Assembly: GCA_028690055.1 (NCBI GenBank)
Contig: JAQVBZ010000005.1
Location: forward strand, 379-64,378
DNA from: Minisyncoccota bacterium
GTDB taxonomy: Bacteria; Patescibacteriota; Minisyncoccia; JAHIHE01; JAGLIN01
Length of the DNA stretch: 64,000 bases
Reading direction: 5' to 3'
The translations under genes and the position numbers were made by a program. Positions 1 to 64,000 of this stretch are shown here, one piece after another; position 1 is the first letter of the stretch; the number at the start of each line of letters is the position of its first letter. The notes beneath the pieces are model-generated. The model ran no database searches, had not been told where the DNA came from, and saw only the letters and a list, made by a program, of their open reading frames with translations.

Positions 1-330
1 ACAAGCATATACCTATGAGCCATTATCAACATAATACAATTCCAACGTTTTCTGTATTTCTCCGATGTCCGATTGTCTTTTTGAATCTCTCGCTCGCGCA
101 GCGTTTAAGAGAGGTCTGAGAGATGCTCGCCAAAATACTCGCAATAACCATCGCAACTAAGAGCGCAATCAATGCAAAACCACTCTGTCCAGAATCCATG
201 AGGACGCAATTTATAAAATAATCTCATCAGAAATACACAGAACATCAAGTTCTATTCTCCATGCTGAATCATAATAACATGTCTATGCTATTTTTTCAAC
301 CCGAAAATTGCTCCGCCGTACCTACCAACC

Positions 331-2524
<2,194 letters not shown>

Positions 2525-2550
2525 GCCGAAATGACACAATTCCGACATTT

Positions 2551-3357
2551 CTAATACACGAGCATCCCCAAATACCAGACCATTATTTCGCTTCCCCAGA
2601 AATAACTTATCACCAATCCCAGTATCAAAAACGGTCCGAAAGGCAAAGCGCTTTTCATTTTTTTCTTGCGCAGTATTATCATCACGAGCCCCACGATTGC
2701 CCCAGACACGAAAGCGATAAATAGCGCAAGGAAAGTCTTCGAGAAGCCCAATGTCATCCCCATCAGGAATCCCAGTTTCACGTCTCCGCCCCCCATACCC
2801 TCTCCCTTAGTGATCCATATCAGAAACAAGAAAAATCCGCTGACGAGCATAGCCGCACCCAAAAAATCAAGAAATATATCAATATCAAGCCCGGTTGTCG
2901 ACAGAGCATTAATAAGGAGAAGCAAGAAAGATACGCCAATTGCAGGAAAAACCACTTCATCGGGAATGATATAGTGCTTCAAATCAAAAACAAAAATCAC
3001 AACAAGGGATAAGAATATGAACAGCAAGAAAATGAAACGCAAGATACTCACCGTGGCAAGATCGCAAGCAGAAAAAATCTGCATAAAAAGCACGGCGGAA
3101 ATGATACCAGCTGTAATCTCCACCAACGGATACTGCCAAGAGATTTTCTTTTTGCAATATCGGCACTTGCCCCGCAAAAATAAAAAGCTCAGCACTGGAA
3201 AGAGATCATACCAGGCCAGCTGATGAGAACAGAAAAGGCATTTTGAACGAGATTTGACGATACTGTCTTTCGTGTGCAAGCGGAATATCACCACATTAAG
3301 AAAGCTACCAAACATCAGCCCAAAGACAAAGACCACCAGCAAAATAAAATAATCCAT
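2551..3357 (-). CDS. pilD: Prepilin peptidase (A24 family, PilD-like)
   Basis: 268 aa polytopic membrane protein. N-terminal CxxC...CxxC tetracysteine (CLFCSHQ...CRYCKKK) typical of PilD. Sits in the pilus cluster. Confidence 0.8.
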   Translation of the reverse strand: MDYFILLVVFVFGLMFGSFLNVVIFRLHTKDSIVKSRSKCLFCSHQLAWYDLFPVLSFLFLRGKCRYCKKKISWQYPLVEITAGIISAVLFMQIFSACDLATVSILRFIFLLFIFLSLVVIFVFDLKHYIIPDEVVFPAIGVSFLLLLINALSTTGLDIDIFLDFLGAAMLVSGFFLFLIWITKGEGMGGGDVKLGFLMGMTLGFSKTFLALFIAFVSGAIVGLVMIILRKKKMKSALPFGPFLILGLVISYFWGSEIMVWYLGMLVY

Positions 3358-3602
3358 ATTAAAAGTTATGATTATAACTATGCTATTGCATATTATTAGG
3401 AATGCAGTTTTTATACCCTAACTTGGCCTCGCTACGCCTTGGCATCGACGTGAACGTATCCGTCTAAAAGCCACACCAAAGACAACCGATACGATTTATA
3501 ATCTATAGCCTGTTAATTATCAAGATCCCCTCTCTACAATATATCACACTTTAACAACAAAAAAACGGGCAAATGCTGTCTGCTTCCTTCACGATTCCGA
3601 TA

Positions 3603-4046
3603 TCAATTAGCGTAGATACACTCATTGTTATTACAAGTAGCCGTTTCCCAACCACCAGTATTGTCTATTCCCGGTGTCAAAACAACTGAAAAAGTTCCTC
3701 CATCGCAATCATCATCAACCACGATTGAGCCAATAGAGGAAGCCGAAGGAAAGTCGCCATAGGAAGTGATATCGGAATAGTCTGAAGCTTTTCGACAAAT
3801 AGAATCTCCCGGCAAAGGCGAAGTATCTGCTGCAACCATTAGAGTAGTATTTACTGACTCGCAACACATTAGCAACGACGACTGTACACTTTTAGTGGTA
3901 GTCTGGAAGGAAACCCTGTTTGCCTTTATTCTAGCACCGGTTATGGAAGACATTACTATTGTCGACAATAGGCCAATGATCGAAATCACGACCAGAATTT
4001 CGATTAGAGAGAAACCCGAAATTTTTCTTCCAACAATCTTTTTCAT
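3603..4046 (-). CDS. Type IV pilin / pseudopilin-like protein
   Basis: N-terminal class III signal: MKKIVGRKISGFSLIEILVVISIIGLLSTIVM (G|FSLIE plus hydrophobic helix). C-terminal Cys-rich DDDCDGGTFS motif shared with the neighbouring pilin. Confidence 0.75.
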   Translation of the reverse strand: MKKIVGRKISGFSLIEILVVISIIGLLSTIVMSSITGARIKANRVSFQTTTKSVQSSLLMCCESVNTTLMVAADTSPLPGDSICRKASDYSDITSYGDFPSASSIGSIVVDDDCDGGTFSVVLTPGIDNTGGWETATCNNNECIYAN

Positions 4047-4169
4047 GTGTCTTATAAATTTATTTATATATTAACTTATGAACTAATAATATCACAAGTT
4101 ATATTTTTATACAATTTTAAAACGGATAGTCAAACTATCCGTTTTAAATTTAAAATTCAGAAAAACATC

Positions 4170-4562
4170 CTAAGAGAAATCGCAACTTGTTTCAGTACAA
4201 ACTGCAGCACTTGTCAGAGTTCCTGCAAAACTAGTAGGAAGATCGATGGTCAATGTAAAGTCCCCAGCGTCACAGTCATCTGTTACTACAACAGCACCGA
4301 TACCTGTAGGATAGTTGGCGCCCCCTGTACATATCGCCGTTCCCGCATCTGCAGCAACCGCATTCAATGCAGGACTAGGTTCGTCGCAACAGAGAATAGC
4401 ACCAGACTGAATACTGGAAACTGACGACTTGTACGATGCATCCGCAGCTTTTCTTCTTGCTCCGTTAAGGGAAGTCATAGCGATGGTCGATAGAATACCG
4501 ATGATAGCGATAACTACCAAGAGCTCTATAAGGGTAAAACCTTTAGTATTATTCATTTTCAC
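4170..4562 (-). CDS. Type IV pilin (major pilin candidate)
   Basis: MKMNNTKGFTLIELLVVIAIIGILSTIAM prepilin leader with N-methylation motif. C-terminal cysteines and DDCDAGDFT motif. RBS GGGAGGTG upstream. Confidence 0.8.
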   Translation of the reverse strand: MKMNNTKGFTLIELLVVIAIIGILSTIAMTSLNGARRKAADASYKSSVSSIQSGAILCCDEPSPALNAVAADAGTAICTGGANYPTGIGAVVVTDDCDAGDFTLTIDLPTSFAGTLTSAAVCTETSCDFS

Positions 4563-4629
4563 TTTTCTTCACCTCCCTTCAATTATTTTTTAGTTTATTA
4601 ATCTATATCTCTTAAACTTTGGAATTCAT

Positions 4630-4665
4630 AATTGCATTATAGCATACGCTATTTTTTTTGCCTAG
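4630..4665 (-). promoter_or_regulatory. Putative promoter with extended -10 (TGCTATAAT) for the pilin gene
   Basis: Minus-strand reading ...tatgctataatgcaatt... lies ~70 nt upstream of the pilin start, followed by a strong SD. Confidence 0.3.
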
Positions 4666-4666
4666 C

Positions 4667-5743
4667 CTATTTCCTAAGAAGCATCTTCAAATCGTTAGAG
4701 TTAGTAGAATAAGTCATCGCATCCTCGATAGAAATCTCTCCGTCCTTTACCATCTTCGCCAACGAGCTATTGAGCGATACCATTCCTTCATCGGCGCTGG
4801 TGTTGATTACCAGATCCAGCTGATGAACTTTATTCTCGCGAATAAGATTCTTGACTGCGGAATTCGCTTTCATAATTTCCACCGCCGGGATTCTCCCTCC
4901 CCCCACGCGCGGGATGAGTCTTTGTGAAATTACCCCCAAAAGATTACCCGCTAGCTGCGCACGAATCTGATTCTGCTGGCTAGCCGGGAAACTGTCAATA
5001 ATACGGTCGATTGTCTGCGCGGCACTGTTGGTGTGCAGCGTGGCGTAAACGAGGTGCCCAGTCTCCGCCGCAGTGATTGCCATACTGATTGTCTCCCAGT
5101 CACGAAGCTCTCCGACCAGAATTACGTCAGCATCCTCACGGAAAATCGCCCGAAGCGCATTAGAAAAAGACTTAGTGTCTGTCCCCACTTCCCGCTGATC
5201 GATCATACAACGATTCTGTGTATACACGTATTCGATAGGATCCTCAACGGTGATGATGTGCTTGAATTTCTCCAAATTGATCCTGTCGATGAGCGCCGCC
5301 AGAGTAGTGGATTTACCATGACCGGAAGGTCCTGTCACCAACACAAAACCTTGCGCCGGCTTGGTAAAATCATAAACGGACGCGGGCATACTTAGCTCTT
5401 CCAATGTTCTGATCCGGGACGAGATGAGACGGAAAGAAGCCCCCACGGAACCTCTCTGAAAGAAAGCATTGACACGAAATCTCATCTTTCCTTCCAATTC
5501 ATAGGACATATCCAACTCCTGATCCGCTAAAAACGCTTCTCTCCTTTCCTTGCTCAAAATAGACGTCACCAGCTCGAACGTATCTTGTGCCGAGAGAATT
5601 TCTTTCTTGTCGAGCGGGACCAATCTCCCGTCGATCCGCACGGTCGGATATCTGCCCACTGAAAGGTGCAGATCAGACCCTCCTTCTTCCGCAGTAATTG
5701 CCAAGAGGCTTTCCATGACTTGTTTAGAATCGATACCTGACAT
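4667..5743 (-). CDS. pilT: Twitching-motility / pilus retraction ATPase PilT
   Basis: 358 aa. Walker A GPSGHGKSTT, Asp/His boxes, and an AIRNLIRE-like motif (SAVKNLIRENK) that is diagnostic of PilT rather than PilB. Confidence 0.85.
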   Translation of the reverse strand: MSGIDSKQVMESLLAITAEEGGSDLHLSVGRYPTVRIDGRLVPLDKKEILSAQDTFELVTSILSKERREAFLADQELDMSYELEGKMRFRVNAFFQRGSVGASFRLISSRIRTLEELSMPASVYDFTKPAQGFVLVTGPSGHGKSTTLAALIDRINLEKFKHIITVEDPIEYVYTQNRCMIDQREVGTDTKSFSNALRAIFREDADVILVGELRDWETISMAITAAETGHLVYATLHTNSAAQTIDRIIDSFPASQQNQIRAQLAGNLLGVISQRLIPRVGGGRIPAVEIMKANSAVKNLIRENKVHQLDLVINTSADEGMVSLNSSLAKMVKDGEISIEDAMTYSTNSNDLKMLLRK

Positions 5744-5753
5744 AGTTTATATC

Positions 5754-6134
5754 TTATTTATTTAAAAATTCTTTTACCTTATCCACAACCTCAAGCGGAG
5801 TGAAGTGAGCCTTGATAATATAATCCACAGCCCCCAGTTTGAGTCCCTTCTCCACGCTGTCTTTTTGTCCCAAGTTGGTCAGCATGATTACCGGAATGCC
5901 CTTAGACACCCCCTCCTTGAGCTTTTGCAAAACAGAAAATCCGTCCATCTTCGGCATCACCACATCCAACAAAATCAGGTCCGGGTGATTTTTATCCACC
6001 ATCTCCAACCCCTGAATTCCATCAGGTGCTATCTCGACGCTGAACCCCTCCGACTCAAATTTAATCCTATACATATCGGAGATGAAAGAGTCATCCTCGA
6101 TGATTAGAATCTTATTCGTTTTTTTACCTGCCAT
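5754..6134 (-). CDS. Stand-alone CheY-like response regulator receiver domain
   Basis: 126 aa. ILIIEDD...ILLDVVMPKMDG phospho-acceptor Asp context. No output domain. Embedded between pilB and pilT. Confidence 0.75.
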   Translation of the reverse strand: MAGKKTNKILIIEDDSFISDMYRIKFESEGFSVEIAPDGIQGLEMVDKNHPDLILLDVVMPKMDGFSVLQKLKEGVSKGIPVIMLTNLGQKDSVEKGLKLGAVDYIIKAHFTPLEVVDKVKEFLNK

Positions 6135-6166
6135 ATTTTTTAATTAACAGATTAAAGCCACTTGGA

Positions 6167-7924
6167 TTATTCTTCGGTCACTCTCAAAATTTCCTCTATC
6201 GTCGTCAATCCTTGTAATGCTTTCACGATACCATCTTGTTTCATAGTTATCATCCCCTGCCGTCTTGCCTCTTTCTCGATTTCGCTGTCGGTAATACTGG
6301 CATGAATAATCTTTTCCATATCAGGAGTCATATTCAGCATTTCATAGATACCGACACGCCCATTCGATCCCGAATTTTTACATTCCTTACATCCCTTCCC
6401 CCGATAAAACTTAAACCCCTTATCCAAATCAATATCCAATCTCTGGTCAAGAGGAATCTTACGTATTTCCGCTTCAACTTCAGCAGTCGTTTCTGCGGAG
6501 ATTTCAATCTCCTCTTTGCAATAGGGGCAAATCCTGCGTACCAGCCGTTGAGCAACGCAAACATTGAGCGCCGAGCCGATCAAGAACGGCTCGATCCCCA
6601 TGTCCACCAGACGCGGAATCACACCCACGGAATTGTTCGTGTGCAGCGTCGAGAGCACCAAATGCCCGGTGAGTGCCGCATGCATCGCGAGCGAGGCCGT
6701 CTCCTTATCGCGAATTTCCCCCACCATTATGATGTCCGGGTCTTGACGCAGAATCGAGCGCAACCCCGACGCAAAATCATATCCTATTTCCGGCTTCACC
6801 TGGCTCTGGTTAACGCCCGCGAGATAATATTCTACGGGATCCTCCAACGTCACAATATTGACTCCTTCCCGATTGAGTATTTTCAAAAGAGCATAAAGCG
6901 TAGTCGATTTTCCCGACCCGGTAGGCCCTGTAATCAGAATGATGCCGAACGGCTTCTCAATATTTTCGTTGAGTATCTCCAAAGCCTTGGGCCTGAGCCC
7001 CAAAGACTCCAAATTACCTATTTCCGACGTAGTGTCCAAAATACGCATCACCACCTTCTCACCATTCACGGTCGGAAACGTGGAAATACGAAGATCTACG
7101 CTCTTGGTAATATGGCCTTTCTCACTCAAATTGAAGCGAAACCTCCCATCCTGAGGCTTCCTTGTCTCGTCTATTTTCAAATTGGAAAGAATTTTGATTC
7201 TGGAGACCACCGCCGGTGCCAATTTTTTCGGCAATACAAGGCTGTCGTGCAAAACCCCGTCCAAGCGATACCGCACGCGCAAATCCTTTTCTGTAGATTC
7301 GATATGGATATCGCTTGCCTTCCCTTCGACCGCATGCGAAACGATGATATCAACCACCTTACTGATTGGAGCCTCTTCGGTAATCCGATCATTCTCAAGT
7401 TGCGAGCTTTCATCATCCTTACTCTGCGCATCCTCAATCCGATCCCCCACGTTCTCCAAAGCGTCTTTGAGTTCATCACCAAGGTTTTTGTGTTGTTTGA
7501 CGATTGTATCAAAACTGCCTTGAGAAATAAGGTACGTCTGGGTATTGATCCCATGTCTGATTGAGATGAATTTTAACGCGTCCAGAGCCTCCAGGTCATT
7601 GGGGTTTACCATACCTACCTTAAGCAAAGTACCGTCAAATTCGAACGGCAATATCTTGTAAAAAACGATAGCTTTGTCCGGAATCGCCGCAAAGACCGTA
7701 TTATCTATCACTCTGTCTTTGAGTGAAATATACGGAATCTTCAGAAAATCCGCTTTTATCTTAGTAATCTCCTCTTCTTTAAAGAATTTTTTATTCAGTA
7801 AGACATCAAAAATATTCGAGGAGTTCCTTTTTGCCTCTTCATAAGCGATACCAAGATTCTCCTTCTTGTCCACAGCGCATGTCAGCAGATACTCATAAGT
7901 TTTGTCTAATTCTTGAATATCCAT
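6167..7924 (-). CDS. pilB: Type IV pilus assembly (extension) ATPase PilB/GspE family
   Basis: 585 aa. N-terminal GSPII_E-type domain, Walker A GPTGSGKSTT, tetracysteine CPYC...CKEC Zn motif typical of PilB/GspE. Confidence 0.85.
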   Translation of the reverse strand: MDIQELDKTYEYLLTCAVDKKENLGIAYEEAKRNSSNIFDVLLNKKFFKEEEITKIKADFLKIPYISLKDRVIDNTVFAAIPDKAIVFYKILPFEFDGTLLKVGMVNPNDLEALDALKFISIRHGINTQTYLISQGSFDTIVKQHKNLGDELKDALENVGDRIEDAQSKDDESSQLENDRITEEAPISKVVDIIVSHAVEGKASDIHIESTEKDLRVRYRLDGVLHDSLVLPKKLAPAVVSRIKILSNLKIDETRKPQDGRFRFNLSEKGHITKSVDLRISTFPTVNGEKVVMRILDTTSEIGNLESLGLRPKALEILNENIEKPFGIILITGPTGSGKSTTLYALLKILNREGVNIVTLEDPVEYYLAGVNQSQVKPEIGYDFASGLRSILRQDPDIIMVGEIRDKETASLAMHAALTGHLVLSTLHTNNSVGVIPRLVDMGIEPFLIGSALNVCVAQRLVRRICPYCKEEIEISAETTAEVEAEIRKIPLDQRLDIDLDKGFKFYRGKGCKECKNSGSNGRVGIYEMLNMTPDMEKIIHASITDSEIEKEARRQGMITMKQDGIVKALQGLTTIEEILRVTEE

Positions 7925-8125
7925 AAAAATTCCTTAGAGAAAAAATGAAATTGAACCTTACTAATGTAAGCATCATGCCTTTGAGTAATGCGTCCTTGCT
8001 AAGCCTATCAGCCCCGAATCCGCGGGAATACGCATCCAATACCCTGCCACAAATACATATCCACGATTTACATAAGACAGAACTTAATTCCTCATGAAGT
8101 TTAGTCCAAGATTCTCTTCAAACGG

Positions 8126-9253
8126 CTATGCTCTCTTTTCAAAATTGTAGAGAGCCAGACCGACCGCCACTGCATAGGAAGAAGAAATCGTCCGCAACTT
8201 TTCCTCCAAGAGACTGTCATAAGAAATGTCCTGAAAAGGATTTCCTATCTCCACCGGCAGATTCATCTCTTCGGACATATATTCCTGCATACCGGGCATT
8301 TGCGATGAACCTCCCGTCAGAATTACGCCAGAAATTTTCTTGCCATTAGTATGAAGATATGCCTGCTCGTTCTTCTTGGCCTCAGAAACGATGATGCCCA
8401 AGATAGGCATAAGAATGTCTGCCAATTTCTTGTCTGAGGGAGAATTCAATCCGGATTCTTTCTTGAGAAGATTTGCCCTTTCTATATTTACCCCGAAGCT
8501 ATTGGCGACGACCTTGGTCAATTCCTCGCCTCCCACCGCAGAGATACTGTGGCTTTCCGTGACTGAACCATCGTCCACAACAGTAATACCTGTCATTTTA
8601 TACCCGATATCGATTATGATATATACACCAGGTCGGTGCCCTACCAGAGAACGAGCTAACGAGAATGATTCTGTTTCAAGCGACACCAAATCCAAGCTGA
8701 AAGCATTTGCGATTGCCAGATACTTCGCTGAAATTTCTTTCGGAATGGCAATCAAGAGTACGCGGGTATTGTCCCCACCACCGAATTGGCTGCCACTATT
8801 CACCGCCGCAGACTCTTTCCCTTTCGCATCCTGCGCATTGCGATCATTGGAAATTATGCTCCAGCCAAAAACAATCTCATCCATCGGAATCGGTATATAT
8901 TTAGGAGCATCATAATTGACTGCGGCCTCAAGCTGCTCTTTAGGCATTCGAGGAAAGGAAACTACGGAAGTGAAAGTTGAAGAAGCCGGCACAGACATCG
9001 CGACTTTATGATGCGCCACGTCCGCCGTGTTCAAAATGGTCTTCATACTCTCGATAGTATCTTTGTCCAAAGATTGGATATCTTTCTTCGCAATCGTTCC
9101 GTCAGGATTGATTCGCTTCCCCGCTTCCAGAGAAACGTAGTTCCGCAGAGCGACCCGCCCGTTATCCCAAGCGAGCTCGACAATCCTTATCCCGGTAGTT
9201 CCCAGATCTATTCCGAAGAACGAGGAAGAATTTTTACTCAAAAATGACAACAT
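8126..9253 (-). CDS. pilM: Pilus assembly protein PilM-like (actin/FtsA-like ATPase fold)
   Basis: 375 aa. N-terminal FFGIDLGTTGIRIVEL phosphate-1 motif of the actin-like fold. Located in the pilus cluster. Confidence 0.7.
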   Translation of the reverse strand: MLSFLSKNSSSFFGIDLGTTGIRIVELAWDNGRVALRNYVSLEAGKRINPDGTIAKKDIQSLDKDTIESMKTILNTADVAHHKVAMSVPASSTFTSVVSFPRMPKEQLEAAVNYDAPKYIPIPMDEIVFGWSIISNDRNAQDAKGKESAAVNSGSQFGGGDNTRVLLIAIPKEISAKYLAIANAFSLDLVSLETESFSLARSLVGHRPGVYIIIDIGYKMTGITVVDDGSVTESHSISAVGGEELTKVVANSFGVNIERANLLKKESGLNSPSDKKLADILMPILGIIVSEAKKNEQAYLHTNGKKISGVILTGGSSQMPGMQEYMSEEMNLPVEIGNPFQDISYDSLLEEKLRTISSSYAVAVGLALYNFEKRA

Positions 9254-9271
9254 TTAGATTTGTTTATTTTA

Positions 9272-9787
9272 TTACTCGCCCCGGACCTGAATCTTGGTCG
9301 CGGAATTCTTTTCTACCTTCGGCATCTTAATGGTAAGGATACCATTCTTCATCGAAGCCTCCACTTTATCAATCATAATATCGCAAGGCAAAATCACCGA
9401 CCTCGAGAAACTACCCCAAAAACATTCCTGATAATAATAGTTTTCCTCCGCCACCTCTTCGGCCTTCTCCCGTGAACCTCGAATAGTAACCATATCGCTG
9501 GTAACCGACAAATCCAAATCTTCCGGTCTGATTCCGCCGACAATCGACCTGATTACTACATAATCGTCGTCCTGGTACACGTCGATAGCGAGCTGCCCTT
9601 CTTCTTCCACCCCTTCCTCGTCGTTACCCCAGTTATTTTCCATCTCCGTCTCTCTGTTTACTTGCTCGTCTTTATCCTGAATAGCGATAGCGTCTTTAAT
9701 CTGTGACTCCGACTGCACCTCGGTATCGGGATAACCCTCTTCCGACCCGACGATCTTGTCCAGGAAGGATTTCTTTTGTTTCATCAT
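9272..9787 (-). CDS. Small heat-shock protein, Hsp20/alpha-crystallin family
   Basis: 171 aa. Alpha-crystallin domain with C-terminal GILTIKMPK signature and an acidic N-terminal region. Confidence 0.8.
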   Translation of the reverse strand: MMKQKKSFLDKIVGSEEGYPDTEVQSESQIKDAIAIQDKDEQVNRETEMENNWGNDEEGVEEEGQLAIDVYQDDDYVVIRSIVGGIRPEDLDLSVTSDMVTIRGSREKAEEVAEENYYYQECFWGSFSRSVILPCDIMIDKVEASMKNGILTIKMPKVEKNSATKIQVRGE

Positions 9788-10234
9788 ATTTTTCTTTTTT
9801 ATTTTATTAAACCTATCTTAAAAAATTGGATACAAAAAATCAAAAACCCGTTTCCAAAAAAATCTTGAAAAAAATTTTAAATCATTTTTCCTCTCTGTAT
9901 TATTTTTCATCGATGACTGCACCGATAAATACAAAACCTAAGATTATTATATCATTTTTAAAAACTACGACAAGGACCTGATATCGCGAATCGCGAATCT
10001 ATCGTATTAAACGTATCAATTATTATCCCGCTTATTATAATAATCATTATTTCTTTGTTACTGCAAGGCAAAACGAGCCGGCCTGATTATCTGTTACGCG
10101 AAAATAGCAGTATCGGTTCGGTGGTGTCATTATTGTTATGATATGCTGCCCCGTACCCCCGCAAGATTTCAACCGATGCGACGCTCTCAATGACGGCTTA
10201 CATGCCATACCACATCCTACCTTTTAGCACCGTA

Positions 10235-10275
10235 CATTGACAATAATAGCTTTATGTACTATTGTCGACTCGTGC
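10235..10275 (+). promoter_or_regulatory. Putative sigma70-like promoter (TTGACA-17-TATTGT) overlapping a GACAATA/TATTGTC palindrome; drives the 10314 gene
   Basis: ttgacaataatagctttatgtactattgtcgac, followed by AGGAGG 6 nt before the ATG at 10314. Confidence 0.3.
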
Positions 10276-10313
10276 TATTTAAAGAACAAACATCGCTTTT
10301 TTAGGAGGAAAGC

Positions 10314-11129
10314 ATGATAGAATCTTTTCCTGATATGCCCACCGTGCCTATCAAAGGTTTAATAGAAGTAATAATCTTATTCTCTCAGCCTTGGGCCTTT
10401 CTTGAAGTTTTCATTGAAGGCGGTATATCATGGGCAGCGCTTGCTCCTTGCCCAAGATATAAAAACACCCATAAGTCTAAGGAGTTAACCGCATATCACG
10501 TGTCTCTAGGTCTTACGTTTTTCATGGCCTTCGAGGCATGTGCTAGAGTTCTTTACGGAGAATGGATACCTTTGGGAAAATTACTCGTTCTTCTTGTGCC
10601 GATGCTAATAGCAATCACACTTGAAGATTATTCGTGGCATATCATAAATCCCTCACAATCATATGGCTGGCGTAAGACTTTCGTCCAAAAACGCTATCCG
10701 GCCTGGAAGGGGTTATTCATATGTTACATTCCCATCGATTATTTCCTCTGGCTAGGAGGATCATTGACGACATTTCTTCTCCTTGGAGGAGATGTATGGT
10801 ATTGGCTGATAGTTGTGTCTTATTGTCTCCTGTTTGCCCTCCTGTTGACAATAACTATGCCCTTCGTTCACTGGATGATTCCTAAGTGGGGCGAATCGGT
10901 TATGGAGCATAGCAAGAAACATGTCGCTTTCATCGGAGAAGGCGTAAAAGCCACAGTAGACGTGTCTTTCTCTGATAGAAGACGGGGTTATACAACTATA
11001 ACAGAAGGCATATCGCCAGCGGGAAGAATAAACCCCGGCTCTGATTGCGTTTTGGAAGAATGGTTTAAATATGAAAAACCCCTTTTCCCCCTTTTGTTTT
11101 TAAAAAGATACCTAAAACGTCCGGCATAA
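10314..11129 (+). CDS. Hypothetical polytopic membrane protein
   Basis: 271 aa with multiple hydrophobic segments and a strong RBS. No recognisable catalytic motif. Confidence 0.5.
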   Translation: MIESFPDMPTVPIKGLIEVIILFSQPWAFLEVFIEGGISWAALAPCPRYKNTHKSKELTAYHVSLGLTFFMAFEACARVLYGEWIPLGKLLVLLVPMLIAITLEDYSWHIINPSQSYGWRKTFVQKRYPAWKGLFICYIPIDYFLWLGGSLTTFLLLGGDVWYWLIVVSYCLLFALLLTITMPFVHWMIPKWGESVMEHSKKHVAFIGEGVKATVDVSFSDRRRGYTTITEGISPAGRINPGSDCVLEEWFKYEKPLFPLLFLKRYLKRPA

Positions 11130-11180
11130 TCGCAAAAAAAATATAAACAGTATTTAAAAAAAGTAATAAAGAATATTGCA

Positions 11181-11225
11181 AAAAAAGGACAGCCCCAGAA
11201 CTGAAAGGGCTGCCCTAATTTTATT
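11181..11225. terminator. Bidirectional rho-independent terminator between the 10314 gene and valS
   Basis: GGACAGCCC-N11-GGGCTGCCC stem flanked by A-run on one side and T-run on the other. Confidence 0.5.
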
Positions 11226-11244
11226 ATATATCGAGTTTCCACGA

Positions 11245-13932
11245 TTACATCGCTCCTAATTTCTCCTCGATCTTCGCCAGTTTCTCCATACTCTCACTCA
11301 ACTTGCCCTTCTCCGCCTCGATAATATTGTCCGGGGCCTTTGAAACAAAAGTCTCATTTCCCAGTTTCTTTTGAAGGTTGCTCACAAAAGCAGTGAGATT
11401 CTGCTTTTCTTTCAAAAGATTCTGCTTTTCTTTCTCCATATCCACCAGCCCCTCGAGAGAAACATAAATTTCCACACCCGACAAGACCGCTACTGCCATT
11501 CCTTCTTTCTTGGCAAAAGTTTCCGCGACTTCCAAATCTTCCACCCGGCCTAAAAATTTTATGATCTCAACTTGAGCCACGATCAGGTCTTTCTTCTCCA
11601 CCGAAACGATTACGACTTTCACTTTTTTCTTAGGCTCGATCTTATATTCCGCGCGGATATTGCGGATGCCGGTTATTATATCTTTAACAATTTCAAAATT
11701 CGCCTTCGTGTCCTCCTTTTGCAAAGCAACCGTTTCCGGCCATTTCTGCACCATCAGTAGCTCCCCTGTTTCAAAGTCTTTCCAGATTTCCTCCGTAACA
11801 TATGGCGCAAAGGGGTGCAGAACAATAAGCAATCTTTCTAGAACATACAATAATATCTCGTCTTTGCTTCCCTCGACTTTGGCAATCTCCAGATACCAAT
11901 CAGCCAACTTGCTCCAAGTGAAATCATAAATCTCTTCGCCTGCGGCAGAGAATCTGAAATTTTCCAGATTATCCTTTACGTCGGAAATCAAATGATCCGT
12001 CTCTCCCAAAATCCACTCATCCGCCAAAGTTTTCGCCTCAGGACGCATCTCAACACGCTGCACATTTTCCACGCTCATCAAGATATAGCGCGACACGTTC
12101 CAGACTTTGTTCACAAAATTTCGATAAGTCTCAATCTTCTCTTCATAGACCTTGAGGTCATTCCCCGGCGTCGAACCGATGATAAGACTGAGCCTGAGCG
12201 CATCCGTACCGTATTTCTCAATCATCTCAAGCGGATCAATCCCGTTTCCCAGCGACTTGCTCATCTTCTTGCCTTCCTTATCGCGGAGCATCCCATGCAA
12301 ATAGACATTCTCAAAAGGAACTTCGCCCAATACATAAGTCGTCATCAAAATCATACGAGCAACCCAAAAAGGAAGAATATCATAACCAGTTTCCAAAACA
12401 CTGGTCGGATGATATTTCAAAAGGTCCGGACTGTTTTCCACCCATTCATCGAAGTTGGCATATTTCGCAAAGTCCTTGTCCATCAGCGTCGAAAAAGTCC
12501 ACGCGCCGGATGAGAACCAAGTATCGAAGGTGTCGGAATCCTGCCGCAAATGAGAGCCCTGACACTTGGAACAACCAGCCGCCTCGTCTTTTTGCAGAAC
12601 CACCCCTCCGCAATCCTCGCAATACGAAACCGGGATCCGATGTCCGAACCAGAGCTGACGGGAAACGCACCAGTCGCGCAGATTCTCCACCCAGCTAAAA
12701 TACGTCTTCTCGAATCTCTCGGGGATAATCTTGATCTCCCCTTCCTGCACGACCCGCAGCATCACCTCCTTGAGAGATTTGTCCTGGAAATATTTATTAC
12801 CGTCCTTGGTAATCTTTTTATTGACATCGATAAACCATTGTAGCGACGGCAAAGGTTCGATGGCAGCATTGCAACGATAGCAGACGCTCAAATTCTGCGG
12901 TACTTCTTCTTCTTTTTCCATCAACCCCTGATCACGAAAATGCTTCGCAATCTTTTCTCTTGCCTCCAGTGTGGTCAGTCCCTCATAATCCTTGCCCGCC
13001 TCCGCTGTCATCTTGCCGTCCTCACCGATAACTTTGATGGTCGGCAGATCATTTTCCGTCGCCATCTGAAAATCCGCCATACTGTGCGCCGGCGTCACGC
13101 CCAAAGCCCCCGTCCCGAAAGCCATATCGACAGTCCAGTCGGCAATAATTCTGATTTCGTGCTCGCCGTTTCCCAGATCGATCTTATAAGTTTTGCCGAT
13201 AAATTCCTTGTAGCGATCGTCTTTAGGATTGACCGCCACCGCCACATCGCCCAGCTTGGTTTCGGGCCTGGTAGTCGCGATGGTAATCGGAAAATCTTTT
13301 TGATATTTGAAATAATAAAATTTGCCTTCTTTCTCTTCATGCTCCACCTCGTCATCAGCAAGCGTTGACTCGCACCGCGGGCACCAGTTCACGATCCGAT
13401 TACCCCGATAGATGAGACCGTCTTCATACATCATCGTAAAAACTTGCCGCACCACTTCCGACAATCCCTCATCCAACGTGTACCGCTCGCGCGACCAATC
13501 GCACGAAGACCCCATCTTACGTACCTGCTCGCGGATGGTATCCCTCGAACCCTCGACATATTCGTGCACACGTTCCAAAAATTTCTCCCGTCCCAAATCA
13601 TATTTAGTCAGTCCTTCCTTAGCGATGTTTTTTTCCACTTTGGTCTGTGTGGCGATGGAAGCATGATCCGTCCCCGGCAACCACATTGTCTGCTTCTGCT
13701 CCAAACGATTGAATCTGACCATCAGATCCTGATAGGCAAGCATCGAAGCATGTCCCAAGTGCAAAATTCCCGTCGCATTTGGTGGCGGCATAGAAATCAC
13801 AAATTTCTCGGGCGTTTTACCCTCCCCCGCACATGGCAAATTATCAGGATTAAAAAATCCGGACTCTTCCCACTCCTTATAAATCTTATCTTCCACTTCC
13901 TGTGGCTGATATGCCTTCGGTATCTCACGCAT
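11245..13932 (-). CDS. valS: Valyl-tRNA synthetase
   Basis: 895 aa. HIGH motif (PPPNATGILHLGHA), KMSKS motif (KMSKSLGN), editing domain, C-terminal coiled-coil. Confidence 0.92.
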   Translation of the reverse strand: MREIPKAYQPQEVEDKIYKEWEESGFFNPDNLPCAGEGKTPEKFVISMPPPNATGILHLGHASMLAYQDLMVRFNRLEQKQTMWLPGTDHASIATQTKVEKNIAKEGLTKYDLGREKFLERVHEYVEGSRDTIREQVRKMGSSCDWSRERYTLDEGLSEVVRQVFTMMYEDGLIYRGNRIVNWCPRCESTLADDEVEHEEKEGKFYYFKYQKDFPITIATTRPETKLGDVAVAVNPKDDRYKEFIGKTYKIDLGNGEHEIRIIADWTVDMAFGTGALGVTPAHSMADFQMATENDLPTIKVIGEDGKMTAEAGKDYEGLTTLEAREKIAKHFRDQGLMEKEEEVPQNLSVCYRCNAAIEPLPSLQWFIDVNKKITKDGNKYFQDKSLKEVMLRVVQEGEIKIIPERFEKTYFSWVENLRDWCVSRQLWFGHRIPVSYCEDCGGVVLQKDEAAGCSKCQGSHLRQDSDTFDTWFSSGAWTFSTLMDKDFAKYANFDEWVENSPDLLKYHPTSVLETGYDILPFWVARMILMTTYVLGEVPFENVYLHGMLRDKEGKKMSKSLGNGIDPLEMIEKYGTDALRLSLIIGSTPGNDLKVYEEKIETYRNFVNKVWNVSRYILMSVENVQRVEMRPEAKTLADEWILGETDHLISDVKDNLENFRFSAAGEEIYDFTWSKLADWYLEIAKVEGSKDEILLYVLERLLIVLHPFAPYVTEEIWKDFETGELLMVQKWPETVALQKEDTKANFEIVKDIITGIRNIRAEYKIEPKKKVKVVIVSVEKKDLIVAQVEIIKFLGRVEDLEVAETFAKKEGMAVAVLSGVEIYVSLEGLVDMEKEKQNLLKEKQNLTAFVSNLQKKLGNETFVSKAPDNIIEAEKGKLSESMEKLAKIEEKLGAM

Positions 13933-14842
13933 AAATGTAATATGATTATATTTTTCTTAAAAGTGCTTCATAAAGCCATATTAACACACGCTCTTGCGTT
14001 AGGAAAGAGGGTTTGCGCAAAAAGAAGGACGGCCCCTACAGAATCGAAAGGACTGTCCTTGCAAAAGTTTCTACGAAAAAATCAGGAACAGCCATAACGT
14101 TACCGGTTGTTTATAAAGAAGATGATACGACTCAAGGACTGATCGGGGACGAGAGAGATGTTGCCTCTCTATCAAGTACGACTTCACTGTTAATTCCATA
14201 TTTTTTAGACAACAAAATACTGTCCTTTTGATTGCCGTCGCCTTTTGAGCGATATTACCCTTTAAGGTAATAGTCTTAGATTCCCCTTTCGACAAAAATA
14301 TTGAAGTATCAAAAATTATCTTATTATCATCGATAGAACCTACCGCAAAAATTTGTTATCCGAATAAAGATAGGCCGTATCCGGATTGATATCTTTTAGA
14401 TACGAAACGGAGCTGGTCATATTAAGGCCTATTAACTTGATAGCGGTTACCGTGCCGAGATTTGAAAGATCGGCTGAAACTTCTTCATTTTCTCGATTTC
14501 AGTAGCAGAGGTCTTTGACATCTCGACATTCAGTGTGTCAGGAATGGACAAAAGGATATCCACGCTCGCATAAGCTTCATTGATGTCTGAATTGATTCCG
14601 ACGGTTTGGAACATAAAAAATAAATCTAAACATAGTAGGCTTAATATTCCGACCCCCGAGGATTTTTTTGTTTTTGATCATTTTTGTTTCTTCCTTTTTT
14701 AGGATTGCGTGACACCTCGTGTTTTTATGTCTTCGTAATAGCATAAATAACGGTATAAATCGACACAGTTCACCCCCTATCGACAAGCACGGCAGTTAAA
14801 TATCCGAATCAAGGTTAAAAAGAGGTGCGAGAATCTATATCC

Positions 14843-14942
14843 GGAGTAGCGGATTTTGGCCTGCCTCCACGATACCATAAGCTAGATCTACAGAGAGCTA
14901 CTCACTCATAGGACAGCCGCTCGAGATAAATTCCGCTGCTCC
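14843..14942. ncRNA. Divergent copy D of the repeated structured element (GGAGUAGCGG ... GAUAAAUUCCGCUGCUCC)
   Basis: 10-bp closing stem with one G.U pair. Shares the GATAAATTCCGC 3' hairpin with copy B. Embedded in a 915-bp non-coding stretch. Confidence 0.3.
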
Positions 14943-15146
14943 CAAAACGTATAATCGATTTTTTTATTTATTAGAATTACGTGACGTCGCTAAAGTATAG
15001 GCTTAAAATAAGAACAGAATCATTCTCCCATGAACACATATCCGAATAAAAAATCTTTTCCCCAAGAAACTACTCTTATGTCTATTTACACCAACAAAAA
15101 AGGCACAAGCTATTGTGCCCCCTGCAAATTCAAAAACAAAGATATT

Positions 15147-15809
15147 TTATTCCACCTCAAACGACTCAAGTATTTTTTTCTCTTCCTCTGTCAGACTCCC
15201 CTTATCCGCGCGGTATGTAAAGCTGATTTCATACAAGCGCCCGTCTTTCTCGATATATTTTCCGTAAGAATCCCCTTCACCGCTCACGATTACCTCCATT
15301 GTTTGCACTCCGTTCAGTCCCGCCTCGGTAATTCGAGTAATGTTTGGATCTTTACCGATAAGTTCTCTCATCGTTGTTGCTCCGTATCCGTTTGCCTTGT
15401 TGATAGATGACTCGGCGACTGTCGGCGCATAATGCACGATGACATCTGCTACAGGTTCTACGGTCTCACCCTCGACAACCCCGGATTCCATACGAGCATT
15501 TTCCATCGTCTCCGGACTGGTCAATTTCACGATAGTATTTCCGTATTCGTCCTTGTCCTCTTTGACAGTCCAGTTTTCGGGATAGTCCAGATTGAATTTT
15601 TCTTCCTTATTATCATAAAGCTGCCAGACGATTCCGCTATCCGCCACCGTTTCTGTCTGCATATTTTCAGCCGCATTTTCATTTTCCCCAACCGCCTTCT
15701 CCCCGCCTTCGCTCGCGCTGTTATCAGTAAAAAAAATTATAAGCAATGTAAGTGCACCCAAGAGGATTATAGAGGCGATATAAATTTTTTTCGTCTTTTT
15801 CATAGACAT
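15147..15809 (-). CDS. Hypothetical membrane-anchored/secreted protein
   Basis: 220 aa. N-terminal TM/signal anchor (IYIASIILLGALTLLIIFF) then an acidic extracellular domain. Confidence 0.5.
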   Translation of the reverse strand: MSMKKTKKIYIASIILLGALTLLIIFFTDNSASEGGEKAVGENENAAENMQTETVADSGIVWQLYDNKEEKFNLDYPENWTVKEDKDEYGNTIVKLTSPETMENARMESGVVEGETVEPVADVIVHYAPTVAESSINKANGYGATTMRELIGKDPNITRITEAGLNGVQTMEVIVSGEGDSYGKYIEKDGRLYEISFTYRADKGSLTEEEKKILESFEVE

Positions 15810-15945
15810 TTCTTTAATTTATCTTATTTATATTTTAGCACAAAAAAACCTCGCGACAAATCGCAAGGTTTATTGTATTGAGCCGACTATATTTATAGCC
15901 GTTAATATTCACAAAACGTCAGATAGAATCCATCAATTCTGCCTT

Positions 15946-18900
15946 TTACTTCAGCTCTCCCCCATTCTGATACCAGTTGAATTCAGTTTCATTTACAGAA
16001 AGAACGTAATTCCAATTGAGCTGGTATTTATTGAAAATCGTAGGGTTAGGGATACGCTTCTTAATATTGTTCTCAACGAGATAGACGTCATTAGATCCTT
16101 CTAGTTTGACAAGGTTGGAAATAGGATAAGCATCTATTTCGTTTTTAGAGACGATCTGGACATCTTCCCATCTGTCATTGTAAGAGTTGAAGATCTCCGC
16201 AGTGGGGATGTGTTTACGAACCCCCTCTGGGTTAATATAGTAGACTTCTTCTTTGCCTGATTCTCTAATGAGATAGACGTCTTGATATTTATTGAAGATC
16301 GAGTCATCTACGTCTTTTACATCATCCCAACTGAAACCATAGTTCAGGAATATATCAGGATTGGGAATGTGACGTTTGGTACCGTTGGTTACCAGATAAA
16401 TTTTGAAGTCATCTATCAGACGGATTAGATTATCTTCAATGTCCTCAAGAGTATTCAACGTTTCTTCGGCAATAGTCTGAACTTCTGTCCATTGATAGCC
16501 CAATTGCTCGAATACTTCCGGGGTGCTAATCCATTTTTTCTCACCACCCACGATGACATATATCTTGGGAGAATCAGGAATCTTGATGAGAGTACCATCA
16601 GGATAATTACCGCCATTACCGTCTTCATTCTTATAGCTGGCAGTAAGGATCACAGGCAGAGAAGGCATCGTCACTGTGGTAGTGGCAGAGTTGATATCGG
16701 AAACAAAAGAAGTATTTCCTGTCCATCTATTGAATATTTTACCGTCAGTAGGCGTGTCAGCGGTAATCGTAATCGTTGTGCCGGGAGCATAAGAGCCTTC
16801 GCCGGAACCGTTATTAACCGTGAGAAGATATTCACCTTGAGGAGACTCCGTATATGTAGCAACGAGAGTTATATCCTCTTCAGGCATCGTAACAGTGGCA
16901 GTCTCTTTGGTTACATCATCGACATGACTTGTGTCACCAACCCATTTGATGAACACCCTGCCGGCATCGATATCTTTGGCAGTGATGTTAATTTTTGTAC
17001 CGGGGAGATAATCATTGCCTCCAAAACCACTTGAAACTGTAAGTTTGAAAGTCTCTCTGTCGGATTTCCTGAAAGTGGCAACAAGAATGATACTATGATC
17101 AGGAATGGTGACCACGGCGGTCGGACTGTAGATATCAGAAATATAAGCGGTGTCTCTGGTCCATTTGTAGAAAGTTAATCCCCTATAAGGTGACTTGGCG
17201 GTAATGGTAACTTTTGTGCCCACAGGATAAGTTCCGTCGCCAGAACCGTAGCCTATCATCAAAAAGCTGGTAGCGGAATTATCAGGAACATCAGAGTCTT
17301 TGTAAGTAGCAGTGAGAGTAATCGCTTTGGCTGGCATCGTGACTGTGGTAGTTAACGATGTTGTACTGTCTATATAAGAAGTGCTGCCTGTCCATTTGTC
17401 GAACACTTTACCTGTAGCGGGATTATCGGCGGTAATCACCACTTCTTCCCCTTGAGCGTATGAGCCATCGCCCGCTCCATTATTGACAGTAAGAGCATAG
17501 GTAGAAACAGCGGCATTTTTATAGGTGGCTACCAGAGTTATAGATGAAGCCGGCATCGTCACCGTAGTGGTTGCGGCTGTCGTACTGACAATAGAAGAAG
17601 TGCTGCCTGTCCATTTGTCGAATACTTTGCCCGTAGCGGGAGTATCAGCCTTGATGGTAACTTGCGTGCCTGCGGCGTAAGAACCGTCTCCTGTTCCATT
17701 GGTAACGACAAGTGAATATTTGGTAGCATCTTTGTAGGTAGCAGTTAAAGTGGTGGCTGCAGCCGGCATCGTCACCGTGGTGGTTGCGGATGTCGTACTG
17801 GCAACAGAAGAAGTGCTGCCTGTCCATTTGTCGAACACTTTACCTGTAGCGGGAGCGTCAGCAGTAATAGTGACTTGCGTGTTTGCAGGATAAGAACCGT
17901 CGCCTGTTCCATTATTAACGGTAAGAGAGTAAGTGGCGGTAGTGCTATTCTTGTAGGTGGCAGTTAAAGTTATAGCTGATCCCGGCATCGTTACTATGGT
18001 TGTGGCGGAAGTGGCGCTAGTGATATATGAAGTGCTGCCTGTCCATTTGTCGAACACTTTACCTGTAGCGGGATTATCGGCGGTAATCACCACTTCTTCC
18101 CCCTCAGAGTACGAACCATCACCGGTACCGTTTGTTACCGTCAAAGTATATGTAGGGGCATCTTTATAGGTAGCGATTAAAGTGATGTCTGCAGCCGGCA
18201 TCGTCACCGTGGTGGTTGCGGATGTCGTACTGGCAACATATGAAGTGCTCCCCGTCCATTTGTCAAATATTTTACCCGCAGCCGGAGCATTGGCTGCGAT
18301 AGTTACTTTTGTGCCGGAAGCGTAGGCTCCATCGCCGGAACCGTTGGTTACGGTGAGAGCATAAGAAGAAGGAGCCGCGGTCTTATAGGTTGCGGTAAAA
18401 GATATATTTGCTGCGGGCATAGTAAACGTATTGGTGTATGAAGCCGCATTATCAAGATACTGAGTACTCCCCGTCCATTTGTCAAACTCTTTTCCGGAAG
18501 CAGGCAGATCGGCGATAATAGTCACCTCATCTCCCGCGGAATAGGTACCGTCACCCAAACCGTTATTTACCGTGACAGTATAAGTAGCGGGATTGGTCAC
18601 TCCTCCGCCACCTGTAGCCCCACTCGTACCTCCCGCTAACCCATCAATACCGATTTTACGTCCGGAAAACGCAGAAGCCAACGAGCCACTGCTGACGGTC
18701 CAATAAGTATTTCCCGCCTTATTAGATCCATATTTCTGAAAGACATACCCCGATGCAGTTTTAATATTATTCGAATCACTGCCTCCACCCACAGCCGTAC
18801 CTGCATTAATCATAATATTATGATGAGACGATGAACTGGAAGGTACGTAATTGATGGCATAAGGTAAATTCACAAACAGATTGTTGTAATATTCGTGCCC

Positions 18901-19845
18901 GCTTCCACTCGGACTCTGTCCCGGATAGCCTATGGCACCATAAGATCCGCTTGCGCCGGAAATATCGTGAAAATAATTGTTATAGATTTTAACATTTGAA
19001 AAACTATTTTGTAGTTCTAAGGCGGATCCACCACCGGAACCGGTATAGAATTCATTATTATACACATAGCAACCGTTGCCACTACCGGCACATCTCACCC
19101 CGGAATTGGTTCGCATAGCGACAATGTTGTTGTGAAACTTCAGATTGTAAATGCCGTATCCTTGGACAGCATCATGCCCTATCATATCAAAAACACTATT
19201 AGAAACTTCCATATCGTCACCTCCCGCCCTGATTCCGTCGTGCATCCCATTGGTAAATTTGACGTTATCAATAGTGACAAAAGTTGCCCAATAGACATCC
19301 ATAAGGTTAAATTCAGAACGCCCTCTATCATCGGCGCTACACGGATAATAGTCTCCGCAACTTCCATCAAGAGTAATGTTGGATATTGTTACGTCAGTGA
19401 CATCTCTCCACACGTTTATGATGCCTGCGTCACCGGCGCCACTATCGGTTCCTCCCCATCCTGTAGTTCCAGGACCCCCGTATGCCTTTGCCGTCAATCC
19501 AGCCGCTATTTTAAGTACCACTCCACTTCGGCTCTGTCCTTTAATGTCTACGTGTGACTTTGCTAAAATATGGCTGGCAACCTCGTAAGGTTTGGACGCG
19601 TTCTCGATATATACTACTCCCGGGTTACTACTCGTTGCTCCTGAAGCCGCCGCATTGATAGCATTGTTAATTACTGCGTAAGCATTGGTTCCGCTGGGAT
19701 TATAATAAAAATAAGTTGAGCTCGCCTTGCTTGCCGTCTGCCCGACTGTAACAGAAGCGGCAGAGGCCCCTGACGTAAAACCGAAGGAAAACAAAACAAA
19801 GAACAAGAACACAAGCAAACGAGATTTGAAACTTCTCATAGTCAA
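15946..19845 (-). CDS. Giant secreted surface protein: signal peptide, right-handed parallel beta-helix (pectate-lyase/NosD-like), ~10 tandem ~80-aa Ig/InlB-B-like repeats, C-terminal ~45-aa repeats
   Basis: 1299 aa. Signal peptide MTMRSFKSRLLVFLFFVLFSFGFTSGASA. Beta-helix region carries NNxxxG repeats. Repeated unit TVTNGTGDGSY..G..VTI.AD.PATGKVFDKWTGSTSY...TSATTTVTMPA..ITLTATYK occurs about 10 times. C-terminal KIY.V.NG.KRHIPNP.IF..YG..W.DV repeats occur 4 times. Confidence 0.7.
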   Translation of the reverse strand: MTMRSFKSRLLVFLFFVLFSFGFTSGASAASVTVGQTASKASSTYFYYNPSGTNAYAVINNAINAAASGATSSNPGVVYIENASKPYEVASHILAKSHVDIKGQSRSGVVLKIAAGLTAKAYGGPGTTGWGGTDSGAGDAGIINVWRDVTDVTISNITLDGSCGDYYPCSADDRGRSEFNLMDVYWATFVTIDNVKFTNGMHDGIRAGGDDMEVSNSVFDMIGHDAVQGYGIYNLKFHNNIVAMRTNSGVRCAGSGNGCYVYNNEFYTGSGGGSALELQNSFSNVKIYNNYFHDISGASGSYGAIGYPGQSPSGSGHEYYNNLFVNLPYAINYVPSSSSSHHNIMINAGTAVGGGSDSNNIKTASGYVFQKYGSNKAGNTYWTVSSGSLASAFSGRKIGIDGLAGGTSGATGGGGVTNPATYTVTVNNGLGDGTYSAGDEVTIIADLPASGKEFDKWTGSTQYLDNAASYTNTFTMPAANISFTATYKTAAPSSYALTVTNGSGDGAYASGTKVTIAANAPAAGKIFDKWTGSTSYVASTTSATTTVTMPAADITLIATYKDAPTYTLTVTNGTGDGSYSEGEEVVITADNPATGKVFDKWTGSTSYITSATSATTIVTMPGSAITLTATYKNSTTATYSLTVNNGTGDGSYPANTQVTITADAPATGKVFDKWTGSTSSVASTTSATTTVTMPAAATTLTATYKDATKYSLVVTNGTGDGSYAAGTQVTIKADTPATGKVFDKWTGSTSSIVSTTAATTTVTMPASSITLVATYKNAAVSTYALTVNNGAGDGSYAQGEEVVITADNPATGKVFDKWTGSTSYIDSTTSLTTTVTMPAKAITLTATYKDSDVPDNSATSFLMIGYGSGDGTYPVGTKVTITAKSPYRGLTFYKWTRDTAYISDIYSPTAVVTIPDHSIILVATFRKSDRETFKLTVSSGFGGNDYLPGTKINITAKDIDAGRVFIKWVGDTSHVDDVTKETATVTMPEEDITLVATYTESPQGEYLLTVNNGSGEGSYAPGTTITITADTPTDGKIFNRWTGNTSFVSDINSATTTVTMPSLPVILTASYKNEDGNGGNYPDGTLIKIPDSPKIYVIVGGEKKWISTPEVFEQLGYQWTEVQTIAEETLNTLEDIEDNLIRLIDDFKIYLVTNGTKRHIPNPDIFLNYGFSWDDVKDVDDSIFNKYQDVYLIRESGKEEVYYINPEGVRKHIPTAEIFNSYNDRWEDVQIVSKNEIDAYPISNLVKLEGSNDVYLVENNIKKRIPNPTIFNKYQLNWNYVLSVNETEFNWYQNGGELK
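16650..18600. repeat. Intragenic near-identical tandem DNA repeats (~240-bp units) encoding the Ig-like repeats of the giant surface protein
   Basis: Long recurring blocks such as ggcatcgtcaccgtggtggttgcggatgtcgtactggcaac...gtgctgcctgtccatttgtcgaacactttacctgtagcggg. Confidence 0.7.
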
Positions 19846-20552
19846 TGAATTATTTTTTTTAATCGAACACTATATAAAAATGTACTTAAATTGGAAAACG
19901 AACTTTTGAATATTTAGAAAAAGACATCCTGCCACTTAAGGACAAAAAGTCTTTTCTAGAAAATTCTGAATATCAGTATGTGATGTCCGGGTCTATTATA
20001 TAATCGAATAATAAAGCACCTTATTTTTTTATATAAACATTTATATTCTAACTTACATCAGTATTATAACATAATTAAATCCCATAACAAGACCGATGCA
20101 AAGCACGCCACAAAATTAAATATTTTATCGAATATCAGCTCCAAAAAAAATTAAGATTTTACCATTTACGAAAAGCTTGTATTGCTATAAGTCGTAAACA
20201 ACGAAAGAAGGTGAAGTGAGAACATCGGATTTGCATACGGACACCCAAAGCTGAGTCTGATACTGATATTTTTCTTAGCCATAATGGGCTGCGCGGCTCT
20301 GATCTATAAATCATTAACCTGAGAAATAACATATTCCCCCAAGTCTTTATTTGCCTATCGGCCGTTTTGGACACCAATAAATTCAAGATAACCCCGTTGA
20401 TTAAATTATTCATATTATAAAAAACTATCAAACCGGACAATTTTACTTATACGACTTTGTTTCCACACAAAAACGCCCTACGGACTACCGCATGGCGTTT
20501 TATCGATCCGGACCCGGTTCGTAAAAAAATTATCGCTCTATTTTGATTCCGA

Positions 20553-21215
20553 TTACATAGAATTCCTATCAACCGTATTGATTCCATATAGACCGGCAAT
20601 ATCGAAAGTCCACTCAGGATTACCATAGCCTTCGAACCCCCCTTTCACTCCCGTGCCACCCTGAGATTCCAGTCTCCGAACCTTATTTTCACCCGCCACG
20701 AAAGCATGATCCGAAGTGACACAAGAATCCTTCACCATGTCATTTACGATCAGGATATTTTCCCACTTGAGATGTCCATAGCTCTTGAAAACCGACGGAC
20801 TCAATATCAAACGTTTGAATCTCTTGTTGTTTTTTGTATTTGGCAATATAGACATCGATACCGACTTCATTACGCATAACCGCCACTGAAAAGCCTGACC
20901 GGATAGTCATAGGCTGCATTGTACTCATGCTTGTACCAATCCCAGTCTTGAATCGACATATCTTTATCGTTCAGCCAATTATAATCCGCCCCATCCTGAG
21001 CTCTTGCCCCTTGAATAAGAGATAGACCCAAGAGCCCTGCCCCTCAAGCCATAATTACCAGAATACTCGACACGGTTTGTTTTTTTATTTTTATTGTTCA
21101 AATATTTTAAAAAGATCCACCAGCTATTTAGATTGGCTATATGATAACGCGAGATAGGAAAAATCAAGAGAACGTGATAACGAAAAGGATGGTCCTTTCG
21201 ATTCTGTAAGGACAA
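20553..21215 (-). pseudogene. Cluster of short frame-disrupted ORF fragments (possible decayed gene)
   Basis: Three co-directional ORFs of 60-105 aa in different frames (20553-20870, 20740-20928, 20979-21215) with no start or RBS context. Confidence 0.2.
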
Positions 21216-21259
21216 TCCTTGCCCCGCATTTTGAAAGATGATTATCTTTATATTGAAAC

Positions 21260-23362
21260 CTATTCCAAATGAACATCTTTCTCGAAAATCCTGATTCGCG
21301 ATAGAAGTTCGGGATATTTCTTGAGATCCGCATCCATTTCCAAGATAACTTTCGCTTCTTCTCGTGTCGCCTGAATGAGCTCAGAATCGGAAAGCGATGC
21401 CATCGCCAAATCGGGCAACCCCGATTGTCGCACTCCGACCAGTTCTCCCGGACCGCGTAATTCCAAATCTTTCTGCGCCAAATCGAATCCGCTCTCACAC
21501 TCGATGAGCGCTTTGAGCCGTCGATGAGCCTTGCCCGAAGTCGAATCGGTAAAAAGGAAGCAACGCGACTGAAACTCTCCCCGCCCGACTCGGCCGCGGA
21601 ATTGGTGCAACTGCGCCAGACCGAATCGGTCCGCACCTTCAATAAGCATTACGGTAGCGTTAGGAATGTCTATTCCCACTTCCACCACAGAGGTCGAAAC
21701 CAGAATATTGATTTTGTTTTTCGAGAACTTTTTCATCACCTCTTCTTTCTCTTTCGGTTTCATCTTCCCGTGCAAAAGCCCGATTGCAAGATCGGGATAA
21801 ATTTCTTTCTCGAGCTTCTCGAATGTTTCCGTTGCCGATTTTACTTCCAGTACATCGGACTCCTCAATCAACGGACAAATGACAAACGCCTGCCGCCCGG
21901 ATTTGATTTCCTTGCGGATAAAATCGTAAGTACTCTCCCGATTGCCTGGCGCCACCAGCTCGGTAATGATTTTCTGACGCCCCTTCGGCATCTCATTCAA
22001 AATAGACAGATCCAAGTCACCATAGACCGTAAGAGCGAGCGTGCGCGGAATCGGCGTTGCCGTCATCGACAAAAGATGCGGCACTGTCGCCACAAACCCG
22101 TCCTCGATATCTGATACTTCACTTTGAGTCTGTGCCCGCTGCTCGATACCGAAACGGTGTTGTTCATCCACGACGGAAAGCGCGAGACTCTTGAAAAAGA
22201 CTTTCTCCTGGATGAGCGCATGCGTGCCGATCACCAAATCCGCCTCACCTTTCTTTATTGCAGATAATATCTTTTCCTTGGTCAAACTCTTTTCGTCCCT
22301 GCCGTCAAAATATCTGCTTTCACTTCCCGTGAGAAGCGCAATCCTGATATTTGTGCCGTGAAATCTTTTCAAACTTTCCGCAAAATGCTGCCTCGCCAAG
22401 ATTTCCGTCGGCGCCATAATGAGTGCTTGATAGCCGGAGCGGACCGCCACCAACACCGCCAAAAGCGCCACCAAAGTTTTTCCGGAACCCACGTCGCCCT
22501 CCAAAAGCCGGTTCATCGGACTGTCTTTTTCCATATCCTTAATGATTTTCCAAACAGCGATTTTTTGCCCATCAGTAAGCTTGAACGGCAGCTTCTCCAA
22601 GAAATATTTTATTTCCGCTTCCAATTCTTTGTCATACCTGATTCCCACCGCTTTCTGCCGTTGCCATTCCTGCCTCTGCCGCTGCATATATAACTGCACC
22701 AGGAATAGTTCATCAAAAGCGAGCCGCCGTTTGGCAAGCTCCGCCGCCACATCATCATCCGGAAAATGTATCTGCCGGATCGCTTCACTCAGACCCAGTA
22801 AATCCTGCCGCTCCAAAACTTCCTCCGGCAAAAACTCCGTCGCCTCGTCCGAGAGAGACAATAGCGGCTTGATATGTACGCGCAACCATTTGGAAGAAAG
22901 TCCCTCCGTTTCGTGATAGACCGGCACCAACCGCCCCGTGTGCAGATTGCTCTTGCCCAACGCCTCCCATGCGGGACCGGAAAGCTGCATTCCTTCCTTG
23001 GCAAAAGTAACCTTACCACTCAAGCTGACATTCGTTCCTGCCTTCAAACTGTTCGTCAAAAACGGCTGATTGAACCAGACCGCCCGTATTACCCCCGAGT
23101 CATCCTCGATCGCCGCTTCGGTAAGTATCATATTCCGCCGCCGCGTCCGCACGTTTTGAATCTCCAAAATCTCTCCTTTTATGCTCACCACCTGCCCCAC
23201 TTCCACATCCTTGATCGCTTTGAAATCCGAAAAGTCATCATAGCGGAAAGGAAAATGAAAAAGCAGGTCCCCGGCAGTTCTGATACCAAGCTTGTGCAGA
23301 TACAAGACATTGCGCGGCCCGACCTGCGGCAATTCTTCGATTGGAGTTTTGAGTGTTATCAT
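21260..23362 (-). CDS. recG: ATP-dependent DNA helicase RecG
   Basis: 700 aa. N-terminal wedge/OB domain, Walker A GDVGSGKT, DEQH box (VVDEQHRFG), helicase C motifs QLHQFRGRVGRG. Confidence 0.9.
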   Translation of the reverse strand: MITLKTPIEELPQVGPRNVLYLHKLGIRTAGDLLFHFPFRYDDFSDFKAIKDVEVGQVVSIKGEILEIQNVRTRRRNMILTEAAIEDDSGVIRAVWFNQPFLTNSLKAGTNVSLSGKVTFAKEGMQLSGPAWEALGKSNLHTGRLVPVYHETEGLSSKWLRVHIKPLLSLSDEATEFLPEEVLERQDLLGLSEAIRQIHFPDDDVAAELAKRRLAFDELFLVQLYMQRQRQEWQRQKAVGIRYDKELEAEIKYFLEKLPFKLTDGQKIAVWKIIKDMEKDSPMNRLLEGDVGSGKTLVALLAVLVAVRSGYQALIMAPTEILARQHFAESLKRFHGTNIRIALLTGSESRYFDGRDEKSLTKEKILSAIKKGEADLVIGTHALIQEKVFFKSLALSVVDEQHRFGIEQRAQTQSEVSDIEDGFVATVPHLLSMTATPIPRTLALTVYGDLDLSILNEMPKGRQKIITELVAPGNRESTYDFIRKEIKSGRQAFVICPLIEESDVLEVKSATETFEKLEKEIYPDLAIGLLHGKMKPKEKEEVMKKFSKNKINILVSTSVVEVGIDIPNATVMLIEGADRFGLAQLHQFRGRVGRGEFQSRCFLFTDSTSGKAHRRLKALIECESGFDLAQKDLELRGPGELVGVRQSGLPDLAMASLSDSELIQATREEAKVILEMDADLKKYPELLSRIRIFEKDVHLE

Positions 23363-23472
23363 ATGAAAAATATTTTACTATCTATATGGATTTTACCAAA
23401 ATTGCCGTAAGACTACAAATAAAAAAGTGCCAATCCTGATGGATTGACAAAAGATTATCAGATCTTCAATTA

Positions 23473-24402
23473 CTAATACAATACCTCTTCTTTAACCGCC
23501 TTTTCTTTCTCAATAGTATAAGAAGTCTTTTTACCTGCTGCTACAGTCGTTGTGACAGCTATTACCGCAGGTAGTTTTTTAGATTTTTTTCCTCCTTTCA
23601 TTCTTCTTCTACTTCGCACCTTTATAAGCGCTTCCAGTCTTTCTCCCCCTAACAGTGTTCGTTGTTCACTATCCAGGACAAGACAGCATTTAGACGACTC
23701 TCCCGCTTCGATACTGATAACTTTACCGCTCACAAGCTGAATTTGCACAGTATCTCTTTTCCCGTTAAGGACTTCATTAAACATTCTGCGAGCTTCCTCC
23801 TGCCAGAGGTCCTGTCTGTTCAGAGGCCTGATATCCTTAAGTTCATATTCGTTAGAAATAGTTCCATCATCCCACCAAACGCGGCGGGACCTTTCCTCTT
23901 GATACCGAGCCTCACTCATACCCAAACATGTTTTTACTTCTCTGATATGCAAAATCGGATCGCTTACCACAAATTTTCTTCCCGGTCTATAAACAGGATC
24001 ATCGCAAAGCCAATTAGGAAACGCATAGTCTTTCCAAAGTGCCTGATTAGCAACGGCGTAAAACCATGGACTGAGCCTGTTACAAACCACAGACCGCATA
24101 CAGCCTAGAGCTTTTGCAATCGAACTAAAATTACTATTCCAGGCCACTAGGGCAGTCTTTATGGAAGTGAACTCATAGAATTTAGAACCGGTTTCTGTGT
24201 CGTATTCATGAATTATTATCCCCCATCTGCCATCAGGAGGATTCTTGATTTCCAGAATTTCAGTAAACCCACCACAGCCTCCGTTTCCGCCACCTATATA
24301 TTTTATCTGTTCGATATCAAACCTGCTCAGATGCCCGTATCCTCCGTGTCCTACCATTACTTCATGCGTAACTGGAAAATCAAGATGTTTTATGTATTTC
24401 AT
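23473..24402 (-). CDS. Hypothetical protein
   Basis: 309 aa. Gly-rich HGGYGH/GGGNGGCGG segment and Lys-rich C-terminus. No motif recognised. Confidence 0.45.
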   Translation of the reverse strand: MKYIKHLDFPVTHEVMVGHGGYGHLSRFDIEQIKYIGGGNGGCGGFTEILEIKNPPDGRWGIIIHEYDTETGSKFYEFTSIKTALVAWNSNFSSIAKALGCMRSVVCNRLSPWFYAVANQALWKDYAFPNWLCDDPVYRPGRKFVVSDPILHIREVKTCLGMSEARYQEERSRRVWWDDGTISNEYELKDIRPLNRQDLWQEEARRMFNEVLNGKRDTVQIQLVSGKVISIEAGESSKCCLVLDSEQRTLLGGERLEALIKVRSRRRMKGGKKSKKLPAVIAVTTTVAAGKKTSYTIEKEKAVKEEVLY

Positions 24403-24715
24403 GGCCTCCTTGATCTCGTTTACTTTGCCCGGTAAACAATAACCGGAAACGATTTGCCCCCTCGGAAGAACAACTTCAAAACCTATAGTAAGCGAATAGT
24501 CTATATCTTCTTTACCATCAAGATCAGATATTCAGACTCCTCCTTCTTTTCTATTTTTTCTAAAACCTGTTTTTGTTTTTCTTTTTACCAGATTAAAGCG
24601 AAAACATGATTTTGTCAAAATAAAACACCCGCCCCAAAGTAGGCAGGCATTTTGCTATTTAATTCCTCACTAAATCGATATTAAAAAGCTTGCGCAAAAA
24701 CAAATCGTACAATAA

Positions 24716-25156
24716 CTATTCGGACTTTTCAGTTACCGGCTCCGACACATCTTCCCCATCTATCACACTCTCTCCGAAATAATCCTGACACACCGAAAAC
24801 AACGACGGCATCACTCCGTTATTTATGCAAATCCCAAAATCGTTTTTAAGCTCGGATAGTTCCACAAAACATAATGACTTCAACTCTGCGATTTCAATCT
24901 TGGCGCAAATAGCCTCATTCTTTCTTACCTTTGCCACTTTCAGATAGCAATCACCCTGCGCCAATTTGTTGTCAGTAATCTTAGCGCACGCCGACTGTGT
25001 GAATACCACCTGATTATTCGGAATCTGCGAATTATTCTCCGCCGAAATCACGAGCATATAATAGGATATCCCCCAAATCGTAATGATTCCGATAAACGAA
25101 CTGGCAACCACGATTACCTTCGCCATCTTAAGAAGAGACGATTCCTTTTTTTGCAT
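24716..25156 (-). CDS. Hypothetical membrane-anchored protein
   Basis: 146 aa. N-terminal TM (MAKVIVVASSFIGIITIWGISYYMLVI) and a Cys-containing extracellular domain. Confidence 0.5.
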   Translation of the reverse strand: MQKKESSLLKMAKVIVVASSFIGIITIWGISYYMLVISAENNSQIPNNQVVFTQSACAKITDNKLAQGDCYLKVAKVRKNEAICAKIEIAELKSLCFVELSELKNDFGICINNGVMPSLFSVCQDYFGESVIDGEDVSEPVTEKSE

Positions 25157-25522
25157 AGTTTTTGTTTATGTTAATATTAACCCTTATCCGATTCAGATTG
25201 TTCTTTTAGTATGAGATTGATTTTATTCTAACACTTTTTCGAAAAAAAAACAAAAAGGCGACTAGCTTATACCGAATTAACTAAATGTTATACAATCTAG
25301 TCATACAGCATTTGAAATTTCTCCCGCTTCGGACGGTATTGCCACGTCATAGCGTAATCGCAGCGACGGGGAGAGAAGTTTCTCCTTCGCCAAAGGCTAC
25401 GGCATAGCTAAGCGGGGTAAGGGGGGAATAAAAGTGAAATCGTTATGTCGCAGATTAAGTTGGTTTGGTTTTGCATACACTACTTCCGCGATTAAAAGAA
25501 CTTCATGCGCCGGAACAGATTT

Positions 25523-25618
25523 CTGTATTTCGGACCACGCCCAGAGACAGTATGTGGTGCGAGATAGAATGTTTTTGTGCGGCATTCACACCATTTCTAG
25601 TGTGGTCCGAAATACAGC
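25523..25618. repeat. Perfect 16-bp inverted repeat (CTGTATTTCGGACCAC ... GTGGTCCGAAATACAG) with 64-nt spacer
   Basis: Read directly from the sequence. Lies in a 530-bp intergenic region full of smaller hairpins (GGAGAGAAGUUUCUCC, GCCAAAGGC). Confidence 0.4.
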
Positions 25619-25688
25619 ATCGCTTCCTTTTTTCGAGTAAATAAAAAAGGAGGATATTTTTTGCTTCTGTACAACCATTCGCCTGAGG

Positions 25689-26345
25689 TTATTCCGCCAC
25701 ACGGATTTCACCAGTTTCAACATTGATGATTCTTTTTTCCGTATTGCCCGTAAGTCCCAAATAAGCCGAGTAAACCACAGCTTTATCATCCGCAGACCAA
25801 ATGAAGCTATCCCCGCCTCCCCCGGTCATGAATCGGAAACTCGTCTGCGTGCCGCCCTCACCGCAATCATCAGCCACGTCGCCAACAGAGTCTGTCTGCA
25901 TGCCATTCAGAGAACAGGTCGCAGCAGAAATTTTATAAATCCCTATCCATGCCTCGGGCAAATCTCCCGGCAAGCAAGAAGATGAAAAAACTATCTCCCG
26001 TTTGTTATAAGATAAAACTGCCGCCGAAAAACATTCTCCCGAATATTTAGCGTTGCCGGTTTGAAAGGTGTCCGGATTATATTCATAGCCGTTGTCTTTC
26101 AAAAATTTCTTGGCCTCGTCAATTGTAAAAATCACTTCACCGGAACTATTGTCAACGACGGATTTAGCATCATCCGACACCCGGATAGAAGATGCAAAAA
26201 TCGCCGGCTCCGGGACAGCCTCCTCCTCGACAGACGGTTTCGATATATAAGACAAAGCCCATACCAACATAACGATGCCAACTATCAAATAAACTATTTT
26301 TTTCAGTTTTGCCGTCTTGGCGGAGTTGATTTCTTCGTTCTGCAT
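25689..26345 (-). CDS. Hypothetical membrane-anchored secreted protein
   Basis: 218 aa. N-terminal TM (IVYLIVGIVMLVWALSYI). Cys-containing extracellular domain. Confidence 0.5.
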   Translation of the reverse strand: MQNEEINSAKTAKLKKIVYLIVGIVMLVWALSYISKPSVEEEAVPEPAIFASSIRVSDDAKSVVDNSSGEVIFTIDEAKKFLKDNGYEYNPDTFQTGNAKYSGECFSAAVLSYNKREIVFSSSCLPGDLPEAWIGIYKISAATCSLNGMQTDSVGDVADDCGEGGTQTSFRFMTGGGGDSFIWSADDKAVVYSAYLGLTGNTEKRIINVETGEIRVAE

Positions 26346-26381
26346 AATTTTTGCAAATTTATAAATAATTATTTTTTCCTG

Positions 26382-26426
26382 AAGTGGTAGATTTTAGTCT
26401 GCGCAGCTATCCTATGCGGTTGATAC
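26382..26426. repeat. Partial (5'-half) copy of the repeated structured element
   Basis: AGATTTTAGTCTGCGCAGCTATCCTAT matches AGACTTCAGTCTGCGCGGTTGTCCTAT of copy C. It lacks the 3' half. Confidence 0.3.
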
Positions 26427-26464
26427 AAACTAATAGGAGGAGTAAACAATTGATATGAGCTAAC

Positions 26465-26574
26465 GAGTGGAGTAGCAGGTTTTAACCTGCGCGGTTGTCC
26501 TATTCAAGTGAAACGTGCTATTACCGAGAATTAAGAGGCTTGGAATAGCCGCGCGGGATAAATTCCGCCACTCC
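26465..26574. ncRNA. Copy B of the repeated structured element
   Basis: GAGTGGAGTAGCAGGTTTTAACCTGCGCGGTTGTCC...GCTTGGAATAGCCGCGCGGGATAAATTCCGCCACTCC. Closing stem GAGUGG/CCACUC. Confidence 0.45.
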
Positions 26575-26633
26575 GAAGTAATAGCCGGTTCGCTATTCTC
26601 TTCGAGTGGTATATCATTAAATCCCATTACAAC

Positions 26634-27458
26634 CTATTCGCCATTTATCACTCGCGGAAAATATTCAAATAGATCACTGGCGAGTAGTGACTCGCCATAT
26701 TTCACGCCAGCCATCTCACCCGCACTTCCATTAATATAACACGCGGCTTCGGCCGCTTCAAGAGGGTCAGTTCCTCTCGCCAATAGCGCGCCACATATCC
26801 CCGCGAGCGTATCACCGAATCCACCCTTGCTCATAAAAGCGTTACCGGTACGATTGAGCAAAGTGCGCTCTCCATCAGAAATCACATCGGTCGCCCCCTT
26901 TAGGATCACAACCGCGCCCAGCTTCTCTGCTGCAACTTTTACTTTTGTCTGTCGCTCTTCGATATCATCTCCGACCTTCTCTCCGGTCAGATATTCGAAC
27001 TCGGGAATATTGGGAGTTAGAACTGCCTGCTTGCCTTTCAATATTTCTTCGTGTCCGGCCACTGCCCTGATCGCCTCCGCATCAAGTACCATCGGCAAAT
27101 CTATTTTCTGGATTAATTTTCGTATCGCCAAGAAAGATTCCTCCGACCGTTTCATGCCACCGCCCATCACCAACGTATCGAATCTCTGAGAAAGTTCCAT
27201 GAGATTCGATACGTCATCCTCTTCGAATTCTCCCTCCAGCGGAAAGGTAATCATATCCGGCCGATAAGCCGCCACGACATCCATCGTCCGCCGATGCCCC
27301 GCCACTGTAACTAGATCCGCCCCACACCGCAGCGCCGACATCGCATTAAAAATCGGAGAACCGGAGTACATCTCGCTCCCCGCCACGATCAGCACATACC
27401 CAAAATCACCTTTGTGAGCATTCGCTTTCCTTGTAGTATAAATCTTTTTTAGATTCAT
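26634..27458 (-). CDS. nnrD: ADP-dependent NAD(P)H-hydrate dehydratase (YjeF C-terminal/carbohydrate kinase-like domain)
   Basis: 274 aa. GDFGYVLIVAGSEMYSGSPIFNAMSALRCGADLV and C-terminal KGGFGDTLAGICGALLARG signatures of the YjeF_C family. Confidence 0.8.
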   Translation of the reverse strand: MNLKKIYTTRKANAHKGDFGYVLIVAGSEMYSGSPIFNAMSALRCGADLVTVAGHRRTMDVVAAYRPDMITFPLEGEFEEDDVSNLMELSQRFDTLVMGGGMKRSEESFLAIRKLIQKIDLPMVLDAEAIRAVAGHEEILKGKQAVLTPNIPEFEYLTGEKVGDDIEERQTKVKVAAEKLGAVVILKGATDVISDGERTLLNRTGNAFMSKGGFGDTLAGICGALLARGTDPLEAAEAACYINGSAGEMAGVKYGESLLASDLFEYFPRVINGE

Positions 27459-27498
27459 GTTTTTTAATAAATATAGAAAAGGTGTGTTCTCTCACTTC

Positions 27499-27594
27499 GA
27501 GTAGCAGACTTCAGTCTGCGCGGTTGTCCTATTAGAAAAAACATATAACGTATTGTTACCTAGGATAACCACACGGGTTGAAACCCGTTACTCC
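27499..27594. ncRNA. Copy C of the repeated structured element
   Basis: GAGTAGCAGACTTCAGTCTGCGCGGTTGTCC...GGATAACCACACGGGTTGAAACCCGTTACTCC. Both hairpins carry compensatory substitutions relative to copies A and B. Confidence 0.45.
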
Positions 27595-27639
27595 CTATGA
27601 CATAACAGCCTCGCCTTACCAAATACACTTCAATACCAA

Positions 27640-28335
27640 TTAACAATTTTTCAACAAATTATCATACACAATCTTCGACCAATTCTCAAAACTCTCATAA
27701 TGCTCCGGCAAATCTTCTTTTGTAATCCACACGCCGGTCATGACTCCGTCTTCCTCCGATTTGATCTTATTGGTATTGACCACGATTTCATAAACCAACC
27801 CCAGATGATCGATATCCACTCCCAAATCGCTTTTGATAATCCCTCGAAGTTCCACGCATTCTATAATCCCCTCATCCAACCCCGCCTCCTCTTTCGCCTC
27901 CCGAAGAAGCGCATTCTGAAAAGTCCTTTCCAAATCCCCTTCCGTGATATCAGTATCATCGACATGTCCGCCGATAAGCCCCTTCTTACCGATAAGCCGC
28001 AGTTCCCCTCCCCCCGACTCGCGCAAGATGAAAAAATATTCGTCTTCGTATCTGATAAGCACATAAGGAATCGGATGACGCCTTGTGGGATGGTATTCCA
28101 AGAGACTCCGCCTTCCAACTCCGAACGGCAAATCGAAAATCTGCGTCTCTTTCGTAAACACACCTGAGATATTTCCCAAATCTTTTTCCTCAAAAAATAT
28201 GATCCTCTCTCGCGTAGACGGTTTGATGCTTTCCAAATAATCCGCTTTTTCAATATTCAACCTCTCCCACTCTTCCGAACCGAATTCCGCCTTATCACGC
28301 TGAGCCAAGAGTTCTTCCAATTTTATATCCGCCAT
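27640..28335 (-). CDS. NUDIX hydrolase family protein
   Basis: 231 aa. Nudix box GGHVDDTD-x12-REAKEEAGL. Confidence 0.7.
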   Translation of the reverse strand: MADIKLEELLAQRDKAEFGSEEWERLNIEKADYLESIKPSTRERIIFFEEKDLGNISGVFTKETQIFDLPFGVGRRSLLEYHPTRRHPIPYVLIRYEDEYFFILRESGGGELRLIGKKGLIGGHVDDTDITEGDLERTFQNALLREAKEEAGLDEGIIECVELRGIIKSDLGVDIDHLGLVYEIVVNTNKIKSEEDGVMTGVWITKEDLPEHYESFENWSKIVYDNLLKNC

Positions 28336-28488
28336 ATTTTTACTTTATGATTACACTTTCATTCTAACAAAAATCAGCCATAAAGAAAAACAATCCGGCC
28401 ACATCAGAAAAATACACCGAACAAAAAAACACCAGACTGATGTTTTTTTATCTTACAAACATAGATTGATGCGAAGACGCGCGAAAAA

Positions 28489-28791
28489 CTATTTTTCATG
28501 TATCGAACTTTCCGATGCATTGGTTTTTAACGCCGTGCTGCCGACACCGGAAGCGAGAGAAAAGGTCAAAGCGTTTATAAGGATAAGGAACATAACTACA
28601 ATACACATGGCCTGCCTTTCTGTCTTGATCAATCCGCCGGAAAGCTTGAAAACCAAACGATAGATAGTGGGGGTTTTCTGCATTTTTAAAATCTTTTCTT
28701 TTGAACGTCGTTTCGCCGTTAATGCTCCGTCTGTCTTATCCAAGACCTGACTCAAATCGACAAAATCGCCTTGACCTTTGTTTTGTTCCAT
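28489..28791 (-). CDS. Hypothetical small membrane protein
   Basis: 100 aa with one TM (CIVVMFLILINALTFSLA). Coding status uncertain. Confidence 0.3.
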   Translation of the reverse strand: MEQNKGQGDFVDLSQVLDKTDGALTAKRRSKEKILKMQKTPTIYRLVFKLSGGLIKTERQAMCIVVMFLILINALTFSLASGVGSTALKTNASESSIHEK

Positions 28792-28927
28792 GGTGATATT
28801 GATGAATTATCTTAAATCGGACAGCTATCGTTTTGACTTAGAAAATCTTAGCTCTTGCGATCAAACCATCCTACCCCTCCTACTTCAAACTACAAACAAA
28901 AACTACTATCTCTCAAAACCTTCAATG

Positions 28928-28999
28928 TGCCCTCGATAGGAATCGAACCTATATCACGGGTTCCGCAAACCCGCGTTCTATCCATTGAACTACGAGGAC
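28928..28999 (-). tRNA. tRNA-Arg (anticodon GCG as read; CCA not encoded)
   Basis: Minus-strand read GTCCTCG-TA-GTTC-AATGGATA-GAAC-G-CGGGT-TTGCGGA-ACCCG-TGAT-ATAGG-TTCGATT-CCTAT-CGAGGGC-A. Cloverleaf with 7-bp acceptor, 4-bp D stem, 5-bp anticodon stem and 5-bp T stem. T-loop TTCGATT. A20 and A73 are consistent with Arg identity. Confidence 0.7.
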
Positions 29000-29077
29000 C
29001 TAAGCCCCATTCCCTCACACCTCCCTTCAAAAAACCTTCCCGGCGAAAGAGCTTGCGCCCCGCCAAATTTCTCATCG

Positions 29078-30112
29078 TCAGTTCTTTCCGTTCAGATACT
29101 CATCAACCTTCTGATCGATAAATTCGTCCTCAGTCATATCCTCCTCGCTCTTCCCACGCTTGCGGAAATTAAAGAGTGCGTCTTCTTGCTTCTCTTTCGG
29201 CAAGAAATATGCCAAAAGCGTCTCAATATACACGACATCTTGTCCCTCTGTAAGATGCAGCTCTCTGGTCGGAAATATCGAATCATGCAGCTGCAGCTTC
29301 ACGATGTCAAAGTCCCCATTCTTGGTAAGCTCGAAGGAATGTATGTTATCGAACCTATACAATTTACCATCTATTAAGATTCCGTCAATGTTTATCTCAT
29401 ATTCAACATCCCGCGGCACATCTTTTAGTTCTATCACAATCATAACCACCAACGCCAAAAAAGTTAAAGCCGTAAGCCAGTTCTGTCCGATTGCAGACCA
29501 TAAGAATGTTATTACAGAAGCGACTAAGCTCACTTCATAAAAGAAAGTCCGTCCCTCCGGCCTCACAAAGTTTTTGCCTGTCCATTTGATGAAAGTTTTC
29601 TCTTCTTCGCCCGCCATATCCGCCAAATCGTCATCTACTTTTTCGCCGGCTATATCTGTCAAATCATCTTTTATTTCTACCTCCTCATTCTCCGCACTCC
29701 TTTCCTTATCTCTTCTGTCCAATTCCTCAATCCCGGTTCTCACTTCTTCATATACAACCCCCTCTCGTATCTCCACTCTTTTTTCAATTTCACTTTTTTT
29801 GCCACCTGTAGATTTCTTTGTGCTGCTTGTCTTATTTTTCTGCGCAGTAACGCCCTTAGCTTTCTTAGTTCCAACCGCCTTCTTTCCAACCACCTTTTTG
29901 ACCTCCTTCCCCGTTTCTTTTTTGATTGCCTTAACAGTTTTCTTCGTCTCCGGTTTTACCGCCTCTTTTTTAACCATCTTTTTCACCTCTTCCTTCGTCT
30001 TCTTTTGCTCCGCCATAAACGGCTCACGCGCAATGGTCACACGTTTCTTTCTCAAAGTTTTAGCGACTTTCTTCAACTCCTCCTTTTTTGTTTTTGTTTT
30101 TACCTCTTTCAT
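29078..30112 (-). CDS. Lysine-rich (histone H1-like N-terminus) membrane protein, hypothetical
   Basis: 344 aa. N-terminal 110 aa of KKxxK/AKK repeats, acidic linker, one TM (FYEVSLVASVITFLWSAIGQNWLTALTFLALVVMIVI), C-terminal globular part. Confidence 0.5.
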   Translation of the reverse strand: MKEVKTKTKKEELKKVAKTLRKKRVTIAREPFMAEQKKTKEEVKKMVKKEAVKPETKKTVKAIKKETGKEVKKVVGKKAVGTKKAKGVTAQKNKTSSTKKSTGGKKSEIEKRVEIREGVVYEEVRTGIEELDRRDKERSAENEEVEIKDDLTDIAGEKVDDDLADMAGEEEKTFIKWTGKNFVRPEGRTFFYEVSLVASVITFLWSAIGQNWLTALTFLALVVMIVIELKDVPRDVEYEINIDGILIDGKLYRFDNIHSFELTKNGDFDIVKLQLHDSIFPTRELHLTEGQDVVYIETLLAYFLPKEKQEDALFNFRKRGKSEEDMTEDEFIDQKVDEYLNGKN

Positions 30113-30339
30113 TATATAGATATTAAATTTGTGTAAGTTCTACTGGTTATATCTTATCATTTTTGAAAGAAAATAACAAATCCACATTCGACATCATGTA
30201 TACAGAATCGGGATAAATCAACATCTCTACCCCCTCATCATTACACATAGTTAATCTCGCCCCCTCTCTTATCGGGAGAGGTTCAGTGCGAGAAGGAATA
30301 ATAGTCAAGACCTTTACCGCGGATAGGCTAGAAATATTA

Positions 30340-31410
30340 TTAATCACCGTTCGCCTCCAACCTTTCCAAAATCTTATCTTTGTCCACTCCATCCGCCAAT
30401 TTCGGCTGAGCGTAGTCAAAAATCTTTACCGGCACGAATCGGATGTCCGATATTTTATTATTCTCAAAAGTAATTTCTGCAATAGCTCCCAGCCGCGTCT
30501 CCTCTGACCACATCTGATCAAAAACAAAATTACCGAGACTGTATATTATATAGCCGTCATTATATTTCTCAAAAGTCTCCACCACGTGCGGATGATGTCC
30601 GATAACCAGCTCCGCCCCGGCATCCACCGCAGCGCGCGCGAAATTCTTCTGCACTGTATTCGGGCTCGTCTGATATTCCTCGCCCATATGCATCGAGATC
30701 ACCACTATATCAGCACTATTCCTGAGCTCGGACACCTGATCTTTCATCTTATCAGTATTCGCATACGCCGTGCCATAGATATTCCCGTCAATGCTATGAG
30801 ACTGCTCTCTGGCATAGGTGTAAGCCAGAAATCCGATTTTTACGCCCTCGACCTCCTTGATGACCGGCGCATATATACTCTTTTCACTGAGCCCCGCACC
30901 AATGTGTCCGATGCCTACGCCATCAAGATTTTGCAGTGTCGCTTCCAAACCGCTGTACCCGAAATTCATTGTGTGATTATTGGCAAGCGACAGAACATCG
31001 AAACCTGCCACCTCCAAGCCCTCCAACGCTTTGGGGTCGGCACGAAAGATAAAAGACATATCGAGAACTCTTGCCCCCGGCAAAATCGTCGTTTCCAAAT
31101 TACCAAAAGTGATATCCGCCCCGCTCGTAATCTCCGCCGTCTCCAAGAACGGATATTTCCAATCCTTCTTCGCAATCATTTTCCGCTCTACAGCGCGCGA
31201 AAGCATGATATCCCCCACTGCCGCCAGGACTATCCTGCTATCATCTTCACCCGCAGGAATGTTTGCACTGCCAATTGCCACCATATTCTCCCTTTGATTA
31301 TACTTACCCTTTATCGTAAAAGATTTGCCCGGAAGATAATAAAAAGCCGGAACAGTCGCCAGGACTGCCCCCACCAGAAATAGTAATGCAATTTTCGCTT
31401 TTCGATCCAT
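30340..31410 (-). CDS. CapA/PgsA-family metallophosphoesterase-like protein (poly-gamma-glutamate capsule synthesis family)
   Basis: 356 aa. N-terminal signal anchor. Motifs LAAVGDIML, ANNH, ISMHMGEEY, GHHPHVV typical of the CapA family. Confidence 0.7.
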   Translation of the reverse strand: MDRKAKIALLFLVGAVLATVPAFYYLPGKSFTIKGKYNQRENMVAIGSANIPAGEDDSRIVLAAVGDIMLSRAVERKMIAKKDWKYPFLETAEITSGADITFGNLETTILPGARVLDMSFIFRADPKALEGLEVAGFDVLSLANNHTMNFGYSGLEATLQNLDGVGIGHIGAGLSEKSIYAPVIKEVEGVKIGFLAYTYAREQSHSIDGNIYGTAYANTDKMKDQVSELRNSADIVVISMHMGEEYQTSPNTVQKNFARAAVDAGAELVIGHHPHVVETFEKYNDGYIIYSLGNFVFDQMWSEETRLGAIAEITFENNKISDIRFVPVKIFDYAQPKLADGVDKDKILERLEANGD

Positions 31411-31655
31411 AGTATTATTTGATATAATTGTATCATAACACCAATCCCTTGTTAAACAAATAAACTTTGAGTCTTAGCCCGAATTACGCCTCAGGCTGCA
31501 TTCCAAACAGTGAAAAGAAGGGAAAATACATATAACGTCCTCCAGATAAAATACTGGAGATATCGGCTAAGCGGACCAGACACCAACTACTTTAATAATA
31601 TTTACGACCGAAATCCACCTGATGTGTGTTTTAATTCGCGATACCCCCTCTTATT

Positions 31656-31774
31656 TGTCATTCCGAAATTTTGATACTCCAAAATATCCGGAATCTTCGT
31701 TATATAGAATCCAAACATTACAATAATCTTTTTGCAAAATATAACGAGGATTCTGAAACAAGTTCAGAATGACA
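31656..31774. mobile_element. MITE-like element copy 1 (8-bp terminal inverted repeats TGTCATTC...GAATGACA)
   Basis: 119 bp, non-coding. Internal blocks TTCGTTATATAG, ACGAGGAT, AAACAAGTTCAG shared with the second copy at 43354-43460. Confidence 0.4.
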
Positions 31775-31923
31775 CGTGCGTAATAAAATTGTTTTTACCC
31801 ATCTACTACACAATTCTTGCATAAACTTCTCATCTCGCCCCCCCCTATTTCCCCAAAAAAACACCGCATTAATATGCGATATTTTATTTGGCGGTGTTTT
31901 TTTTAAATGAGCTTGCGATGATG

Positions 31924-32628
31924 CTATTTTTTCTCTATATCTTCTTTTTTTAGTTTTTTCGTGCAGAAAAACCAATCATAGCAATGCATCTCTTCTTTGC
32001 TTTCCATACGTTCTTTGGCCACTCCGCAAGAACCGGCAGTCGGCACTATCACATCATCGCCCGGTACCCAATCAGCCGGCGTGGCGATGGAAAATTTATC
32101 AGCTGTCTGCATGGCAATCAAAGCACGATACAGTTCGTCAAAATTTCTTCCGAGACTGAGAGGATAATAAATGATCGCCCTTACTATTCCTTTGGGGTCG
32201 ATGAAAAATACCGCCCGCACCGCCTTGGTATTGCTTTCTCCGGGCTGGATCATCCCATATTTTTTCGCCACTTCCATAGTGATGTCTTCGATCAATGGAA
32301 ATTTGACCTCCACGTTTTTCATCCCCTTATACTCGATCTTCTCCTTGATTGTGCGAAGCCAGGCGATATGGCTATAAAGTCCGTCCACCGAAAGACCGAC
32401 CAGTTTGCAATTAGCATCATTAAATTCTTGTTCTCGAGAAGCAAAAGTCATGAATTCAGAAGTACAGACAGGAGTGAAATCAGCAGGATGGCTGAAAAGG
32501 ATCACCCAACTTCCTTTGTATTGCTTTGGAAAATCTATCTCGCCTTGAGTGGTAACGGCCTTGAAAGCGGGGGCTTCTTCCCCGATTCTCGGCATAGACA
32601 CCGTTTCGTCTTGATTTGTTGTTTCCAT
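31924..32628 (-). CDS. Peroxiredoxin (AhpC/TSA family, Prx6-like)
   Basis: 234 aa. Peroxidatic Cys in DFTPVCTSEF motif. Thioredoxin fold. Confidence 0.85.
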   Translation of the reverse strand: METTNQDETVSMPRIGEEAPAFKAVTTQGEIDFPKQYKGSWVILFSHPADFTPVCTSEFMTFASREQEFNDANCKLVGLSVDGLYSHIAWLRTIKEKIEYKGMKNVEVKFPLIEDITMEVAKKYGMIQPGESNTKAVRAVFFIDPKGIVRAIIYYPLSLGRNFDELYRALIAMQTADKFSIATPADWVPGDDVIVPTAGSCGVAKERMESKEEMHCYDWFFCTKKLKKEDIEKK

Positions 32629-32741
32629 ATTTTTAATTTAATGTATTAATAATACAGATTCCTCGTCTCTTTTCTCCACTACATAGTCAAATCATCATTT
32701 GTTTATTTTGCAATGTGCTTTCGAAAAAAAGGAATATTTTT

Positions 32742-33245
32742 TTACATCTTCCTACTATCATACGCCCAATGCAACACGGCTTGCCTTTGCCTTTTTCTGC
32801 AATCCCATTCTCCCGGAAAACAATTATTTTCTATCTGCACGATATGCCTTTTCATCGCTTTCCATCTCCTGATTTGTCTTTTGTCGTCTTCATGCCTTCT
32901 GCCCATAAAATAACGGCAATACCACTGGAACCAGCCCCTCGGATCATCGGGATGAATCCAGCCTTTTTGTCGCCACACAGAAAGAGGTTGGCTGGCATTC
33001 ACTCCGAAAAAATTCAGTTCGGGGTCATGTTTTTCAGAGCACAATTTCGCCTTTCTGAACCAACCTCGAGGAAATTCTTCTCTGCAATCAGTCATATATT
33101 TTCCGCCGAACACGCCAAGCTCCAACATCTCTTTCGGAGTCAGCTCCGGCTTGAAGTCCTGATCAAAATTTTTACCCGGCTTTTCTGAAAGCGCATATAC
33201 ATAGTTTTTCTGCATTTTGTCATTGACTGTAACTGTTTTTTTCAT
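32742..33245 (-). CDS. Hypothetical protein (Trp/Arg-rich)
   Basis: 167 aa. No recognised motif. RBS present. Confidence 0.45.
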   Translation of the reverse strand: MKKTVTVNDKMQKNYVYALSEKPGKNFDQDFKPELTPKEMLELGVFGGKYMTDCREEFPRGWFRKAKLCSEKHDPELNFFGVNASQPLSVWRQKGWIHPDDPRGWFQWYCRYFMGRRHEDDKRQIRRWKAMKRHIVQIENNCFPGEWDCRKRQRQAVLHWAYDSRKM

Positions 33246-33287
33246 ATTTATTTTGATAACGAAAAAAACATCGTGGCTTTTTCACAG

Positions 33288-34049
33288 TTAGTCATCCTTT
33301 TTCTTGATGCTTATAAACCCCACCACCCCAGCAAATACCATCAAACACAAAACGACAGTCCATATGATATTCGGATACTGACCGGCAAAGCCGCTCTGTG
33401 AAAGGTGTTTGGCAAGGATGGCTCCATAAGCCCAAATGAACACGAGCCCATAAGGAACAAGGCGGTCACGCAACATACGCAACGAGCCGATGAGCGCTCC
33501 GACCAAAAGCACCACGACCGTCCAAAAATTATCAGAGATACCGAACCCGTTCCAGCCGAGAGAGACCAGAAAAACAGTAATATTAGCAATCGAGGCAACA
33601 GTAATCCAGCCGAAATATATGCTGAAGGGTAAACATACCAGAAAGCGCTCATTTTTGGTAAGCTCGCCAACACGCACGATATCGGCAATCCGGATAAGCG
33701 TAAGCAATAGTCCGATCATTATGATCACCGAGAGCCAGATATAATCATAGTGCCAAGCAACTATCCACGAGGCATTCAAAAGAGCGTTCACGATAAAGAT
33801 GCGATTTACTCGCTCCACCAATTCATCTTTATCGCGCCGCAACTGATAAATGACATACACCCCGAGAAGCGCATAAATGAGTCCCCAGATGGAAAAAGCA
33901 TAACCGGCTGGAGCAAACAGGTTCGCATAATTGTCCGATATAGCCCCAGTATCTCTCCCGCCAAGCGGAAGCGCCACTGCCAAATAATTGACCGCAATCA
34001 TTACGACATACGCCAATAGCGTTGCTATCTTTATGATTTTTGTGTTCAT
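33288..34049 (-). CDS. Hypothetical polytopic membrane protein (Trp-rich)
   Basis: 253 aa, about 7 hydrophobic segments. A TspO-like call was considered but is unsupported. Confidence 0.5.
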   Translation of the reverse strand: MNTKIIKIATLLAYVVMIAVNYLAVALPLGGRDTGAISDNYANLFAPAGYAFSIWGLIYALLGVYVIYQLRRDKDELVERVNRIFIVNALLNASWIVAWHYDYIWLSVIIMIGLLLTLIRIADIVRVGELTKNERFLVCLPFSIYFGWITVASIANITVFLVSLGWNGFGISDNFWTVVVLLVGALIGSLRMLRDRLVPYGLVFIWAYGAILAKHLSQSGFAGQYPNIIWTVVLCLMVFAGVVGFISIKKKDD

Positions 34050-34239
34050 AATTTTATTTCGCTTAATGATTAAGAATATCTAAACTCCCTGTTTCCTTTC
34101 CTATTGCATCTCATAAAAAAAGAAACAAAAATTTAAGCGGAGCTATTTTTAAAGAACCGTAATCAGATATCGTGCCGCTATTATCATATTTAAGAAATTC
34201 ATAATACCTTCATATCAGATATCCTTTGCCGGTAGTTGC

Positions 34240-36366
34240 CTACTTGCAAAAATTTATAAATTCATCTTTAGTAAGAGTTTTTTCACAACCTGCGACATAC
34301 TGAAAAATCCGCCAGCTATCATCGCGCAAAATCGGCAAGTAGAATATCTGCTCGGTGAGTTTAGACGCTTGCTTATACGCTTTTTTCAATTCTTCCAATT
34401 TCGTTTTATAGATATTGTTATCAAAACCACCAACCATACTGGACGAGATATTGACACTTTTCACTTCAAAAATATGCACCCGATCAAAACTATCTTTCAT
34501 CACAAAATCAGGATAGGAAGAATGCAGTGTTCCAAGATAATACTCAAACTTTATCGGCGAGTTAGCAACATAATTTTTACCCCACAGATATACTTGTTTT
34601 GTTTCTAAAAGTTCTGGCTCTTTTTCACCAAACAAATCAACCGCTCCAGCTTTCGGGTTCTTCTTGCCAACCTCTACTCTTTTACCAACTCGCCCATCGC
34701 CAACTACCACATCATCTTTTGCCAGGTCTTTTAATATCTCCGTCCATTCTCGCTCCGCCTCGCTATCAAAAGAAAATTTATCTTTTCCGTCGTTTCGTTT
34801 CCACACCCAATCGCCGATATTCATATAATTTCCATTGTCTGTATAGTGCGAAGTCGACGCGAAAGATACTTCTAAATCTTGCCCTTTTTCGTCTTTCACT
34901 ACTTCCATGCTTTTTTCATAATCATTCACATATTGACCGCTTTCATTTGCCACCGCCTCAATATTCTCGACAAACTCCCTCCATTTTGTGTAATTTATAG
35001 CATATTTTTCACCCATCTCTCTTACGCTGTTTTCGGCTTTCACAAAGTCTCGCCACAAAGTAAAAATAGAACTCGGAGCAGATACGACAGACTGTTTTTT
35101 CAAGAACGTCGCCAGACTAAAACTAGCTTTTTTAGTCAAAGGTTTTAGCCGTGTTGTTTTAATCTTGATCTCATCGGTGATGATTTCGCTGTCTTGCCAC
35201 AATTTCACGCCAAAACTCTTTCGCAAATCTTCGGGAACAATACCCCAAATCCATGCAGTCATGGCTAACTTTTGTGCGTCTTCTGATAATGATTCAAAAT
35301 CAAGTAGTCGCGGGTTGCGCCTTACTCGACCCATAACTTGCTCATCCAGCTGCTTACTCTTGCTATCCCGCATTTGGAAAAGCATACAAGCGCGAGGAAT
35401 ATCCCACCCTTCGGTGATTACCATTTTGAAAATAATAATATCAATCGTGCTGGAATTTTCTTTGGCATAATCTTTCCACTTGCTCACGGGCAGCTTTTTA
35501 GCCTTAAAAGTGTCGTTCGTATCGCACTGTTTCTCGTCGTTGACAATCAGCATCCATTTCAAATCCGTGTGTTCGGCTTTTGCCAGCTCTTTTTTTATCT
35601 CGGCAATTTCCTCGTCCGCCTTGTCTTTGTTGCTAATCTGGATAATGAGGCATGGGTTTAGGCCAAGCAGGTTGCGATATTCCGTTTTCACTTCTTCAAA
35701 CTTTTCAATCGCGCCAGCCACCTTTATATCTTGATCATCAATGAGTTCAATATCTTTTATCAATTTTGCATTCACTGCGTCATCGTTTTTAATCTCTACA
35801 TCGGGGTGTTGCCCACGCGAGAGTTTTGGTGTGGCGGAAAAATTGTATGTTTTGGTAAAAAACTTTTCTGATAAATTGTCCAGATTGTTGGTGGCAATAT
35901 GGCATTCATCTTTAATGAGGTAAACTTTTTTATCTAACCCGCCGGTGATTTTTCCACCAGTCATATTGTGCAAAAAGCCTTCCATCGCCCCTTGCATGAG
36001 TCGTCCGCCTTTTTTATACAAATCTCTGGGCAAAAGATAGACATTGTAATCAGTCGGCACGAACAACCGTTCTTCGCCCGCAATCTGGCTACTGATTAGA
36101 TACGGCTTTAATTCCAGGAAATTGCCTTTTGCCGAGTACTCTTGAAACTTCTCATAATTTTGTGTGGCTAAATCACCTTTTGAAAGCGTGGACACTAGAA
36201 AAATAACATTTTTGTCCACTGACAAAATGCGATTCATCATCTCCGCCATCATATAGGTTTTACCGCTTCCGGTCGGCGCCTTGAAAGTGATCTCATCTTG
36301 TGTGACAGTGAGTTCAATCAAAGCAGATACGGCATCTTGTTGTAGGTCTATGGCTTCTTGTCTCAT
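34240..36366 (-). CDS. res: Type III restriction enzyme Res subunit (SF2 helicase + endonuclease)
   Basis: 708 aa. Walker A APTGSGKTYMM, DEAH-like IKDECHIAT, helicase motif VI VMGRVRR. Immediately downstream of mod. Confidence 0.8.
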   Translation of the reverse strand: MRQEAIDLQQDAVSALIELTVTQDEITFKAPTGSGKTYMMAEMMNRILSVDKNVIFLVSTLSKGDLATQNYEKFQEYSAKGNFLELKPYLISSQIAGEERLFVPTDYNVYLLPRDLYKKGGRLMQGAMEGFLHNMTGGKITGGLDKKVYLIKDECHIATNNLDNLSEKFFTKTYNFSATPKLSRGQHPDVEIKNDDAVNAKLIKDIELIDDQDIKVAGAIEKFEEVKTEYRNLLGLNPCLIIQISNKDKADEEIAEIKKELAKAEHTDLKWMLIVNDEKQCDTNDTFKAKKLPVSKWKDYAKENSSTIDIIIFKMVITEGWDIPRACMLFQMRDSKSKQLDEQVMGRVRRNPRLLDFESLSEDAQKLAMTAWIWGIVPEDLRKSFGVKLWQDSEIITDEIKIKTTRLKPLTKKASFSLATFLKKQSVVSAPSSIFTLWRDFVKAENSVREMGEKYAINYTKWREFVENIEAVANESGQYVNDYEKSMEVVKDEKGQDLEVSFASTSHYTDNGNYMNIGDWVWKRNDGKDKFSFDSEAEREWTEILKDLAKDDVVVGDGRVGKRVEVGKKNPKAGAVDLFGEKEPELLETKQVYLWGKNYVANSPIKFEYYLGTLHSSYPDFVMKDSFDRVHIFEVKSVNISSSMVGGFDNNIYKTKLEELKKAYKQASKLTEQIFYLPILRDDSWRIFQYVAGCEKTLTKDEFINFCK

Positions 36367-36375
36367 AGTTATTTC

Positions 36376-38028
36376 TTATTTCTTTTCAAGGGTTTTGGTG
36401 GTGCCTTCAAAATTTTCACACACCCATTTTATTTTTTCATTCACTCCAAGCTTTTCCTTGCCATACAATGTTTCGTCAATTACATCAAAAGGAGTTTTAT
36501 CTTTTGTTGCTTCAAAATTTGCAACTGTTGAAATATCATAGACATCAAGATTATCGCCGAGAGGCTTGTTTTTCTCATTCCACTTGAAGTCTTTGGTGCC
36601 GTCATAGCACTCACCGGTCATCACCCGTTTAAGTCGTTTGCTGGTTGCGTCATACGCAATACCTTTTGGTGTGGCACTTGTTTTTTCATTATTTGTTACA
36701 AGAATAAACTGGCGATTTTGATTATCTTTATTCATTTCTAAAACGGCTTGTCCAGTTGTTCCACTTCCGGCAAAAAAGTCCAGCACAACTAAATCGGCTT
36801 CAACATCTTCACTGCTTTCACACAGTTTAATTAATTGTTTGATTAATTCTTTAGGTTTAGGGTAGTCAAAAATGCCTTTTCCCATAATAGCAGACAAGTC
36901 TTTGTTGGCGTTGTCGTTTGAAAATTCGTTATCAACGAGCCTTAATGTTGATACAGGAGCAGTTCTAGCAGATTCAATGACTTGATATTTGCCGCCAATC
37001 TTTACGATTTTCGCATTTTGATAAGTCTTTGTATAAATTCGGTCGCCCTTGACTTCGATAAAGCCTTGTTCTTTACCAAACTCATACAAGTCCTTACTCC
37101 ATCTCCATCCCCAGTCCGCACGCCCGTGCAAACCACTCTGTCTCTTTTCGTAAGCCTTTTTATCGCCACCAGCGTAAAAAACTCGTCCGTCAATTGAAAT
37201 AGGATAGTCAAGTGTTTTAACCCAACCTAAACTATCATAATCTAATGTCTGATTTAGTTTGTATCTTCCACGGGTTGCCACATATTCATCTTCATTTGAG
37301 TAACCTTCATCATCGTGCAGTTGAGCAAAAAGCCCTTTCTTTGCCGTGCAAGTATAAGACAAAACATAATCGTGATTGAGCGCAATGGCAGTTGAAGATT
37401 TACCGCCTTTTTTGGTAACACGAGGGAACGAACAAGCAAAATTACCCTCTTCAAACACTTCATCAAAAAGACCCTTCACATACGCCTGATTTTTGTCGTC
37501 AATACTACAAAATATCACGCCGTTATCACTTAAAAGCTGGCGGGCGAGGACAAGGCGTGGGTAAAGCATAGAAAGCAAATTGTCCCGAGTGATAGCGTTT
37601 TCATAATTCGTCTTGGCAAACTCGCCCATACTATCTTTGCCGTATGGTGGATCAATATAAATCACATCAATCATGCCGCGGTATTGAATCAATAGGTTTT
37701 GAAGCGCATCATAATTGTCGCCGATGATGAGCTTGTGCGTCAGGGCGTTTTTGTCTTGTACAAAACTTAATTTTTCATTTTTCTTAAAATGCTTTATTGT
37801 GTCGGTCATTTTCTCCAGTCGTTTGTCAAAATGAAAGCCGGTGCGTTTATAGGTGGTGCCGAGTTCGGCAATCATTATAGCCTCGTTAATAGTTTCGGCA
37901 TTTGTGATGAGTTTTTTCAAAAGATCGGCATTCGTCTTTTCGATAATTTTGTCGACAATACGCTTGTCAATCTCGGCGATGAGATCGTCTTTAACTTTTT
38001 TTATTTCATTTGTCATAGTCTTTTCCAT
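36376..38028 (-). CDS. mod: Type III R-M Mod subunit (beta-class N6-adenine/N4-cytosine DNA methyltransferase)
   Basis: 550 aa. Motif IV DVIYIDPPYG precedes motif I LDFFAGSGTTGQA (beta permutation). Gene order mod-res with a 9-nt gap. Confidence 0.8.
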   Translation of the reverse strand: MEKTMTNEIKKVKDDLIAEIDKRIVDKIIEKTNADLLKKLITNAETINEAIMIAELGTTYKRTGFHFDKRLEKMTDTIKHFKKNEKLSFVQDKNALTHKLIIGDNYDALQNLLIQYRGMIDVIYIDPPYGKDSMGEFAKTNYENAITRDNLLSMLYPRLVLARQLLSDNGVIFCSIDDKNQAYVKGLFDEVFEEGNFACSFPRVTKKGGKSSTAIALNHDYVLSYTCTAKKGLFAQLHDDEGYSNEDEYVATRGRYKLNQTLDYDSLGWVKTLDYPISIDGRVFYAGGDKKAYEKRQSGLHGRADWGWRWSKDLYEFGKEQGFIEVKGDRIYTKTYQNAKIVKIGGKYQVIESARTAPVSTLRLVDNEFSNDNANKDLSAIMGKGIFDYPKPKELIKQLIKLCESSEDVEADLVVLDFFAGSGTTGQAVLEMNKDNQNRQFILVTNNEKTSATPKGIAYDATSKRLKRVMTGECYDGTKDFKWNEKNKPLGDNLDVYDISTVANFEATKDKTPFDVIDETLYGKEKLGVNEKIKWVCENFEGTTKTLEKK

Positions 38029-38032
38029 AGTA

Positions 38033-38248
38033 TTATTTCATTAATTCATCAAGCGAAACACCGAGAGCGTCCGCAATTTTTTTCGCTGTGTCGATTCTCG
38101 GATCAGAAGTCGAGCCGGATTCGATTTTTGAGATCGTATGAAAAGCCAAATCGCTTTTTTTAGACAAAGTATCTTGCGACAATCCGGCTTTGAGCCGTAG
38201 CTTCTTGATATTTTCACCGATTTTTGATTTTTCCATTATTATAGACAT
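38033..38248 (-). CDS. XRE-family HTH transcriptional regulator (C-protein-like controller of the R-M operon)
   Basis: 71 aa. LRLKAGLSQDTLSKKSDLAFHTISKIESG helix-turn-helix. 4 nt upstream of mod. Confidence 0.65.
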   Translation of the reverse strand: MSIIMEKSKIGENIKKLRLKAGLSQDTLSKKSDLAFHTISKIESGSTSDPRIDTAKKIADALGVSLDELMK

Positions 38249-38380
38249 ATATAAAACCTTACATCTATAACTTTACCAAGACTGGGCTATTTTGTAAACA
38301 AAAACAGAGCTTGAAATCGGCTCTGTTTTTAAATATTTTTCCCGGCTGCAGTAGGTCTTTAAAAACTCTATGCCCCCAGT

Positions 38381-39799
38381 CTAAAGATGATCAACCACGG
38401 AGAGTAAATATTCCCTTTCTCTCCATTCTGTAGTGGCAACTTGTCCGGTGTCATAAAAAGAATATACTGCTGAGTAAAGATATGCATTATCAGTAATCAA
38501 GTCGTAATAGACCCAGGCCGTCTTCCCTTTTTTGGTGGTGACCACATCCGGATCGCCGAACTTATCCGATATATGCTCTTGATAAATGGAATAATGCGGA
38601 CCTGTGGAATAGAGATATTCGTCCCAACTCTTAAACTCGCTAAGGCTTATTTGCCCTTTTTTCTGAGTTGTCGGTTCTTCGGTTACTGTTTCCGTTGTGG
38701 CTTCGATTGCCGTTTCCGTTGTTGCTTCTGCCTCCGCAGGCTCTTCTGCTGTTTTCTCTGCTTGCGAAGAGCTGGTAATCCCTAAGATGTTTTCTACATC
38801 CTCGGTTGTAACGGTGCTGTCGGTGACACCCTGTTCTTTCATCCATCCGTCCACTTCTTCTTTTTCTAGAATTGAAACTTCAGTGGCAGGTTCCGGTTTT
38901 TCTTTCGTGGGAGTGGGAAGTTTGATACCGATCACTGACCCGGATTGGATAGTTCCATTGAGCTGATCGGCTCCGAAGATTACCGCGTTTAGTTTATCGA
39001 CTCCTTTGACCATATTGGTAGGCAAGGTTGATACCATCAGGATAGCTGCTGCCGGCTCTGTTACCTTTCGGACATCTCCCACGACAGAAGATATCTTGTT
39101 TTTATCACCTAAAGCTATCTTAGCGGCATCATCGGTAATTTCCAAAGTTAAGTCAGCGCCACTTACAACTACGGCTGTCTGAGCAAGCGCTCCGGATGAG
39201 GCAAGGGCTGCCGTTCCGCCTGTAGCTACGATTGTCCCGACAAAGACTGTGACCTTACTGGTATTCTTGACGATTGTCGCTCTGGTCTCGCAAGCTTGGA
39301 ATACATCTCCTTCTTCTCCATAGGCTTCTCTGCTCATTTCATCTTGAGATTGATTGAGAACTAGCTGAGCCATTTTGGCATCGACTCCCAGTAAATTCGC
39401 GAGTGTCATGATTTTTTTACCCGTTGGAGCTTTATCGACAACCCTTGTAATCTCTTCTTTGGTGTAAGCCTGAGCTGTTTTGACAGAACCGAGACTGACC
39501 TTTCCTTGTGTCGTTCCTCCCGCTAATTGTTCCAATTCAGCAGCGTTCTTTTCCAATTCGCTCCATCCTTCGATGATAGCCGACATTTCAGTATCCCAAC
39601 TGTCATAATCCCCATATTCTTTAGCATTAACCAAAACATTGTCAGTCCTGTAGCGAAGAGCGCCATACTGCTTGGACATGCTCAAAGTCTTTTCCAAAAG
39701 GACTTGTTCTTGATCCGTTTCTTGAGGTTGCCTGAGGAGTAAAAACGCCCCTAGTGTCAAAGCGAGAACCCCGACTGAGATAATGAGGATTTTTTTCAT
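38381..39799 (-). CDS. Hypothetical secreted protein
   Basis: 472 aa. Signal peptide MKKILIISVGVLALTLGAFLLL. Thr/Glu-rich C-terminal low-complexity segment. Confidence 0.5.
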   Translation of the reverse strand: MKKILIISVGVLALTLGAFLLLRQPQETDQEQVLLEKTLSMSKQYGALRYRTDNVLVNAKEYGDYDSWDTEMSAIIEGWSELEKNAAELEQLAGGTTQGKVSLGSVKTAQAYTKEEITRVVDKAPTGKKIMTLANLLGVDAKMAQLVLNQSQDEMSREAYGEEGDVFQACETRATIVKNTSKVTVFVGTIVATGGTAALASSGALAQTAVVVSGADLTLEITDDAAKIALGDKNKISSVVGDVRKVTEPAAAILMVSTLPTNMVKGVDKLNAVIFGADQLNGTIQSGSVIGIKLPTPTKEKPEPATEVSILEKEEVDGWMKEQGVTDSTVTTEDVENILGITSSSQAEKTAEEPAEAEATTETAIEATTETVTEEPTTQKKGQISLSEFKSWDEYLYSTGPHYSIYQEHISDKFGDPDVVTTKKGKTAWVYYDLITDNAYLYSAVYSFYDTGQVATTEWREREYLLSVVDHL

Positions 39800-39809
39800 G
39801 ATTTAGTTA

Positions 39810-39834
39810 GAATGATTATTGTAATCATTCTAGC
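39810..39834. promoter_or_regulatory. Perfect 11-bp-arm palindrome TAGAATGATTA-ttg-TAATCATTCTA upstream of the secreted-protein gene
   Basis: Read directly. Lies 11-35 nt upstream of the ATG at 39799 and could be an operator or a 5'-UTR hairpin. Confidence 0.3.
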
Positions 39835-40235
39835 ATTATTAGATTGATAGAGAAAGGGTGGTATGATTTTACTATCAGAAGCCCGAGAATCTGCCGATAT
39901 GGCGGAATTAAAGAATAATTAACTTTTTAACATATTTATGATATTGTTTTAGTGGGTGAAACAAATGGAAAGTGTCCATATAAAAATACAAGAACAAGTA
40001 ACAAAAATATTAGCTTGCAGTGTATCGCTATTCCTTATAGTTTTCTTTGTCTCAGAATTCCTGAGGATAGGAATGCCGGAAAGAGAAGTCCTATTTTGCT
40101 CATTAATATCTTCTTTCCTGTTTATACGTCATTCGGATAGAAAAAAAGCTAATAAAAACGATTAGGTAATTAACAAAAGTTTTTTGCCTGCCTTTTTCCA
40201 AGCCCACAAATCATTTGCGGATTTAGAAATAAAAA

Positions 40236-40266
40236 TAACGGATTTAAGTCCGTTATTTTTTTGTTG
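40236..40266. terminator. Rho-independent terminator (ATAACGGA-tttaag-TCCGTTAT + T7), bidirectional
   Basis: 8-bp stem with U-runs on both strands. Downstream of the dsbD-like gene stop at 40344. Confidence 0.5.
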
Positions 40267-40343
40267 GATTTGATTTATTGCGATGCGACAATGACTACTT
40301 TTCTTCCCCCGCGAAATATCAAGAAGATGGAGTATAGAATGCT

Positions 40344-41597
40344 CTAACCGAACATCAGCCATTCCGGCTTGAATATCAGCATCAATCCGATAGCAAGCAT
40401 CGTCACGCCTCCTATCAGTCGGGAAGTTCTGGCATACTTGGTTGTCACTCCGGTCATCTGCAAGGTGACCATCGCAATGAAGAAGATAAGCAGATCGTCG
40501 AGCATAAAAAAGAAAATATACAGTAAGATATACAGATAATAATTCCAGCCGGTCATTTCATTCAAGGCCAAAACCTGGGTATAGACCGCCGGTAATCCCG
40601 CCGAGCAGATCAGCTCTACCAGATTGACGGCAAAAGCCAAAACGATTATTCCCCCCAATGCCAATGGCAGGCTGTTTTGCTGGACGGCAAGTTTCAATTT
40701 TTCGAATACTTTCCGTTTCTTCTCGCTGTTGGTAACTTTGCAGCCACTTTCTTTATTAAATATGAATTCCTTCAGGCTATAACTGCCTCCCAGTAACGCT
40801 AAAACTCCGATCAAAATCCTGACCCAAACTACGAACCCTAAAAATAATATCAAGTTAAGCCAAGCGGCCATAAACATAAAATAAACAGAAGCGGAAGCGA
40901 CGATAAAAGTGGCGCCCAGAATCCACATCCTTTTTCGGTCCTTCATTCCCAGAAGAAGACTGATAAGGAATAAAAGGGTCCACATAGCACAAGGATTAAA
41001 TCCATCCAAAATCCCCATCACTATAGTCAGAACGGGAAGAGAAAAATTGAGGGCATTCACTTCTCCTATGAATGGTAATGTGATTATCTTTTGGTTCTCA
41101 TCAGGAGCACATTCTTGTGTAGCAGTAGATTCCACTTGAGCCACATCAATACCCTCTCCCCCTCGTTCAGATGATATATTCTCTCGGTTTGCACCCAAGA
41201 TATCAACCAAAGAGTCGGGACAAAGAACCAGAGAACATTTTTTGACCGTTTCTTTAATTTCTTCCGATGTCAGTCCCTCGACATAGCCGATAAAAGGTTG
41301 ATCACCGATAATCAAAAAAGGTACTCCATCAACTTTCGCTCCCAGCTTGTCGGCTGCTTCCCGAAGCAATGAAATATTATCTCGATCGTTGTAGATTTCA
41401 TATTCATAAATTTCCAAGCCGGGATATTCGCTTTTCAGTACGTCATTAAGATACCGTCTTTCCTGAGCACAATGCGGACAACTGTCGCCGTAGAAAAGAT
41501 AAGCATTGATCGGCAAGACCTCGGCTGACACCGATCGGGACTGGAGTGATAATGCAAAAAGGAAAATTATCAGTATTCGCTTATAGAAAATCTTCAT
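40344..41597 (-). CDS. Thiol:disulfide interchange membrane protein (thioredoxin-like domain fused to DsbD/CcdA-like transmembrane domain)
   Basis: 417 aa. Signal peptide, CPHC thioredoxin motif, polytopic C-terminal half with FNPCAMW and LICSAGLP cysteines. Confidence 0.7.
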   Translation of the reverse strand: MKIFYKRILIIFLFALSLQSRSVSAEVLPINAYLFYGDSCPHCAQERRYLNDVLKSEYPGLEIYEYEIYNDRDNISLLREAADKLGAKVDGVPFLIIGDQPFIGYVEGLTSEEIKETVKKCSLVLCPDSLVDILGANRENISSERGGEGIDVAQVESTATQECAPDENQKIITLPFIGEVNALNFSLPVLTIVMGILDGFNPCAMWTLLFLISLLLGMKDRKRMWILGATFIVASASVYFMFMAAWLNLILFLGFVVWVRILIGVLALLGGSYSLKEFIFNKESGCKVTNSEKKRKVFEKLKLAVQQNSLPLALGGIIVLAFAVNLVELICSAGLPAVYTQVLALNEMTGWNYYLYILLYIFFFMLDDLLIFFIAMVTLQMTGVTTKYARTSRLIGGVTMLAIGLMLIFKPEWLMFG

Positions 41598-41599
41598 AA

Positions 41600-41869
41600 T
41601 TATCTATCCTTATTCTTAATAATAGTATCTATCAAATCTTTTTTAGAAACCTCGCCGTTCAAGCGCAAAAACTCTTGCCCCGCCTGATCCAAAAAGATAA
41701 AGACCGGCAAGACATCATTGATGCCGTATTTTTCTACCGCTTCCTTGTCTTCATCAAAGTCATAATATTCCGTTTGTAGCCAAGGATTCGCTTCTTCTAT
41801 CTCTTTCCACCTCGGCTTCATAACCAGACAGCCGGAACACCAAACCGCACCGAATTTTAGAACTTTCAT
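41600..41869 (-). CDS. Thioredoxin-family small protein
   Basis: 89 aa. WCSGC active-site-like motif. Confidence 0.6.
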   Translation of the reverse strand: MKVLKFGAVWCSGCLVMKPRWKEIEEANPWLQTEYYDFDEDKEAVEKYGINDVLPVFIFLDQAGQEFLRLNGEVSKKDLIDTIIKNKDR

Positions 41870-41870
41870 A

Positions 41871-42632
41871 TTATTTATCTTTAATAATTATATCGGCTAA
41901 AGACAAGAATATCTTAGCCGTTGATGAATCATTATCTTTTACTATGGGGTGCCCGCTATCACCGGAAATAACGACTTTCGGATCGATAGGAATAGCGCCC
42001 AAGAATGGAATCCCGTATTTTTGGGCGATTTTTTCGCCACCGCCACTCTTGAATAAATCGACTATCTTCCCGCAATGAGGACATTTATAACCGCTCATAT
42101 TTTCGATCAGCCCGACTATTTCCAATTTCAATTTCTTGGCAAAGTTTATCGCTTTCATCGAATCGAGCAAAGAAACGTCTTGCGGCGTGGTTATTACGAC
42201 AGCCTTAGCGCCAGGCAGCAACTGAGCGATTGATAAAGGCTCATCTCCGGTTCCCGGTGGCGCATCGACTATCAGATAATCCAAATCACCCCAGTCGATT
42301 TGATTGACGAATTTCTCAATCAATTTCATTTTCGCCGGACCTCGCCATATGATCGGCGTGTCTGTCTCGGGAATCAGATAAGAAACCGAAATCAAAAATA
42401 AATTTTCATTCACCTCGATGGGCATTATCAGGTCTTCTCCATAAGACAGCGTCTCTTTGTCCTGAACGCCCAACATCAGCGCCAGATTCGGTCCGTGGAT
42501 ATCGGCATCAAGAAGTCCGACCCTTAATCCTTTCTGCGATAAGGCTACCGCCAAATTAGTGGCCACTGTCGATTTGCCAACACCGCCCTTTCCGGAAAAT
42601 ACGAGCAATACATTTTTTATTTCGTTCGGCAT
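41871..42632 (-). CDS. Mrp/NBP35/ApbC-family Fe-S cluster carrier ATPase
   Basis: 253 aa. Deviant Walker A GKGGVGKST. C-terminal CPHCG motif. Confidence 0.85.
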   Translation of the reverse strand: MPNEIKNVLLVFSGKGGVGKSTVATNLAVALSQKGLRVGLLDADIHGPNLALMLGVQDKETLSYGEDLIMPIEVNENLFLISVSYLIPETDTPIIWRGPAKMKLIEKFVNQIDWGDLDYLIVDAPPGTGDEPLSIAQLLPGAKAVVITTPQDVSLLDSMKAINFAKKLKLEIVGLIENMSGYKCPHCGKIVDLFKSGGGEKIAQKYGIPFLGAIPIDPKVVISGDSGHPIVKDNDSSTAKIFLSLADIIIKDK

Positions 42633-42754
42633 ATCTGAAAATTAATTGATATTGATGAACATATTGATAATATTTTCGGAAAAAATCAAAATTATCCGAT
42701 TTTTGAGAATACTATGACAAGAAACCGGCAATGACACACAAAAAAGCTGGCGCA

Positions 42755-43084
42755 TCACTGGTGCCTGATTATTTTGATGGCCTTACCCACAGTCAAAGCC
42801 TCCGCGATCTTCTTGTAAGCGGAATATAGGATACGTTGATATGTGCTTGTCGAAGTATGCATCTTTTCGGCTGCCTGCTGCTGGTCGAGATCCTCCATAT
42901 ACCTGAGGCGATAGGCCTCAATTTCCTCCAGCGAAAGCTCTATGGTCTGCAAATCTTTCATAGGTATGCCCTGTGGCTTGAAATAGACAACGTCCGGATT
43001 AAATTTAATCATCTTGCAAAAGCAATTATGCGGTCTCGACATAATATCTGAAATTATCTGTAATTTATTAATTAATGGTCGCAA
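42755..43084 (-). CDS. DUF134/UPF0251-family predicted DNA-binding protein
   Basis: 109 aa. Sigma-70 region-4-like HTH pattern (LSLEEIEAYRLRYMEDLDQQQAAEKMHTSTSTYQRIL). Confidence 0.55.
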   Translation of the reverse strand: MRPLINKLQIISDIMSRPHNCFCKMIKFNPDVVYFKPQGIPMKDLQTIELSLEEIEAYRLRYMEDLDQQQAAEKMHTSTSTYQRILYSAYKKIAEALTVGKAIKIIRHQ

Positions 43085-43353
43085 GAAAAGATTCTTAGGT
43101 TTTGTCTTGTCAGAAGAAACCGGTCCTCCGTTCTTGATATATTTCTTATTAAAAAATATTTATTTTTTATCGTCTTTAATATGAGTATATGCCCATAATA
43201 AAATCGCGTCAAATAGAAAAATAGATAAACTCAAAGATTCTTCTCAGTTCGTTCCTGATATGATCCGATTCTAACATCTTGCCATAATACTTCCGTGTCT
43301 TGATACTTGTATAACTTCATATTCGCTATTGACGATATATTATTTTCATCGTC

Positions 43354-43460
43354 TGTCATTCCGGGTTTGACCCGGTTTTTTCGTTATATATAGTTAATGT
43401 TGTACGATATACCGTTTATACATAATATGACGAGAATGCTTAAACAAGTTCAGTATGACA
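43354..43460. mobile_element. MITE-like element copy 2 (TGTCATTC...GTATGACA terminal inverted repeats)
   Basis: 107 bp. Shares termini and internal blocks (TTCGTTATATATAG, ACGAGAAT, AAACAAGTTCAG) with copy 1. Internal CCGGGTTTGACCCGG palindrome. Confidence 0.4.
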
Positions 43461-43860
43461 CGGTTCTGAAATCATATTGATGTAAAAAAAGGACAATCAA
43501 GCGATTATAACATTGTCTTTATCCAAGAGCTGTCGCTCTAAACACACACCGGCAGAACCGGTAGTTTTTTATTAGCCACCTTCGCGAACTTACTAGCGAA
43601 CTATGTCACGCCGTAGATGCGCTACTGCGTACCGAAGGCGGAGAGGGCGAAACGACATTAGAACTATGGATTAAGAAGGGTTAGCTAAGGAATCGAACGT
43701 TAAACAGCTAAAAAAATCTATCCAGATGAGATTGTGCCGGGGCGAGCGACTAGAAATTTTTTGCATCTGTGTTGCGGAACAATACGATTAGACAATTTAA
43801 ATTTACTCAATGAAAAGAAGCAAGATTTCTCTTGCTTCGCTATAAAATTTCTTACACTAA

Positions 43861-44100
43861 CTATTTTTTTATTTCATAATATTCTCCGTTTTTCGGATCA
43901 TACTGGAAACCACTGGCAAAAAATAGTGTTCCCGTACGACTTAGATCAGGTTCCCCATCTTTAGTTCTACCCACGAAAGATAGAACTATATCATTTTCGG
44001 ATGGATCCGCACCTATCAACGTCCACTTTTCCCATCCTCCACGGACACGGGTATTGAATACATCCCCAATTTTTATTTTACCATTGGTCATTTTGGTCAT
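43861..44100 (-). CDS. Hypothetical small protein
   Basis: 79 aa. Start region has a tandem ATGACCAAA duplication. Confidence 0.3.
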   Translation of the reverse strand: MTKMTNGKIKIGDVFNTRVRGGWEKWTLIGADPSENDIVLSFVGRTKDGEPDLSRTGTLFFASGFQYDPKNGEYYEIKK

Positions 44101-44559
44101 TTTGGTCTTCCTCTTCTGGATTTTTTATGAAGTGTTTATTTATTCTTATGTTTCATGTCGCGAGTATAGAGCTTGCGATATTCAACTGTGCATTTTATCA
44201 TACTTTTACCATATGTCAAGATTATCTTAGACAAAAGATCAAATCCTATTGAGTCTGCATAAAGTAATAGCTTAAACAAGCAATCATTTTTTTTGGAGAG
44301 GGCGGGATTTACCCCTCCGGGGCATAAACTTCTCATCCCGTTATCCTATCACACCAAACAAAAAACCATATAAAAATATGGTCTTTTATTTGGCGGGCAT
44401 CCTCGGGCTGGAACCGTGATCTTTGCAATCCTAGTAAGGCTTTTTAGTAGTTTTTTGGGGTCTTAGAAAATAAGATCCTCGTGCGCTTGTCTTTTCTAAA
44501 AAGTGACAAATGTGACATGATTCTAGGAGTAAATGTTACATTAATATGTAACATTCCTT

Positions 44560-46179
44560 TTAAATTTTTCCTAAAATAGTTTCAAATTTATTTAAAATTT
44601 TAATAAACTCATCATTATAATTAGCTTGTAATATTTTACTATCAGCAAAATTGCTATAATCTATTACGTTTATTTTTTCATCCGCTTTATATTTTTTTGC
44701 TTGATATTCTTCATCTTTAAGAGTTGCGGTTAATAAAACTTGTTTATTTAAACTTTTGTAAATGTCCAGCATTTTTTCCTCTTTCGATGAAGCGATTTCA
44801 CCATCTCTAAAAGAATCAACAATAATTGGAAAGTCGTGATTCATTTCTTTGTTAAGAGAAACTATTTTAGTAAAATAAAACTCTTGGTTTTCACTACCCG
44901 AATATGTTTCCGTACCTTTTGTAAATATATCACTAAAAACTAAAACGCCGTTTTCATCAATTTCATTATAAATACTATTCATACTAGCAATGACATTTCG
45001 CATAAAACTTTTCTGTTGTTCAGCCTTTTCTACGTGCTCTTCATTTTTCTTTTTTAATTCCTCCAATATTCCTTCAAGTTTTTTATTGGCTTCCCAAATT
45101 TCTTGTTCTATTTGCTTGTCGTTAATGATCTCCTCTCCAAAAATCATGTAGTCTCTATAATCAGGAGGAGTTTCCACAATCTCTTTGTTAAGCTGCTCCT
45201 GCTCGGAATTGATCTTACAAGCTAGCTCTTCAATAATTTCTTCTTTAATCTTAATATCTTCTTTTATTGATTCTATAATCCTTTTCTTTACGTGCATATT
45301 GCTGATTTCAAAATTATATTCAGAGTTAGCACTAGCAAATATTATCTTATCGCTTCCGCAATTTGCGCATTTAATTTTTCCTGTATCTATAAATCTATTC
45401 AATGAATTAAGTTCAAATAACAAACTCTCCAATTTTATCTTTCGATTATTTTCTCTTGTCTGTTCAGTTCTGTATTTTGCAATATCGCTATTTATTGATT
45501 CCATAATCCCTTTCTTTTTTTCATATTCCTCCCTGTTTATATTCTTTGATGAATACTCTGCGATTTTAGGATTAGCTTTTATGGTTTGTAGCTTCTTTTT
45601 TAAAGATCTTATCTTGCTCTCTATTTCAATTTTCTCTTCTTTTAAGTTTCGTTCTTTAAATTTATCTAAAACAACATTATCTATATCCATCATGGAATAT
45701 AGCATATTTTTGAAATCATCTTTATCATACTGAGCTGCGGATATTAATTTTGATGTATTTCTTTTGTCTTGACCAAGGAAAAATAATTCATAAAGCAATG
45801 AAGGGGCAACGATCCCTTCGTTACCGTCTTTAGAAATCCTTGGAAGCTGATAAATTTCTTTATCAAAGAAATGCTTAAATTCACTAATGCTGTTGCATAT
45901 TTGATATGCATTCTCACTCTTTACAATAATAGAATTCTTCTTTCTTAAAAATTCGTACTCTTTCCCGCTTATTTCAATCTTTGTATAAAAATAATATTCT
46001 CTGTAATTAAAACTTTCAGGAAATATTGGATCTTTCCCAATTGCGTACATAGCGCCCTGCATTAATAATGTCTTGCCCTTATTATTATCATTACTAAATA
46101 TTATATTCACCCCATCCTTTAATCTATCCTCAATGAATGCTTCCCTTAAATTACCTATAGCGATCTTTTTAATTCGCAT
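44560..46179 (-). CDS. SMC/Rad50-like ATPase with central coiled-coil and CxxC zinc-hook (Lamassu LmuB-like candidate)
   Basis: 539 aa. N-terminal SMC_N-type head with Walker A FSNDNNKGKT. Long coiled-coil with KIKCANCGSDK at mid-length. C-terminal signature-like TYSGSENQ and Walker B PIIVDSF. Very AT-rich gene. Confidence 0.6.
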   Translation of the reverse strand: MRIKKIAIGNLREAFIEDRLKDGVNIIFSNDNNKGKTLLMQGAMYAIGKDPIFPESFNYREYYFYTKIEISGKEYEFLRKKNSIIVKSENAYQICNSISEFKHFFDKEIYQLPRISKDGNEGIVAPSLLYELFFLGQDKRNTSKLISAAQYDKDDFKNMLYSMMDIDNVVLDKFKERNLKEEKIEIESKIRSLKKKLQTIKANPKIAEYSSKNINREEYEKKKGIMESINSDIAKYRTEQTRENNRKIKLESLLFELNSLNRFIDTGKIKCANCGSDKIIFASANSEYNFEISNMHVKKRIIESIKEDIKIKEEIIEELACKINSEQEQLNKEIVETPPDYRDYMIFGEEIINDKQIEQEIWEANKKLEGILEELKKKNEEHVEKAEQQKSFMRNVIASMNSIYNEIDENGVLVFSDIFTKGTETYSGSENQEFYFTKIVSLNKEMNHDFPIIVDSFRDGEIASSKEEKMLDIYKSLNKQVLLTATLKDEEYQAKKYKADEKINVIDYSNFADSKILQANYNDEFIKILNKFETILGKI

Positions 46180-47194
46180 ATATGTTGTCTTTAATTATTG
46201 AAATTATAAATAATAAACTTTTTCGATCAAGATGTTTTGATTTGATGTTAATGCTACTTTCCAAGCCGCTGTATACCCTATAAATATCAGCTTTGGGATT
46301 AATATCAAATTGATTAATGGTGAATTCAAGAACTTTCCAAAATTCTGGATTTGAATTCTTATTAAAAAAAGCTCTTGCCAGATTTGCTTTGCAATCCTGT
46401 ATCAAGTCTTTTGTTGCTTCTGTATCCAAGTTATCCGTTTCATTTTTGAAAGATATGGGAATTGATTTGTATTCGAAAATATCACATCCAAGTACTCTAT
46501 TAATAATTAAGGTGTAAATTTCTTTTTTGAATAAATGTCTATTAAACTTTAAAACATCTTCAATTTTTTCAATTTGTTCATTCTCTATACAACTGTTTTT
46601 CTTAGCTGATTGAACATCTCTAATCTCTTCAAAAATATTTTGATAAAAATCATTATTTCTAATTTTTCTGTCTTTAAATTTGGTTATTCTTTTTATATAG
46701 TCGCTTATATCTTTACTATCTTGGACAAAAATAATTTTATTAAAAAAAGATTCGGCATCTTCTTCATTGTTTTTTCCGGTATTGTTTTTAAGCTTATCAA
46801 TGAGGCCATTTTTTATTCTTGATCTTGTATCTTCCTGGAAATTATCCATTCCGAATTCGTCCAGATTTTCTTTAATCAAATATTCTTTGTTCAGTTTAGA
46901 GACAAATAATATAAGGCAGCAAAAATTCAATCCTGATATATGGTTTTTGTACAAAGTAAACAAAAATTCTCCAATTTGTTTTGGATAAAATTTTGAATAA
47001 TTCTTAGATTGGATATCCCATAGCTCGCTATAGCTTTTATCTATGCCTGTAACATCGTTAAAACAATCAATTGTAAATAAATCGACCTGATCACGATCTT
47101 TTCTAAAGCCGACGAGATATAATAACGACTTCGTCTCGAATTCGGTTGCCTTTTTATTATTTCTCTCGGTATTGGTGAAAGTATATATACTCAT
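46169..47194 (-). CDS. Hypothetical protein co-operonic with the SMC-like ATPase (candidate effector)
   Basis: 341 aa. Overlaps the downstream ATPase gene by 11 nt. N-terminal D...D...(D/E)xK-like residues (FTIDCFNDV...WDIQSK) give a weak, unverified nuclease-like hint. Confidence 0.45.
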   Translation of the reverse strand: MSIYTFTNTERNNKKATEFETKSLLYLVGFRKDRDQVDLFTIDCFNDVTGIDKSYSELWDIQSKNYSKFYPKQIGEFLFTLYKNHISGLNFCCLILFVSKLNKEYLIKENLDEFGMDNFQEDTRSRIKNGLIDKLKNNTGKNNEEDAESFFNKIIFVQDSKDISDYIKRITKFKDRKIRNNDFYQNIFEEIRDVQSAKKNSCIENEQIEKIEDVLKFNRHLFKKEIYTLIINRVLGCDIFEYKSIPISFKNETDNLDTEATKDLIQDCKANLARAFFNKNSNPEFWKVLEFTINQFDINPKADIYRVYSGLESSINIKSKHLDRKSLLFIISIIKDNIYAN

Positions 47195-47482
47195 TAGATA
47201 AATCTATAAAAAATACGGTTTAAACTTAGCATATTTTAGCTAAAAATAACTGTTCTTGGCAATTAATAGGCGATAATATTATTTTATTTATATTCGAAAG
47301 TTGCTTTTATTGTTCTTTGGTTAAAATTAATAGATTAACCGTGTAGGGCAGTTCATTATTAACTTTGTTTATAACTTTACCAAGATCTAACTGTTTTGTA
47401 AACAAAAACAGAGCTAAAATAAGCTCTGTTTTTAATTCTCTCTGTGTTGACACGATGTTGCAGTGTTAAGTGAGGATATCTT

Positions 47483-48442
47483 TTATATCCTTCCCTCTGT
47501 AACCAATCGCCAATAGTGATAACCTAATGCAGTTAATTTACAAGATTTCGAATTTTGTGCTGCAAAATACATATACTCTTCACCGACGGGTCTTACTAGA
47601 TTTACACCTTGAAATTTTTGCAAATTTTTAAATATTGCAACATTTTCCGGCTTAGCAATATCAACATTGGTATCTTCAAAAGAAGGATCTAACAAATATT
47701 CAGCCTCAGGAGTAGGAAAATATTCTACAATTTTTCTTAATATATCAGGAGATACTGGAGGCGTGACAGTGCGTAAAGATGTGAAATTAGTAACATTTGT
47801 TTTGAAAACAGGTCTCTGGTCCCATGGACCGAGTGCCTGGTCAATGTAAGCATATATGCCGCCGGGCGTTATGCGTCCCATTAAATCAGCCGCTCCACCT
47901 TGTATGGCATCTAGCAATAAACCTGTAAATACTCCATGTCCGTCAATTTCGGCAGCTGTTTCAGTACTTAGACTTGCTGTTAAAACAACAATCCCTTCAC
48001 TTATTTGAGAAACATGTCCGCCAGATACTTCCGGCGAACCAAAAGACCCGGAATGGCAACAATCCAGAATGATAATTTTATTTTTTATCTTTGATTTATT
48101 GGCTAGGGTCAATATTTCTTCCATAGAAACGCCCTCATCATGTTTTTCATAATCTGGAGTTACTATATATCCACCAGTGATATCTAAATAGCCATGTCCA
48201 GAAAAATATAGCAAGGCTACATCGCCTTCTCCATCGAATAGTTCAACAATTTCGCCTTTTAATTCTGACTTTTTAGGAATATTATTTTTTAATCTCACAG
48301 AAAAGTTTGGAGAACCATCGCCATTCTTTTCGATAACACCAGATAATATTGAAGCGTCGTTTACGCAACCAGTGAGTGGTAAACCGGGGTAGTCATCTAT
48401 TCCAATTAATAATGCTTTTCTCATATTTTTATCTATCTCCAT
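47483..48442 (-). CDS. Caspase-like peptidase (C14 family) with C-terminal domain of unknown function
   Basis: 319 aa. Catalytic His in LYFSGHGY and catalytic Cys in IILDCCHSGSFG, with classic caspase/metacaspase spacing. Confidence 0.75.
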   Translation of the reverse strand: MEIDKNMRKALLIGIDDYPGLPLTGCVNDASILSGVIEKNGDGSPNFSVRLKNNIPKKSELKGEIVELFDGEGDVALLYFSGHGYLDITGGYIVTPDYEKHDEGVSMEEILTLANKSKIKNKIIILDCCHSGSFGSPEVSGGHVSQISEGIVVLTASLSTETAAEIDGHGVFTGLLLDAIQGGAADLMGRITPGGIYAYIDQALGPWDQRPVFKTNVTNFTSLRTVTPPVSPDILRKIVEYFPTPEAEYLLDPSFEDTNVDIAKPENVAIFKNLQKFQGVNLVRPVGEEYMYFAAQNSKSCKLTALGYHYWRLVTEGRI

Positions 48443-48812
48443 TTACTAGAGCTTTTATGTTATCCCATGTCCAACTATAATAACCTTCTAAACCATTTGG
48501 ACTGGGACAAATCTTGTCTTTATAACCTCGGACGCCCACAACAGGGACTCCTGCCTCTTTTGCCATTTCGATCTCCGCTTTAACTCCGCTGCACTGACTA
48601 GTTTTTGTGCCCACCATAACAATAACCAAGTCAGTTTTTTTGATTTTTGTTAAACATTTCTCTTTCCAAGTTCTTTCATCCCAAGGCTCTTTAACAGACC
48701 AATCTTCGATTTCGAAAGGAGAGTCTGGATTTTTTGATTGACCGACAAGCGAGTTTCTTAGAAATTCATCGTTATCAAAATCAAAACTAATAAAAACTTT
48801 CTTTTTAATCAT
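48429..48812 (-). CDS. TIR-like domain protein (DUF1863/TIR_2-type)
   Basis: 127 aa. KVFISFDFDND start. Later SQCSGVKAEIEMAKEAGVPVVGV motif typical of small bacterial TIR-like domains. Overlaps the caspase-like gene by 14 nt. Confidence 0.55.
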   Translation of the reverse strand: MIKKKVFISFDFDNDEFLRNSLVGQSKNPDSPFEIEDWSVKEPWDERTWKEKCLTKIKKTDLVIVMVGTKTSQCSGVKAEIEMAKEAGVPVVGVRGYKDKICPSPNGLEGYYSWTWDNIKALVNGDR

Positions 48813-48822
48813 ATATTTGTAG

Positions 48823-49035
48823 TTATTTAGATTTTCGGTTATAAGGTGACTGGTTCGTCGGTTTTAAGCTGACACCCAGATTGGATGCTTTTTTCTGCAC
48901 TCCGCTAACAGGCCTGCCTAACTTCAAGCTTATTACCCTGGTAGGCATGTTTTCTTTTGCCATTTCTTTCAATTGCTTAACTTCTGCTGGTGTCCATTGT
49001 TTACCGGCATTTTGAATGTACTTGGGGTTTGTCAT
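48823..49035 (-). CDS. GcrA-like small DNA-binding protein
   Basis: 70 aa. WTPAEVKQLKEMAKENMPTRVISLKLGRPVSGVQKKASNLGV resembles the GcrA N-terminal DNA-binding domain. Confidence 0.4.
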   Translation of the reverse strand: MTNPKYIQNAGKQWTPAEVKQLKEMAKENMPTRVISLKLGRPVSGVQKKASNLGVSLKPTNQSPYNRKSK

Positions 49036-49043
49036 ATATTTAA

Positions 49044-49700
49044 TTAGTTCTTAATAACATCTACCACTTTACCATTTATAATGAACTCGTCATCCTCACT
49101 AATATAAATTGGCATATATTCATGATCTGACCGGGCTCGCAAAACAATCCTATTATTTTTTATATCACGGTTATATTCTTTTATGGTAGCCAATCCGTCA
49201 ATAACTGCCAGTACTATATCGCCATTGTTGTAACTCTTTATTTCACGGTCTACCAGTACATAATCACCGCTTTCAATTTTATTGCCATTAACTTCGGCTT
49301 GGTTCATGGAATCTCCGTCAGTTTTAATGGCAAATAACCTGTTTTTATTTCTTGGTAAAAGGCTGGATGATACTTTAAGATATCTTTCAACCTTTTGTTC
49401 GGCATATATAGCCGCTGGTCCACAATTTGCAGCTCCTACTATCGGAATGGAGAATAAAGGACTTTTGCTGACATGGTTATAACCTTTCTTAACGACTTTC
49501 AGTATTCCTTGCTCTAGATTCATCTGTATCAGCCCAGCTTTTTCTAATTGCTGAAGATGGTGTTTAGCAATCTGGGGTTTACCTTGGGCTCCTATAAGCT
49601 CGGCGATTTTTCTTAAGCTCAACGACCCTATGTCTGGGGTGTTGGCGATAAGATTTAATAATTGTTGTTGTGTTATATTCATATGCAATAAATATAGCAC
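49044..49700 (-). CDS. LexA/CI-like repressor (wHTH + S24 peptidase domain)
   Basis: 218 aa. N-terminal winged helix. C-terminal S24 domain with GDSMNQ catalytic Ser motif and conserved Lys. Divergent to the phage-like genes. Confidence 0.75.
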   Translation of the reverse strand: MLYLLHMNITQQQLLNLIANTPDIGSLSLRKIAELIGAQGKPQIAKHHLQQLEKAGLIQMNLEQGILKVVKKGYNHVSKSPLFSIPIVGAANCGPAAIYAEQKVERYLKVSSSLLPRNKNRLFAIKTDGDSMNQAEVNGNKIESGDYVLVDREIKSYNNGDIVLAVIDGLATIKEYNRDIKNNRIVLRARSDHEYMPIYISEDDEFIINGKVVDVIKN

Positions 49701-49797
49701 ACCCCGGGGGATTTCGCAAGTACTTTTGTAAAAGTATTTGACATTTTACACCTAGTAGGTATGATGAAGTTATAAATTAATTCATAAATTTATTTTT

Positions 49798-50208
49798 ATG
49801 GAAAACTACGAGTTGCAATTGAAGCCTTTTGAAAGGAAGGACGGTTATAAGTATAAGGTAATTCGGCTTACCGATGTTACTCTCCATACTTCAAATAAGC
49901 GACCTACTAAGGCTATGGGCAAAAAGATTAAACAAGCGTTCGAACAAAACAAGCCCGGCAGGTTTTATGGAATAAAACCCCATGAAGTAATGGAAGGTGG
50001 TGATTTGCCCACGCTTATCAACAATCTTGTTAAGAATGATCCGAATTTCTTGAAAATGATCCAAGAAGAAGAGAAGAAGGGTTATAAGGTATTGCTCGAG
50101 TTGCCCGAGGAAGGCATTCCTGCTATATTTGGGCCAGATACGGTAGAATTTTTAAATAGCAAGAATGGACAGAGAATAATGAGAGATATTCATAAGCAAG
50201 AAATATAG
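49798..50208 (+). CDS. Hypothetical phage-associated protein
   Basis: 136 aa. First gene of the rightward operon. Confidence 0.4.
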   Translation: MENYELQLKPFERKDGYKYKVIRLTDVTLHTSNKRPTKAMGKKIKQAFEQNKPGRFYGIKPHEVMEGGDLPTLINNLVKNDPNFLKMIQEEEKKGYKVLLELPEEGIPAIFGPDTVEFLNSKNGQRIMRDIHKQEI

Positions 50209-50374
50209 CACTTTTTCACAATCGAATTAATGCGTAGTAAAAAGTAGAATAGCGTATCGCCTAAAAAACCATGCCTATTCCGCGCAAGAAACAAGTCTTA
50301 GACTTAAATGTCGGAGGCCTGTTTCATGTGTGGGATAGGTTTTTTTATATTTAAATTACTAACCATATGAAATT

Positions 50375-51649
50375 ATGGAAAAGTTAAAATGGCACACTGT
50401 GCAAAAAAGGATTAATGATCTGATTCCTCAGGAAGCTAATCCTCGAAAAATTACCGATAAGCAAATGTCGGATTTGAAGAAAAGTTTGTCTAAATTCAAT
50501 CTGGTAGAAATCCCGGCTGTCGATTTAGACGGCAGGATACTAGCAGGGCATCAAAGAATCAAGGCGCTTCAGCTCCTAGGGCGAGGCGAAGAATTGATTG
50601 ATATCAGGATTCCTAATCGTCAGTTAACCGAGGATGAGGCCAAAAGATATCTCCTTGCCAGTAATGCCTTGGGTGGTGACTGGGATTTCGACAAATTAAA
50701 AACCTTTGACTTGGATTTGCTCATTGACATTGGTTTTGATCAGATTGATTTGTCTCATTTCTGGGATAATGAACTCGAAATAAAAGAGGAGGATTTTGAT
50801 GTCGAAGAAGAACTGAAAAAAATAAAAACGCCAATAACGAAACCCGGTGATCTGATACATCTAGGCTGTCATCGTCTGTTATGCGGCGATTCTACTAATC
50901 CGGATAATCTAAAAAAGTTGTTTGGAGGAGAAAAGGCCTCGATGATATTCAGTGATCCGGTTTATAATATAAAACTCGATTATTCAAAGGGCATTGGCGG
51001 CAAAAATGAATATGGCGGTGCGGTTAATGATAATCGAAGCTATGATGAATACAAACAGTTTATCAAAAATTCCCTATTAGCCGCTTTGCCTAATACAAAT
51101 TCGGATTGTCATGTCTTTTATTGGTGTGACCAGACCTATATCGGCCTGATACAAGAATTGTATCGTGAATTAGGCATAATCAATAAACGAGTTTGTTTAT
51201 GGATTAAAAACTCACAAAACCCTACTCCAATGATTGCGTTCAACAAATGCTATGAGCCCGCAGTCTATGGTGTAAAAGGCAAACCATTCATAAACCCAGA
51301 CATAAGGAACTACAATGAGATATTAAACAAGGAACTAGGCACCGGGAACGAGTTATTTGAGGATATACATGATTCCTTGGATATCTGGCTCACCAAAAGG
51401 ATATCAGGTAAAGATTATGAGCATGCAACTAGCAAGCCATCAAAGTTATACGAAAAAGCTATTCGAAGATGCACTAAGCCGGGCGATATCATTCTTGATT
51501 CATTCTCTGGATCGGCCAGCACTATTATGGCTGGAGAACAACTAAAGAGAAAAGTATATGCCATGGAGCTGGAGCCAATCTTCTGTGATTTGGCGATAAG
51601 AAGATATAGAAAATTAACTGGCAGAAAGGAGGTAGTAAAGCATGTCTAA
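50375..51649 (+). CDS. ParB-like nuclease domain fused to DNA methyltransferase (phage-type orphan N6A/N4C MTase)
   Basis: 424 aa. N-terminal ParB/Srx pattern (EIPAVDLDGRILAGHQRIKAL), motif IV-like FSDPVYN, motif I-like DSFSGSASTIMAGE. Confidence 0.8.
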   Translation: MEKLKWHTVQKRINDLIPQEANPRKITDKQMSDLKKSLSKFNLVEIPAVDLDGRILAGHQRIKALQLLGRGEELIDIRIPNRQLTEDEAKRYLLASNALGGDWDFDKLKTFDLDLLIDIGFDQIDLSHFWDNELEIKEEDFDVEEELKKIKTPITKPGDLIHLGCHRLLCGDSTNPDNLKKLFGGEKASMIFSDPVYNIKLDYSKGIGGKNEYGGAVNDNRSYDEYKQFIKNSLLAALPNTNSDCHVFYWCDQTYIGLIQELYRELGIINKRVCLWIKNSQNPTPMIAFNKCYEPAVYGVKGKPFINPDIRNYNEILNKELGTGNELFEDIHDSLDIWLTKRISGKDYEHATSKPSKLYEKAIRRCTKPGDIILDSFSGSASTIMAGEQLKRKVYAMELEPIFCDLAIRRYRKLTGRKEVVKHV

Positions 51650-52064
51650 GAAAAACAGATTACAGCAAGCATTCTTTGAAGAACTAAAGAAAGTTCCTAT
51701 CGTGCTAGTGGCTTGTGAAAAATCCGGCATCTCCCGCAATAGCGTTTATCGTTGGAAACGGGAAGATAAGGAATTTTCCAGGGCGATGGATGAAGCTTTG
51801 GCTGAGGGCGAAGCTCTGGTAAACGATATGAGCGAAAGCCAGCTTCTGACTTTGATCAAAGAAAAGAATTGGTCAGCTATCAGTTTCTGGCTTCGTCATC
51901 GCAATCCAAAATTTAAGGATAAGATAGAGGTGACTTCGAGGAATGAAAACGTTGACGAATTAACGCCATCACAGGCGGAAACTGTACGCCAGGCTTTGAA
52001 ATTGGCCAATATCCTGCCTCAAGATGAACAAGTAACTGATAAGCCTAATAATCCAACTCTATGA
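51642..52064 (+). CDS. Phage terminase small subunit
   Basis: 140 aa. HTH pattern GISRNSVYRWKREDKEF. Overlaps neighbours by ATGTCTAA/ATGA (translational coupling). Directly upstream of the large subunit. Confidence 0.6.
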   Translation: MSKKNRLQQAFFEELKKVPIVLVACEKSGISRNSVYRWKREDKEFSRAMDEALAEGEALVNDMSESQLLTLIKEKNWSAISFWLRHRNPKFKDKIEVTSRNENVDELTPSQAETVRQALKLANILPQDEQVTDKPNNPTL

Positions 52065-53527
52065 AACCGAACAACATGATACCTCAGGCCTTGGTGGAAC
52101 AAATGACTAAGGACAGGAAGATAAGAACAGCAATAACTAAGGAAAGCTTCTCTTATTTCTTTCACTTTTATTATGCTCATTATGTTAAATATGCGACCGC
52201 CGATTTTCAAAAAGAAATCATAAGCTTGGTTGAAAAGAGCGACAAGGAAAATCTCTTTGTCGTGGCCTTCAGAGGTTCGGGTAAGTCTACCGTTATTACT
52301 GCCGCCTATCCGATCTGGGCAATCCTTGGCAAACAAGAAAAGAAATTTGTCGTCATTTTCTGCCAAACTCAAGCTCAGGCCAAGCAGCACATGATGAACT
52401 TGCGACGTGAATTAGAAGATAATGACTTATTAAAAAAAGACCTTGGCCCCTTCAGGGAAAATAGCGATGAGTGGGGCGCGCAATCAATCGTGTTTTCCAA
52501 TACGGATGCTCGTATTACCGTTGCTTCAGTGGATCAAAGTATTCGTGGCATAAGGCACTATCAACATCGACCGGATTTGATTATCTGTGACGATGTCGAG
52601 GATATAAGTTCCACTAAAACTAGGGAGGGAAGAAATAAAACCTATCAATGGCTAAAGAGCGAAGTGATACCAGCTGGTGATAGAGATACCAGATTGATAA
52701 TAGTCGGTAATTTATTACACGAGGATTCCCTGCTTATGAGGTTAAAGGAAGAAAGAGAAAAAGAGGTTATTGATGGCAACTTTCTGTTTTATCCGTTAAT
52801 TGACAAGAAGGGTGATTGTCTATGGCCGGGCAAATACCCAACCGATGAAGATATTGAAAATGAGCGCAGAAAGGTCGGTAATGAGATTACCTGGCAACAA
52901 GAATACCTACTTAATATCGTTCCGTCCGAAGATCAAGCTATATTTCAAGAATGGATAAACTATTACGATGAGATACCGGCACCTCTAAAACTATATGGCG
53001 GTTATAGTTCGTATATGGAAATAAGAATTGGAATTGACCCAGCTATTTCTAAAAGTGATGTCGCTGATTATACTGCTATGGTTCCTGGTATGTTATATGA
53101 AACTACGTCTAACTATAAGCTTTATATTCTCCCTAAAATAATAAATAAGCGTTTAAGCTTCCCTGAAACAGTTGATGCTTGTAAAACATTATATCAGAGC
53201 TACAAAAGAGATTCTGTTTATCCAAAATTCATCATAGAAGATGTGGCTTATCAAAAAGCCTTGCCTCAACAACTGCAAGTCGAGGGTATTTATAATGTAA
53301 TGACAACCAGGCCAGGAAATCAGGATAAAAGAAGTAGACTTATCGTACTAGCTAACCTAATTAAAACTGGACAAATATTGTTCCCAAAGGAAGGAGCGGA
53401 GGAACTAATACAACAGATAGTCCATTTTGGGGTTGAAAAACATGATGACTTAGCTGATGCCTTTGCCAATTTAGCTCACAGCATGATTGAAAAACCGCCG
53501 AGATCGTGCAGAGTCTATTGGGTATAG
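52061..53527 (+). CDS. Phage terminase large subunit
   Basis: 488 aa. Walker A AFRGSGKST, Walker B LIICDDVED, C-terminal RNaseH-like nuclease acidic residues. Confidence 0.8.
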   Translation: MKPNNMIPQALVEQMTKDRKIRTAITKESFSYFFHFYYAHYVKYATADFQKEIISLVEKSDKENLFVVAFRGSGKSTVITAAYPIWAILGKQEKKFVVIFCQTQAQAKQHMMNLRRELEDNDLLKKDLGPFRENSDEWGAQSIVFSNTDARITVASVDQSIRGIRHYQHRPDLIICDDVEDISSTKTREGRNKTYQWLKSEVIPAGDRDTRLIIVGNLLHEDSLLMRLKEEREKEVIDGNFLFYPLIDKKGDCLWPGKYPTDEDIENERRKVGNEITWQQEYLLNIVPSEDQAIFQEWINYYDEIPAPLKLYGGYSSYMEIRIGIDPAISKSDVADYTAMVPGMLYETTSNYKLYILPKIINKRLSFPETVDACKTLYQSYKRDSVYPKFIIEDVAYQKALPQQLQVEGIYNVMTTRPGNQDKRSRLIVLANLIKTGQILFPKEGAEELIQQIVHFGVEKHDDLADAFANLAHSMIEKPPRSCRVYWV

Positions 53528-53672
53528 CTAGAAAAGTTATCGGTAAGGCTATATATTCGAATATAAAGTAAAAACTTTGCAGACTGCATAAAATTGTCGA
53601 CTTTTCATTTACTTTTAGCGGAAAAAGAGGTAAAGTAATGGTAATTTGATAATAAAAAAACTATAAAATCAT

Positions 53673-53864
53673 ATGATAAAACCAGTAAACGTTACGTCCT
53701 TAAACGCATCTGATGAGTTATCTTGTGAATGTAATAAATGCGGTTGGGTAGGCAAGCTCAAATTGAATGGATATATTGTTAATACAGACAATGACGGTAA
53801 TCCATTAGGAAATATCGACGAGAACTGTCCTGAGTGCGGGGCTAGTTTAAATGAAAATATATAG
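53673..53864 (+). CDS. Small zinc-ribbon protein
   Basis: 63 aa. CECNKCGW...CPECG. Confidence 0.35.
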   Translation: MIKPVNVTSLNASDELSCECNKCGWVGKLKLNGYIVNTDNDGNPLGNIDENCPECGASLNENI

Positions 53865-53916
53865 GAGGTGTGCCAAATAAAAATGTCTATAATAAATAAC
53901 ATAAACTACTAAAAAC

Positions 53917-54390
53917 ATGGATAACCTAATATTTGCCAGAAATTTAGTTAAAGGTAAAATCGCAGAAACCATATTTGCCCAGATGCTCAGAGAAACAAAA
54001 GATTTCACAGTCTTAGAATTTGGCTATGAGAAAATCATTCCTGAATTAGTACAACAGGGATATGATGAAAATAATTTGATGCTTGAAACTTTGAGAACAG
54101 CACCAGATTTTGCAGTTATTAATCAAAAAACGAGAGAGGTTAGACTTATCGAGGTAAAATATCAGCGTACTATAAATTATGACTATGTTTTAAAATATGC
54201 AGAAAAGATGAGCCAGTCATGGAATCCGTCTTATCTTTTTGTTGCTACTCTGGATGGCTTTTATTTTGATGAAATTAATAATGTTATTAATGATAAAGGC
54301 AGGATTTCTCCTTTAAAACATCCCCAGATAAGCAATGATTTACAAGATAAATATCTAAAGATATTAACGGATTTCGAGAAAAACAATTAA
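53917..54390 (+). CDS. PD-(D/E)xK nuclease-fold protein (YraN/UPF0102-like)
   Basis: 157 aa. E (KIAETIFAQ) ... APDFAVIN ... VRLIEVKYQ gives a canonical E-PD-ExK arrangement. Confidence 0.5.
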   Translation: MDNLIFARNLVKGKIAETIFAQMLRETKDFTVLEFGYEKIIPELVQQGYDENNLMLETLRTAPDFAVINQKTREVRLIEVKYQRTINYDYVLKYAEKMSQSWNPSYLFVATLDGFYFDEINNVINDKGRISPLKHPQISNDLQDKYLKILTDFEKNN

Positions 54391-54406
54391 GAAATATTTA
54401 AAAAAT

Positions 54407-55696
54407 ATGCCTGAAAAGAAAAATAGACGAGAGGAATATTTAGAAAGTACAAACGAGGACAAAGAAATATATTTTTTTATTGATGAATTTCAAAAAATAA
54501 ATATTAAATCTCGGGAAGTGTATATCAAAACCAATAAAGTTATTCATCATCCATTTAATAAATCTGGAAACTTTAAATATAAAAAAATAACAGAAATTAT
54601 ATATGAAGGATTGCCAGATCCACTGCCTAGAGGTTTTATCAAAGATTGGAGGCTTGGGTATGGTTTTACGAAAGTATTGAATCCAATACTTTATTTGATT
54701 GAAACAAAATTTGATGTGTCGAAAGTTGTCGTGAAGCCAAAAGGAAAATTCATGATAAAAAATAGAACGGTATACCTTAGTTATGAAGATTTGAATAAGT
54801 TCTATCCGAAAATGGACACTCTTATGAAAGTTCAGAGTAGTCAAAAAGAAGCGTTAGTCTCAAAATATCTTAGTCAGTATCTACCTACAGAATTTAAAGA
54901 TAGTAAACAAAAATATATAAAAGGATCAATTTATTCGATTGTCACAGACCAAATTGGTAAGGATGGATCAATTTCAAAGGATGATTATGATGCTATGCTT
55001 GAGCTAGTTGTATCGAAGTCAAGCGAGCAAACGATTGAATCGAAAAAAATAGTTTTAGCCACAAAGGAAAAAATCGAAAAAATATTCTTAGAAGATGGGG
55101 TTAAAGATTTTAAAAAAATATTAATTTTAAAATCTGTTTCTGGAGGATTTGAGAAAAAATGGGAACAGTTTTTCAAGGAGAATACATGGATTATCTCCAA
55201 TCTGTTCTCTCTCCCTGCATTGCTGTTTGCTAATCAGGCTTATGTGGGCGGAAAGGAAATCTTCAATACTAATGGAAAAGTGACGGATTTTTTATTTAGG
55301 AACAAATTGACCGATAATTTGGCAATTATTGAACTCAAAACTCATAAAACTGAGCTATTGTCCAAGAAGCCTTACAGAGGAGATGATGTATACTCATTAT
55401 CCGAAGAACTATCTGGCGCCGTTAATCAAGTATTAGACCAAAGGCAAAATTTACTAAATGATTTTTATGCCTTAAGATGCAAAACTGGCAATACGAATCA
55501 ATTTGAATCATATAATTCTAGATGTCTTATAATCGCTGGTAAAATCGAAGATCTTCCTAAAAATGGTAAAAGAAGTTTTGAAATTTTCCGAAATAATCTA
55601 CATGGCGTTGAAATTGTTACATTTGATGAGGTGCTGGAGAAAATGGAAACTTTTGTTTCTTTAATTAAGACGGATGCTAAAAAAAGAAAGAGATAG
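54407..55696 (+). CDS. Large PD-(D/E)xK nuclease-domain protein (Shedu/DUF4263-like candidate)
   Basis: 429 aa. C-terminal half carries D...DNLAIIELK (hydrophobic strand + ExK) and ends ...GVEIVTFDEVLEKME. The family assignment is tentative. Confidence 0.35.
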   Translation: MPEKKNRREEYLESTNEDKEIYFFIDEFQKINIKSREVYIKTNKVIHHPFNKSGNFKYKKITEIIYEGLPDPLPRGFIKDWRLGYGFTKVLNPILYLIETKFDVSKVVVKPKGKFMIKNRTVYLSYEDLNKFYPKMDTLMKVQSSQKEALVSKYLSQYLPTEFKDSKQKYIKGSIYSIVTDQIGKDGSISKDDYDAMLELVVSKSSEQTIESKKIVLATKEKIEKIFLEDGVKDFKKILILKSVSGGFEKKWEQFFKENTWIISNLFSLPALLFANQAYVGGKEIFNTNGKVTDFLFRNKLTDNLAIIELKTHKTELLSKKPYRGDDVYSLSEELSGAVNQVLDQRQNLLNDFYALRCKTGNTNQFESYNSRCLIIAGKIEDLPKNGKRSFEIFRNNLHGVEIVTFDEVLEKMETFVSLIKTDAKKRKR

Positions 55697-55764
55697 TTAG
55701 GTATTCGTAAAAAGATTTTTACGACTTTATTTATATAGGTGATAACAAATTTAATATAAACGCG

Positions 55765-56193
55765 ATGTTTTCTATAGGCAATATCTGTTCAATAATTTCC
55801 GTTCCATTTGCTTCATCCGCATCTTCTTTCTTATGGCAGATTATTCTCTTGCTATGGCCGTGGTACTGGCTGGGCATATTTCTCTTTCTTATTACATGGA
55901 TAATCTGGGAAATAATAACTCGTAACGGTACGGCACATTATAATTCTAAAAATGGCTTTTCTCCTTCTTTTAATCGTTTTGTCGGTAGTGGTACTTATGC
56001 AGGTTTGCAGGCATTAGTCTATTTATTTTTTGAAAAGTTTTTTGGCGATTCTGTATATTGCATGGTATGGCCATACGAAATTCATCTCGTTGTATTTCTT
56101 TCATCGGGATTGTTGCTACATCTGTCTGGATTTTGGCCTTATCTTTGGGAACCAAGCGGACAACGATACCACAAAAAGAGACATTATCGTTAG
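55765..56193 (+). CDS. Hypothetical membrane protein
   Basis: 142 aa, about 4 hydrophobic segments. Confidence 0.4.
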   Translation: MFSIGNICSIISVPFASSASSFLWQIILLLWPWYWLGIFLFLITWIIWEIITRNGTAHYNSKNGFSPSFNRFVGSGTYAGLQALVYLFFEKFFGDSVYCMVWPYEIHLVVFLSSGLLLHLSGFWPYLWEPSGQRYHKKRHYR

Positions 56194-56318
56194 ATTATAA
56201 TACTCCAAACAGTTATAATAACCACTTACAAGTGGTTATTATTGTTAACATAGCTAGTCATCCTAGCCAATATCAGCTAAAATAATAGGTTCGTATAATA
56301 ACATATTAATATAATTCT

Positions 56319-57422
56319 ATGAACGATAAACCATATAATCACTTAAAGGATCGCATATATTACAGTGAACTTTACGATAAGCTTACTATCGAAAAATGTC
56401 AGTGGTGGGAGAAGCGCCAATATTCTAAAGACATTTCTAAACTAAAAGGCAAAGAAAAGGAAATCGAAGAAGCTAAAGAAAGATGGTTTCATAATGCGGT
56501 TATACCTATAGCCCTGTATTTTATTAAAGCAGATCGCGCTTCTAAGAAGTCTGAAACAATCCAAGGGTGGATGAAACGAGATAAAGAGAAAGACGAGAAA
56601 GTTATTAATGCCAAAAAACCGCAAGGCGTTCGGTGCTTAGGCTGTAGCTCACCCTTGGAAAACTGCATATCACGTGATCTTATGAATAATCATAAGGGAA
56701 AAGAAGAAGTGCTTTTTATGTTTGAATGCTCTAAATGCGGAAAACGCCGAGTTTATTGGGAAGATGGAACAGAATGGGAGCATAAGCCAACTTGTATAAA
56801 ATGTAATTTTGAAGTGCAGGCAGAGAGTAAAAGAGAGAAAGATATTATTATCCATATATGTTCTTGTTCACACTGCGGTCATGTGGAGACTGACGTATGG
56901 GATTTAAATGAAAGAAAGGAGGAAAAGATAGATCCAGACTTTGAAGCCAATCGAAAGAAATATTGCATTTCCGAACAAGAAGGATATGAAATTATAAGCC
57001 GAGCAGAACAGATGGGAAAATTAGTTGAAAAATTTAAAGATAAAGAAGAAAATAAAGATATTTATGATGCGGTTAGTAAAATTAAAAAGCTAAATATCGC
57101 AGAGTTACAAGATCTTCTTAATTCTGTGATGGAAAATAATGGCTATATTAAACTTGAATTTGAAAAGCCTGAATTTCAGAAAGATGTTATCTTGGGTTTT
57201 AGCCTTCAAGACAACAAGCCCGGTCGGGAAAAATATGACAGCGTTCACAATCTTCAAAAGCTTATAAAAGAGACTCTTACACCTACAAACTGGAGATTGA
57301 TGAGCGATGGAATCATATATCGTTTAGGGTTCCTGCAAGGCAGACTTAAAGGTATTGAAGGCGAAGAAAATCTCTTGAAACTAGTCGAAAACGACCTTAA
57401 GAAAAAGGCTAAAAGTAGGTAG
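56319..57422 (+). CDS. Multi-zinc-ribbon protein, hypothetical
   Basis: 367 aa with four CxxC pairs (CLGC, CSKCGK, CIKC, CSCSHCGH) and a Lys/Glu-rich C-terminus. Confidence 0.45.
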   Translation: MNDKPYNHLKDRIYYSELYDKLTIEKCQWWEKRQYSKDISKLKGKEKEIEEAKERWFHNAVIPIALYFIKADRASKKSETIQGWMKRDKEKDEKVINAKKPQGVRCLGCSSPLENCISRDLMNNHKGKEEVLFMFECSKCGKRRVYWEDGTEWEHKPTCIKCNFEVQAESKREKDIIIHICSCSHCGHVETDVWDLNERKEEKIDPDFEANRKKYCISEQEGYEIISRAEQMGKLVEKFKDKEENKDIYDAVSKIKKLNIAELQDLLNSVMENNGYIKLEFEKPEFQKDVILGFSLQDNKPGREKYDSVHNLQKLIKETLTPTNWRLMSDGIIYRLGFLQGRLKGIEGEENLLKLVENDLKKKAKSR

Positions 57423-57511
57423 ATAAACTGTTGGTAACTAGCTCTTAGCAAAAAATAATATTTATGATATTATTGCTGGACATCTAGATGTTTTTAGTTT
57501 AAAATGGTAAT

Positions 57512-57716
57512 TGACAATTGATGGCTGAAAGGCCAGGCTACCTAAACTCAGACTTCATGTCTGGGCATGGTGCTTCAAGACCCAACCAAGACACTGACCT
57601 CCACGTTCAGCGACTCTTGGTTGGGCTATGTCTGGAAACGGACATAGGGCCGCAAGGCCTAGCTGGCGTGGAGACTTTTGGATCTCTACGACCAGCTACT
57701 GCATAGCTGGTTTTTA
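57512..57716 (+). ncRNA. Candidate structured small RNA (GC-rich, >=6 hairpins incl. GAAA and GCAA tetraloops) ending in an intrinsic terminator
   Basis: Hairpins CAGAC-UUCAU-GUCUG, CCCAACCAAGA/UCUUGGUUGGG (11 bp), CUAUGUC-UGGAAACG-GACAUAG, GGCC-GCAA-GGCC, GUGGAGA/UCUCUAC. Long-range GCCAGGCUA/UAGC-UGGC pairing. Terminator CCAGCUA-CUGCA-UAGCUGG+U5. GC about 55% versus about 33% in the flanks. Confidence 0.4.
57692..57716 (+). terminator. Rho-independent terminator (CCAGCTA-ctgca-TAGCTGG-TTTTT)
   Basis: Perfect 7-bp stem plus T-run. This is the 3' end of the structured RNA candidate. Confidence 0.55.
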
Positions 57717-57740
57717 TTAATTAAATAAAACATTAAAACC

Positions 57741-58385
57741 ATGAACGAGGAAACAACGAAGTGTCCTAAGTGCAAAGAAGAAGTTTTAAAAGGTGCGAAA
57801 AAGTGCAAGCATTGTGGTGCGGATCTTAGAAATTGGTTTATGCGTCACAAAATCATCTCTGTATTTTTAGTTCTTATGTTTATCGGCATCATAAGTGGAG
57901 GAAGTAATCCAAATAACTCAAACAATGGGCAAAATTCCAATGGCATTCAAAACGATACTAAAGCGGAACAAAAGACTGGCAAAATAAATGAAACTATTTC
58001 TGTCGGAAATTTTAGCTACAGAGTGCAGAAAGCGGAACAGGCTCAGTCGGTTGGTAACCAATATATTAACCATGATGCCTCTGGAGTTTATGAAATCGTA
58101 TCTTTAACACTCAGAAATAATGACAAAGAATCACGTTATGCAGACAGCAATATGTTTAAACTGATGGATAATCAAGGCAGATCATTTGTCGTTTCTACGG
58201 AAGCTACTAGTGCTTATTCTATAGCCAACGATAATCAGTACGATCTGTTCTTAAAACAAGCCAATCCCGGTCTTGAAATAAACGGAGTGCTTATCTTTGA
58301 TATTCCCCAAGATGCCAGTGGTCTTAAACTTGAAGTAAGCGGCGGATTTGGTAGTCCGGAAAAAGCCTACATAGAACTTAACTAA
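57741..58385 (+). CDS. Zinc-ribbon / TM / extracellular-domain protein (DUF4352-like architecture)
   Basis: 214 aa. CPKC...CKHCG ribbon, one TM (IISVFLVLMFIGIISGG), Asn/Gln-rich linker, C-terminal beta-rich domain. Confidence 0.5.
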   Translation: MNEETTKCPKCKEEVLKGAKKCKHCGADLRNWFMRHKIISVFLVLMFIGIISGGSNPNNSNNGQNSNGIQNDTKAEQKTGKINETISVGNFSYRVQKAEQAQSVGNQYINHDASGVYEIVSLTLRNNDKESRYADSNMFKLMDNQGRSFVVSTEATSAYSIANDNQYDLFLKQANPGLEINGVLIFDIPQDASGLKLEVSGGFGSPEKAYIELN

Positions 58386-58569
58386 ATCTATATTTAGACG
58401 TTTAAAGAATACCCTCTGTATCTTCTTAGATCAGAGGGTATTTTTATTTGTTATGCCAACCAAACTCAATTCTTCGATAAGATAACCTGTATCTGTTCGC
58501 TCTTAGCAAAAGCTTAAAAGTGTGTCATTAATGGAGGCGTAGATTTAACTAAATAATCAACTAAATCAT

Positions 58570-59853
58570 ATGCTTCCATTAGAAACTAAGCTGAAATACT
58601 GCTTATATGCTAGAAAAAGCACTGAATCAGATGAGCGACAAGCCTTATCAATTGATTCTCAAGTTAAAGAAATGCTTCAAATAGCCGAACGAGAAAACTT
58701 AGAAATCGTTGATATCAGGAGAGAATCAAAATCAGCCAAAGACTCAGGTAACCGTCCTATCTTCAAAGAGTTAATCAAAGATATAACGGAAGAAAAGTTC
58801 AACGCTATCATTACCTGGGCTCCCGATAGACTTTCTAGAAACGCTGGCGATTTAGGATCGCTAGTTGATTTAATGGATGAGAAAAAATTAATGAGCATTC
58901 GTACTTTTGGCCAAACTTTTAGTAATTCTCCAAATGAAAAGTTTCTGCTCATGATTTTATGTTCTCAGGCCAAACTAGAAAATGATAATCGAGGGATAAA
59001 CGTAAAAAGAGGTTTAAGGGCAAGATGCGAGATGGGCTTATGGCCGACCTGTCCGCCAACGGGATACTTTAAAGAAAAGCGAGTTGATCATAAAGGACAA
59101 TGCTTAGTTGATCCTGATAGAGGTCCGGTAATAAAGCAAATGTTTGAGAAGGTTGCTTATGAGAAATGGTCCGGCCGAAAGCTTTATAACTGGCTTAGAT
59201 TCGATTTAAACTTTAGGACAGCTTTAGGTAAAAAACACTTAAGTCTCGGTAATATTTATCGACTTCTAGAAAATACCTTCTATTATGGCCCTTTTGAATA
59301 TCCTCGTGGTAGTGGTAACTGGTATCAGGGAAAACATGAACCGATAATCACCAAAGAAGTATTCGATTTAGTCCAAGAACAGATGAAGAATTCCCAACTA
59401 GTCAGACGAGAGAATATTGAGTTTGCCTTTACTAAAGTAATGAAGTGCGGTTTATGCGGTTCGGGAATTTCAGCCACGGAAAAATTTAAGAAGTTAAAAG
59501 ATGGCGGCTATAATCGCCATGTCTACTACGGATGTACCAAAGCAAAAGACAATAATTGTAAATCAGGCTATATTAGCGAAGAAGACCTGATTAAACAATT
59601 ACAAAAACAAATCGATAAATTGGATTTTAAAAAAGTTTCTATTCAAGATAAAATTCAGGGAGAAATCAAAAGATTCAAAAAGTTTCAAATCATGGCAACT
59701 GGCAAAAATGACAATATCGACGTAAGCGACGTCGATATTAAAAATTACATCAAATTCTTGTTAAAAGAAGGAGACGATCAAGAGAAACGAGAACTACTCA
59801 CATGCTTAAATGGGGAGATATTGTTGAAGAATAAGGTGATTGTGATTAAATAA
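58570..59853 (+). CDS. Large serine recombinase (phage-type integrase)
   Basis: 427 aa. Resolvase catalytic domain with YARKSTESDERQ (nucleophile Ser), recombinase domain, zinc-ribbon CGLCGSG...YYGCTK. Confidence 0.85.
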   Translation: MLPLETKLKYCLYARKSTESDERQALSIDSQVKEMLQIAERENLEIVDIRRESKSAKDSGNRPIFKELIKDITEEKFNAIITWAPDRLSRNAGDLGSLVDLMDEKKLMSIRTFGQTFSNSPNEKFLLMILCSQAKLENDNRGINVKRGLRARCEMGLWPTCPPTGYFKEKRVDHKGQCLVDPDRGPVIKQMFEKVAYEKWSGRKLYNWLRFDLNFRTALGKKHLSLGNIYRLLENTFYYGPFEYPRGSGNWYQGKHEPIITKEVFDLVQEQMKNSQLVRRENIEFAFTKVMKCGLCGSGISATEKFKKLKDGGYNRHVYYGCTKAKDNNCKSGYISEEDLIKQLQKQIDKLDFKKVSIQDKIQGEIKRFKKFQIMATGKNDNIDVSDVDIKNYIKFLLKEGDDQEKRELLTCLNGEILLKNKVIVIK

Positions 59854-59881
59854 CTTCAAAAATTAATTAAAAAAATAGCAC

Positions 59882-60619
59882 CTATTTAATCACATTCCAA
59901 TTATCGAGAAAATATCCCATTTCGTGATCCATATTACCGAGATAAATCTTCTCATCTCTAAATTTGATATTTACGCGGTAGCGTTTGCCGTGCCCGACTT
60001 CCAAAATTGCTTTTTCGTGGACTTTCTTCTCAACTTCGTGAAATGGCAAAATTAGAAAGTGATTTTTCTTTTCTCCGTGCAGGACGAAAATATAAAAAAC
60101 ATTGCCGTTACTATGTCGCTCAAAAGAAACTTTGCGGATATCAAAAACATAGGTATTAAATCGATTAATATTTGAAGTTTTAACCTGTATGCCAAATAAC
60201 TGATTATCTCTGACAGCCACAATGTCTATTCCGACATCTACGCTCATTATGCTGGCATTGAAACCACGAAAAAGGAGTTCCGAGCAAACAAGATGTTCAC
60301 CGCCTTTGCCGGTAAATCCACCTTCAATTACAATCTTTTCCTCCTCAGCCTTTTCCACCTCTCGGATTCTTGGTGTTTCTCTGATTTCTTTTTTGTTTGG
60401 GTTAAGGGCATAAGTTCCGGGGGCAATTCTTACAAAATCTGATCCTTCGCCTTTGGTTTTGATATCCACCACAATCTGCGCCTTCATAGTCGCTTCCGGC
60501 GTTGCGCCTTCGGTTTCCAGAAGGCCGGACTCCAAGGCTAAACGAGTGATTTCGGTATAGTGCAGAGGCTTTTTAGTTTTTTGCAATATTTCAATAGCGG
60601 ATTGTTTGAAGGTGTTCAT
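59882..60619 (-). CDS. HARE-HTH domain protein with C-terminal restriction-endonuclease-like (PD-(D/E)xK, Mrr-cat-like) domain
   Basis: 245 aa. N-terminal SAIEILQKTKKPLHYTEITRLALESGLLETEGATPEATMKAQI (HARE-HTH pattern). C-terminal E (GGEHLV) ... VDVGIDIVAV ... GIQVKTS. Confidence 0.55.
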   Translation of the reverse strand: MNTFKQSAIEILQKTKKPLHYTEITRLALESGLLETEGATPEATMKAQIVVDIKTKGEGSDFVRIAPGTYALNPNKKEIRETPRIREVEKAEEEKIVIEGGFTGKGGEHLVCSELLFRGFNASIMSVDVGIDIVAVRDNQLFGIQVKTSNINRFNTYVFDIRKVSFERHSNGNVFYIFVLHGEKKNHFLILPFHEVEKKVHEKAILEVGHGKRYRVNIKFRDEKIYLGNMDHEMGYFLDNWNVIK

Positions 60620-60625
60620 ATTGTA

Positions 60626-61516
60626 TTAACTAACGATGTTGTGTTTTTTAAATATATCTAGAAAAGTTGGAGTTGCAAACCCGAAAGAATAGTTAGCATT
60701 TAAGGTTTCAATAAAAGCTTTCTCCTTGTAGACTTTCAATTGTTTTGCATTCTCTTCAGAAATCATATTCTCTCGTTCATTGATTCTTATTGACCTGAAT
60801 CCCTTGACGATAGAAATAACTTTTCCCGTTTTTACATCAAAAATTGGGCCACCGCTATTTCCCGGGTTAAATGCAAGTGTAAATTCATATAAATAATTTG
60901 TTGTAGAAGTCTGGTATCGACAATTAACAACGCCTCGATCTGTTCGAAGTAAAATATTGCCGATCAGTGGCTTATTTATATCTCTTTCTTGAAATCCAAG
61001 TTCACAAAGTGGGTATCCGAGCACGCCAACCTCAGAGCCGATTGGTAAAAATTCTTTCGATATTCTTATAAAATCATTTCTATCGGCGAATATTCGATCA
61101 TTAACTTGATAAAATTCATCATCCAAATAAATAACAGCGAGATCAATATCAGGATAGATAAATATTTCTTTATCTAATTTTGGTTCAAAAATTCTACAGT
61201 GCCAATTATTATCATCATCGTGCCTCAAAAGATAATATTTATCGCCGTTTTGATGTTGGGCTAGTTCATCCTTCTCCGGATCATTTATAACATGTGCAGC
61301 CGTAACATATCGGTTTGGAGCAGCGATAAAGCCTGAACCCAAAGTAATCCAATTGATACTTTCTTGTTTGTCGATCTTAATTTTTCTGCCACGAACAATA
61401 ATATAAACAGATTTTTTTAACCATTTAACACATTCGGGAAACGAGTGAAAATTTTCCGGTCTTTTTGGAAGTTTTGGCCCTTGATATTTTTTATCTCTTT
61501 TATTCTTTTTAGGCAT
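60626..61516 (-). CDS. Trypsin-like (S1 family) serine peptidase
   Basis: 296 aa. His motif VTAAHVI, Asp in IDLAVIYLDDE, Ser motif GNSGGPIFD. Confidence 0.7.
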   Translation of the reverse strand: MPKKNKRDKKYQGPKLPKRPENFHSFPECVKWLKKSVYIIVRGRKIKIDKQESINWITLGSGFIAAPNRYVTAAHVINDPEKDELAQHQNGDKYYLLRHDDDNNWHCRIFEPKLDKEIFIYPDIDLAVIYLDDEFYQVNDRIFADRNDFIRISKEFLPIGSEVGVLGYPLCELGFQERDINKPLIGNILLRTDRGVVNCRYQTSTTNYLYEFTLAFNPGNSGGPIFDVKTGKVISIVKGFRSIRINERENMISEENAKQLKVYKEKAFIETLNANYSFGFATPTFLDIFKKHNIVS

Positions 61517-61536
61517 AAATCAAAATTTCTATAATA

Positions 61537-62073
61537 TTAAAATTGAAATGCTTTTTCTTTATATTGATTTATTTTTTCTGATAAACTATCAATCTCTTTA
61601 ATTTTTTGACGAATAGTTTTAGGCGTCATCGACACTTTCTTAAATTTCACAAATCCTTCATCTGTATCCACAACAATTTTCGCTCTAACATATCCATCTT
61701 TACTAAGCGATTGCCAATTTGCGTGAACAATACTATTCCTAAATGTATTTAACTCATTAAGTCGATTTCGTAGTTTATCCAAAATTGCTTTGTGTTTTTT
61801 GTTATTAAACGATTCTAAACGAACATACATCTTATAAAAAAGATCGATTTTATTGCTTGTCGTTAGTTTTTCAATAATTACGAATCCAGTTTCGTGGCTA
61901 TCATCATGCAAAAAATCTGCGATTGCGATGTTTAACTCTTGTTCTAAAATACTGAAACTAACTAGAAATTTTCCAATTAACAAGAAATATTTATCAGCTA
62001 CTTTTTCCAGATATTCTCCGTCTGAAAAATCATACTGTTCCATCTCATCATAAATTACTTGATTCGTATTCAT
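61537..62073 (-). CDS. HEPN-like (Abi_2/AbiD-AbiF-type) abortive-infection-like protein
   Basis: 178 aa. Conserved R-N-x-x-x-H (FRNSIVHANW) near the C-terminus of a helical domain, as in Abi_2 HEPN proteins. Confidence 0.45.
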   Translation of the reverse strand: MNTNQVIYDEMEQYDFSDGEYLEKVADKYFLLIGKFLVSFSILEQELNIAIADFLHDDSHETGFVIIEKLTTSNKIDLFYKMYVRLESFNNKKHKAILDKLRNRLNELNTFRNSIVHANWQSLSKDGYVRAKIVVDTDEGFVKFKKVSMTPKTIRQKIKEIDSLSEKINQYKEKAFQF

Positions 62074-62131
62074 AGTTCGCTGTTAGATGTTTTTGCTGAA
62101 ACAGAAGGAATAAATTCACGTTTTTAGCACA

Positions 62132-63295
62132 TTACCGATTTCCTTTTGCTCGATTGTGTGTCTTACACAACATCTCGCAGTTTTTAATATCACTCTTACC
62201 ACCCTTACTCCATGCCGAAACATGATCGGCGTCCATATCCGCAATACTCCAAATCTTGTCTTTGTTTGCATCGTGTCCAATCGCACAGTGAGAGCAGTTT
62301 GAAACACCCTTTTTCTTTGCGATAGCGGTTTGAGCTTCGTAAACTGAACGTTTAGTTGAATCCTCAAATACTCGTACTTCAAGAAGTTTTGTTTCAACTC
62401 CTCCACCTAAAACATACTCAAAAATGCCTTTTCGACTTTTTACGAAACCATCAGCATAGAGTTTTTTAACCAGGGCAGAGACGGTAGTTGGATTGAATTT
62501 TTTCTTGTGATAAGTTTCGTAAAGCCTGTTCCACTCCAAGCCTTTCATCTCACTTTCAACTTCAGTAAATGTACTTGAGACCCAATCAATAACAGTGTCG
62601 AAATGTTTTTTTAGTTCGGTAATATTTTTGTCATTGCGGTGCTTACTCATGTAACTATCGATACCACCACCAGAAACCCAATCTAAAGCCCGTTCCAAAT
62701 ATGCTTGGCGCTTTATATCACCTGCAATGTACGCGCCCCATTTAAGCACATTGGCATTTTGACTATTGCTAAATTCTTCGCGGCCACGAGTGACAAAAGG
62801 CCCAGAATATACTGCGTTAAGAATCTCTTGTTCGGTTAATGGTACGCCAGCGATGTTGATAGTCTTAAACCAATCCTTAATCTCAGGCTCGTCGCCTTTA
62901 CATATATACACCAACAATTTAGTGTTCATTATTTGCTCGCGCTGACTGGTGGCCATACCGCTGTAATACTGTTCGTGACCATTCTTGTCTTTAACAGCAA
63001 ACTTGCCTTTCACAAACCGACCAATGCTAGTGATACGTTGCTGTCCATCGAGCACTTCAAATTTATCATTGTCAACTTGGTTGAAATAAATTAAACCTAT
63101 TGGATAACCTTTCAAGATCGAGTCAATTACAGCAACATCACGTTTGCCGTCAGCGTAAATGTAATTACGCTGATACTCTGGTTGAATAGTCAGTTTACCA
63201 GAGAGGCCAAACAAACCCTTTCCTTCGAATTCGTTATATTCGAACCCGTCACAAACTTCTTTAATGGTGATATCATTCTTTAAGGTTGTTTTCAT
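62132..63295 (-). CDS. GmrSD-like DUF262 (ParB/NTPase-like, DGQQR) + DUF1524/HNH endonuclease protein (type IV restriction-like)
   Basis: 387 aa. N-terminal [10 protein letters not shown]...[11 protein letters not shown]-terminal HNH: HCAIGH...[32 protein letters not shown]. Confidence 0.8.
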
Positions 63296-63296
63296 A

Positions 63297-64000
63297 TTAT
63301 TTTTTCTTGTGCTTAATAAAAATTCGCTTGTAAGCCATTTTTGCTATGCCATCTTCATAAAAACCAGCAGTAGGATTGCCTTCTTTGTAAGCACCAGTGC
63401 CACCAGCTTTGTAATAGTCTTCTACAAATTGTTTTTTTAAACCAGGAGAGGTCTTATACTTATCATCTACGAGGCCGTTATCGCTTGTCCCTAAAATATC
63501 AAATTGTCCGGGTGAATATTTATCTAAAAAACTGATTGGTACGCCCATAACGCCGTTGTAGTCTTTCGGAATATTTTTTACTAAAGCAATTTCAATCGCA
63601 TCATAATTGTCATAGTGTACGAATGGCTTGTTTGTACTGAACTTTATAACATCGGCGTGAGTCATTAAGGGAATCGGTTGGTGTAGTCGTCCGTGATCAA
63701 GATTTGTAAACCAACGCACCCCTTGGACTCTTGTTATATAAGTCTTTTTACCTTTTTCGTCAGTCTTAATTTCACGCACTTGGTCTAAGTTTGCAACAGC
63801 TTCTGGAATCTCGTAGAACATTGCACCACCGTTAACTCTTGCATTGTTTCCGAGCCATACCTTATTCTCTTTGATCATTGGAAAAATTTCCTTATAGGTT
63901 ATTGCATTGAGATTACCAATGATTAGAAATTGCTTTTTATGCTCGAAAAGTTGCGTAATATATTCCCGAAATAAACTAAATGGAGGATTGGTGACTACGA
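63297..64000 (-). CDS. Adenine-specific DNA methyltransferase, C-terminal part (partial; N-terminus beyond window)
   Basis: The reading frame stays open upstream of the annotated Met to the window edge and encodes ...[47 protein letters not shown].... NPPF is motif IV of gamma-type/EcoRI-like N6A MTases. The stop lies 1 nt before the GmrSD-like gene start. Confidence 0.6.

Follow-up and report, generated by a model that had tools for sequence, protein, structure and literature searches.

The small 157-aa nuclease and the Shedu nuclease SduA that are encoded next to each other in this stretch of DNA are, with high probability, functionally independent genes. Both are cargo of a small phage-derived integrative element in Candidatus Paceibacterota (Patescibacteria), where they occupy neighbouring positions in the variable slot that separates the large terminase gene from the serine integrase gene. 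Throughout, the window is the whole 64,000-nt stretch that was analysed. Both ORFs, encoding 157 and 429 aa, are in the ORF list at the coordinates and with the properties given in a sequence-only reading, on the plus strand and separated by a gap of 16 nt (54391-54406). The motif strings quoted there are also in the translations: GKIAETIFAQ, TAPDFAVIN, and LIEVKYQ in the 157-aa protein, and LTDNLAIIELK and VEIVTFDEVLEKM in the 429-aa protein. The features of the element and its cargo are as follows.

49044..53527: whole phage-derived backbone (Pfam, PHROGs, synteny with L008, L129, and IMG/VR contigs)
49044-49700, minus strand: S24 CI/LexA-like repressor (Pfam; phrog_4)
between the repressor and methyltransferase genes: 136-aa gene of the backbone
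50375-51649: ParB-N4/N6 DNA methyltransferase (Pfam; phrog_498)
51642-52064: small terminase, TerS (phrog_4044)
52061-53527: large terminase, TerL (phrog_38, E=3e-88)
53673..53864, plus strand: 63-aa zinc-ribbon ORF just 5' of the 157-aa gene, kept in sister elements L008 and L129
53917..54390, plus strand: gene of the predicted 157-aa nuclease (NCBI MDD3006358.1, "hypothetical protein")
54389..55746: exchangeable SduA cassette (blastn breakpoints versus L008)
54407..55696, plus strand: SduA (Shedu) gene, 429 aa (NCBI MDD3006359.1)
55148..55690, plus strand: DUF4263 PD-(D/E)xK nuclease domain of SduA (mapping onto B. cereus SduA)
55765-56193, plus strand: 142-aa predicted membrane protein in the cargo slot, no family match
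56319-57422, plus strand: 367-aa Cys-rich protein in the cargo slot, no family match
57741..58385, plus strand: Zn-ribbon and DUF4352 gene (Pfam), within a second insertion
58570..59853, plus strand: large serine recombinase/integrase (Pfam Resolvase, Recombinase, and Zn_ribbon_recom; phrog_95, E=6e-62)

The 429-aa protein as a Shedu nuclease

By its sequence and predicted fold, the 429-aa protein is a bona fide and quite ordinary Shedu (DUF4263) SduA nuclease with a complete predicted active site. It had been called Shedu-like on the strength of its motifs, a call on which Pfam, PADLOC, PDB sequences, and the predicted fold all agree. Pfam PF14082 (SduA_C) matches residues 249-410 with 88.5 bits against a cut-off of 27, 14 SduA models in PADLOC match the protein (best E=1.4e-84, covering residues 67-426), and a PDB sequence search finds B. 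cereus SduA (8TI8) at E=1e-34. In the AF2 model (pLDDT 81; a predicted monomer, not a solved structure) a beta-rich N-terminal domain (residues 8-125) is followed by a helical linker (126-239) and the DUF4263 nuclease domain (248-428). The top PDB matches of this model in Foldseek are the SduA structures from B. cereus and E. coli (8ti9, 8ti8, 8ps4, and 8ps5), and its nuclease domain superposes on 8ti9 with a TM of 0.84 and an rmsd of 2.9 Å.

Residues E204, K238, D249, E264, K266, and Q295 of B. cereus SduA correspond to E249, K283, D294, E309, K311, and Q341 of the window protein, which supply motif I (E249, at 55151), the GGK lysine (K283), motif II (D294, at 55286), motif III (E309/K311, at 55331/55337), and motif IV (Q341, at 55427). 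In an alignment of 44 sequences, the window protein and 43 homologues, the five residues E249, D294, E309, K311, and Q341 are invariant together with G281/G282, and K283 is at least 90% conserved. Two details of the earlier description need amending. The string TDNLAIIELK is present, but its D303 is not the motif II aspartate, which is instead D294 in VTDFLF; and the sequence VEIVTFDEVLEKM, described as the end of the protein, lies 16 residues short of the C-terminus.

The name "Shedu immune nuclease family protein" is attached to homologues of this SduA, and NCBI labels the window protein "DUF4263 domain-containing protein". Orthologues with 61-74% identity occur in five other loci (L040, L042, L044, L140, and L141) among unrelated neighbours on both sides, and sequence comparison points to the window SduA being a single-gene Shedu with no obligate partner. 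If it behaves like its B. cereus and E. coli homologues, it would form a homotetramer whose N-terminal domains hold the nuclease off until features of phage DNA (such as free ends or single-stranded DNA) are sensed; once released, the nuclease would nick or cleave the DNA of the invader. The order of N-terminal domain, linker, and nuclease in the monomer model is compatible with a homotetramer under such N-terminal control. Its probable oligomeric state and trigger are carried over from homologues whose nuclease domains are about 30% identical to its own, and sequence alignment of its N-terminal domain to the solved SduA N-terminal domains failed.

A predicted minimal nuclease of an unannotated family

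The 157-aa protein is predicted to be a stand-alone PD-(D/E)xK-fold nuclease from an unannotated family found mainly in Patescibacteria. The active site and fold proposed for it from its motifs are upheld by motif conservation, the AF2 model, and significant fold and Pfam matches that all fall within the superfamily. The predicted catalytic residues are E17 (53965-53967), D64 (54106-54108), E79 (54151-54153), and K81 (54157-54159). Conservation of E17, P63-D64, and K81 reaches 90% or more in 64 relatives that are only 26-62% identical to the protein, and E79 is invariant in 35 close relatives; in the alignments of this protein and of SduA alike, the motif conservation is far beyond chance. The AF2 model (pLDDT 82) has an alpha-beta-beta-beta-alpha-beta core, with E17 on helix 2-27, P63-D64 just before strand 65-69, and E79 and K81 on strand 75-82. 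Foldseek matches this model exclusively to PD-(D/E)xK nucleases, at TM values of 0.4-0.5 and E about 1e-3, and the modelled fold, a minimal restriction-endonuclease fold, is closest to the TnsA-N, Hjc, and RecU types.

The nearest Pfam family is PF08722 (TnsA-like_N), matched weakly at E<=0.1 by 40 of the 64 relatives (best E=4.5e-6). The window protein itself does not match PF08722, and its best Pfam hit is HSDR_N_2 with 15 bits against a cut-off of 25. The label "YraN-like" given to it earlier has to be dropped: the UPF0102/YraN family PF02021 is absent from the Pfam table of the window protein at E<=1, the 64 relatives match 48 families at E<=0.1 and the 25 most often matched do not include it, and there is no YraN-type structure among the best 50 listed Foldseek matches. 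The single sequence has no significant match in Pfam, NCBIfam, PHROGs, or PADLOC, the family profile finds nothing significant among PDB sequences, and searches of the IMG/VR viral contigs, of the phages in INPHARED, and of the plasmids in PLSDB recovered no family member.

Homologues form about 806 clusters at 90% identity and carry no Pfam domain. The distribution is patchy, with the gene present in 31 of 185,579 species-representative genomes in a scan for close relatives and 309 representative clusters overall. A dN/dS of 0.03-0.13 indicates strong purifying selection; the idea that this conservation is exceptional was rejected, the values for TerL, the methyltransferase, and the integrase in the same element pair being similar. 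Some relatives have a fused C-terminal zinc ribbon, and the same MAG has an apparent second copy of the gene upstream of DpnI (PHX30_02120, PHX30_00470).

Several candidate associations were also rejected. Apparent tandem duplicates in L055 and L056 are unrelated proteins of equal length, and a link to type I restriction-modification, suspected from L001 and from the weak HSDR_N_2 match, fails because no restriction-modification subunit recurs. Nor is the protein the cognate restriction enzyme of the element's methyltransferase, since minimal elements keep the methyltransferase without the 157-aa gene. A recurrent 371-aa upstream neighbour of the gene is a lipoprotein, not HsdS.

Cargo in a phage-derived mobile element

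The two nuclease genes are cargo: the small phage-derived element that carries them has a variable slot flanked by TerL and the serine integrase, and both genes lie in it. Their location inside such an element, already suspected, is confirmed by PHROG matches and by synteny with sister elements and IMG/VR contigs. The element carries genes for the repressor, the ParB-methyltransferase, TerS, TerL, and the serine integrase, and no structural genes. In blastn comparisons the window aligns collinearly with the sister element L008 over 47312-54388 and resumes the alignment at 55747 until homology ends at 59834, so that the integrase is the right end of the DNA common to both. The intervening 54389..55746 lacks DNA homology with L008, which has a gene for a 1001-aa KAP NTPase in its place. 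L129 has the same backbone, and there the replaced stretch is 54423-56216 in window numbering and holds HamA and a helicase (Hachiman).

The remaining cargo varies as well. The 142-aa and 367-aa genes are common to L008 at 76-77% amino acid identity, and only the 367-aa gene of the two retains DNA homology in L129. The second insertion, 57454-58499, is absent from L008. In IMG/VR relatives what comes next after TerL is either the integrase itself or different cargo, and there is no 157-aa gene. The two nuclease genes would be adjacent because defence cassettes are exchanged in the slot just 3' of the 157-aa gene, where the window has Shedu and the sister elements have a KAP NTPase or Hachiman.

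Possible roles of the 157-aa nuclease

The protein would most likely act as a Mg2+-dependent DNA endonuclease, alone or with a small zinc-ribbon helper, and such a nuclease could serve in defence or conflict or be structure-specific. The broadest proposal, which we regard as rather doubtful, is that the family represents new, widespread minimal PD-(D/E)xK nucleases that are either stand-alone anti-phage or conflict nucleases, or endonucleases or "leaders" that mark, and perhaps drive, the exchange of defence cassettes, with Shedu, a KAP NTPase, Hachiman, DpnI, and others always placed directly 3' of the gene.

A somewhat improbable alternative is a structure-specific nuclease of the Holliday-junction-resolvase type (such as Hjc or RecU), acting in recombination or repair for the element or the host and unrelated to defence. 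The Foldseek matches include archaeal Hjc (2eo0, 2wcw) and RecU as well as phage "Holliday junction resolvase" models, but they are weak, with influenza PA-N and restriction enzymes matching just as well, and no resolvase match appears in Pfam, PHROG, or NCBIfam. A small single-domain protein under strong purifying selection would fit a resolvase, as would recurrent neighbours that include the DNA-repair genes UDG, LexA-like S24, and NUDIX; against this stand the patchy occurrence of the gene and its absence from minimal versions of the element.

It is unlikely that the protein is a generic leader or helper of exchangeable defence cassettes, or an endonuclease that promotes their exchange, for instance in a homing-like manner by cutting near its own 3' end and so inducing recombination that would swap the downstream cargo. 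The left breakpoint of every cargo swap does fall at the 3' end of the 157-aa gene (54388-54422), with a variable right breakpoint, but selection for intact genes would also yield breakpoints at gene ends. The 157-aa ORF alone forms an island of 75-86% nucleotide identity between otherwise unrelated loci, yet synonymous sites are saturated, and the copies are therefore old and not recently spread. Close relatives (at least 80% identity) very often lie directly upstream of SduA, KAP, Hachiman, PHP-AAA_21, an AAA_11/12 helicase with WYL, or DpnI, as with the apparent second copy in the same MAG, whereas many distant members adjoin ordinary genes (S49 and S51 peptidases, NUDIX, GatB, a transporter). 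The nearest Pfam family is that of a transposon endonuclease, TnsA_N, but no transposase-like or TnsB/TnsC-like partner was found among 136 immediate neighbours of the family, and across 82-84 loci the flanks of the gene show neither conserved non-coding sequence nor repeats nor any target-like motif.

A generic helper role for diverse effectors would be compatible with the frequent position of close relatives directly upstream of defence genes. The family is strongly constrained and sits repeatedly at the upstream edge of defence cassettes; if its members did prove to be defence genes or cassette-exchange factors, it would merit its own family definition.

Probably independent genes rather than a two-nuclease module

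The sequence-only reading had also raised the possibility that the pair forms a novel two-nuclease module, and the distribution of the two genes speaks against it. SduA lies 3' of the 157-aa gene in 2 of 86 distinct loci, namely L009 and the window, the latter represented by a short identical contig as well; the adjacency is absent from the other 84, and five of the six loci with SduA orthologues lack the small gene. In the sister elements it is the SduA gene alone that is swapped for other defence genes, and the 157-aa gene stays. The genes within four positions of the 157-aa gene on either side fall into 338 clusters, 292 of them singletons, and its immediate neighbours represent 88 Pfam families. 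Homology between the two nucleases was considered and rejected, the probability returned by hhalign for the 157-aa family versus the SduA family being 0.8%.

In L009 the pair is again adjacent, with a 12-nt gap, and the DNA homology with the window is exactly the pair (53917-55668), from which it follows that the two genes have shared at least one event of inheritance or transfer as a unit. The 16-nt gap in the window, with no predicted terminator between the genes, is compatible with co-transcription; the promoter and terminator scan was uninformative, with counts at shuffle level and no terminators found. A two-component Shedu variant, in which the 157-aa nuclease would be a sensor, co-nuclease, or regulator partner of SduA by the logic of the two-gene KELShedu, is very unlikely: the shared orientation, the short gap, the recurrence of the pair in another genomic context in L009, and the precedent of known two-gene Shedu systems (PMC12577705) are outweighed by the rarity of the pairing at loci of either gene, by the retention of the small gene in L008, L046, and L129 with SduA swapped for a KAP NTPase or Hachiman, and by the full N-terminal domain and linker of the window SduA, which are like those of single-gene Shedu and differ from the short N-terminal domain in the Shedu partner of KELA.

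Comparison with known systems

The Shedu gene of the window adds little by itself, since it is readily recognised as belonging to a characterised family and GenBank already gives it the DUF4263 label; it does document Shedu as mobile-element cargo in ultra-small Patescibacteria. The closest characterised counterpart is SduA of B. cereus B4264 (8TI8/8TI9), a single-gene system that occurs in defence islands and on mobile elements (Gu et al., bioRxiv 10.1101/2023.08.10.552793), with which the window protein shares the C-terminal DUF4263 domain, all motifs, and the layout of N-terminal domain, linker, and nuclease. Identity in the nuclease domain is nevertheless only about 30%, the N-terminal 190 residues do not align, and the octamer-interface residue Y315 of B. 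cereus SduA is C358 in the window protein, which comes from a Patescibacteria MAG. E. coli SduA (8PS4/8PS5; Loeff et al., bioRxiv 10.1101/2023.08.10.552762) is likewise a DUF4263 nuclease with an N-terminal domain and is matched by Foldseek over the whole chain at E about 1e-10, but it is 13-15% identical to the window protein and superposes on it poorly as a whole (TM about 0.35-0.4).

KELShedu, composed of KELA and KELB, resembles the window in that a small gene directly precedes the gene of a DUF4263 nuclease and points the same way (PMC12577705). KELA is a 110-aa, 12.6-kDa WYL-like SH3 beta-barrel that binds dsDNA, and KELB has an N-terminal domain of just 55 residues (PMC12577705). KELA is not a PD-(D/E)xK nuclease, whereas the 157-aa neighbour of SduA has the predicted PD-(D/E)xK fold, and the small upstream gene of the window is not conserved with SduA orthologues. 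The likeness of the 157-aa protein to TnsA-N, Hjc, RecU, and influenza PA-N lies in the E...PD...ExK layout on the alpha-beta-beta-beta-alpha-beta core. It differs from TnsA in having neither the TnsA C-terminal domain nor TnsB/C neighbours, the structural match reaching no more than the TM of 0.4-0.5 given above, and for the additional conserved motifs KGKIAE, GYE, and SWNPS of its family no counterpart was identified.

The element as a whole is best compared with the hotspots of P2 prophages and P4 satellites, in which a conserved backbone has one interval with interchangeable, unrelated anti-phage systems (Rousset et al. 2022, PMC9122126). The element of the window differs in its backbone of repressor, ParB-methyltransferase, TerS, TerL, and serine integrase, devoid of structural genes, and in its Patescibacteria host. 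Its TerL-integrase interval behaves as a defence hotspot, holding Shedu, a KAP NTPase, Hachiman, other cargo, or nothing, and the defence-hotspot concept of P2 and P4 is thereby extended to Patescibacteria.

Two adjacent nuclease genes in a phage-derived element

The two genes lie on the same strand, separated by 16 nt, and both were called in the ORF list:

49.0-59.9 kb: phage-derived element with an S24 CI/LexA-like repressor, a ParB-N4/N6 methyltransferase, TerS, TerL and a large serine integrase
53673-53864: separate 63-aa zinc-ribbon ORF, preceding the 157-aa gene in the window and in sister elements
53917-54390, +: 157-aa ORF (GenBank MDD3006358.1, "hypothetical protein PHX30_02120")
54407-55696, +: 429-aa ORF (GenBank MDD3006359.1, "DUF4263 domain-containing protein")

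Both proteins are encoded on one 64,866-bp contig belonging to a Candidatus Pacebacteria/Paceibacterota MAG, and the G+C content of the pair region is low (0.31, versus 0.40-0.47 across most of the window up to ~43 kb). Every motif string quoted in the sequence-only reading is found in the ORF translations, and its placement of the pair inside the element holds, with the two genes sitting between TerL and the serine integrase. The TerL matches phrog_38 (E = 3e-88), while Pfam and PHROGs revealed no portal, capsid or tail genes between 49.0 and 59.9 kb. The element (49044-59853) and its IMG/VR relatives (L133, L134, L135, L137, L138 and L139) may represent a satellite-like or minimal integrative element of Patescibacteria with its own terminase. 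The integrase directly follows TerL in several contigs that IMG/VR lists as "viral".

Other genes of interest surround the pair. Two overlapping genes at the element's left edge (47483-48812, -) encode a 319-aa caspase-like protein (Peptidase_C14; phrog_18397, E = 9e-88) and a 127-aa ThsB-like TIR protein, a combination resembling a defence-type TIR-caspase pair; both are kept at 94% identity in the sister element L008, and the TIR gene partly in locus L132. The gene immediately after the integrase (59882-60619, -) encodes a 245-aa protein with an N-terminal HARE-HTH domain and, towards its C-terminus, a weak match to the PDDEXK_5/phrog_5018 nucleases, which makes it a third PD-(D/E)xK-type candidate near the pair. 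Outside the element, a GmrSD_N + HNH (DUF262-type) gene (62132-63295, -) encodes a protein 70% identical to that at positions 2964-4133 of loci L040/L041, two positions upstream of a 71%-identical SduA orthologue, so these two defence genes share neighbourhoods from one genome to another. The window's lowest-G+C stretch (0.28-0.31) contains two large ORFs (539 and 341 aa; 44560-47194, -) that had no match whatever in Pfam or PHROG.

The 429-aa protein is a Shedu SduA

The proposed Shedu/DUF4263 assignment of the 429-aa protein is supported by several lines of comparison. Pfam SduA_C (PF14082) matches residues 249-410 with 88.5 bits (curated cut-off 27), and 14 PADLOC SduA models match, the best (E = 1.4e-84) spanning residues 67-426, which extends membership of a known SduA subfamily to most of the sequence N-terminal to the nuclease domain. 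Among PDB sequences, phmmer recovers B. cereus SduA (8ti8, 8ti9; E = 1e-34). The active site of this enzyme comprises E204 (motif I), D249 (II), E264/K266 (III) and Q295 (IV), along with the GGK lysine K238 (Gu et al., bioRxiv 10.1101/2023.08.10.552793); allowing for a +2 offset in PDB-chain numbering, their counterparts in the window protein are E249, D294, E309/K311, Q341 and K283. In an alignment of 44 sequences (the window SduA and 43 homologues, with identity down to 30%), G281/G282 and all five catalytic residues never vary, and K283 is conserved in at least 90%. In the AlphaFold2 model (pLDDT 81), a long helical linker (126-239) joins a beta-rich N-terminal domain (8-125) to the nuclease domain (248-428), and the model's top Foldseek matches in the PDB are SduA structures only: 8ti9 (TM 0.84, rmsd 2.9 Å, 30% identity), followed by 8ti8 and by 8ps4/8ps5 from E. 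coli. Each feature by which Shedu membership can be judged is thus present, and the gene is of an already known kind, as its DUF4263 annotation reflects. By analogy with its homologues, the window SduA would form a tetramer in which the N-terminal domains autoinhibit the nuclease, would sense DNA ends or single-stranded DNA, and would nick or cleave invading DNA.

The 157-aa protein belongs to an undescribed PD-(D/E)xK family

As a single sequence, the 157-aa protein had no significant match in any profile library (best HSDR_N_2, 15 bits against a cut-off of 25), and a search of PDB sequences found nothing. Its family comprises 806 homologue clusters, named in the main from Patescibacteria lineages; the best 120 are 71-99% identical, nearly all 155-160 aa, and carry no Pfam domain. 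Exhaustively searching 1.84 billion representatives with HMMER yielded 309 clusters at 50% identity, almost all of them stand-alone proteins of ~155-165 aa.

There are 49 invariant columns among 35 close relatives, and across 64 relatives at 26-62% identity, K12, G13, I15, E17, F20, G36-Y37-E38, P63-D64, V80-K81, F108 and L133 are at least 90% conserved. In the AF2 model (pLDDT 82, pTM 0.77), E17 lies in helix 1, D64 opens a strand and E79/K81 fall in the following strand, which in this predicted structure is the canonical PD-(D/E)xK layout. Foldseek matches listed from PDB and BFVD are weak (E ~1e-3, TM 0.4-0.5) and are PD-(D/E)xK nucleases only, including influenza PA-N, Hjc, RecU, BpuSI and phage endonucleases. 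When Pfam was run on each of the 64 diverse members, 40 matched PF08722 TnsA-like_N (best E = 4.5e-6) and the remainder other PD-(D/E)xK families; YraN/UPF0102 is outside the 25 most-matched families, and the "YraN-like" label is not supported. The gene's dN/dS of 0.03-0.13, with synonymous sites saturated, resembles that of backbone genes of the same element, and its dN is half that of SduA. Together, conservation, predicted fold, Pfam matches and selection argue that the gene encodes a genuine PD-(D/E)xK nuclease under constraint, from a family described in no library.

Some family members (P0180, P0173, P0208, P0153 and P0166) have a C-terminal zinc ribbon or HTH-like tail fused to them. 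These tails and the separate 63-aa zinc-ribbon ORF hint at a DNA-binding accessory module.

The two nuclease genes do not form a module

The suggestion that the pair might be a two-nuclease module is not supported by a census of the small gene covering 32 species-representative-genome loci, 80 metagenome loci and several contigs retrieved by exact look-up. SduA follows it at only 2 of 86 distinct loci: L009 and the window, the latter also represented by a short contig of identical sequence. Grouping its 428 neighbours within ±4 genes gave 338 clusters, 292 of them singletons, with the commonest neighbour recurring at 8 loci; the 136 immediate neighbours represent 88 Pfam families. Conversely, five loci with SduA orthologues at 61-74% identity (L040, L042, L044, L140 and L141) have unrelated upstream genes, and profile-profile comparison did not specifically relate one nuclease family to the other. 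The pair also differs from KELShedu, a two-gene Shedu in which a WYL-like SH3-barrel partner accompanies a Shedu protein whose N-terminal domain is short (PMC12577705), neither of which is present here.

SduA occupies a variable cargo region

L008, from a Patescibacteria MAG, is collinear with the window from the caspase-like/TIR pair to the integrase (76-96% amino-acid identity). DNA homology runs out with the 157-aa gene, at 54388, and restarts at 55747, and between these points L008 carries a 1001-aa KAP-family NTPase in place of SduA. Locus L046 has the backbone in common up to the same breakpoint, beyond which its sequence starts like the L008 KAP gene. The sister element L129 shares the backbone together with the zinc-ribbon and 157-aa genes, after which come HamA and a DEAD helicase that constitute a Hachiman system, with homology broken at 54422 and restored at 56217; in L047, the downstream sequence is different still. 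Among IMG/VR relatives with 46-67% TerL identity, none of which carries the 157-aa gene, the integrase lies ~150-220 nt from the TerL match in L134, L135 and L137 and ~1 kb from it in L138, and L133 and L139 hold other cargo of ~4 kb and ~7 kb, respectively. Cargo thus varies across the entire TerL-integrase interval; the two nuclease genes both belong to this cargo, with SduA one among several interchangeable defence cassettes. A second variable point lies just upstream of the integrase, where a Zn-ribbon + DUF4352 gene (57741-58385, phrog_806) is within a clean insertion (57454-58499) relative to L008.

Role of the small nuclease gene

At the loci compared, the left border of the swapped segment is always the 157-aa gene, and this ORF alone forms an island of 75-86% nucleotide identity between otherwise unrelated loci. 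Its closest relatives (at least 80% identity) lie directly upstream of defence-type genes: SduA, KAP, Hachiman, PHP-AAA_21, an AAA_11/12 helicase with WYL, and type I R-M/Abi_2 islands. A 73%-identical relative (L005-L007, P0105, PHX30_00470) directly precedes a gene for a DpnI-type methyl-directed restriction enzyme; judged by its locus-tag prefix, PHX30_00470 appears to be a second family member in the window's own MAG.

The large uncharacterised defence-like genes that follow close relatives at L126-L128 and L130 encode a 1020-aa PHP + AAA_21 protein and a 1584-aa AAA_11/AAA_12 helicase succeeded by a WYL protein. At L126-L128, a 1631-aa MTES_1575 helicase-nuclease is encoded upstream of the relative.

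A cassette-associated role for the 157-aa gene, as a cassette leader or in exchange, seems improbable to us, because no conserved sequence flanks the gene, many more distant members adjoin ordinary genes, and the copies diverged anciently. On these grounds the protein is most likely an independent stand-alone nuclease, perhaps a defence/conflict nuclease or a structure-specific one.

This locus is of value chiefly for the element's hotspot architecture and for the unannotated family of small nucleases. The variable cargo region between TerL and the integrase agrees with the hotspot concept established for P2/P4 (PMC9122126).

Follow-up and report, generated by a model that had tools for sequence, protein, structure and literature searches.

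Transcription-attenuating riboswitches and leaders that operate through four alternative segments, among them the purine and SAM-I riboswitches of Firmicutes, are among the closest described systems to the RNA considered here. Mobile elements also encode RNAs in cis that act on the termination of transcription, examples being the CI RNA of satellite P4 and the put RNA of phage HK022. To our knowledge, the LOOT RNA itself, known from metagenomes only, has been kept in Rfam since 2017-2020 as an orphan 'sRNA' to which neither a host nor a context or function was attached. The motif was described by Weinberg et al. 2017 (PMC5737381); by the criterion given there, motifs usually found in potential 5' UTRs with involvement of terminators are read as cis-regulatory. 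LOOT is listed as a metagenome-based family in PMC7779021, and PMC7657543 describes about 43 base pairs in six helices and neither a pseudoknot nor a function. ROOL and GOLLD, large ornate RNAs often located in prophages (PMC12286853), resemble LOOT in being orphan, ornate and phage-linked bacterial RNAs found by comparative genomics; LOOT, however, is much smaller (about 170-205 nt) and in our data consistently the leader of a protein gene, and no homology between them was detected.

The window, that is, the whole stretch of 64,000 nucleotides analysed from a Minisyncoccota bacterium, carries at 57512-57716 an island that is a member of this known family and not a new RNA. In a covariance-model comparison, the Rfam model of LOOT (RF03000) matches the plus strand at 57539-57660 over model positions 1-121 of 121, with 73.9 bits and E = 5e-12; membership was defined by a score at or above the gathering score of 46.4 bits over the full model. 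LOOT is the sole Rfam family with E < 0.1 on the island, and among the other families nothing credible was obtained in the island region for E up to 10. The conserved loop nucleotides of the family (CCUAA.C, GCAUGG, GAAA, G.AA) are all present in the window RNA. Some 85 LOOT homologues were gathered from Patescibacteria (CPR) genomes and viral contigs, those with named genomes being mostly Patescibacteria MAGs. The Rfam threshold was passed by all 17 other homologues checked, L128/L133 included, and 16 checked loci scored 56-93 bits against RF03000. Generic receptor patterns run on the viral contigs returned mainly group I introns and chance matches, the true distinct LOOT loci amounting to 6, and a blastn search of GenBank phages gave no match.

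The initial annotation had described a GC-rich, highly structured RNA with its own promoter and terminator inside a phage-like element, and much of that description is borne out. All the elements it listed are in the sequence, and the minimum free energy of the island (-93 kcal/mol, z = -6.8, from RNAfold, whose scoring leaves pseudoknots and tertiary contacts outside) was equalled in none of 200 shuffles. The island is GC-rich relative to its flanks, but at 51.7% not to the 55% claimed, with flanks of about 35% (33% had been given) in a window of 40.6% overall. The TAAAAT noted as a promoter candidate belongs to a consensus match, and the terminator is present. The promoter region and core comprise the following features.

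57445-57473: second promoter-like match, TTAGCA-17-TATTAT
57477..57505 (+): promoter-like site, a consensus match with -35 TGGACA, 17-nt spacer and -10 TAAAAT
57514..57522 (+): 5' box ACAAUUGAU, conserved in sequence, family consensus ACAAYUGAAU
57523..57534 (+): P0 hairpin GGCU-GAAA-GGCC with GNRA loop, not covered by the Rfam model and found in some family members only
57532..57540 (+): segment 1, GCCA-G-GCUA, pairing with 57660-57667 and overlapping P0 and the two outer P1 pairs
57539-42 with 57569-72 (+): P1, from Rfam alignment and covariation
57541-47 / 57564-70 (+): receptor-like internal loop, CCUAAAC / GGCAUGG, from Rfam alignment and covariation
57547-57565 (+): P2 hairpin CAGAC-UUCAU-GUCUG (57547-53 with 57559-65), from Rfam alignment and covariation
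57581-91 with 57615-25 (+): P3, an 11-bp stem enclosing P4, from Rfam alignment, minimum-energy fold and covariation
57594-97 with 57607-10 (+): P4 hairpin, inside P3
57599-57605 (+): CUCCACG, the 5' strand of the pseudoknot, located in the P4 loop, from covariation
57626-57647 (+): P5, CUAUGUC...GACAUAG extended to 9 bp, with an invariant GAAA tetraloop at 57635-38
57648-57659 (+): P6 hairpin GGCC-GCAA-GGCC, from Rfam alignment and covariation, the RF03000 model ending at 57660
57667-57673 (+): pseudoknot 3' strand CGUGGAG, just 3' of the Rfam model and followed by a U-rich tract, duplex -10.4 kcal/mol

As the alignment of 76 homologues shows, the window RNA folds into P1 to P6 with the GAAA tetraloop on P5 and the receptor-like internal loop between P1 and P2. 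All six helices are supported by covariation: 93.3% of the alignment cells are paired compared to 75.2% in shuffles (none of 500 as high), and changes on both sides occur at 37 of 44 pairs, including 9 of the 10 pairs of P3. P4 illustrates the pattern, with CUGAAC/GUUCAG replaced by CUGAUC/GAUCAG in L204, L218 and L229. Many G-U pairs are kept, hence the structure is specific to the plus strand. The P5 loop is GAAA in all 76 sequences; that of P6 is GYAA in 73 of the 76, a conservation which, like that of segment 2, is partly by construction since the patterns used for collecting homologues fixed P6 (and segment 2 for 59 loci).

The GAAA tetraloop with its 11-nt receptor and the related UA_handle internal loops, CCUAaG/U_AaGG (PMC2615604), are a further known counterpart, and LOOT combines an invariant GAAA loop with an internal loop of the type CC-UAA.../...A(U/A)GG. 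The two halves of that loop covary, and 14 of 76 members have the near-canonical CCUAAC/(G)UAUGG, the consensus being of the type CCUAAG/UAUGG; the window form differs from the canonical 11-nt receptor by one extra nucleotide on each side, and its module CCUAAAC/GGCAUGG is found also inside group I introns. We infer that the GAAA loop of P5 docks into the receptor-like loop of P1/P2. The P4 loop also pairs with the box at 57667-73 in a pseudoknot of 7 bp: its cells are paired in 100% of cases across the 76 sequences, with compensatory changes on both sides at 7 of 7 pairs. By comparison with the relatives it is a very well supported addition to the Rfam model. Absent from the 121 positions of RF03000, yet present in the window RNA and relatives, are likewise the 5' box, the optional P0 and the platform formed by P7 and the terminator, whereas what the window RNA has in common with the model is the set of helices P1 to P6 together with the invariant GAAA loop and that of CCUAAAC/GCAUGG.

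In most homologues, LOOT is placed in front of a gene, here referred to as its cargo. The downstream ORF lies on the same strand in 68 loci and on the opposite strand in 1 (n = 77, p = 2e-19; this and all later p-values are inflated by the relatedness of many loci to one another), and the gene upstream is on the same strand in 20 loci compared to 38 on the opposite one. The cargo AUG follows P6 by 37-133 nt, in some loci directly behind the 3' box (at +37 in L149, at +40 in L163). Some loci have no space for a terminator before the cargo ORF, and many homologues are without one at that place. The co-orientation together with the short distance to the AUG and the missing room for a terminator argues for a cis-acting 5' leader over the free-standing sRNA assumed in the initial annotation, and it sets the contexts found here apart from the sRNA label carried by LOOT in Rfam. 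Two tandem LOOT-gene modules occur in L171, and L174 carries a pair of LOOT copies separated by about 3 kb, with an ORF on the same strand beginning right behind each of them.

The neighbours of the RNA in the window are the following.

57741..58385 (+): cargo gene of 214 aa with a zinc-ribbon, a transmembrane segment and DUF4352 (phrog_806)
58570..59853 (+): large serine recombinase (integrase), homologues of which adjoin LOOT in many loci

The DUF4352 gene starts 25 nt past the U-run of the terminator, with no separate promoter match in the gap, and a DUF4352 gene is found downstream of LOOT also in L173, L216 and L228. An N-terminal hydrophobic segment is predicted for 78% of the ORFs that follow LOOT compared to 26% of other ORFs (p = 2e-18). 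The cargo families are otherwise diverse, including nucleases, proteases and candidate defence genes, with some ORFs matching candidate single-gene defence systems. The genes preceded by LOOT resemble surface proteins and cargo for exclusion or defence, and nothing points to the anti-defence role for the RNA once suggested. Across the family, one leader appears to drive very different cargo, for the most part proteins that are secreted or sit in the membrane and in some cases candidates for defence, seemingly from an accessory-gene spot beside the serine integrase of the element. The element in the window is phage-derived, with a CI/LexA-like repressor, a ParB-methylase, terS, terL and the serine integrase; structural genes were not recognised in it. 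Genes for terS, terL and methylases recur near LOOT elsewhere.

The 5' box probably marks the 5' end of the LOOT transcript; in 62 of 78 loci it is preceded, at a distance of 6-8 nt, by the end of a TAnnnT hexamer resembling a -10 element. A pairing partner for the box was not found, and a search confined to the 64-kb window gave no complementary site beyond chance. The 3' U-rich tract and the 3' strand of P4 (AUUCAG) were considered as partners in alignments checked by eye and discarded for lack of covariation: the box stays CUGAAU where the tested partner changes to AUCAG or UUAG.

Segment 1 can form a closing helix, GCCA-G-GCUA/UAGCUGGC (57532-40 with 57660-67), with a duplex energy of about -8 to -11 kcal/mol, which is kept via wobble-compatible changes in L172, L173, L216 and L228. 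As a family-wide feature it was rejected (mean of -4.2 kcal/mol compared to -3.8 kcal/mol in shuffles, p = 0.32). It co-occurs with terminators (9/15 compared to 6/38, p = 0.0025) and is a feature of the terminator-linked subset only. Downstream of the core, two further structures compete for the same nucleotides.

57660..57698 (+): P7, antiterminator-like hairpin, UAGCUGG 57660-66 / CCAGCUA 57692-98 and GUGGAGA 57668-74 / UCUCUAC 57683-89
57690..57716 (+): intrinsic terminator, GACCAGCUA-CUGCA-UAGCUGGUU plus U-run (stem-loop 57690-57712), -11.8 kcal/mol

P7 (-22.6 kcal/mol) is part of the minimum-energy fold and takes up segment 2 and the entire 3' strand of the pseudoknot. The stem-loop at 57690-57712 with its T-run is the only terminator-like site within 56000-59000; the 3' strand of P7 doubles as its 5' strand, and from the folding energies it forms only with 57660-73 blocked. 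This overlap between terminator and P7 3' strand recurs in 16 of 16 terminator-bearing loci, the window included. Strands are shared among the closing helix, the terminator and the GUGGAGA/UCUCUAC hairpin, and also with P0, P1 and the pseudoknot; these three structures named in the initial annotation, each of them present in the sequence, cannot exist all at once, and the pseudoknot and the P1/receptor-like loop had been missed. Family-wide, 10.1 of the 15 nt after P6 pair downstream compared to 7.4 in shuffles (p = 5e-9), as do 5.6 of the 7 nt of the pseudoknot 3' strand compared to 4.5 (p = 2e-8). We show computationally that these 15 nt, made up of segment 2 and the pseudoknot 3' strand, have two predicted sets of partners that exclude each other.

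The arrangement suggests a switch between two states. In the first, the compact LOOT fold, segment 2 would pair with segment 1 (57532-40) and the pseudoknot with the P4 loop would be formed; in the second, the same 15 nt would pair with 57683-98 to give the long hairpin P7. Because P7 occupies the 5' strand of the terminator, it would correspond to read-through into the cargo gene. The compact fold would set CCAGCUA free for the terminator at 57690-57716, and in the model we favour it is the OFF state. The ratio of termination to read-through would then be set by whatever stabilises or destabilises the compact fold, with a small ligand, a protein, an ion, temperature or folding kinetics as possible triggers. 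On balance, we lean towards the view that LOOT in the window is a 5' leader that attenuates, in cis, transcription of the gene at 57741 for the DUF4352 membrane protein, within a phage-derived integrative element; the 'Gene; sRNA' label in Rfam is a point against this view. The P7 stem takes in no more than 2-3 nt of the pseudoknot strand in many homologues, and there the pseudoknot and P7 could coexist as a loop-loop contact. Among about 60 terminator-less loci, a crude test of AUG accessibility between the two states gave 16 up and 16 down with no consistent change, so these loci lend no support to a general regulatory mechanism, and translational control by masking of the start codon was dropped.

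There exist analogies between LOOT and the attenuating riboswitches in the pairing of segments 1:2 (closing helix and pseudoknot), 2:3 (antiterminator) and 3:4 (terminator with U-run), in the 5' UTR position, and in varied expression platforms built on one conserved core. The genes that LOOT would regulate are, however, heterogeneous mobile-element cargo and not one pathway, lacking the common metabolic or transport theme of classical riboswitches, and translational platforms are unsupported. LOOT resembles P4 CI RNA and HK022 put as a structured RNA that directly follows a promoter within a phage-derived element and, as proposed here, acts on termination of its own transcript; similarity in sequence or structure was not found, Rfam giving only LOOT here. 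Tentatively, and with distinctly less confidence than for attenuation in the window, LOOT might represent an as yet unrecognised kind of RNA sensor, broadly speaking a riboswitch. Its core, pseudoknotted and braced by the tetraloop, would detect a cellular or infection-related signal and turn on or off the integrase-side cargo genes, surface proteins and candidates for superinfection exclusion or defence, in phage-satellite-like elements of Patescibacteria.

Several other explanations draw on the same evidence. A free-standing RNA of about 165-205 nt, trans-acting or structural, made from its own promoter to its own terminator with the downstream gene simply next to it, would serve elsewhere, in immunity of the element (as the P4 CI RNA does), in packaging or together with the serine recombinase. 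Apart from the Rfam type, it could account for the promoter-like site and terminator, for a fold (tetraloop and receptor-like loop, pseudoknot) more ornate than a simple attenuator needs, for the conserved unpaired 5' box as a possible binding site, for the U-rich tract that follows the pseudoknot strand in most members and could end a shorter RNA, and for the recurrent terS, terL and methylase genes. It would also fit the tight linkage to the large serine recombinase, which among 67 loci with enough flank is divergent and adjacent in 19, downstream on the same strand in 5 and elsewhere in the locus in 9. We nevertheless consider it rather unlikely: 68-to-1 co-orientation with very short gaps is not expected of an independent gene, nor is an AUG right behind the 3' box; a terminator with its 5' strand first captured by P7 would be a poor constitutive one; the 5' box has no complementary target in the window; and every variable stretch lies inside helices, leaving no free guide-like loops. 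Less probable still is a constitutive 5' UTR that does not switch, its compact fold shielding the mRNA 5' end from RNases or aiding initiation without a Shine-Dalgarno sequence. The leader position, the very diverse cargo, the lack of an SD-like sequence upstream of most cargo AUGs and the absence of a consistent effect on AUG accessibility are all in line with it, but the overlap of terminators with P7 in 16/16 loci, the excess complementarity of the pseudoknot strand with the downstream leader, and the association of closing helix and terminator would go unexplained.

At the level of DNA, LOOT might be a recombination site (att or cassette boundary) on which the adjoining serine recombinase acts, with recombinase, conserved element and variable cargo arranged much as in an integron. 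The common arrangement with the recombinase on one strand and LOOT followed by cargo on the other, the tandem LOOT-gene modules, the orientation of the LOOT-cargo module opposite to the terL/integrase backbone in the window and L181, and a 13-nt direct repeat, GCUCUUAGCAAAA, flanking LOOT-DUF4352 in the window are suggestive of it. Covariation preserves G-U pairs and the pseudoknot for a single strand, a pattern of RNA and not of duplex DNA, a conserved promoter-like element precedes LOOT, and the repeat, rejected as a recombination site, is within chance for 21 kb of AT-rich DNA and recurs (L189) at the position of a promoter; we regard such a site as highly improbable. Of hardly any weight is a small protein gene. 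The only ORF on the island, as noted before, is a TTG-started frame of 62 aa at 57518..57706 (+); it coincides with the island and is fully open in 33 of 78 homologues, but few stop codons are expected in GC-rich sequence anyway. Stops or indels that are no multiple of three break it in the other 45, including the closest relatives L173 and L228, where the frame is shifted, its start codon is not conserved, and the substitutions are compensatory, preserving base pairs and not codons. The conserved small protein named in the initial annotation as the result that would speak against an RNA is not seen in these homologues, and the non-coding assignment of the island was upheld.

Our study has importance in placing LOOT, by the window and some 85 relatives, in Patescibacteria (CPR) genomes and viral contigs and there in a defined family of mobile elements with ParB-methylase, terS, terL and large serine integrase. 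New for LOOT are the position before a variable gene, the pseudoknot, and the layout of terminator and antiterminator. If the switch holds true, it would rank among the first RNA regulators described that are native to CPR bacteria, and it could offer a handle for controlling the expression of their genes, for which PMC11665869 states a need. Were LOOT a sensor, it would be a leader that defines a regulon of mobile-element cargo, and this in a phylum with almost no known RNA regulation. The question of what LOOT does becomes directly testable on a defined construct of about 205 nt. P0, where present in the homologues, takes the forms GCCC-GGAA-GGGC, GCCC-GCAA-GGGU and CUGGUC-GGAA-GACCAG.

The structured island at 57512-57716 (+) belongs to a known but orphan RNA family. 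An Rfam scan, the check suggested in the initial annotation, returned LOOT RNA (RF03000) at 57539-57660 (+), with 73.9 bits compared to a gathering score of 46.4 (E = 5e-12, model positions 1-121), as the one RNA match of the whole window apart from a tRNA; no other Rfam family gave a credible match at this stretch under permissive thresholds. LOOT was first reported by Weinberg et al. 2017 (PMC5737381), where the main text does not discuss it. It is placed among metagenome-based RNAs in the Rfam 14 paper (PMC7779021) and described as six helices totalling about 43 base pairs in the CaCoFold paper (PMC7657543); a literature search for LOOT function found no paper. Of the ~205 nt delimited initially, the Rfam model spans just the central 122 nt. 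New in the current study are the host phylum and element context of LOOT, its pseudoknot and extended architecture, and the evidence for a leader/attenuator role. The orphan RNA is thus made directly testable, on a basis of computation only.

All hairpins named in the initial annotation are present in the island, which has three GNRA tetraloops (GAAA at 57527-30 and 57635-38, GCAA at 57652-55). Consensus scans recovered the proposed terminator (57690-57712 plus T-run) as the single terminator-like site in 56000-59000, and the proposed promoter as a TGGACA-17-TAAAAT match at 57477-57505. The enrichment in GC holds, at 51.7% vs ~35% in the flanks (whole window, 40.6%), in a slightly milder form than claimed. 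The + strand of the island folds to -93 kcal/mol (z = -6.8; 0/200 shuffles equally good), the - strand more poorly (z = -5.4). The single ORF is, as described, a 62-aa TTG frame at 57518-57706. Its reading as protein-coding is rejected, the frame being open in just 33/78 homologues and interrupted by shifts or stops in two close relatives (L173 and L228), with substitutions that keep the base pairs.

Pairs of helices P1-P6 and one pseudoknot were counted in a MAFFT alignment of 76 homologues. Paired cells amount to 93.3%, compared to 75.2% in column shuffles (0/500 as high) and at most 45% with the partners slid, and both sides change in 37 of the 44 pairs. The pseudoknot joins the P4 loop CUCCACG (57599-605) to a CGUGGAG box (57667-73) located 7 nt past the end of the Rfam model; it is paired in 100% of cells, with compensatory change at 7/7 pairs (variants CCCUGCG/CGCAGGG, CCCCACG/CGUGGGG, CCUCGCG/CGCGAGG, CCGCACG/CGUGCGG, CCCGUUA/UAGCGGG and CCCAUCA/UGGUGGG). 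The P4 stem likewise covaries, CUGAAC/GUUCAG becoming CUGAUC/GAUCAG in some homologues. Because G-U pairs are frequent, the structure is specific to the + strand. An optional GNRA hairpin (P0) follows the conserved 5' box in part of the family only.

P1 and P2 are separated by an internal loop that occurs in two forms, with halves that covary: CCUAAAC/GGCAUGG in 46/76 homologues, the window among them, and CCUAAC/(G)UAUGG in 14/76, the latter near the consensus of the GAAA-tetraloop 11-nt receptor, CCUAaG/U_AaGG (PMC2615604). The P5 loop is GAAA in 76/76. Pattern scans found the window's form also in many genuine group I introns, so this module is common to them and LOOT, which supports its interpretation as a tertiary-contact module; we infer that the P5 GAAA loop docks into it. 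The pattern ACCTAAAC...GGCATGGT matched group I intron arrays (RF00028), with as many as four introns in one 7-kb locus, in viral contigs, some from giant-virus MAGs (L005, L008, L034, L035, L110, L115).

A search of GenBank phages for similar sequence gave no match. Pattern scans identified LOOT loci in three collections: 6 distinct ones among the viral contigs of IMG/VR, 23 among the species-representative genomes of GTDB, and 59 distinct ones, all of the window's subtype, in metagenomes; on Rfam re-scan, 17/17 further homologues exceeded the LOOT threshold. Seventeen of the 23 genome loci come from MAGs whose names place them in Patescibacteria/CPR lineages (Saccharibacteria, Paceibacterota, Kaiserbacteria, Nomurabacteria, Moraniibacteriota, Parcubacteria, Minisyncoccia); the other six are four 'bacterium' MAGs and two short contigs binned elsewhere. 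The window itself is chromosomal DNA, carrying LigA, ValRS, RecG and PilB; by exact protein identity it matches metagenome contigs, and its LOOT relatives point to a probable patescibacterial origin. Apart from the repressor, every gene of its LOOT block lies on the + strand. The repressor is followed by ParB-methylase, terS, terL, a 157-aa ORF, Shedu SduA and two unknown ORFs, and the block ends with LOOT, the DUF4352 gene (57741-58385, +) and a large serine integrase. None of the genes in the block was recognised as structural. More defence-type genes flank it on both sides (TIR, caspase-like, GmrSD, methylases, trypsin-like protease).

Features of the LOOT block and of the defence island
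47483-48442, caspase-like protein, defence island
48429-48812, ThsB-like TIR protein, defence island
49044-49700, - strand, CI/LexA-like repressor
terL of the block, + strand, phrog_38 (3e-88)
54407-55696, + strand, Shedu SduA, defence island
58570-59853, + strand, large serine integrase/recombinase, phrog_95
59882-60619, HARE-HTH/PD-(D/E)XK protein, defence island
60626-61516, trypsin-like protease, defence island
62132-63295, GmrSD-HNH, defence island
63297-63878, EcoRI-type methylase, defence island

Window positions 44000-64000 appear as a dense defence island that the element lies within or itself forms.

LOOT is a marker of one family of integrative elements that lack a capsid; in these it heads a variable cargo slot beside the integrase. 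Among the 67 LOOT loci whose flanks are long enough, 33 contain an integrase homologue: directly upstream and divergent in 19, with start codons ~140-215 nt upstream of LOOT, downstream of the cargo, the arrangement of the window, in 5, and elsewhere in the locus in 9. Loci with a recombinase adjoining LOOT include L181, L189, L083, L168, L164, L219, L209, L200, L221, L229, L172, L176, L204, L216, L148, L194, L218 and L208. The methylase-terS-terL block (ParB-methylase) recurs as well, the typical layout having the integrase divergent, then LOOT and cargo, followed by terL, terS and methylase in convergent orientation. From this joint recurrence LOOT is understood as a hallmark of phage-satellite-like integrative elements; the phage or satellite setting proposed initially is thus backed by gene content and by recurrence near homologues. 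tRNA genes near locus ends (L204, 324-395; L216, 36-107; L151, 72-142; L101, 12874-12947) are possible integration sites; the window's tRNA-Arg(GCG), at 28927-28999, is 28 kb from LOOT. The 367-aa protein directly 5' of LOOT (56319-57422) contains several pairs of CxxC and matches nothing in Pfam or PHROG; it has homologues near LOOT in L173 (88% identical and at the same position), in L146 and in L204.

LOOT is likely a leader and not a lone gene. On its 3' side the coding strand matches that of LOOT in 68 loci and is opposite in 1 (n = 77, p = 2e-19), compared to 38 opposite and 20 same on the 5' side. From the start of P6 to the next AUG-started ORF the distance is 37-133 nt, usually 70-96 nt, and in some loci that ORF directly abuts the 3' box. 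L171 contains two complete tandem LOOT-gene modules (LOOT at 1403-1517 and 612-730, -), and L174 two copies ~3 kb apart (4075-4180 and 898-1021, -), each with a same-strand ORF beginning just 3'. This context agrees with the discoverers' criterion, by which usual location in potential 5' UTRs makes a motif likely to be cis-regulatory (PMC5737381). The cargo genes are diverse, yet have one property in common, an N-terminal hydrophobic segment: it lies within the first 100 residues in 59/76 (78%) cargo ORFs and 154/598 (26%) other ORFs of LOOT loci (p = 2e-18, relatedness ignored). Pfam identifies zinc-ribbon/TM proteins resembling the DUF4352 protein of the window, as well as trypsin-like proteases, proteins that bind peptidoglycan, a homologue of staphylococcal nuclease, a superinfection-immunity protein, and DUF4145 and DUF5655/NucS-like nucleases; PADLOC adds the candidate single-gene defence families PDC-S18 (1.6e-97), PDC-S11 and SNc+LTD. 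A Shine-Dalgarno-like sequence is absent within 18 nt of the AUG in most LOOT-associated ORFs (~75 loci).

With moderate confidence, we suggest that the LOOT of the window and of its terminator-bearing relatives is a cis-acting transcription attenuator. In the window, the 15 nt 3' of P6 have two mutually exclusive partner sets, an arrangement the same as in the classical four-segment attenuator. State A is a long hairpin, P7 (57660-98, -22.6 kcal/mol), part of the minimum-energy fold; state B combines a closing helix in which 57532-40 is the partner strand (about -8 to -11 kcal/mol) and the pseudoknot (-10.4). State B would free CCAGCUA (57692-98) to pair with a second UAGCUGG copy, giving the terminator (-11.8), and in computed folds of this RNA the terminator forms once 57660-73 is blocked. 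The compact pseudoknotted fold would therefore favour termination. In 16/16 loci with a terminator ahead of the ORF, the terminator 5' strand is the P7 3' strand, while loops vary, as do sequences in some loci. The 15-nt stretch pairs with the downstream leader over 10.1 nt vs 7.4 nt in shuffles (p = 5e-9), the pseudoknot strand alone over 5.6 vs 4.5 of 7 (p = 2e-8).

The main rival, in which the element would encode LOOT as a separate RNA with some other function, is considered rather unlikely; it draws on how tightly LOOT is linked to the integrase, on the ornateness of the fold and on conservation of the U-rich tract directly 3' of the pseudoknot strand. The closing helix was not borne out among homologues as a family-wide feature and goes with terminators (9/15 vs 6/38). 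State had no consistent effect on start-codon accessibility in terminator-less loci, which speaks against a general switch, and in many members only 2-3 nt of the pseudoknot strand overlap P7. The attenuator reading is accordingly placed on the terminator-bearing members.

The U-rich tract has the consensus CUUUGUGUUU in most members and is weaker in the window (ACUUUUGGAU, 57674-57683); its geometry with the GC-rich pseudoknot strand is that of an intrinsic terminator with the pseudoknot as 'stem'. An unpaired 5' box, ACAAYUGAAU (window copy, 57514-22), is conserved; neither a covarying partner in homologues nor a complementary target within the window was found for it. A TAnnnT hexamer lies 6-8 nt ahead of the box in 62/78 loci, a spacing by which the transcription start is likely fixed and each LOOT has its own predicted promoter. 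A direct repeat, GCTCTTAGCAAAA (57441-57475 and 58499-58533; 13 nt exact, 35 nt at 71%), brackets the LOOT-DUF4352 module, its second copy 60 nt ahead of the recombinase gene. The repeat alone does not exceed chance expectation. It includes TTAGCA, a -35-like hexamer, the identical 13-mer occurs upstream of LOOT in L189 (5331-5343), and the repeat may represent a promoter or operator held in common or else a remnant of insertion of the module.

Follow-up and report, generated by a model that had tools for sequence, protein, structure and literature searches.

We find that three co-directional genes, here called A, B and C, in the 64,000-nt stretch of DNA that was analysed (the window) probably form a stack of separate single-gene accessory defence effectors at the tail of a restriction-modification (R-M) operon, a reading to which we assign a probability of roughly 0.6. 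They are probably separate accessory genes because each is found elsewhere in the absence of the other two, in most cases at the end of an R-M operon. The trio would look like a module here because it was captured together with a serine recombinase in a recently moved 3.6-kb block (Table 1).

Table 1. Features of the A-B-C locus (positions are those of the window, in nt)
Feature	Position	Strand	Description
Gene A	61537..62073	-	178-aa ORF, ATG start
Gene B	60626..61516	-	296-aa ORF, ATG start
Gene C	59882..60619	-	245-aa ORF, ATG start
Restriction endonuclease gene, upstream R-M operon	62132..63295	-	DUF262/GmrSD_N + HNH
EcoRI-type N6-adenine DNA methyltransferase gene	63297..64000	-	5' part beyond window edge
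Large serine recombinase	58570..59853	+	Resolvase + Recombinase + Zn_ribbon_recom
3.6-kb shared block	58557..62185		Last 53 nt of HNH gene + A + B + C + recombinase

The first-pass annotation described three co-directional genes with gaps of 20 nt (A to B) and 6 nt (B to C), and all three ORFs are indeed present as described, on the minus strand. They close a longer series of co-directional genes in which the methylase gene precedes the restriction gene, whose end lies 58 nt from A, and a search for terminator-like sites in the gaps of this run found none. The restriction gene matches Pfam GmrSD_N (1e-22) and HNH (2.6e-6) and, over its full length, PADLOC REase_II (8.4e-84). The methylase gene matches EcoRI_methylase (2.9e-38, profile positions 182-345) and PADLOC MTase_II, and the copy in locus L122 lengthens it to at least 352 aa. 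The trio was also said to lie immediately after an integrase; a recombinase does adjoin it, 28 nt from the stop codon of C, but this is a large serine recombinase on the opposite strand and convergent with C, with CcrB/XisF-type matches in NCBIfam that remain below threshold. No tRNA integration site was found near A-B-C. The locus lies in a region of a CPR (Pacebacteria) genome that is rich in defence genes.

The distribution of the three families carries the argument for separate genes. None of 19 A loci holds B or C; these loci stand for about 15 independent contexts in which 0.5 kb or more of downstream sequence is available. Among 60 dereplicated B contexts, six have C downstream, all in a single B lineage, and A lies near B relatives in the same-strain copy only. 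Neither A nor B accompanies C in any of six independent C contexts. Every recurrence of the full trio, in either of two flank contexts, involves an A with 100% identity, and since A is identical in all trio copies these copies represent one recent arrangement. The earlier proposal that A, B and C act as one system thus failed its co-localisation check except in near-identical copies; the families occur mostly apart, so each would work without the others. The first-pass annotation could tie the combination to no named system, and PADLOC likewise assigns A, B and C to no named multi-gene system.

R-M genes recur around all three families. In all six of its contexts C stands directly after, or divergent from, type I, IIG or AlwI-type R-M genes; where it adjoins an R-M operon it is usually the final gene of the operon, and every adjoining R-M system has amino-type methylases (N6_Mtase, Eco57I, D12, N6_N4 or EcoRI-type). 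A is found beside R-M genes (type I, IIG, III-like, C5+Vsr or EcoRI-MTase/DUF262-HNH) in about 8 of 17 contexts, and an R-M gene lies at most three genes away in at least 23 of the 54 B contexts having an upstream gene, both counts being lower bounds that rest partly on seed-based labelling. A is located behind a type I R-M system in L010 only and behind a type II system in the window; in some contexts it sits among housekeeping genes, and around some copies of B R-M genes are missing altogether. Mutual similarity among C copies begins at the ATG and stops at the stop codon, and no conserved flanking recombination sites were found around C. Viral contigs gave two distant partial C-like matches only, and the plasmids of cultured bacteria gave no relatives of A or C and B relatives at no more than 26% identity.

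A is probably a stand-alone HEPN-like protein and a putative metal-independent RNase, judging from its sequence, and belongs to an unnamed HEPN-like family of 591 representative clusters in public data. The R-N-x3-H signature noted earlier (FRNSIVHANW) is present as R112-N113-x3-H117, together with a conserved E44, and is near-invariant: in 66 distant relatives, down to 22% identity, N113 and H117 never vary and R112 is kept in at least 90%. A thereby carries the Rx4-6H motif expected of the HEPN superfamily, in which the arginine is followed by a polar residue. Pfam and NCBIfam, curated HEPN profiles included, gave no family match. The label "Abi_2-like" (AbiD/AbiF) had to be dropped, as the window protein has no PF07751 match and a single relative (1 of 66) reaches Abi_2, at 1.4e-3; RiboL-PSP-HEPN is likewise matched by one of the 66, at 1e-3. 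Weak PADLOC matches link A to the HEPN regions of PD-T4-5 (3.4e-4) and Csx1/Csm6 (5.4e-4), and the same relatives match Csx1/Csm6 (11), CARF_HEPN (5), Csx1 (4) and Cas13c (3). An assignment to Pfam HEPN_Toprim_N by way of protein P0366 was rejected, the match covering residues 1-200 and the A-like domain residues 392-564. The AF2 model of A (pLDDT 86) is helical with a beta hairpin and gave no significant structural match to the HEPN fold in the structure libraries searched; sequence-profile searches of the PDB found no match to solved structures.

The identity of B as an S1/PA-clan trypsin-like serine protease of the Trypsin_2 type is firmly supported by profile matches (Trypsin_2, 45.7 bits against a cut-off of 27.6, E 1.5e-11; Trypsin, 24.2 against 20.6). 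The complete S1 triad that had been read from the sequence is there in the order H75 (TAAHV), D125, S221 (GNSGGP) and is invariant in 33 homologues. The N-terminus is basic, and no PDZ or further domain was matched. Sequence-profile searches of the PDB returned only distant HtrA/Spl relatives, and PADLOC matched only the protease domains of retron-XI RT-protease, PDC-M35A and LmuA (E 7e-11 to 1e-6).

B is the least understood of the three parts, and its relatives have distinctive neighbours. A LexA_DNA_bind+Peptidase_S24 module lies at most three genes upstream in 19 of 54 B contexts and immediately upstream in 15 of 54, compared to 0 of 24 A- and C-anchored contexts (Fisher p=4e-4). In these modules the Ser/Lys dyad is retained, as is a cleavage site, either Ala-Gly or Cys-Gly. 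In some, the LexA-S24 unit forms the N-terminal part of a fusion with a DNA methyltransferase; three methyltransferase classes are represented, and we found no description of this architecture in the literature searched. B relatives also have their own promoter-like sequence, and a TTATCC[A/C]CA motif lies upstream of B. The window's own B has no S24 module beside it.

In C, a HARE-HTH domain (PF05066) is firmly supported at aa 3-72, with 68.8 bits against a cut-off of 25.9, and is followed by a charged linker and a probable Mrr/Hjc-like PD-(D/E)xK core (E108, D132, Q145-V-K147). The fusion of HARE-HTH to an Mrr-cat-like nuclease described by the first-pass annotation stands above threshold for its first half; the second half depends on residues E108, D132, Q145 and K147, which are invariant in 35 sequences, and on sub-threshold Pfam profiles (PDDEXK_5, 20.1 against 26.1, E 6.7e-4; Mrr_cat_2, E 0.034). 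The structural model is of low confidence (pLDDT 68 overall, 36-71 in the nuclease half) and predicts a helix at 105-117 followed by three strands. Its N-terminal domain resembles the HARE-HTH of RNAP delta (probability 0.96), and Hje/Hjc resolvases match at probability 0.9 but with an E of 0.07; a firm fold call for the nuclease half was abandoned, the model being too uncertain. A sequence-profile search of the PDB found no match to C. The family has 838 homologues, is 70-100% conserved and is mostly confined to CPR metagenomes.

On the favoured reading, the three effectors would have accumulated in succession behind an R-M operon, from families that are widely spread and highly conserved, that apparently move between genomes independently and that each recur beside such operons. 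C, as published domain families suggest, would be an Mrr-like DNase whose HARE-HTH domain reads the modification state of DNA, and it would attack DNA beyond the reach of the neighbouring R-M enzyme. A, by analogy with PrrC beside EcoprrI, would be a dimeric HEPN RNase that stays latent until restriction fails and then brings about a second-line growth arrest. From the same kind of domain evidence, B would be a cytoplasmic serine protease serving as a further effector or regulator, and because its relatives have a promoter-like sequence of their own and lie next to LexA-like self-cleaving repressor modules, a DNA-damage signal probably turns it on. Several observations count against a stack: the trio travels jointly in this lineage, the exact 6-nt spacing of B and C is kept in at least five upstream contexts, and no visible sensor or antitoxin was seen for solitary A or solitary B. 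Small ORFs upstream of A, considered as antitoxin candidates, are not mutually homologous.

The joint travel of the trio in this lineage is seen in the 3.6-kb block. In a related genome (L120/L121) blastn aligns the block at 96.6-99.1% identity between different flanks on both sides, with identity breaking at 62185 and 58557. Other genes common to the two genomes are 88-92% identical versus 96.6-99% in the block, and the type III-like R-M system that flanks the block in L120 resembles positions 34234-38083 of the window at only 88-91%. These values would suit a small mobile element driven by the serine recombinase, with A, B and C as its cargo or maintenance (addiction) functions, a reading that we consider highly improbable. 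Nothing convincing was found in a search for att-like repeats at the block ends, the gradual loss of identity at the A-side junction and the HNH gene remnant carried along fit homologous recombination better, and among the B-C loci the recombinase stands beside the pair only in L020, which is the window's own lineage. The hairpin repeat GGCGCGCCAGTTnTCAACTGGCAC occurs at cassette borders in relatives; it is not in the window and matches no Rfam family.

A single abortive-infection system made up of all three genes, with the HEPN RNase and/or the nuclease gated or activated through cleavage by the protease, would account for the tight spacing, for gaps free of terminator-like sites and for a trio kept intact in two different flanking contexts, and protease-activated effectors are present in other defence systems. 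We nevertheless judge it very unlikely: A, B and C are seldom found together (B lacks C in 54 of 60 contexts), and no PADLOC multi-gene model matches. A two-gene unit of protease and DNA nuclease, with A as an unrelated neighbour, fares somewhat better and is still unlikely. Exactly 6 nt separate B from C in L020-L025, L027 and L028, behind at least five different upstream genes (type I R-M, EcoRI-MTase/DUF262-HNH and others), and in L024 a divergent C allele (71-78%) follows a B at 90-96%, as if the adjacency had outlived the replacement of C. However, the pair represents one lineage (between loci, B is 87-97% and C 84-96% identical, the L024 allele replacement aside) and pairing is limited to B copies at least 84% identical to that of the window. 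C is missing beside close relatives of B at 79-86% (L029, L031-L035, L053) and beside every more distant one, and equally similar C copies (76-85%) lie directly behind R-M genes without B.

The genes might instead service the R-M system, with B as a DNA-damage-induced protease that removes a restriction subunit and C as an auxiliary nuclease that reads the methylation mark. The specific tie of B to LexA_DNA_bind+Peptidase_S24 modules, the established precedent of proteolytic restriction alleviation (ClpXP on HsdR; Lon-like proteases) and the exclusive presence of amino-type methylases in the R-M systems adjoining C speak for this arrangement, and we consider it rather improbable even so. One conserved protease would need to recognise unrelated type I, II, IIG and III-like enzymes, and both the B copies lacking an R-M neighbour and the absence of an S24 neighbour in the window run counter to it. 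A broader proposal about the protease is tentative, with a small but appreciable chance of being right: B may be a dedicated S1 protease of the cytoplasm that is tied to R-M systems and answers to LexA-type modules sensing DNA damage, LexA-S24-methyltransferase fusions included. It would either shut restriction down once the host chromosome is endangered or execute a damage-triggered backup response. If so, the A-B-C stack would serve as a fail-safe in several layers, placed behind a single R-M system.

If the genes are a stack, the locus is a further case of a published pattern, backup nucleases behind DNA-modification systems, which it would extend to CPR bacteria while adding two unnamed families, the 178-aa HEPN-like proteins (about 590 clusters) and the tightly conserved HARE-HTH nuclease. 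The literature already describes both HEPN genes and HARE-HTH nucleases as neighbours of modification systems. The more useful lead is protease B, which recurs beside R-M genes and LexA-like modules, some of them methyltransferase-fused; its neighbourhoods hint that restriction systems may be controlled through damage sensing in organisms whose genomes are very small, an idea that is directly testable.

Each gene has parallels among known systems. A link to R-M has been described for at least 16 HEPN clades, with PrrC as the model (Anantharaman et al. 2013, PMC3710099). Like PrrC of the EcoprrI type Ic R-M system and these clades, A has the R-N-x3-H motif, and like the clades it lies directly behind R-M genes in about half of its contexts. 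It differs from them in being a 178-aa protein without an ABC-ATPase or other regulatory domain, in fitting no curated HEPN family and in occurring also among housekeeping genes. The combination of HEPN and ABC-ATPase in a type I hsd locus that marks a PrrC-type R-M guard is thus absent. B shares an S1 fold, an intact triad and a defence neighbourhood with the type XI retron RT-protease, the protease variant of Lamassu LmuA and PDC-M35A. In contrast to these, B is a stand-alone protein matched in the protease domain only, and none of their partner genes (RT and ncRNA, SMC-like LmuB, PDC-M35B) lies beside it, its neighbours being A and C.

Proteolytic restriction alleviation, by ClpXP on EcoKI HsdR and by Lon-like proteases on P. 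aeruginosa HsdR/HsdMS (PMC4231737; bioRxiv 10.1101/2024.10.21.619520), couples known proteases to R-M and to DNA-damage or hypomethylation signals, and B relatives similarly adjoin R-M genes and LexA-like modules. The known cases, however, are general housekeeping AAA+ proteases encoded elsewhere; we found no description of a dedicated R-M-linked S1 protease in the literature searched. Next to R-M, Dnd and BREX systems, fusions of HARE-HTH to a restriction endonuclease domain have been described as nucleases that discriminate between modification states of DNA (Aravind and Iyer 2012, as relayed in PMC4738411, PMC10853773 and PMC12839542). C departs from them in a nuclease domain below every Pfam threshold (the best being PDDEXK_5, Hjc-like) and in its highly conserved 245-aa family from largely CPR metagenomes. 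It agrees with them in its place immediately downstream of DNA-modification genes and in its predicted layout, an N-terminal winged-helix-type reader of modified DNA and a C-terminal PD-QxK-type nuclease. By its domain architecture and this literature C may be a type IV (modification-dependent) restriction enzyme, for which E. coli Mrr next to hsdR would be the functional parallel.

The locus is best read as a restriction-modification (R-M) operon, in a defence island of a CPR bacterium, behind which accessory or backup effectors are stacked. Names carried by identical proteins put the contig in a Candidatus Pacebacteria MAG. Three minus-strand genes, A (HEPN-like), B (trypsin-like protease) and C (HARE-HTH domain with a probable nuclease core), follow one another with gaps of 20 nt (A-B) and 6 nt (B-C), an arrangement confirmed from the ORF listing and the raw sequence. 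The end of a co-directional DUF262/GmrSD_N and HNH gene, whose product matches PADLOC REase_II over its full length (8.4e-84), lies 58 nt 5′ of A and is preceded by an EcoRI-type adenine methylase gene that extends beyond the window edge. Since the gaps in this run hold no terminator-like site, the five minus-strand genes (methylase, HNH, A, B and C) probably form one transcription unit. A large serine recombinase gene (Resolvase, Recombinase and Zn_ribbon_recom domains) is convergent with C, the stop codons being 28 nt apart. The surroundings are defence-rich, as the window also contains a Shedu gene and a type III-like R-M system. A LOOT RNA motif, about 0.9 kb away from the recombinase gene, is flanked by a 367-aa ORF with a zinc ribbon and by a DUF4352 gene.

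Coordinates of features in the window and in loci from other genomes (L-numbers)
Feature	Sequence	Position	Strand	Remarks
Gene A	window	62073..61537	-	ATG start, 178 aa
Gene B	window	61516..60626	-	ATG start, 296 aa
Gene C	window	60619..59882	-	ATG start, 245 aa
Shared 3.6-kb block	window	58557-62185		HNH remnant, A, B, C, recombinase
LOOT RNA motif	window	57539-57660	+	Rfam RF03000, full length, 73.9 bits (gathering score 46.4)
367-aa ORF	window	56319-57422		near Shedu gene; no family match
142-aa ORF	window	55765-56193		near Shedu gene; no family match
Shedu defence gene	window	54407-55696	+	SduA_C 7e-25; PADLOC SduA 1.4e-84
Type III-like R-M	window	34234-38083	-	N6_N4 methylase, ResIII helicase
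Hairpin repeat	L120	3766-3789
Hairpin repeat	L121 (= L020)	682-705
Hairpin repeat	L022	7189-7212
Hairpin repeat	L027	7594-7617
Group I intron	L022	344-551	+	Rfam RF00028, 79.9 bits
Peptidase_M78 + DUF4411 pair	L107-L110	1330-2999		between hsdS and hsdR

The domain calls of the first-pass annotation were largely right. The S1 protease with a complete triad is confirmed for B, which matches Trypsin_2 clearly (45.7 bits, cut-off 27.6) and whose H75, D125 and S221 show no variation in 33 homologues; HtrA and Spl proteases are distant relatives only. For A a HEPN fold is probable and the label Abi_2 is unsupported, the protein matching no Pfam or NCBIfam model and only one of 66 relatives matching Abi_2 (1.4e-3). 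Across these 66 family members, down to 22 % identity, E44, N113 and H117 never vary and R112 is kept in at least 90 %; R112, N113 and H117 make up the HEPN RNase signature R-N-x3-H. The window's A gives weak matches to HEPN regions of PD-T4-5 and of Csx1/Csm6, and its relatives match Csx1/Csm6 (11), CARF_HEPN (5), Csx1 (4), Cas13c (3) and, once, RiboL-PSP-HEPN (1e-3). The family comprises 103 close homologues and 591 representative clusters (E ≤ 1e-3), nearly all stand-alone proteins of 170-200 aa. An A-like domain also follows Mrr_N in one homologue (P0346, 288 aa) and HEPN_Toprim_N plus Schlafen/AlbA_2 in another (P0366, 568 aa), and is thus reused as a C-terminal module of other conflict-type proteins. 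Gene C encodes a strong HARE-HTH match (68.8 bits) and a C-terminal half in which E108, D132 and Q145-x-K147 are invariant among homologues. Matches to PDDEXK_5 and Mrr_cat are both sub-threshold, and a low-confidence structure model gives weak fold matches to Hje/Hjc; a D…QxK core is the Mrr-type variant (PMC11037411), and a PD-(D/E)xK fold is probable.

That A, B and C constitute a single three-gene defence system, as had been proposed, finds no support beyond one recent lineage, outside which the three genes are not co-localised. Neighbourhood searches were anchored on each gene separately. None of 19 A loci, compiled by two look-ups and by scanning species-representative genomes, has B or C nearby by tblastn; about 15 of them are independent contexts that include 0.5 kb or more of downstream sequence. 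A lies behind R-M genes (type IIG, type I, C5+Vsr and others) in about 8 of 17 contexts and amid housekeeping genes elsewhere. Among 80 metagenome B loci, A adjoins B only in L020, which is the window's strain (99-100 % identity), and C directly follows B only in L020-L025, L027 and L028, or 6 of 60 dereplicated contexts. These B-C pairs form a single lineage (B 87-97 %, C 84-96 % identical), except that L024 carries a replaced C allele (71-78 %), and C is absent near the B relatives just outside it (79-86 %). In one paired locus, L022, a group I intron lies 5′ of the type I R-M system preceding B-C. Neither A nor B occurs in six independent C contexts, where C follows type I HsdR (two cases, 12-nt gap or 4-nt overlap), a 1268-aa type IIG enzyme (5-nt gap), an AlwI REase with a methylase, or a methylase, HsdS and small ORF, or is divergent from AlwI with two D12 methylases. 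Similarity between C copies spans exactly ATG to stop codon. Each family thus appears to function without the other two. In L107-L110, where a C homologue follows a type I system, a Peptidase_M78 gene paired with DUF4411 is another protease-type gene inside an R-M operon.

The module-like look of the trio in the window would be explained by a block shared between genomes. The identical A protein occurs on nine contigs in two contexts, one being the window's own (L122, DNA identity 100 %). In the other (L120 and L121), similarity to the window begins 53 nt within the 3′ end of the HNH gene and stops slightly past the recombinase start codon, and both flanks differ. There the A-B-C-recombinase block sits directly behind type III-like R-M genes that match those lying 24 kb away in the window at only 88-92 % (88-91 % for the N6_N4 methylase and ResIII helicase of L120). 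The block itself is 96.6-99 % identical and its flanks differ, so it has recently been relocated or exchanged in one piece. No att-like ends were found at its borders. Identity falls off gradually at the A-side junction, which looks more like homologous recombination. A hairpin repeat, GGCGCGCCAGTTnTCAACTGGCAC, lies exactly at cassette borders, just after the C stop or just before the HNH remnant preceding A, with variants in L021, L023 and L025; the window lacks it, and no Rfam family matches.

The interest of the locus comes mainly from protease family B and its LexA/S24 link. Of the dereplicated B contexts, 54 include an upstream gene, and at least 23 of these hold an R-M gene within three genes of B. 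This is a minimum given by seed-based labelling, with which Pfam counts agree; some B copies lack R-M genes in their vicinity. A LexA_DNA_bind+Peptidase_S24 protein is encoded within three genes upstream of B in 19 of the 54 contexts (immediately upstream in 15), and no S24 domain is present in any of 24 contexts anchored on A or C (Fisher p = 4e-4). These partners are either separate LexA-like proteins encoded 8-38 nt 5′ of B, or N-terminal parts of N6_N4, C5 or N6/Eco57I DNA methyltransferases divergent from B (L038, L040, L042, L055, L061, L066). Aligned with an E. coli LexA reference, they retain the Ser/Lys dyad and the cleavage site, Ala-Gly or Cys-Gly overall and Ala-Gly in the methyltransferase fusions. 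B relatives with S24 neighbours have their own strong TTGACT-17-TATAAT-like promoter facing B, and downstream of it, 10-20 nt before the B start, a conserved TTATCC[A/C]CA motif. In its longer form, (A/G)GTTATCC(A/C)CA (L038, L040, L042, L044, L046, L055, L062, L064), this is the DnaA-box consensus TTATCCACA, exact or one base off. The window's own B has no adjoining S24 gene and no such motif upstream. The setting of the B relatives suggests DNA-damage-type control. Restriction is known to be alleviated by proteolysis (PMC4231737; bioRxiv 10.1101/2024.10.21.619520), and B may be a dedicated R-M-linked S1 protease for this, or a damage-triggered effector. In the literature searched we found neither a published counterpart of B nor a description of the LexA-S24–methyltransferase fusion.

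For A and C, published families show the same R-M linkage. R-M links are described for at least 16 HEPN clades, which were proposed to supply a latent RNase released on restriction neutralisation, like PrrC beside EcoprrI (PMC3710099). Three reports place HARE-HTH+REase fusions directly 3′ of the modification genes of N6A R-M, Dnd and BREX loci and interpret them as auxiliary or backup nucleases that discriminate modification (PMC4738411, PMC10853773, PMC12839542). On the strength of this linkage, A and C would each act independently as a second line of defence attached to the R-M operon, A as an RNase arresting the cell and C as a Mrr-like DNase against DNA whose modification state evades the neighbouring enzyme. 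For C the classical analogue is mrr, which adjoins hsdR in E. coli.

Follow-up and report, generated by a model that had tools for sequence, protein, structure and literature searches.

At one end of the window, the 64,000-nucleotide stretch of DNA analysed here, two genes follow one another on the minus strand: the 3′ part of a methyltransferase gene (63297..64000), which encodes the C-terminal 233 aa of a protein of ~397 aa and runs off the window edge, and a gene for a 387-aa DUF262–helical–HNH nuclease, the putative R component (62132..63295). At their junction (63293..63299), the methylase stop codon TAA (63299–63297) and the nuclease start codon ATG (63295–63293) are separated by the single spacer nucleotide 63296; direct reading of this sequence bears out the 1-nt gap reported in the original prediction. 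The two genes are likely to be translationally coupled here. Among 64 related methylase–nuclease pairs, 50 have junctions of −4 to +9 nt, including 14 with the +1 spacing of the window. A promoter and terminator scan gave a result no better than that for shuffled sequence.

At the nucleotide level, related cassettes are homologous to the window exactly as far as the nuclease stop codon (62131/62132) and no further. The genes further downstream, encoding HEPN-like, trypsin-like and HARE-HTH/PD-(D/E)XK proteins, were considered as parts of the system and rejected, because they are not conserved beside the cassette and because homology ends at this stop codon. The HARE-HTH/PD-(D/E)XK gene adjoins the cassette in one other locus, the sole exception. 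Directly upstream of the methylase, an HTH gene resembling a C protein is present in only 4 of 64 loci, and C-protein control was not retained as a defining feature; in the DNA analysed here, this position falls beyond the window edge.

The methylase frame (63297..63998, minus strand) is open to the window edge and starts with VVTNPPF. The fragment matches the Pfam family EcoRI_methylase (PF13651) at 3.5e-65 over profile positions 142–345 of 345, scoring 221 bits where the cut-off is 26.4, and the PADLOC model MTase_II at 5e-53. Over 169 aa it shares 46% identity (E = 3e-46) with authentic M.EcoRI, the source of which is an E. coli plasmid encoding R.EcoRI as well. The translated NPPF (63978..63989), catalytic motif IV of N6-adenine methyltransferases, aligns with the TNPPF of M.EcoRI. 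Given the matches to PF13651 and M.EcoRI, this motif is not fortuitous, and the upstream reading frame, as had been proposed, is a real EcoRI-like adenine methyltransferase; by homology it is assigned as a true member of the M.EcoRI family. Since the fragment is 96% identical to residues 165–397 of the full-length 397-aa methylases at two related loci (L008 and L010), ~164 N-terminal codons lie outside the window. The N-terminal SAM-binding part, present in those two methylases, is therefore beyond the edge. The expectation that both this half and the target-recognition determinants would be missing holds only for the former, as both putative recognition modules are inside the window. NCBIfam provided no named family for either the methylase or the nuclease.

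The nuclease is covered end to end by the PADLOC model REase_II (PDLC03418; 8.4e-84, residues 6–386 against model positions 5–371/372) and has more than 8,000 homologues. Its N-terminal DUF262/GmrSD_N domain (62807..63190, minus strand; Pfam 1e-22, residues 36–163) is a putative NTP-binding domain of the ParB/Srx fold and contains a QR motif (63167–63172), DGQQR (63035–63049) and FxxxN (62855–62869), as defined in PMC12137116. All three are invariant in both nuclease alignments (A1 and A2). The middle of the protein (62297..62806, approximately residues 164–333) is mostly helical according to the AlphaFold2 secondary structure and lacks a block-wise variable segment, with per-window conservation of 0.67–0.92. 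A C-terminal zinc-type HNH nuclease domain follows (62135..62296; Pfam HNH PF01844, 2.6e-6, residues 347–387). Its residues C334-x2-C337, D357-H358, N372, C373-x3-C377 and H380-N381 are invariant in the same two alignments, and the domain aligns with ‘DHV…N…NR.KGN’ of the Cas9 HNH. The best PDB fold match of the nuclease is BrxU (E = 3e-4), with ParB CTPases next, and the HNH domain matches the folds of Gme HNH and McrA; the AlphaFold model itself is only moderate (pLDDT 77, pTM 0.48). Sequence searches of the PDB with the nuclease, its HNH tail and a full-length methylase returned only marginal hits (BrxU, 0.33; Cas9 HNH, 1.1). Pfam, NCBIfam and PADLOC detected neither a helicase nor a PD-(D/E)XK domain in the nuclease. 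The original description of a GmrSD-like DUF262–HNH protein is correct as regards a GmrSD-type DUF262 combined with an HNH domain, both recognized by Pfam. However, Pfam found no DUF1524, and the C-terminus is instead a canonical Cys4-type HNH. Because the protein lacks DUF1524 and is linked to a methylase rather than standing alone, it does not strictly belong to the GmrSD family.

The link to the methylase is obligate in character. Of 73 informative nuclease loci, 72 have an EcoRI-family methylase gene upstream in the same orientation, and the pairing persists on plasmids at nuclease identities as low as 36–45%. Tight coupling of the two genes had been regarded as atypical; these loci show that it is the rule, and that the two form one functional restriction–modification (R–M)-like unit, as was also suggested. 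The cassette is found in at least 593 species from many phyla, especially commonly in Patescibacteria and Bacteroidota, and also on plasmids and in a phage: the same pair is carried by a 9-kb Moraxella plasmid and, as a moron, by a Flavobacterium phage. Comparison across these genomes identifies the region as a two-gene R–M cassette that is widely transferred and appears to move as a unit among chromosomes, plasmids and phages. Nor is the pair exceptional, as first thought, given that the PADLOC REase_II model already describes its nuclease over the full length. In a single representative protein, methylase, DUF262 and HNH are fused into one chain, although this one case could be a gene-calling artefact. 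No methylase lies upstream of the nuclease at one locus (L041), and at two others (L043 and L088) the methylase is frameshifted and the nuclease ORF intact. Such orphan or frameshifted cases are few, and L041 and L043 come from metagenome-assembled genomes and may reflect sequencing errors.

Two segments of the methylase are hypervariable. Module A (63720..63848, minus strand; fragment residues 51–93), a putative target-recognition element, is of type 1 of at least 13. Across 63 loci this segment falls into 13 mutually unalignable types, with a mean identity of 24.5% that is uncorrelated with nuclease identity (rho 0.02). Module B (63336..63491; fragment residues 170–221), which follows the sequence QFDIL, is of b-type 1 of at least 24 such types among about 60 loci (mean identity 27.4%; rho 0.13 against nuclease identity). 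The two modules assort independently of each other, and both assort independently of the nuclease. By contrast, the methylase scaffold outside the modules is 66–72% identical and does correlate with nuclease identity (rho 0.31–0.38). Thirteen residues past module A, the histidine of GRLHQP (63681..63683) aligns with H235 of M.EcoRI (H236 if Met1 is counted), to which a part in DNA intercalation and bending and in specificity has been ascribed (PMC2396439). Modules A and B are best viewed as putative target-recognition elements.

Individual pairs of loci illustrate how the modules are exchanged. Between L018 and L020, the N-terminal ~200 residues of the methylases are nearly identical and modules A and B are both replaced, beside nucleases that are 94% identical; five Flavobacterium loci combine four distinct types of module A with nucleases that are 90–95% identical. 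In E. coli, Klebsiella and Staphylococcus, the methylases whose partner is an EcoRI-family nuclease have without exception retained the M.EcoRI module pair. A phase-variable shufflon was considered as the source of this diversity and rejected: none of the loci examined harbors silent methylase cassettes, and the diversity is thus allelic or acquired by transfer rather than generated by local switching.

The nuclease is the more conserved partner. Its mean pairwise identity is 77% versus 59% for the methylase, and it is the more conserved of the two in 98% of 2,016 locus pairs. Substitutions between near-identical nucleases are scattered rather than block-wise, and per-window conservation revealed no block that varies in step with the modules of the methylase. 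Since these modules swap while the nuclease stays near constant, the nuclease itself probably does not read DNA sequence, and the methylase appears to be what confers specificity.

The reading that we favor, tentatively and with rather less than even confidence, is an R–M system in which the methylase sets specificity and the DUF262–HNH protein acts as a constant, NTP-gated effector that takes its target from the methylase, much as Mod directs Res in type III systems. In this scheme, an M.EcoRI-family N6-adenine methyltransferase would mark host DNA, with modules A and B deciding which sequence receives the mark. In the effector, a ParB/Srx-fold domain whose motifs for NTP binding and hydrolysis are intact would be followed by the helical middle and by a zinc HNH domain that cleaves incoming unmarked DNA. 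The effector itself most likely lacks sequence specificity and would be supplied with a target by the methyltransferase, and the DUF262 nucleotide switch would license the HNH domain. The invariance of QR, DGQQR and FxxxN and a fold resembling those of BrxU and ParB CTPases point to NTP gating of the nuclease. The nuclease would also depend on the methylase physically or functionally, and methylation would be expected to block cleavage. The apparent tolerance of the nuclease at L041, L043 and L088, where a working methylase is missing, was counted in favor of this reading. The characterized DUF262 relatives GmrSD, BrxU and SspE act without a bound partner protein, and this was counted against it, as was the label given by PADLOC, which classes these nucleases as ordinary type II restriction endonucleases (REases). 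The earlier suggestion of an unconventional R–M system with a DUF262 nuclease as its R component, and the comparison with SspE made there, agree with the comparative evidence.

Among established systems, type III enzymes (Mod/Res, for example EcoP15I) share with the cassette a tightly coupled mod-to-res gene order, swappable modules in the methylase and a conserved downstream nuclease–NTPase with no TRD-like block that tracks those modules. The components themselves are different, however: the NTPase here is of ParB/Srx-type rather than SF2 helicase fold, the nuclease is HNH rather than PD-(D/E)XK, the EcoRI family and not the type III Mod family includes the methylase, and the subunits are far smaller. 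The cassette is thus not a type III member, and the resemblance is one of logic only. With the EcoRI R–M system it shares a homologous methylase (PF13651, 46% identity, TNPPF and scaffold) and a compact two-gene organization found on small plasmids. By contrast, its methylase is partnered by a DUF262–HNH protein instead of the PD-(D/E)XK enzyme R.EcoRI, and the gene order is methylase–nuclease rather than nuclease–methylase. Modules A and B of the window are also unrelated to those of M.EcoRI, and GAATTC specificity is therefore not implied.

The nuclease resembles GmrSD and BrxU in its N-terminal DUF262 with QR, DGQQR and FxxxN, and in the helical linker and His-Me nuclease that come after this domain. 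It differs in ending in a Cys4 HNH (PF01844) rather than DUF1524, in being ~200 aa shorter with sequence similarity limited to the DUF262 motifs, and in its obligate linkage to a methyltransferase, whereas GmrSD and BrxU stand alone. SspABCD–SspE offers a further parallel, in that a DUF262 NTPase with an HNH-type nuclease forms the restriction arm and other genes write the self mark. That mark is a phosphorothioate introduced by SspABCD, whereas here it would be m6A from one methylase, and the window nuclease is half the size of SspE (DUF262 + DUF1524) and carries a nuclease domain of a different family. No ssp or dnd phosphorothioation genes lie near the cassette, either in the window or in related loci.

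The parallel with SspE suggests the strongest competing account, which nevertheless appears rather unlikely: the nuclease would read the m6A self mark in any sequence context, recognition of the mark would drive NTP hydrolysis and either license or restrain the HNH domain, the methylase would serve solely as the writer of the mark, and no methylase–nuclease complex would form. A precedent exists in the ‘recognize-hydrolyze-activate’ scheme of SspE, which operates with a self mark (PMC13251355). This account would explain equally why the nuclease does not track module swaps in the methylase and why intact nucleases occur beside missing or broken methylases; moreover, BrxU is the best fold match, and all characterized DUF262 nucleases sense modification. 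Yet Pfam, NCBIfam and PADLOC recognized no m6A-reader domain, tight translational coupling and the fusion protein suit a complex at least as well, and with sparse marks a context-blind reader would have to discriminate self from foreign DNA over long distances.

Next in order, and unlikely in our estimation, is a classical type II system, in which the DUF262–HNH protein independently recognizes and cuts the sequence of its methylase and methylation there blocks cleavage. The end-to-end REase_II match, the MTase_II match of the methylase, the simple methylase-then-nuclease layout and the C-protein-like HTH gene at 4 of 64 loci all fit this arrangement. It is more difficult to reconcile with a nuclease that outconserves its methylase, remains 94–95% identical beside wholly different module pairs and has no variable block co-varying with the modules, whereas EcoRI-type REases occur with one module pair only. 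Nor would a Mg-only type IIP enzyme be expected to have intact NTPase motifs. The window contains 23 GAATTC sites, a modest depletion relative to the 36.6 ± 5.4 of shuffles, but palindrome depletion is general and not confined to one site. An attempt to derive the recognition site from palindrome avoidance, in ~0.9 Mb of host DNA and in the window alone, was abandoned for this reason, as no site can be assigned from generally depleted palindromes without control genomes. GGCC and GATC ranked lowest, and GAATTC was unremarkable (observed/expected 0.74).

Finally, the chance adjacency of an unrelated orphan methyltransferase and a stand-alone, modification-dependent type IV nuclease of GmrSD type, which the GmrSD_N domain and the usual type IV role of DUF262 enzymes might suggest, is highly improbable. 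The conserved linkage in 72 of 73 loci, which spans phyla, plasmids and a phage and keeps the junctions between −4 and +9 nt, has in effect refuted it. The co-evolution of methylase scaffold and nuclease and the lack of DUF1524 also speak against it, as does the consideration that a nuclease requiring the mark written by its own partner would be lethal to the host.

The nuclease family is already covered by a PADLOC type II REase model; what is unexpected is the swapping of methylase modules beside a constant nuclease that emerges from the comparison of loci. The literature yielded no description of how this methylase–nuclease pair works and no characterized prototype. Should the system prove to be ordinary type II, the cassette would be one more member of a catalogued family. 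We consider it somewhat probable, on balance, that it represents a possibly undescribed R–M class built on a specificity-less NTPase–HNH nuclease, either guided by the methylase in a type III-like manner or acting as a context-independent, SspE-like reader of m6A. In such a class, a change of specificity would need only recombination within the methylase gene. If the nuclease is indeed specificity-less, nucleotide-gated and steered by the methylase, the cassette would constitute a minimal R–M architecture of ~2.4 kb that combines the compactness of type II with the modular specificity of type I and type III systems. Nature would then already have supplied a library, with at least 13 × 24 methylase modules accompanying one constant nuclease, in which DNA recognition could be studied and perhaps also reprogrammed. 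DUF262 nucleases, with their modification-dependent type IV roles and their roles linked to phosphorothioates, would moreover prove to serve in ordinary m6A-based discrimination between self and non-self.

The nuclease is encoded on the minus strand by an ORF of 387 aa (62132..63295), and the methylase by a frame on the same strand (63297..63998) that starts VVTNPPF and is open to the window edge; the stop codon of the methylase (63299-63297) is followed, after a single base, by the ATG of the nuclease (63295-63293). In Pfam, the methylase fragment matches EcoRI_methylase at 3.5e-65 (profile positions 142-345 of 345), and it shares 46% identity (E 3e-46) with genuine M.EcoRI from a 5.6-kb E. 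coli plasmid on which R.EcoRI is also encoded. The direct coupling of a methylase to a DUF262–HNH gene in the original prediction is thus borne out, as is its view that the methylase frame runs off the window: homologues of 397 aa on two Patescibacteria/Saccharibacteria contigs match the fragment at 96% identity over their residues 165-397, so that ~164 codons lie outside.

Pfam assigns residues 36-163 of the nuclease to GmrSD_N/DUF262 (1e-22) and residues 347-387 to a canonical HNH (PF01844, 2.6e-6), and it found no DUF1524. Functional DUF262 NTPase domains are defined by three motifs, QR, DGQQR and FxxxN (PMC12137116), which are present here as Q42-R43, D83-R87 and F143-N147 and are invariant among homologues. 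The C-terminus, alignable to the Cas9 HNH core, has a Cys4 zinc site (C334, C337, C373 and C377) around D357-H358, N372 and H380-N381. The top solved-structure match of an AlphaFold2 model (pLDDT 77, pTM 0.48) is BrxU (E 3e-4), a GmrSD-family enzyme to which the nuclease is similar in sequence at the DUF262 motifs only. Next come ParB CTPases, which match the N-terminal portion of the model, and Gme HNH and McrA, which match the C-terminal portion.

Close homologues of the nuclease number more than 8000, and when one genome was scanned for each species, at least 593 genomes proved to encode it. Coupling to a methyltransferase, originally predicted to be atypical, is instead the norm for this family: 80 loci were retrieved, and an EcoRI-family methylase lies upstream on the same strand in 72 of the 73 with enough upstream DNA, the junction being -4 to +9 nt in 50 of the 64 pairs that are complete. 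The same partner is kept in family members with only 36-45% identity to the window nuclease. At the nucleotide level, related loci are homologous to the window exactly as far as the nuclease stop codon, and the mobile unit therefore consists of the methylase and nuclease genes. The pair is present on a 9-kb Moraxella plasmid and on plasmids of Enterococcus, Lactobacillales and Actinomycetota. It also occurs as an inserted moron in the cultured siphovirus Flavobacterium phage vB_FspS_laban6-1 (record 10219..12581; nuclease 69% identical), in opposite orientation and adjoining the tape-measure gene. Intact nuclease ORFs with all motifs were found where the methylase is frameshifted (L043, 4825..6004; L088, 2059..2995) or where only RhuM, and no methylase, lies upstream (L041, 4454..5623). 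Such loci could mean that the nuclease alone is harmless, or could be sequencing errors; as metagenome-assembled genomes are the source of L041 and L043, they are weak evidence.

In 14 of the 64 pairs, the junction holds 0.35-3.1 kb, mostly inserted passenger genes (long junctions: L010, L020, L029, L045, L049, L050, L056, L058, L062, L069, L071 and L085), including RhuM, DUF2130, an OLD-like AAA+TOPRIM ATPase, Bro-N, and a Dam-type methylase with a ParB-like protein; a MUG113/T5orf172-like gene occupies it in L016 and L017, where the contig ends within the methylase. This junction is a hot spot for insertions, and its passengers match the already described pattern of genes embedded in R-M operons.

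In the window, the cassette is at the edge of a defence island or prophage remnant. Directly 3' of the nuclease, minus-strand genes (59882..62073) for a HEPN-like protein (178 aa, Rx4H motif 'RNSIVH'; 61537..62073, same strand, downstream of the nuclease), a trypsin-like protease (60626..61516) and a HARE-HTH + PD-(D/E)XK-like protein (59882..60619) are candidate further defence genes. Beyond the last lies a plus-strand large serine recombinase with Resolvase, Recombinase and Zn ribbon domains (58570..59853). A second defence gene, ~6.5 kb from the cassette, encodes a protein of 429 aa that has a Shedu SduA_C domain (54407..55696, plus strand; Pfam 7e-25). A module resembling a prophage remnant (49044..53527) comprises genes for an S24/LexA-like repressor (49044..49700, minus strand), a 424-aa N6_N4 DNA methylase (50375..51649), a terminase-small-like HTH protein (51642..52064) and a terminase-large-like protein (52061..53527). 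None of these neighbours is conserved beside the cassette in related loci except serine recombinases and the HARE-HTH protein, the latter only in L068 (48% identity). Serine recombinase homologues lie a few kb from the cassette in seven related loci (68% identical and directly 3' of the nuclease gene in L052), and the cassette may therefore travel on islands that they mobilise.

The REase is the faster-diverging partner in classical type II systems, but the opposite is true here: locus pairs average 77% identity in the nuclease against 59% in the methylase, and in 98% of 2016 such pairs the nuclease is the better conserved of the two. The methylase varies chiefly in two hypervariable modules. 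Module A comes after a conserved aromatic-x-x-P motif, is located between 'LWLG' and 'W[FY]TNLDHGR' and has at least 13 mutually unalignable types; module B, near the C-terminus after 'QFEILG', has at least 24 types. Identity in the modules averages 24.5% for A and 27.4% for B and is uncorrelated with that of the nuclease (rho 0.02 and 0.13), whereas identity in the scaffold (66-72%) does correlate with it (rho 0.31-0.38). In the clearest case, L018 versus L020, the methylases are near-identical over the first ~200 residues and wholly different in both modules, with a nuclease identity of 94%; among five Flavobacterium loci, four module A types accompany nucleases 90-95% identical. Nuclease substitutions in such pairs are few, scattered and conservative, and near-identical pairs contain no nuclease block that might act as a recognition element matching the methylase modules. 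As a control, methylases accompanying EcoRI-family PD-(D/E)XK nucleases (E. coli, Klebsiella and Staphylococcus rostri) all keep the M.EcoRI module A and B sequences, even though the rest of the methylase diverges in places. M.EcoRI H235, which influences DNA intercalation, bending and specificity (PMC2396439), aligns with a conserved histidine 13 residues C-terminal of module A, placing this module near DNA. Some DUF262–HNH-partnered methylases carry one M.EcoRI-like module, either B ('KFRKGNDDKDLSINGKCPYFRILIK', at the C-terminus in L048) or A ('NGMGRWISGFIVPESYELYG…', in L019, L025, L052, L061, L065, L068, L071 and L078); the two never occur together in 63 such loci, which suggests that A and B recombine as separate units. 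A shufflon was rejected as the source of module diversity, as no silent methylase cassettes lie near the related loci; module change is therefore allelic replacement.

Modules A and B behave, by analogy, like target-recognition domains swapped between alleles, as is established for hsdS of type I and mod of type III systems. Since a sequence-specific nuclease would be unable to follow module swaps while staying 94-95% identical, we think, from these sequence comparisons, that the DUF262–HNH protein itself lacks sequence specificity. It would serve as a constant effector, probably controlled by its ParB/Srx-type domain through nucleotide binding and hydrolysis. A type III-like arrangement, in which the methylase would direct the nuclease to its target, is tentatively ranked first, though at somewhat less than even chances, because it requires the fewest new assumptions and fits both the tight coupling and a fusion protein; one representative library protein (P0192, 688 aa) combines EcoRI_methylase, GmrSD_N and HNH in a single polypeptide, being either a natural fusion or a read-through gene call. 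That the nuclease itself reads the m6A mark is less likely; the precedent for this reading is the 'recognize-hydrolyze-activate' scheme of SspE, the DUF262 restriction arm of a phosphorothioate system. A classical type II system, possible if modules A and B do not set specificity, appears unlikely beside a near-constant nuclease (94-95% identical) and swapped methylase modules. Chance adjacency of a type IV enzyme and an unrelated methylase is very improbable and effectively excluded by the conserved linkage. Palindrome statistics were uninformative on the recognition sequence; the most depleted 4-bp palindromes in the whole 64 kb window, GGCC (O/E 0.48) and GATC (O/E 0.60), are also lowest across 70 host sequences carrying the cassette, and this depletion may reflect other R-M systems.

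The R-M cassette in the window is real, intact and very common. The PADLOC 'type II REase' model covers the nuclease end to end (8.4e-84) and 'MTase_II' matches its partner; the cassette being already catalogued as type II, this copy is ordinary. A literature search found no paper on the methylase/DUF262–HNH pair or its enzymology. The family architecture, with the comparative data for a specificity-less DUF262–HNH nuclease, probably represents a new R-M variant, and one that is easy to test.
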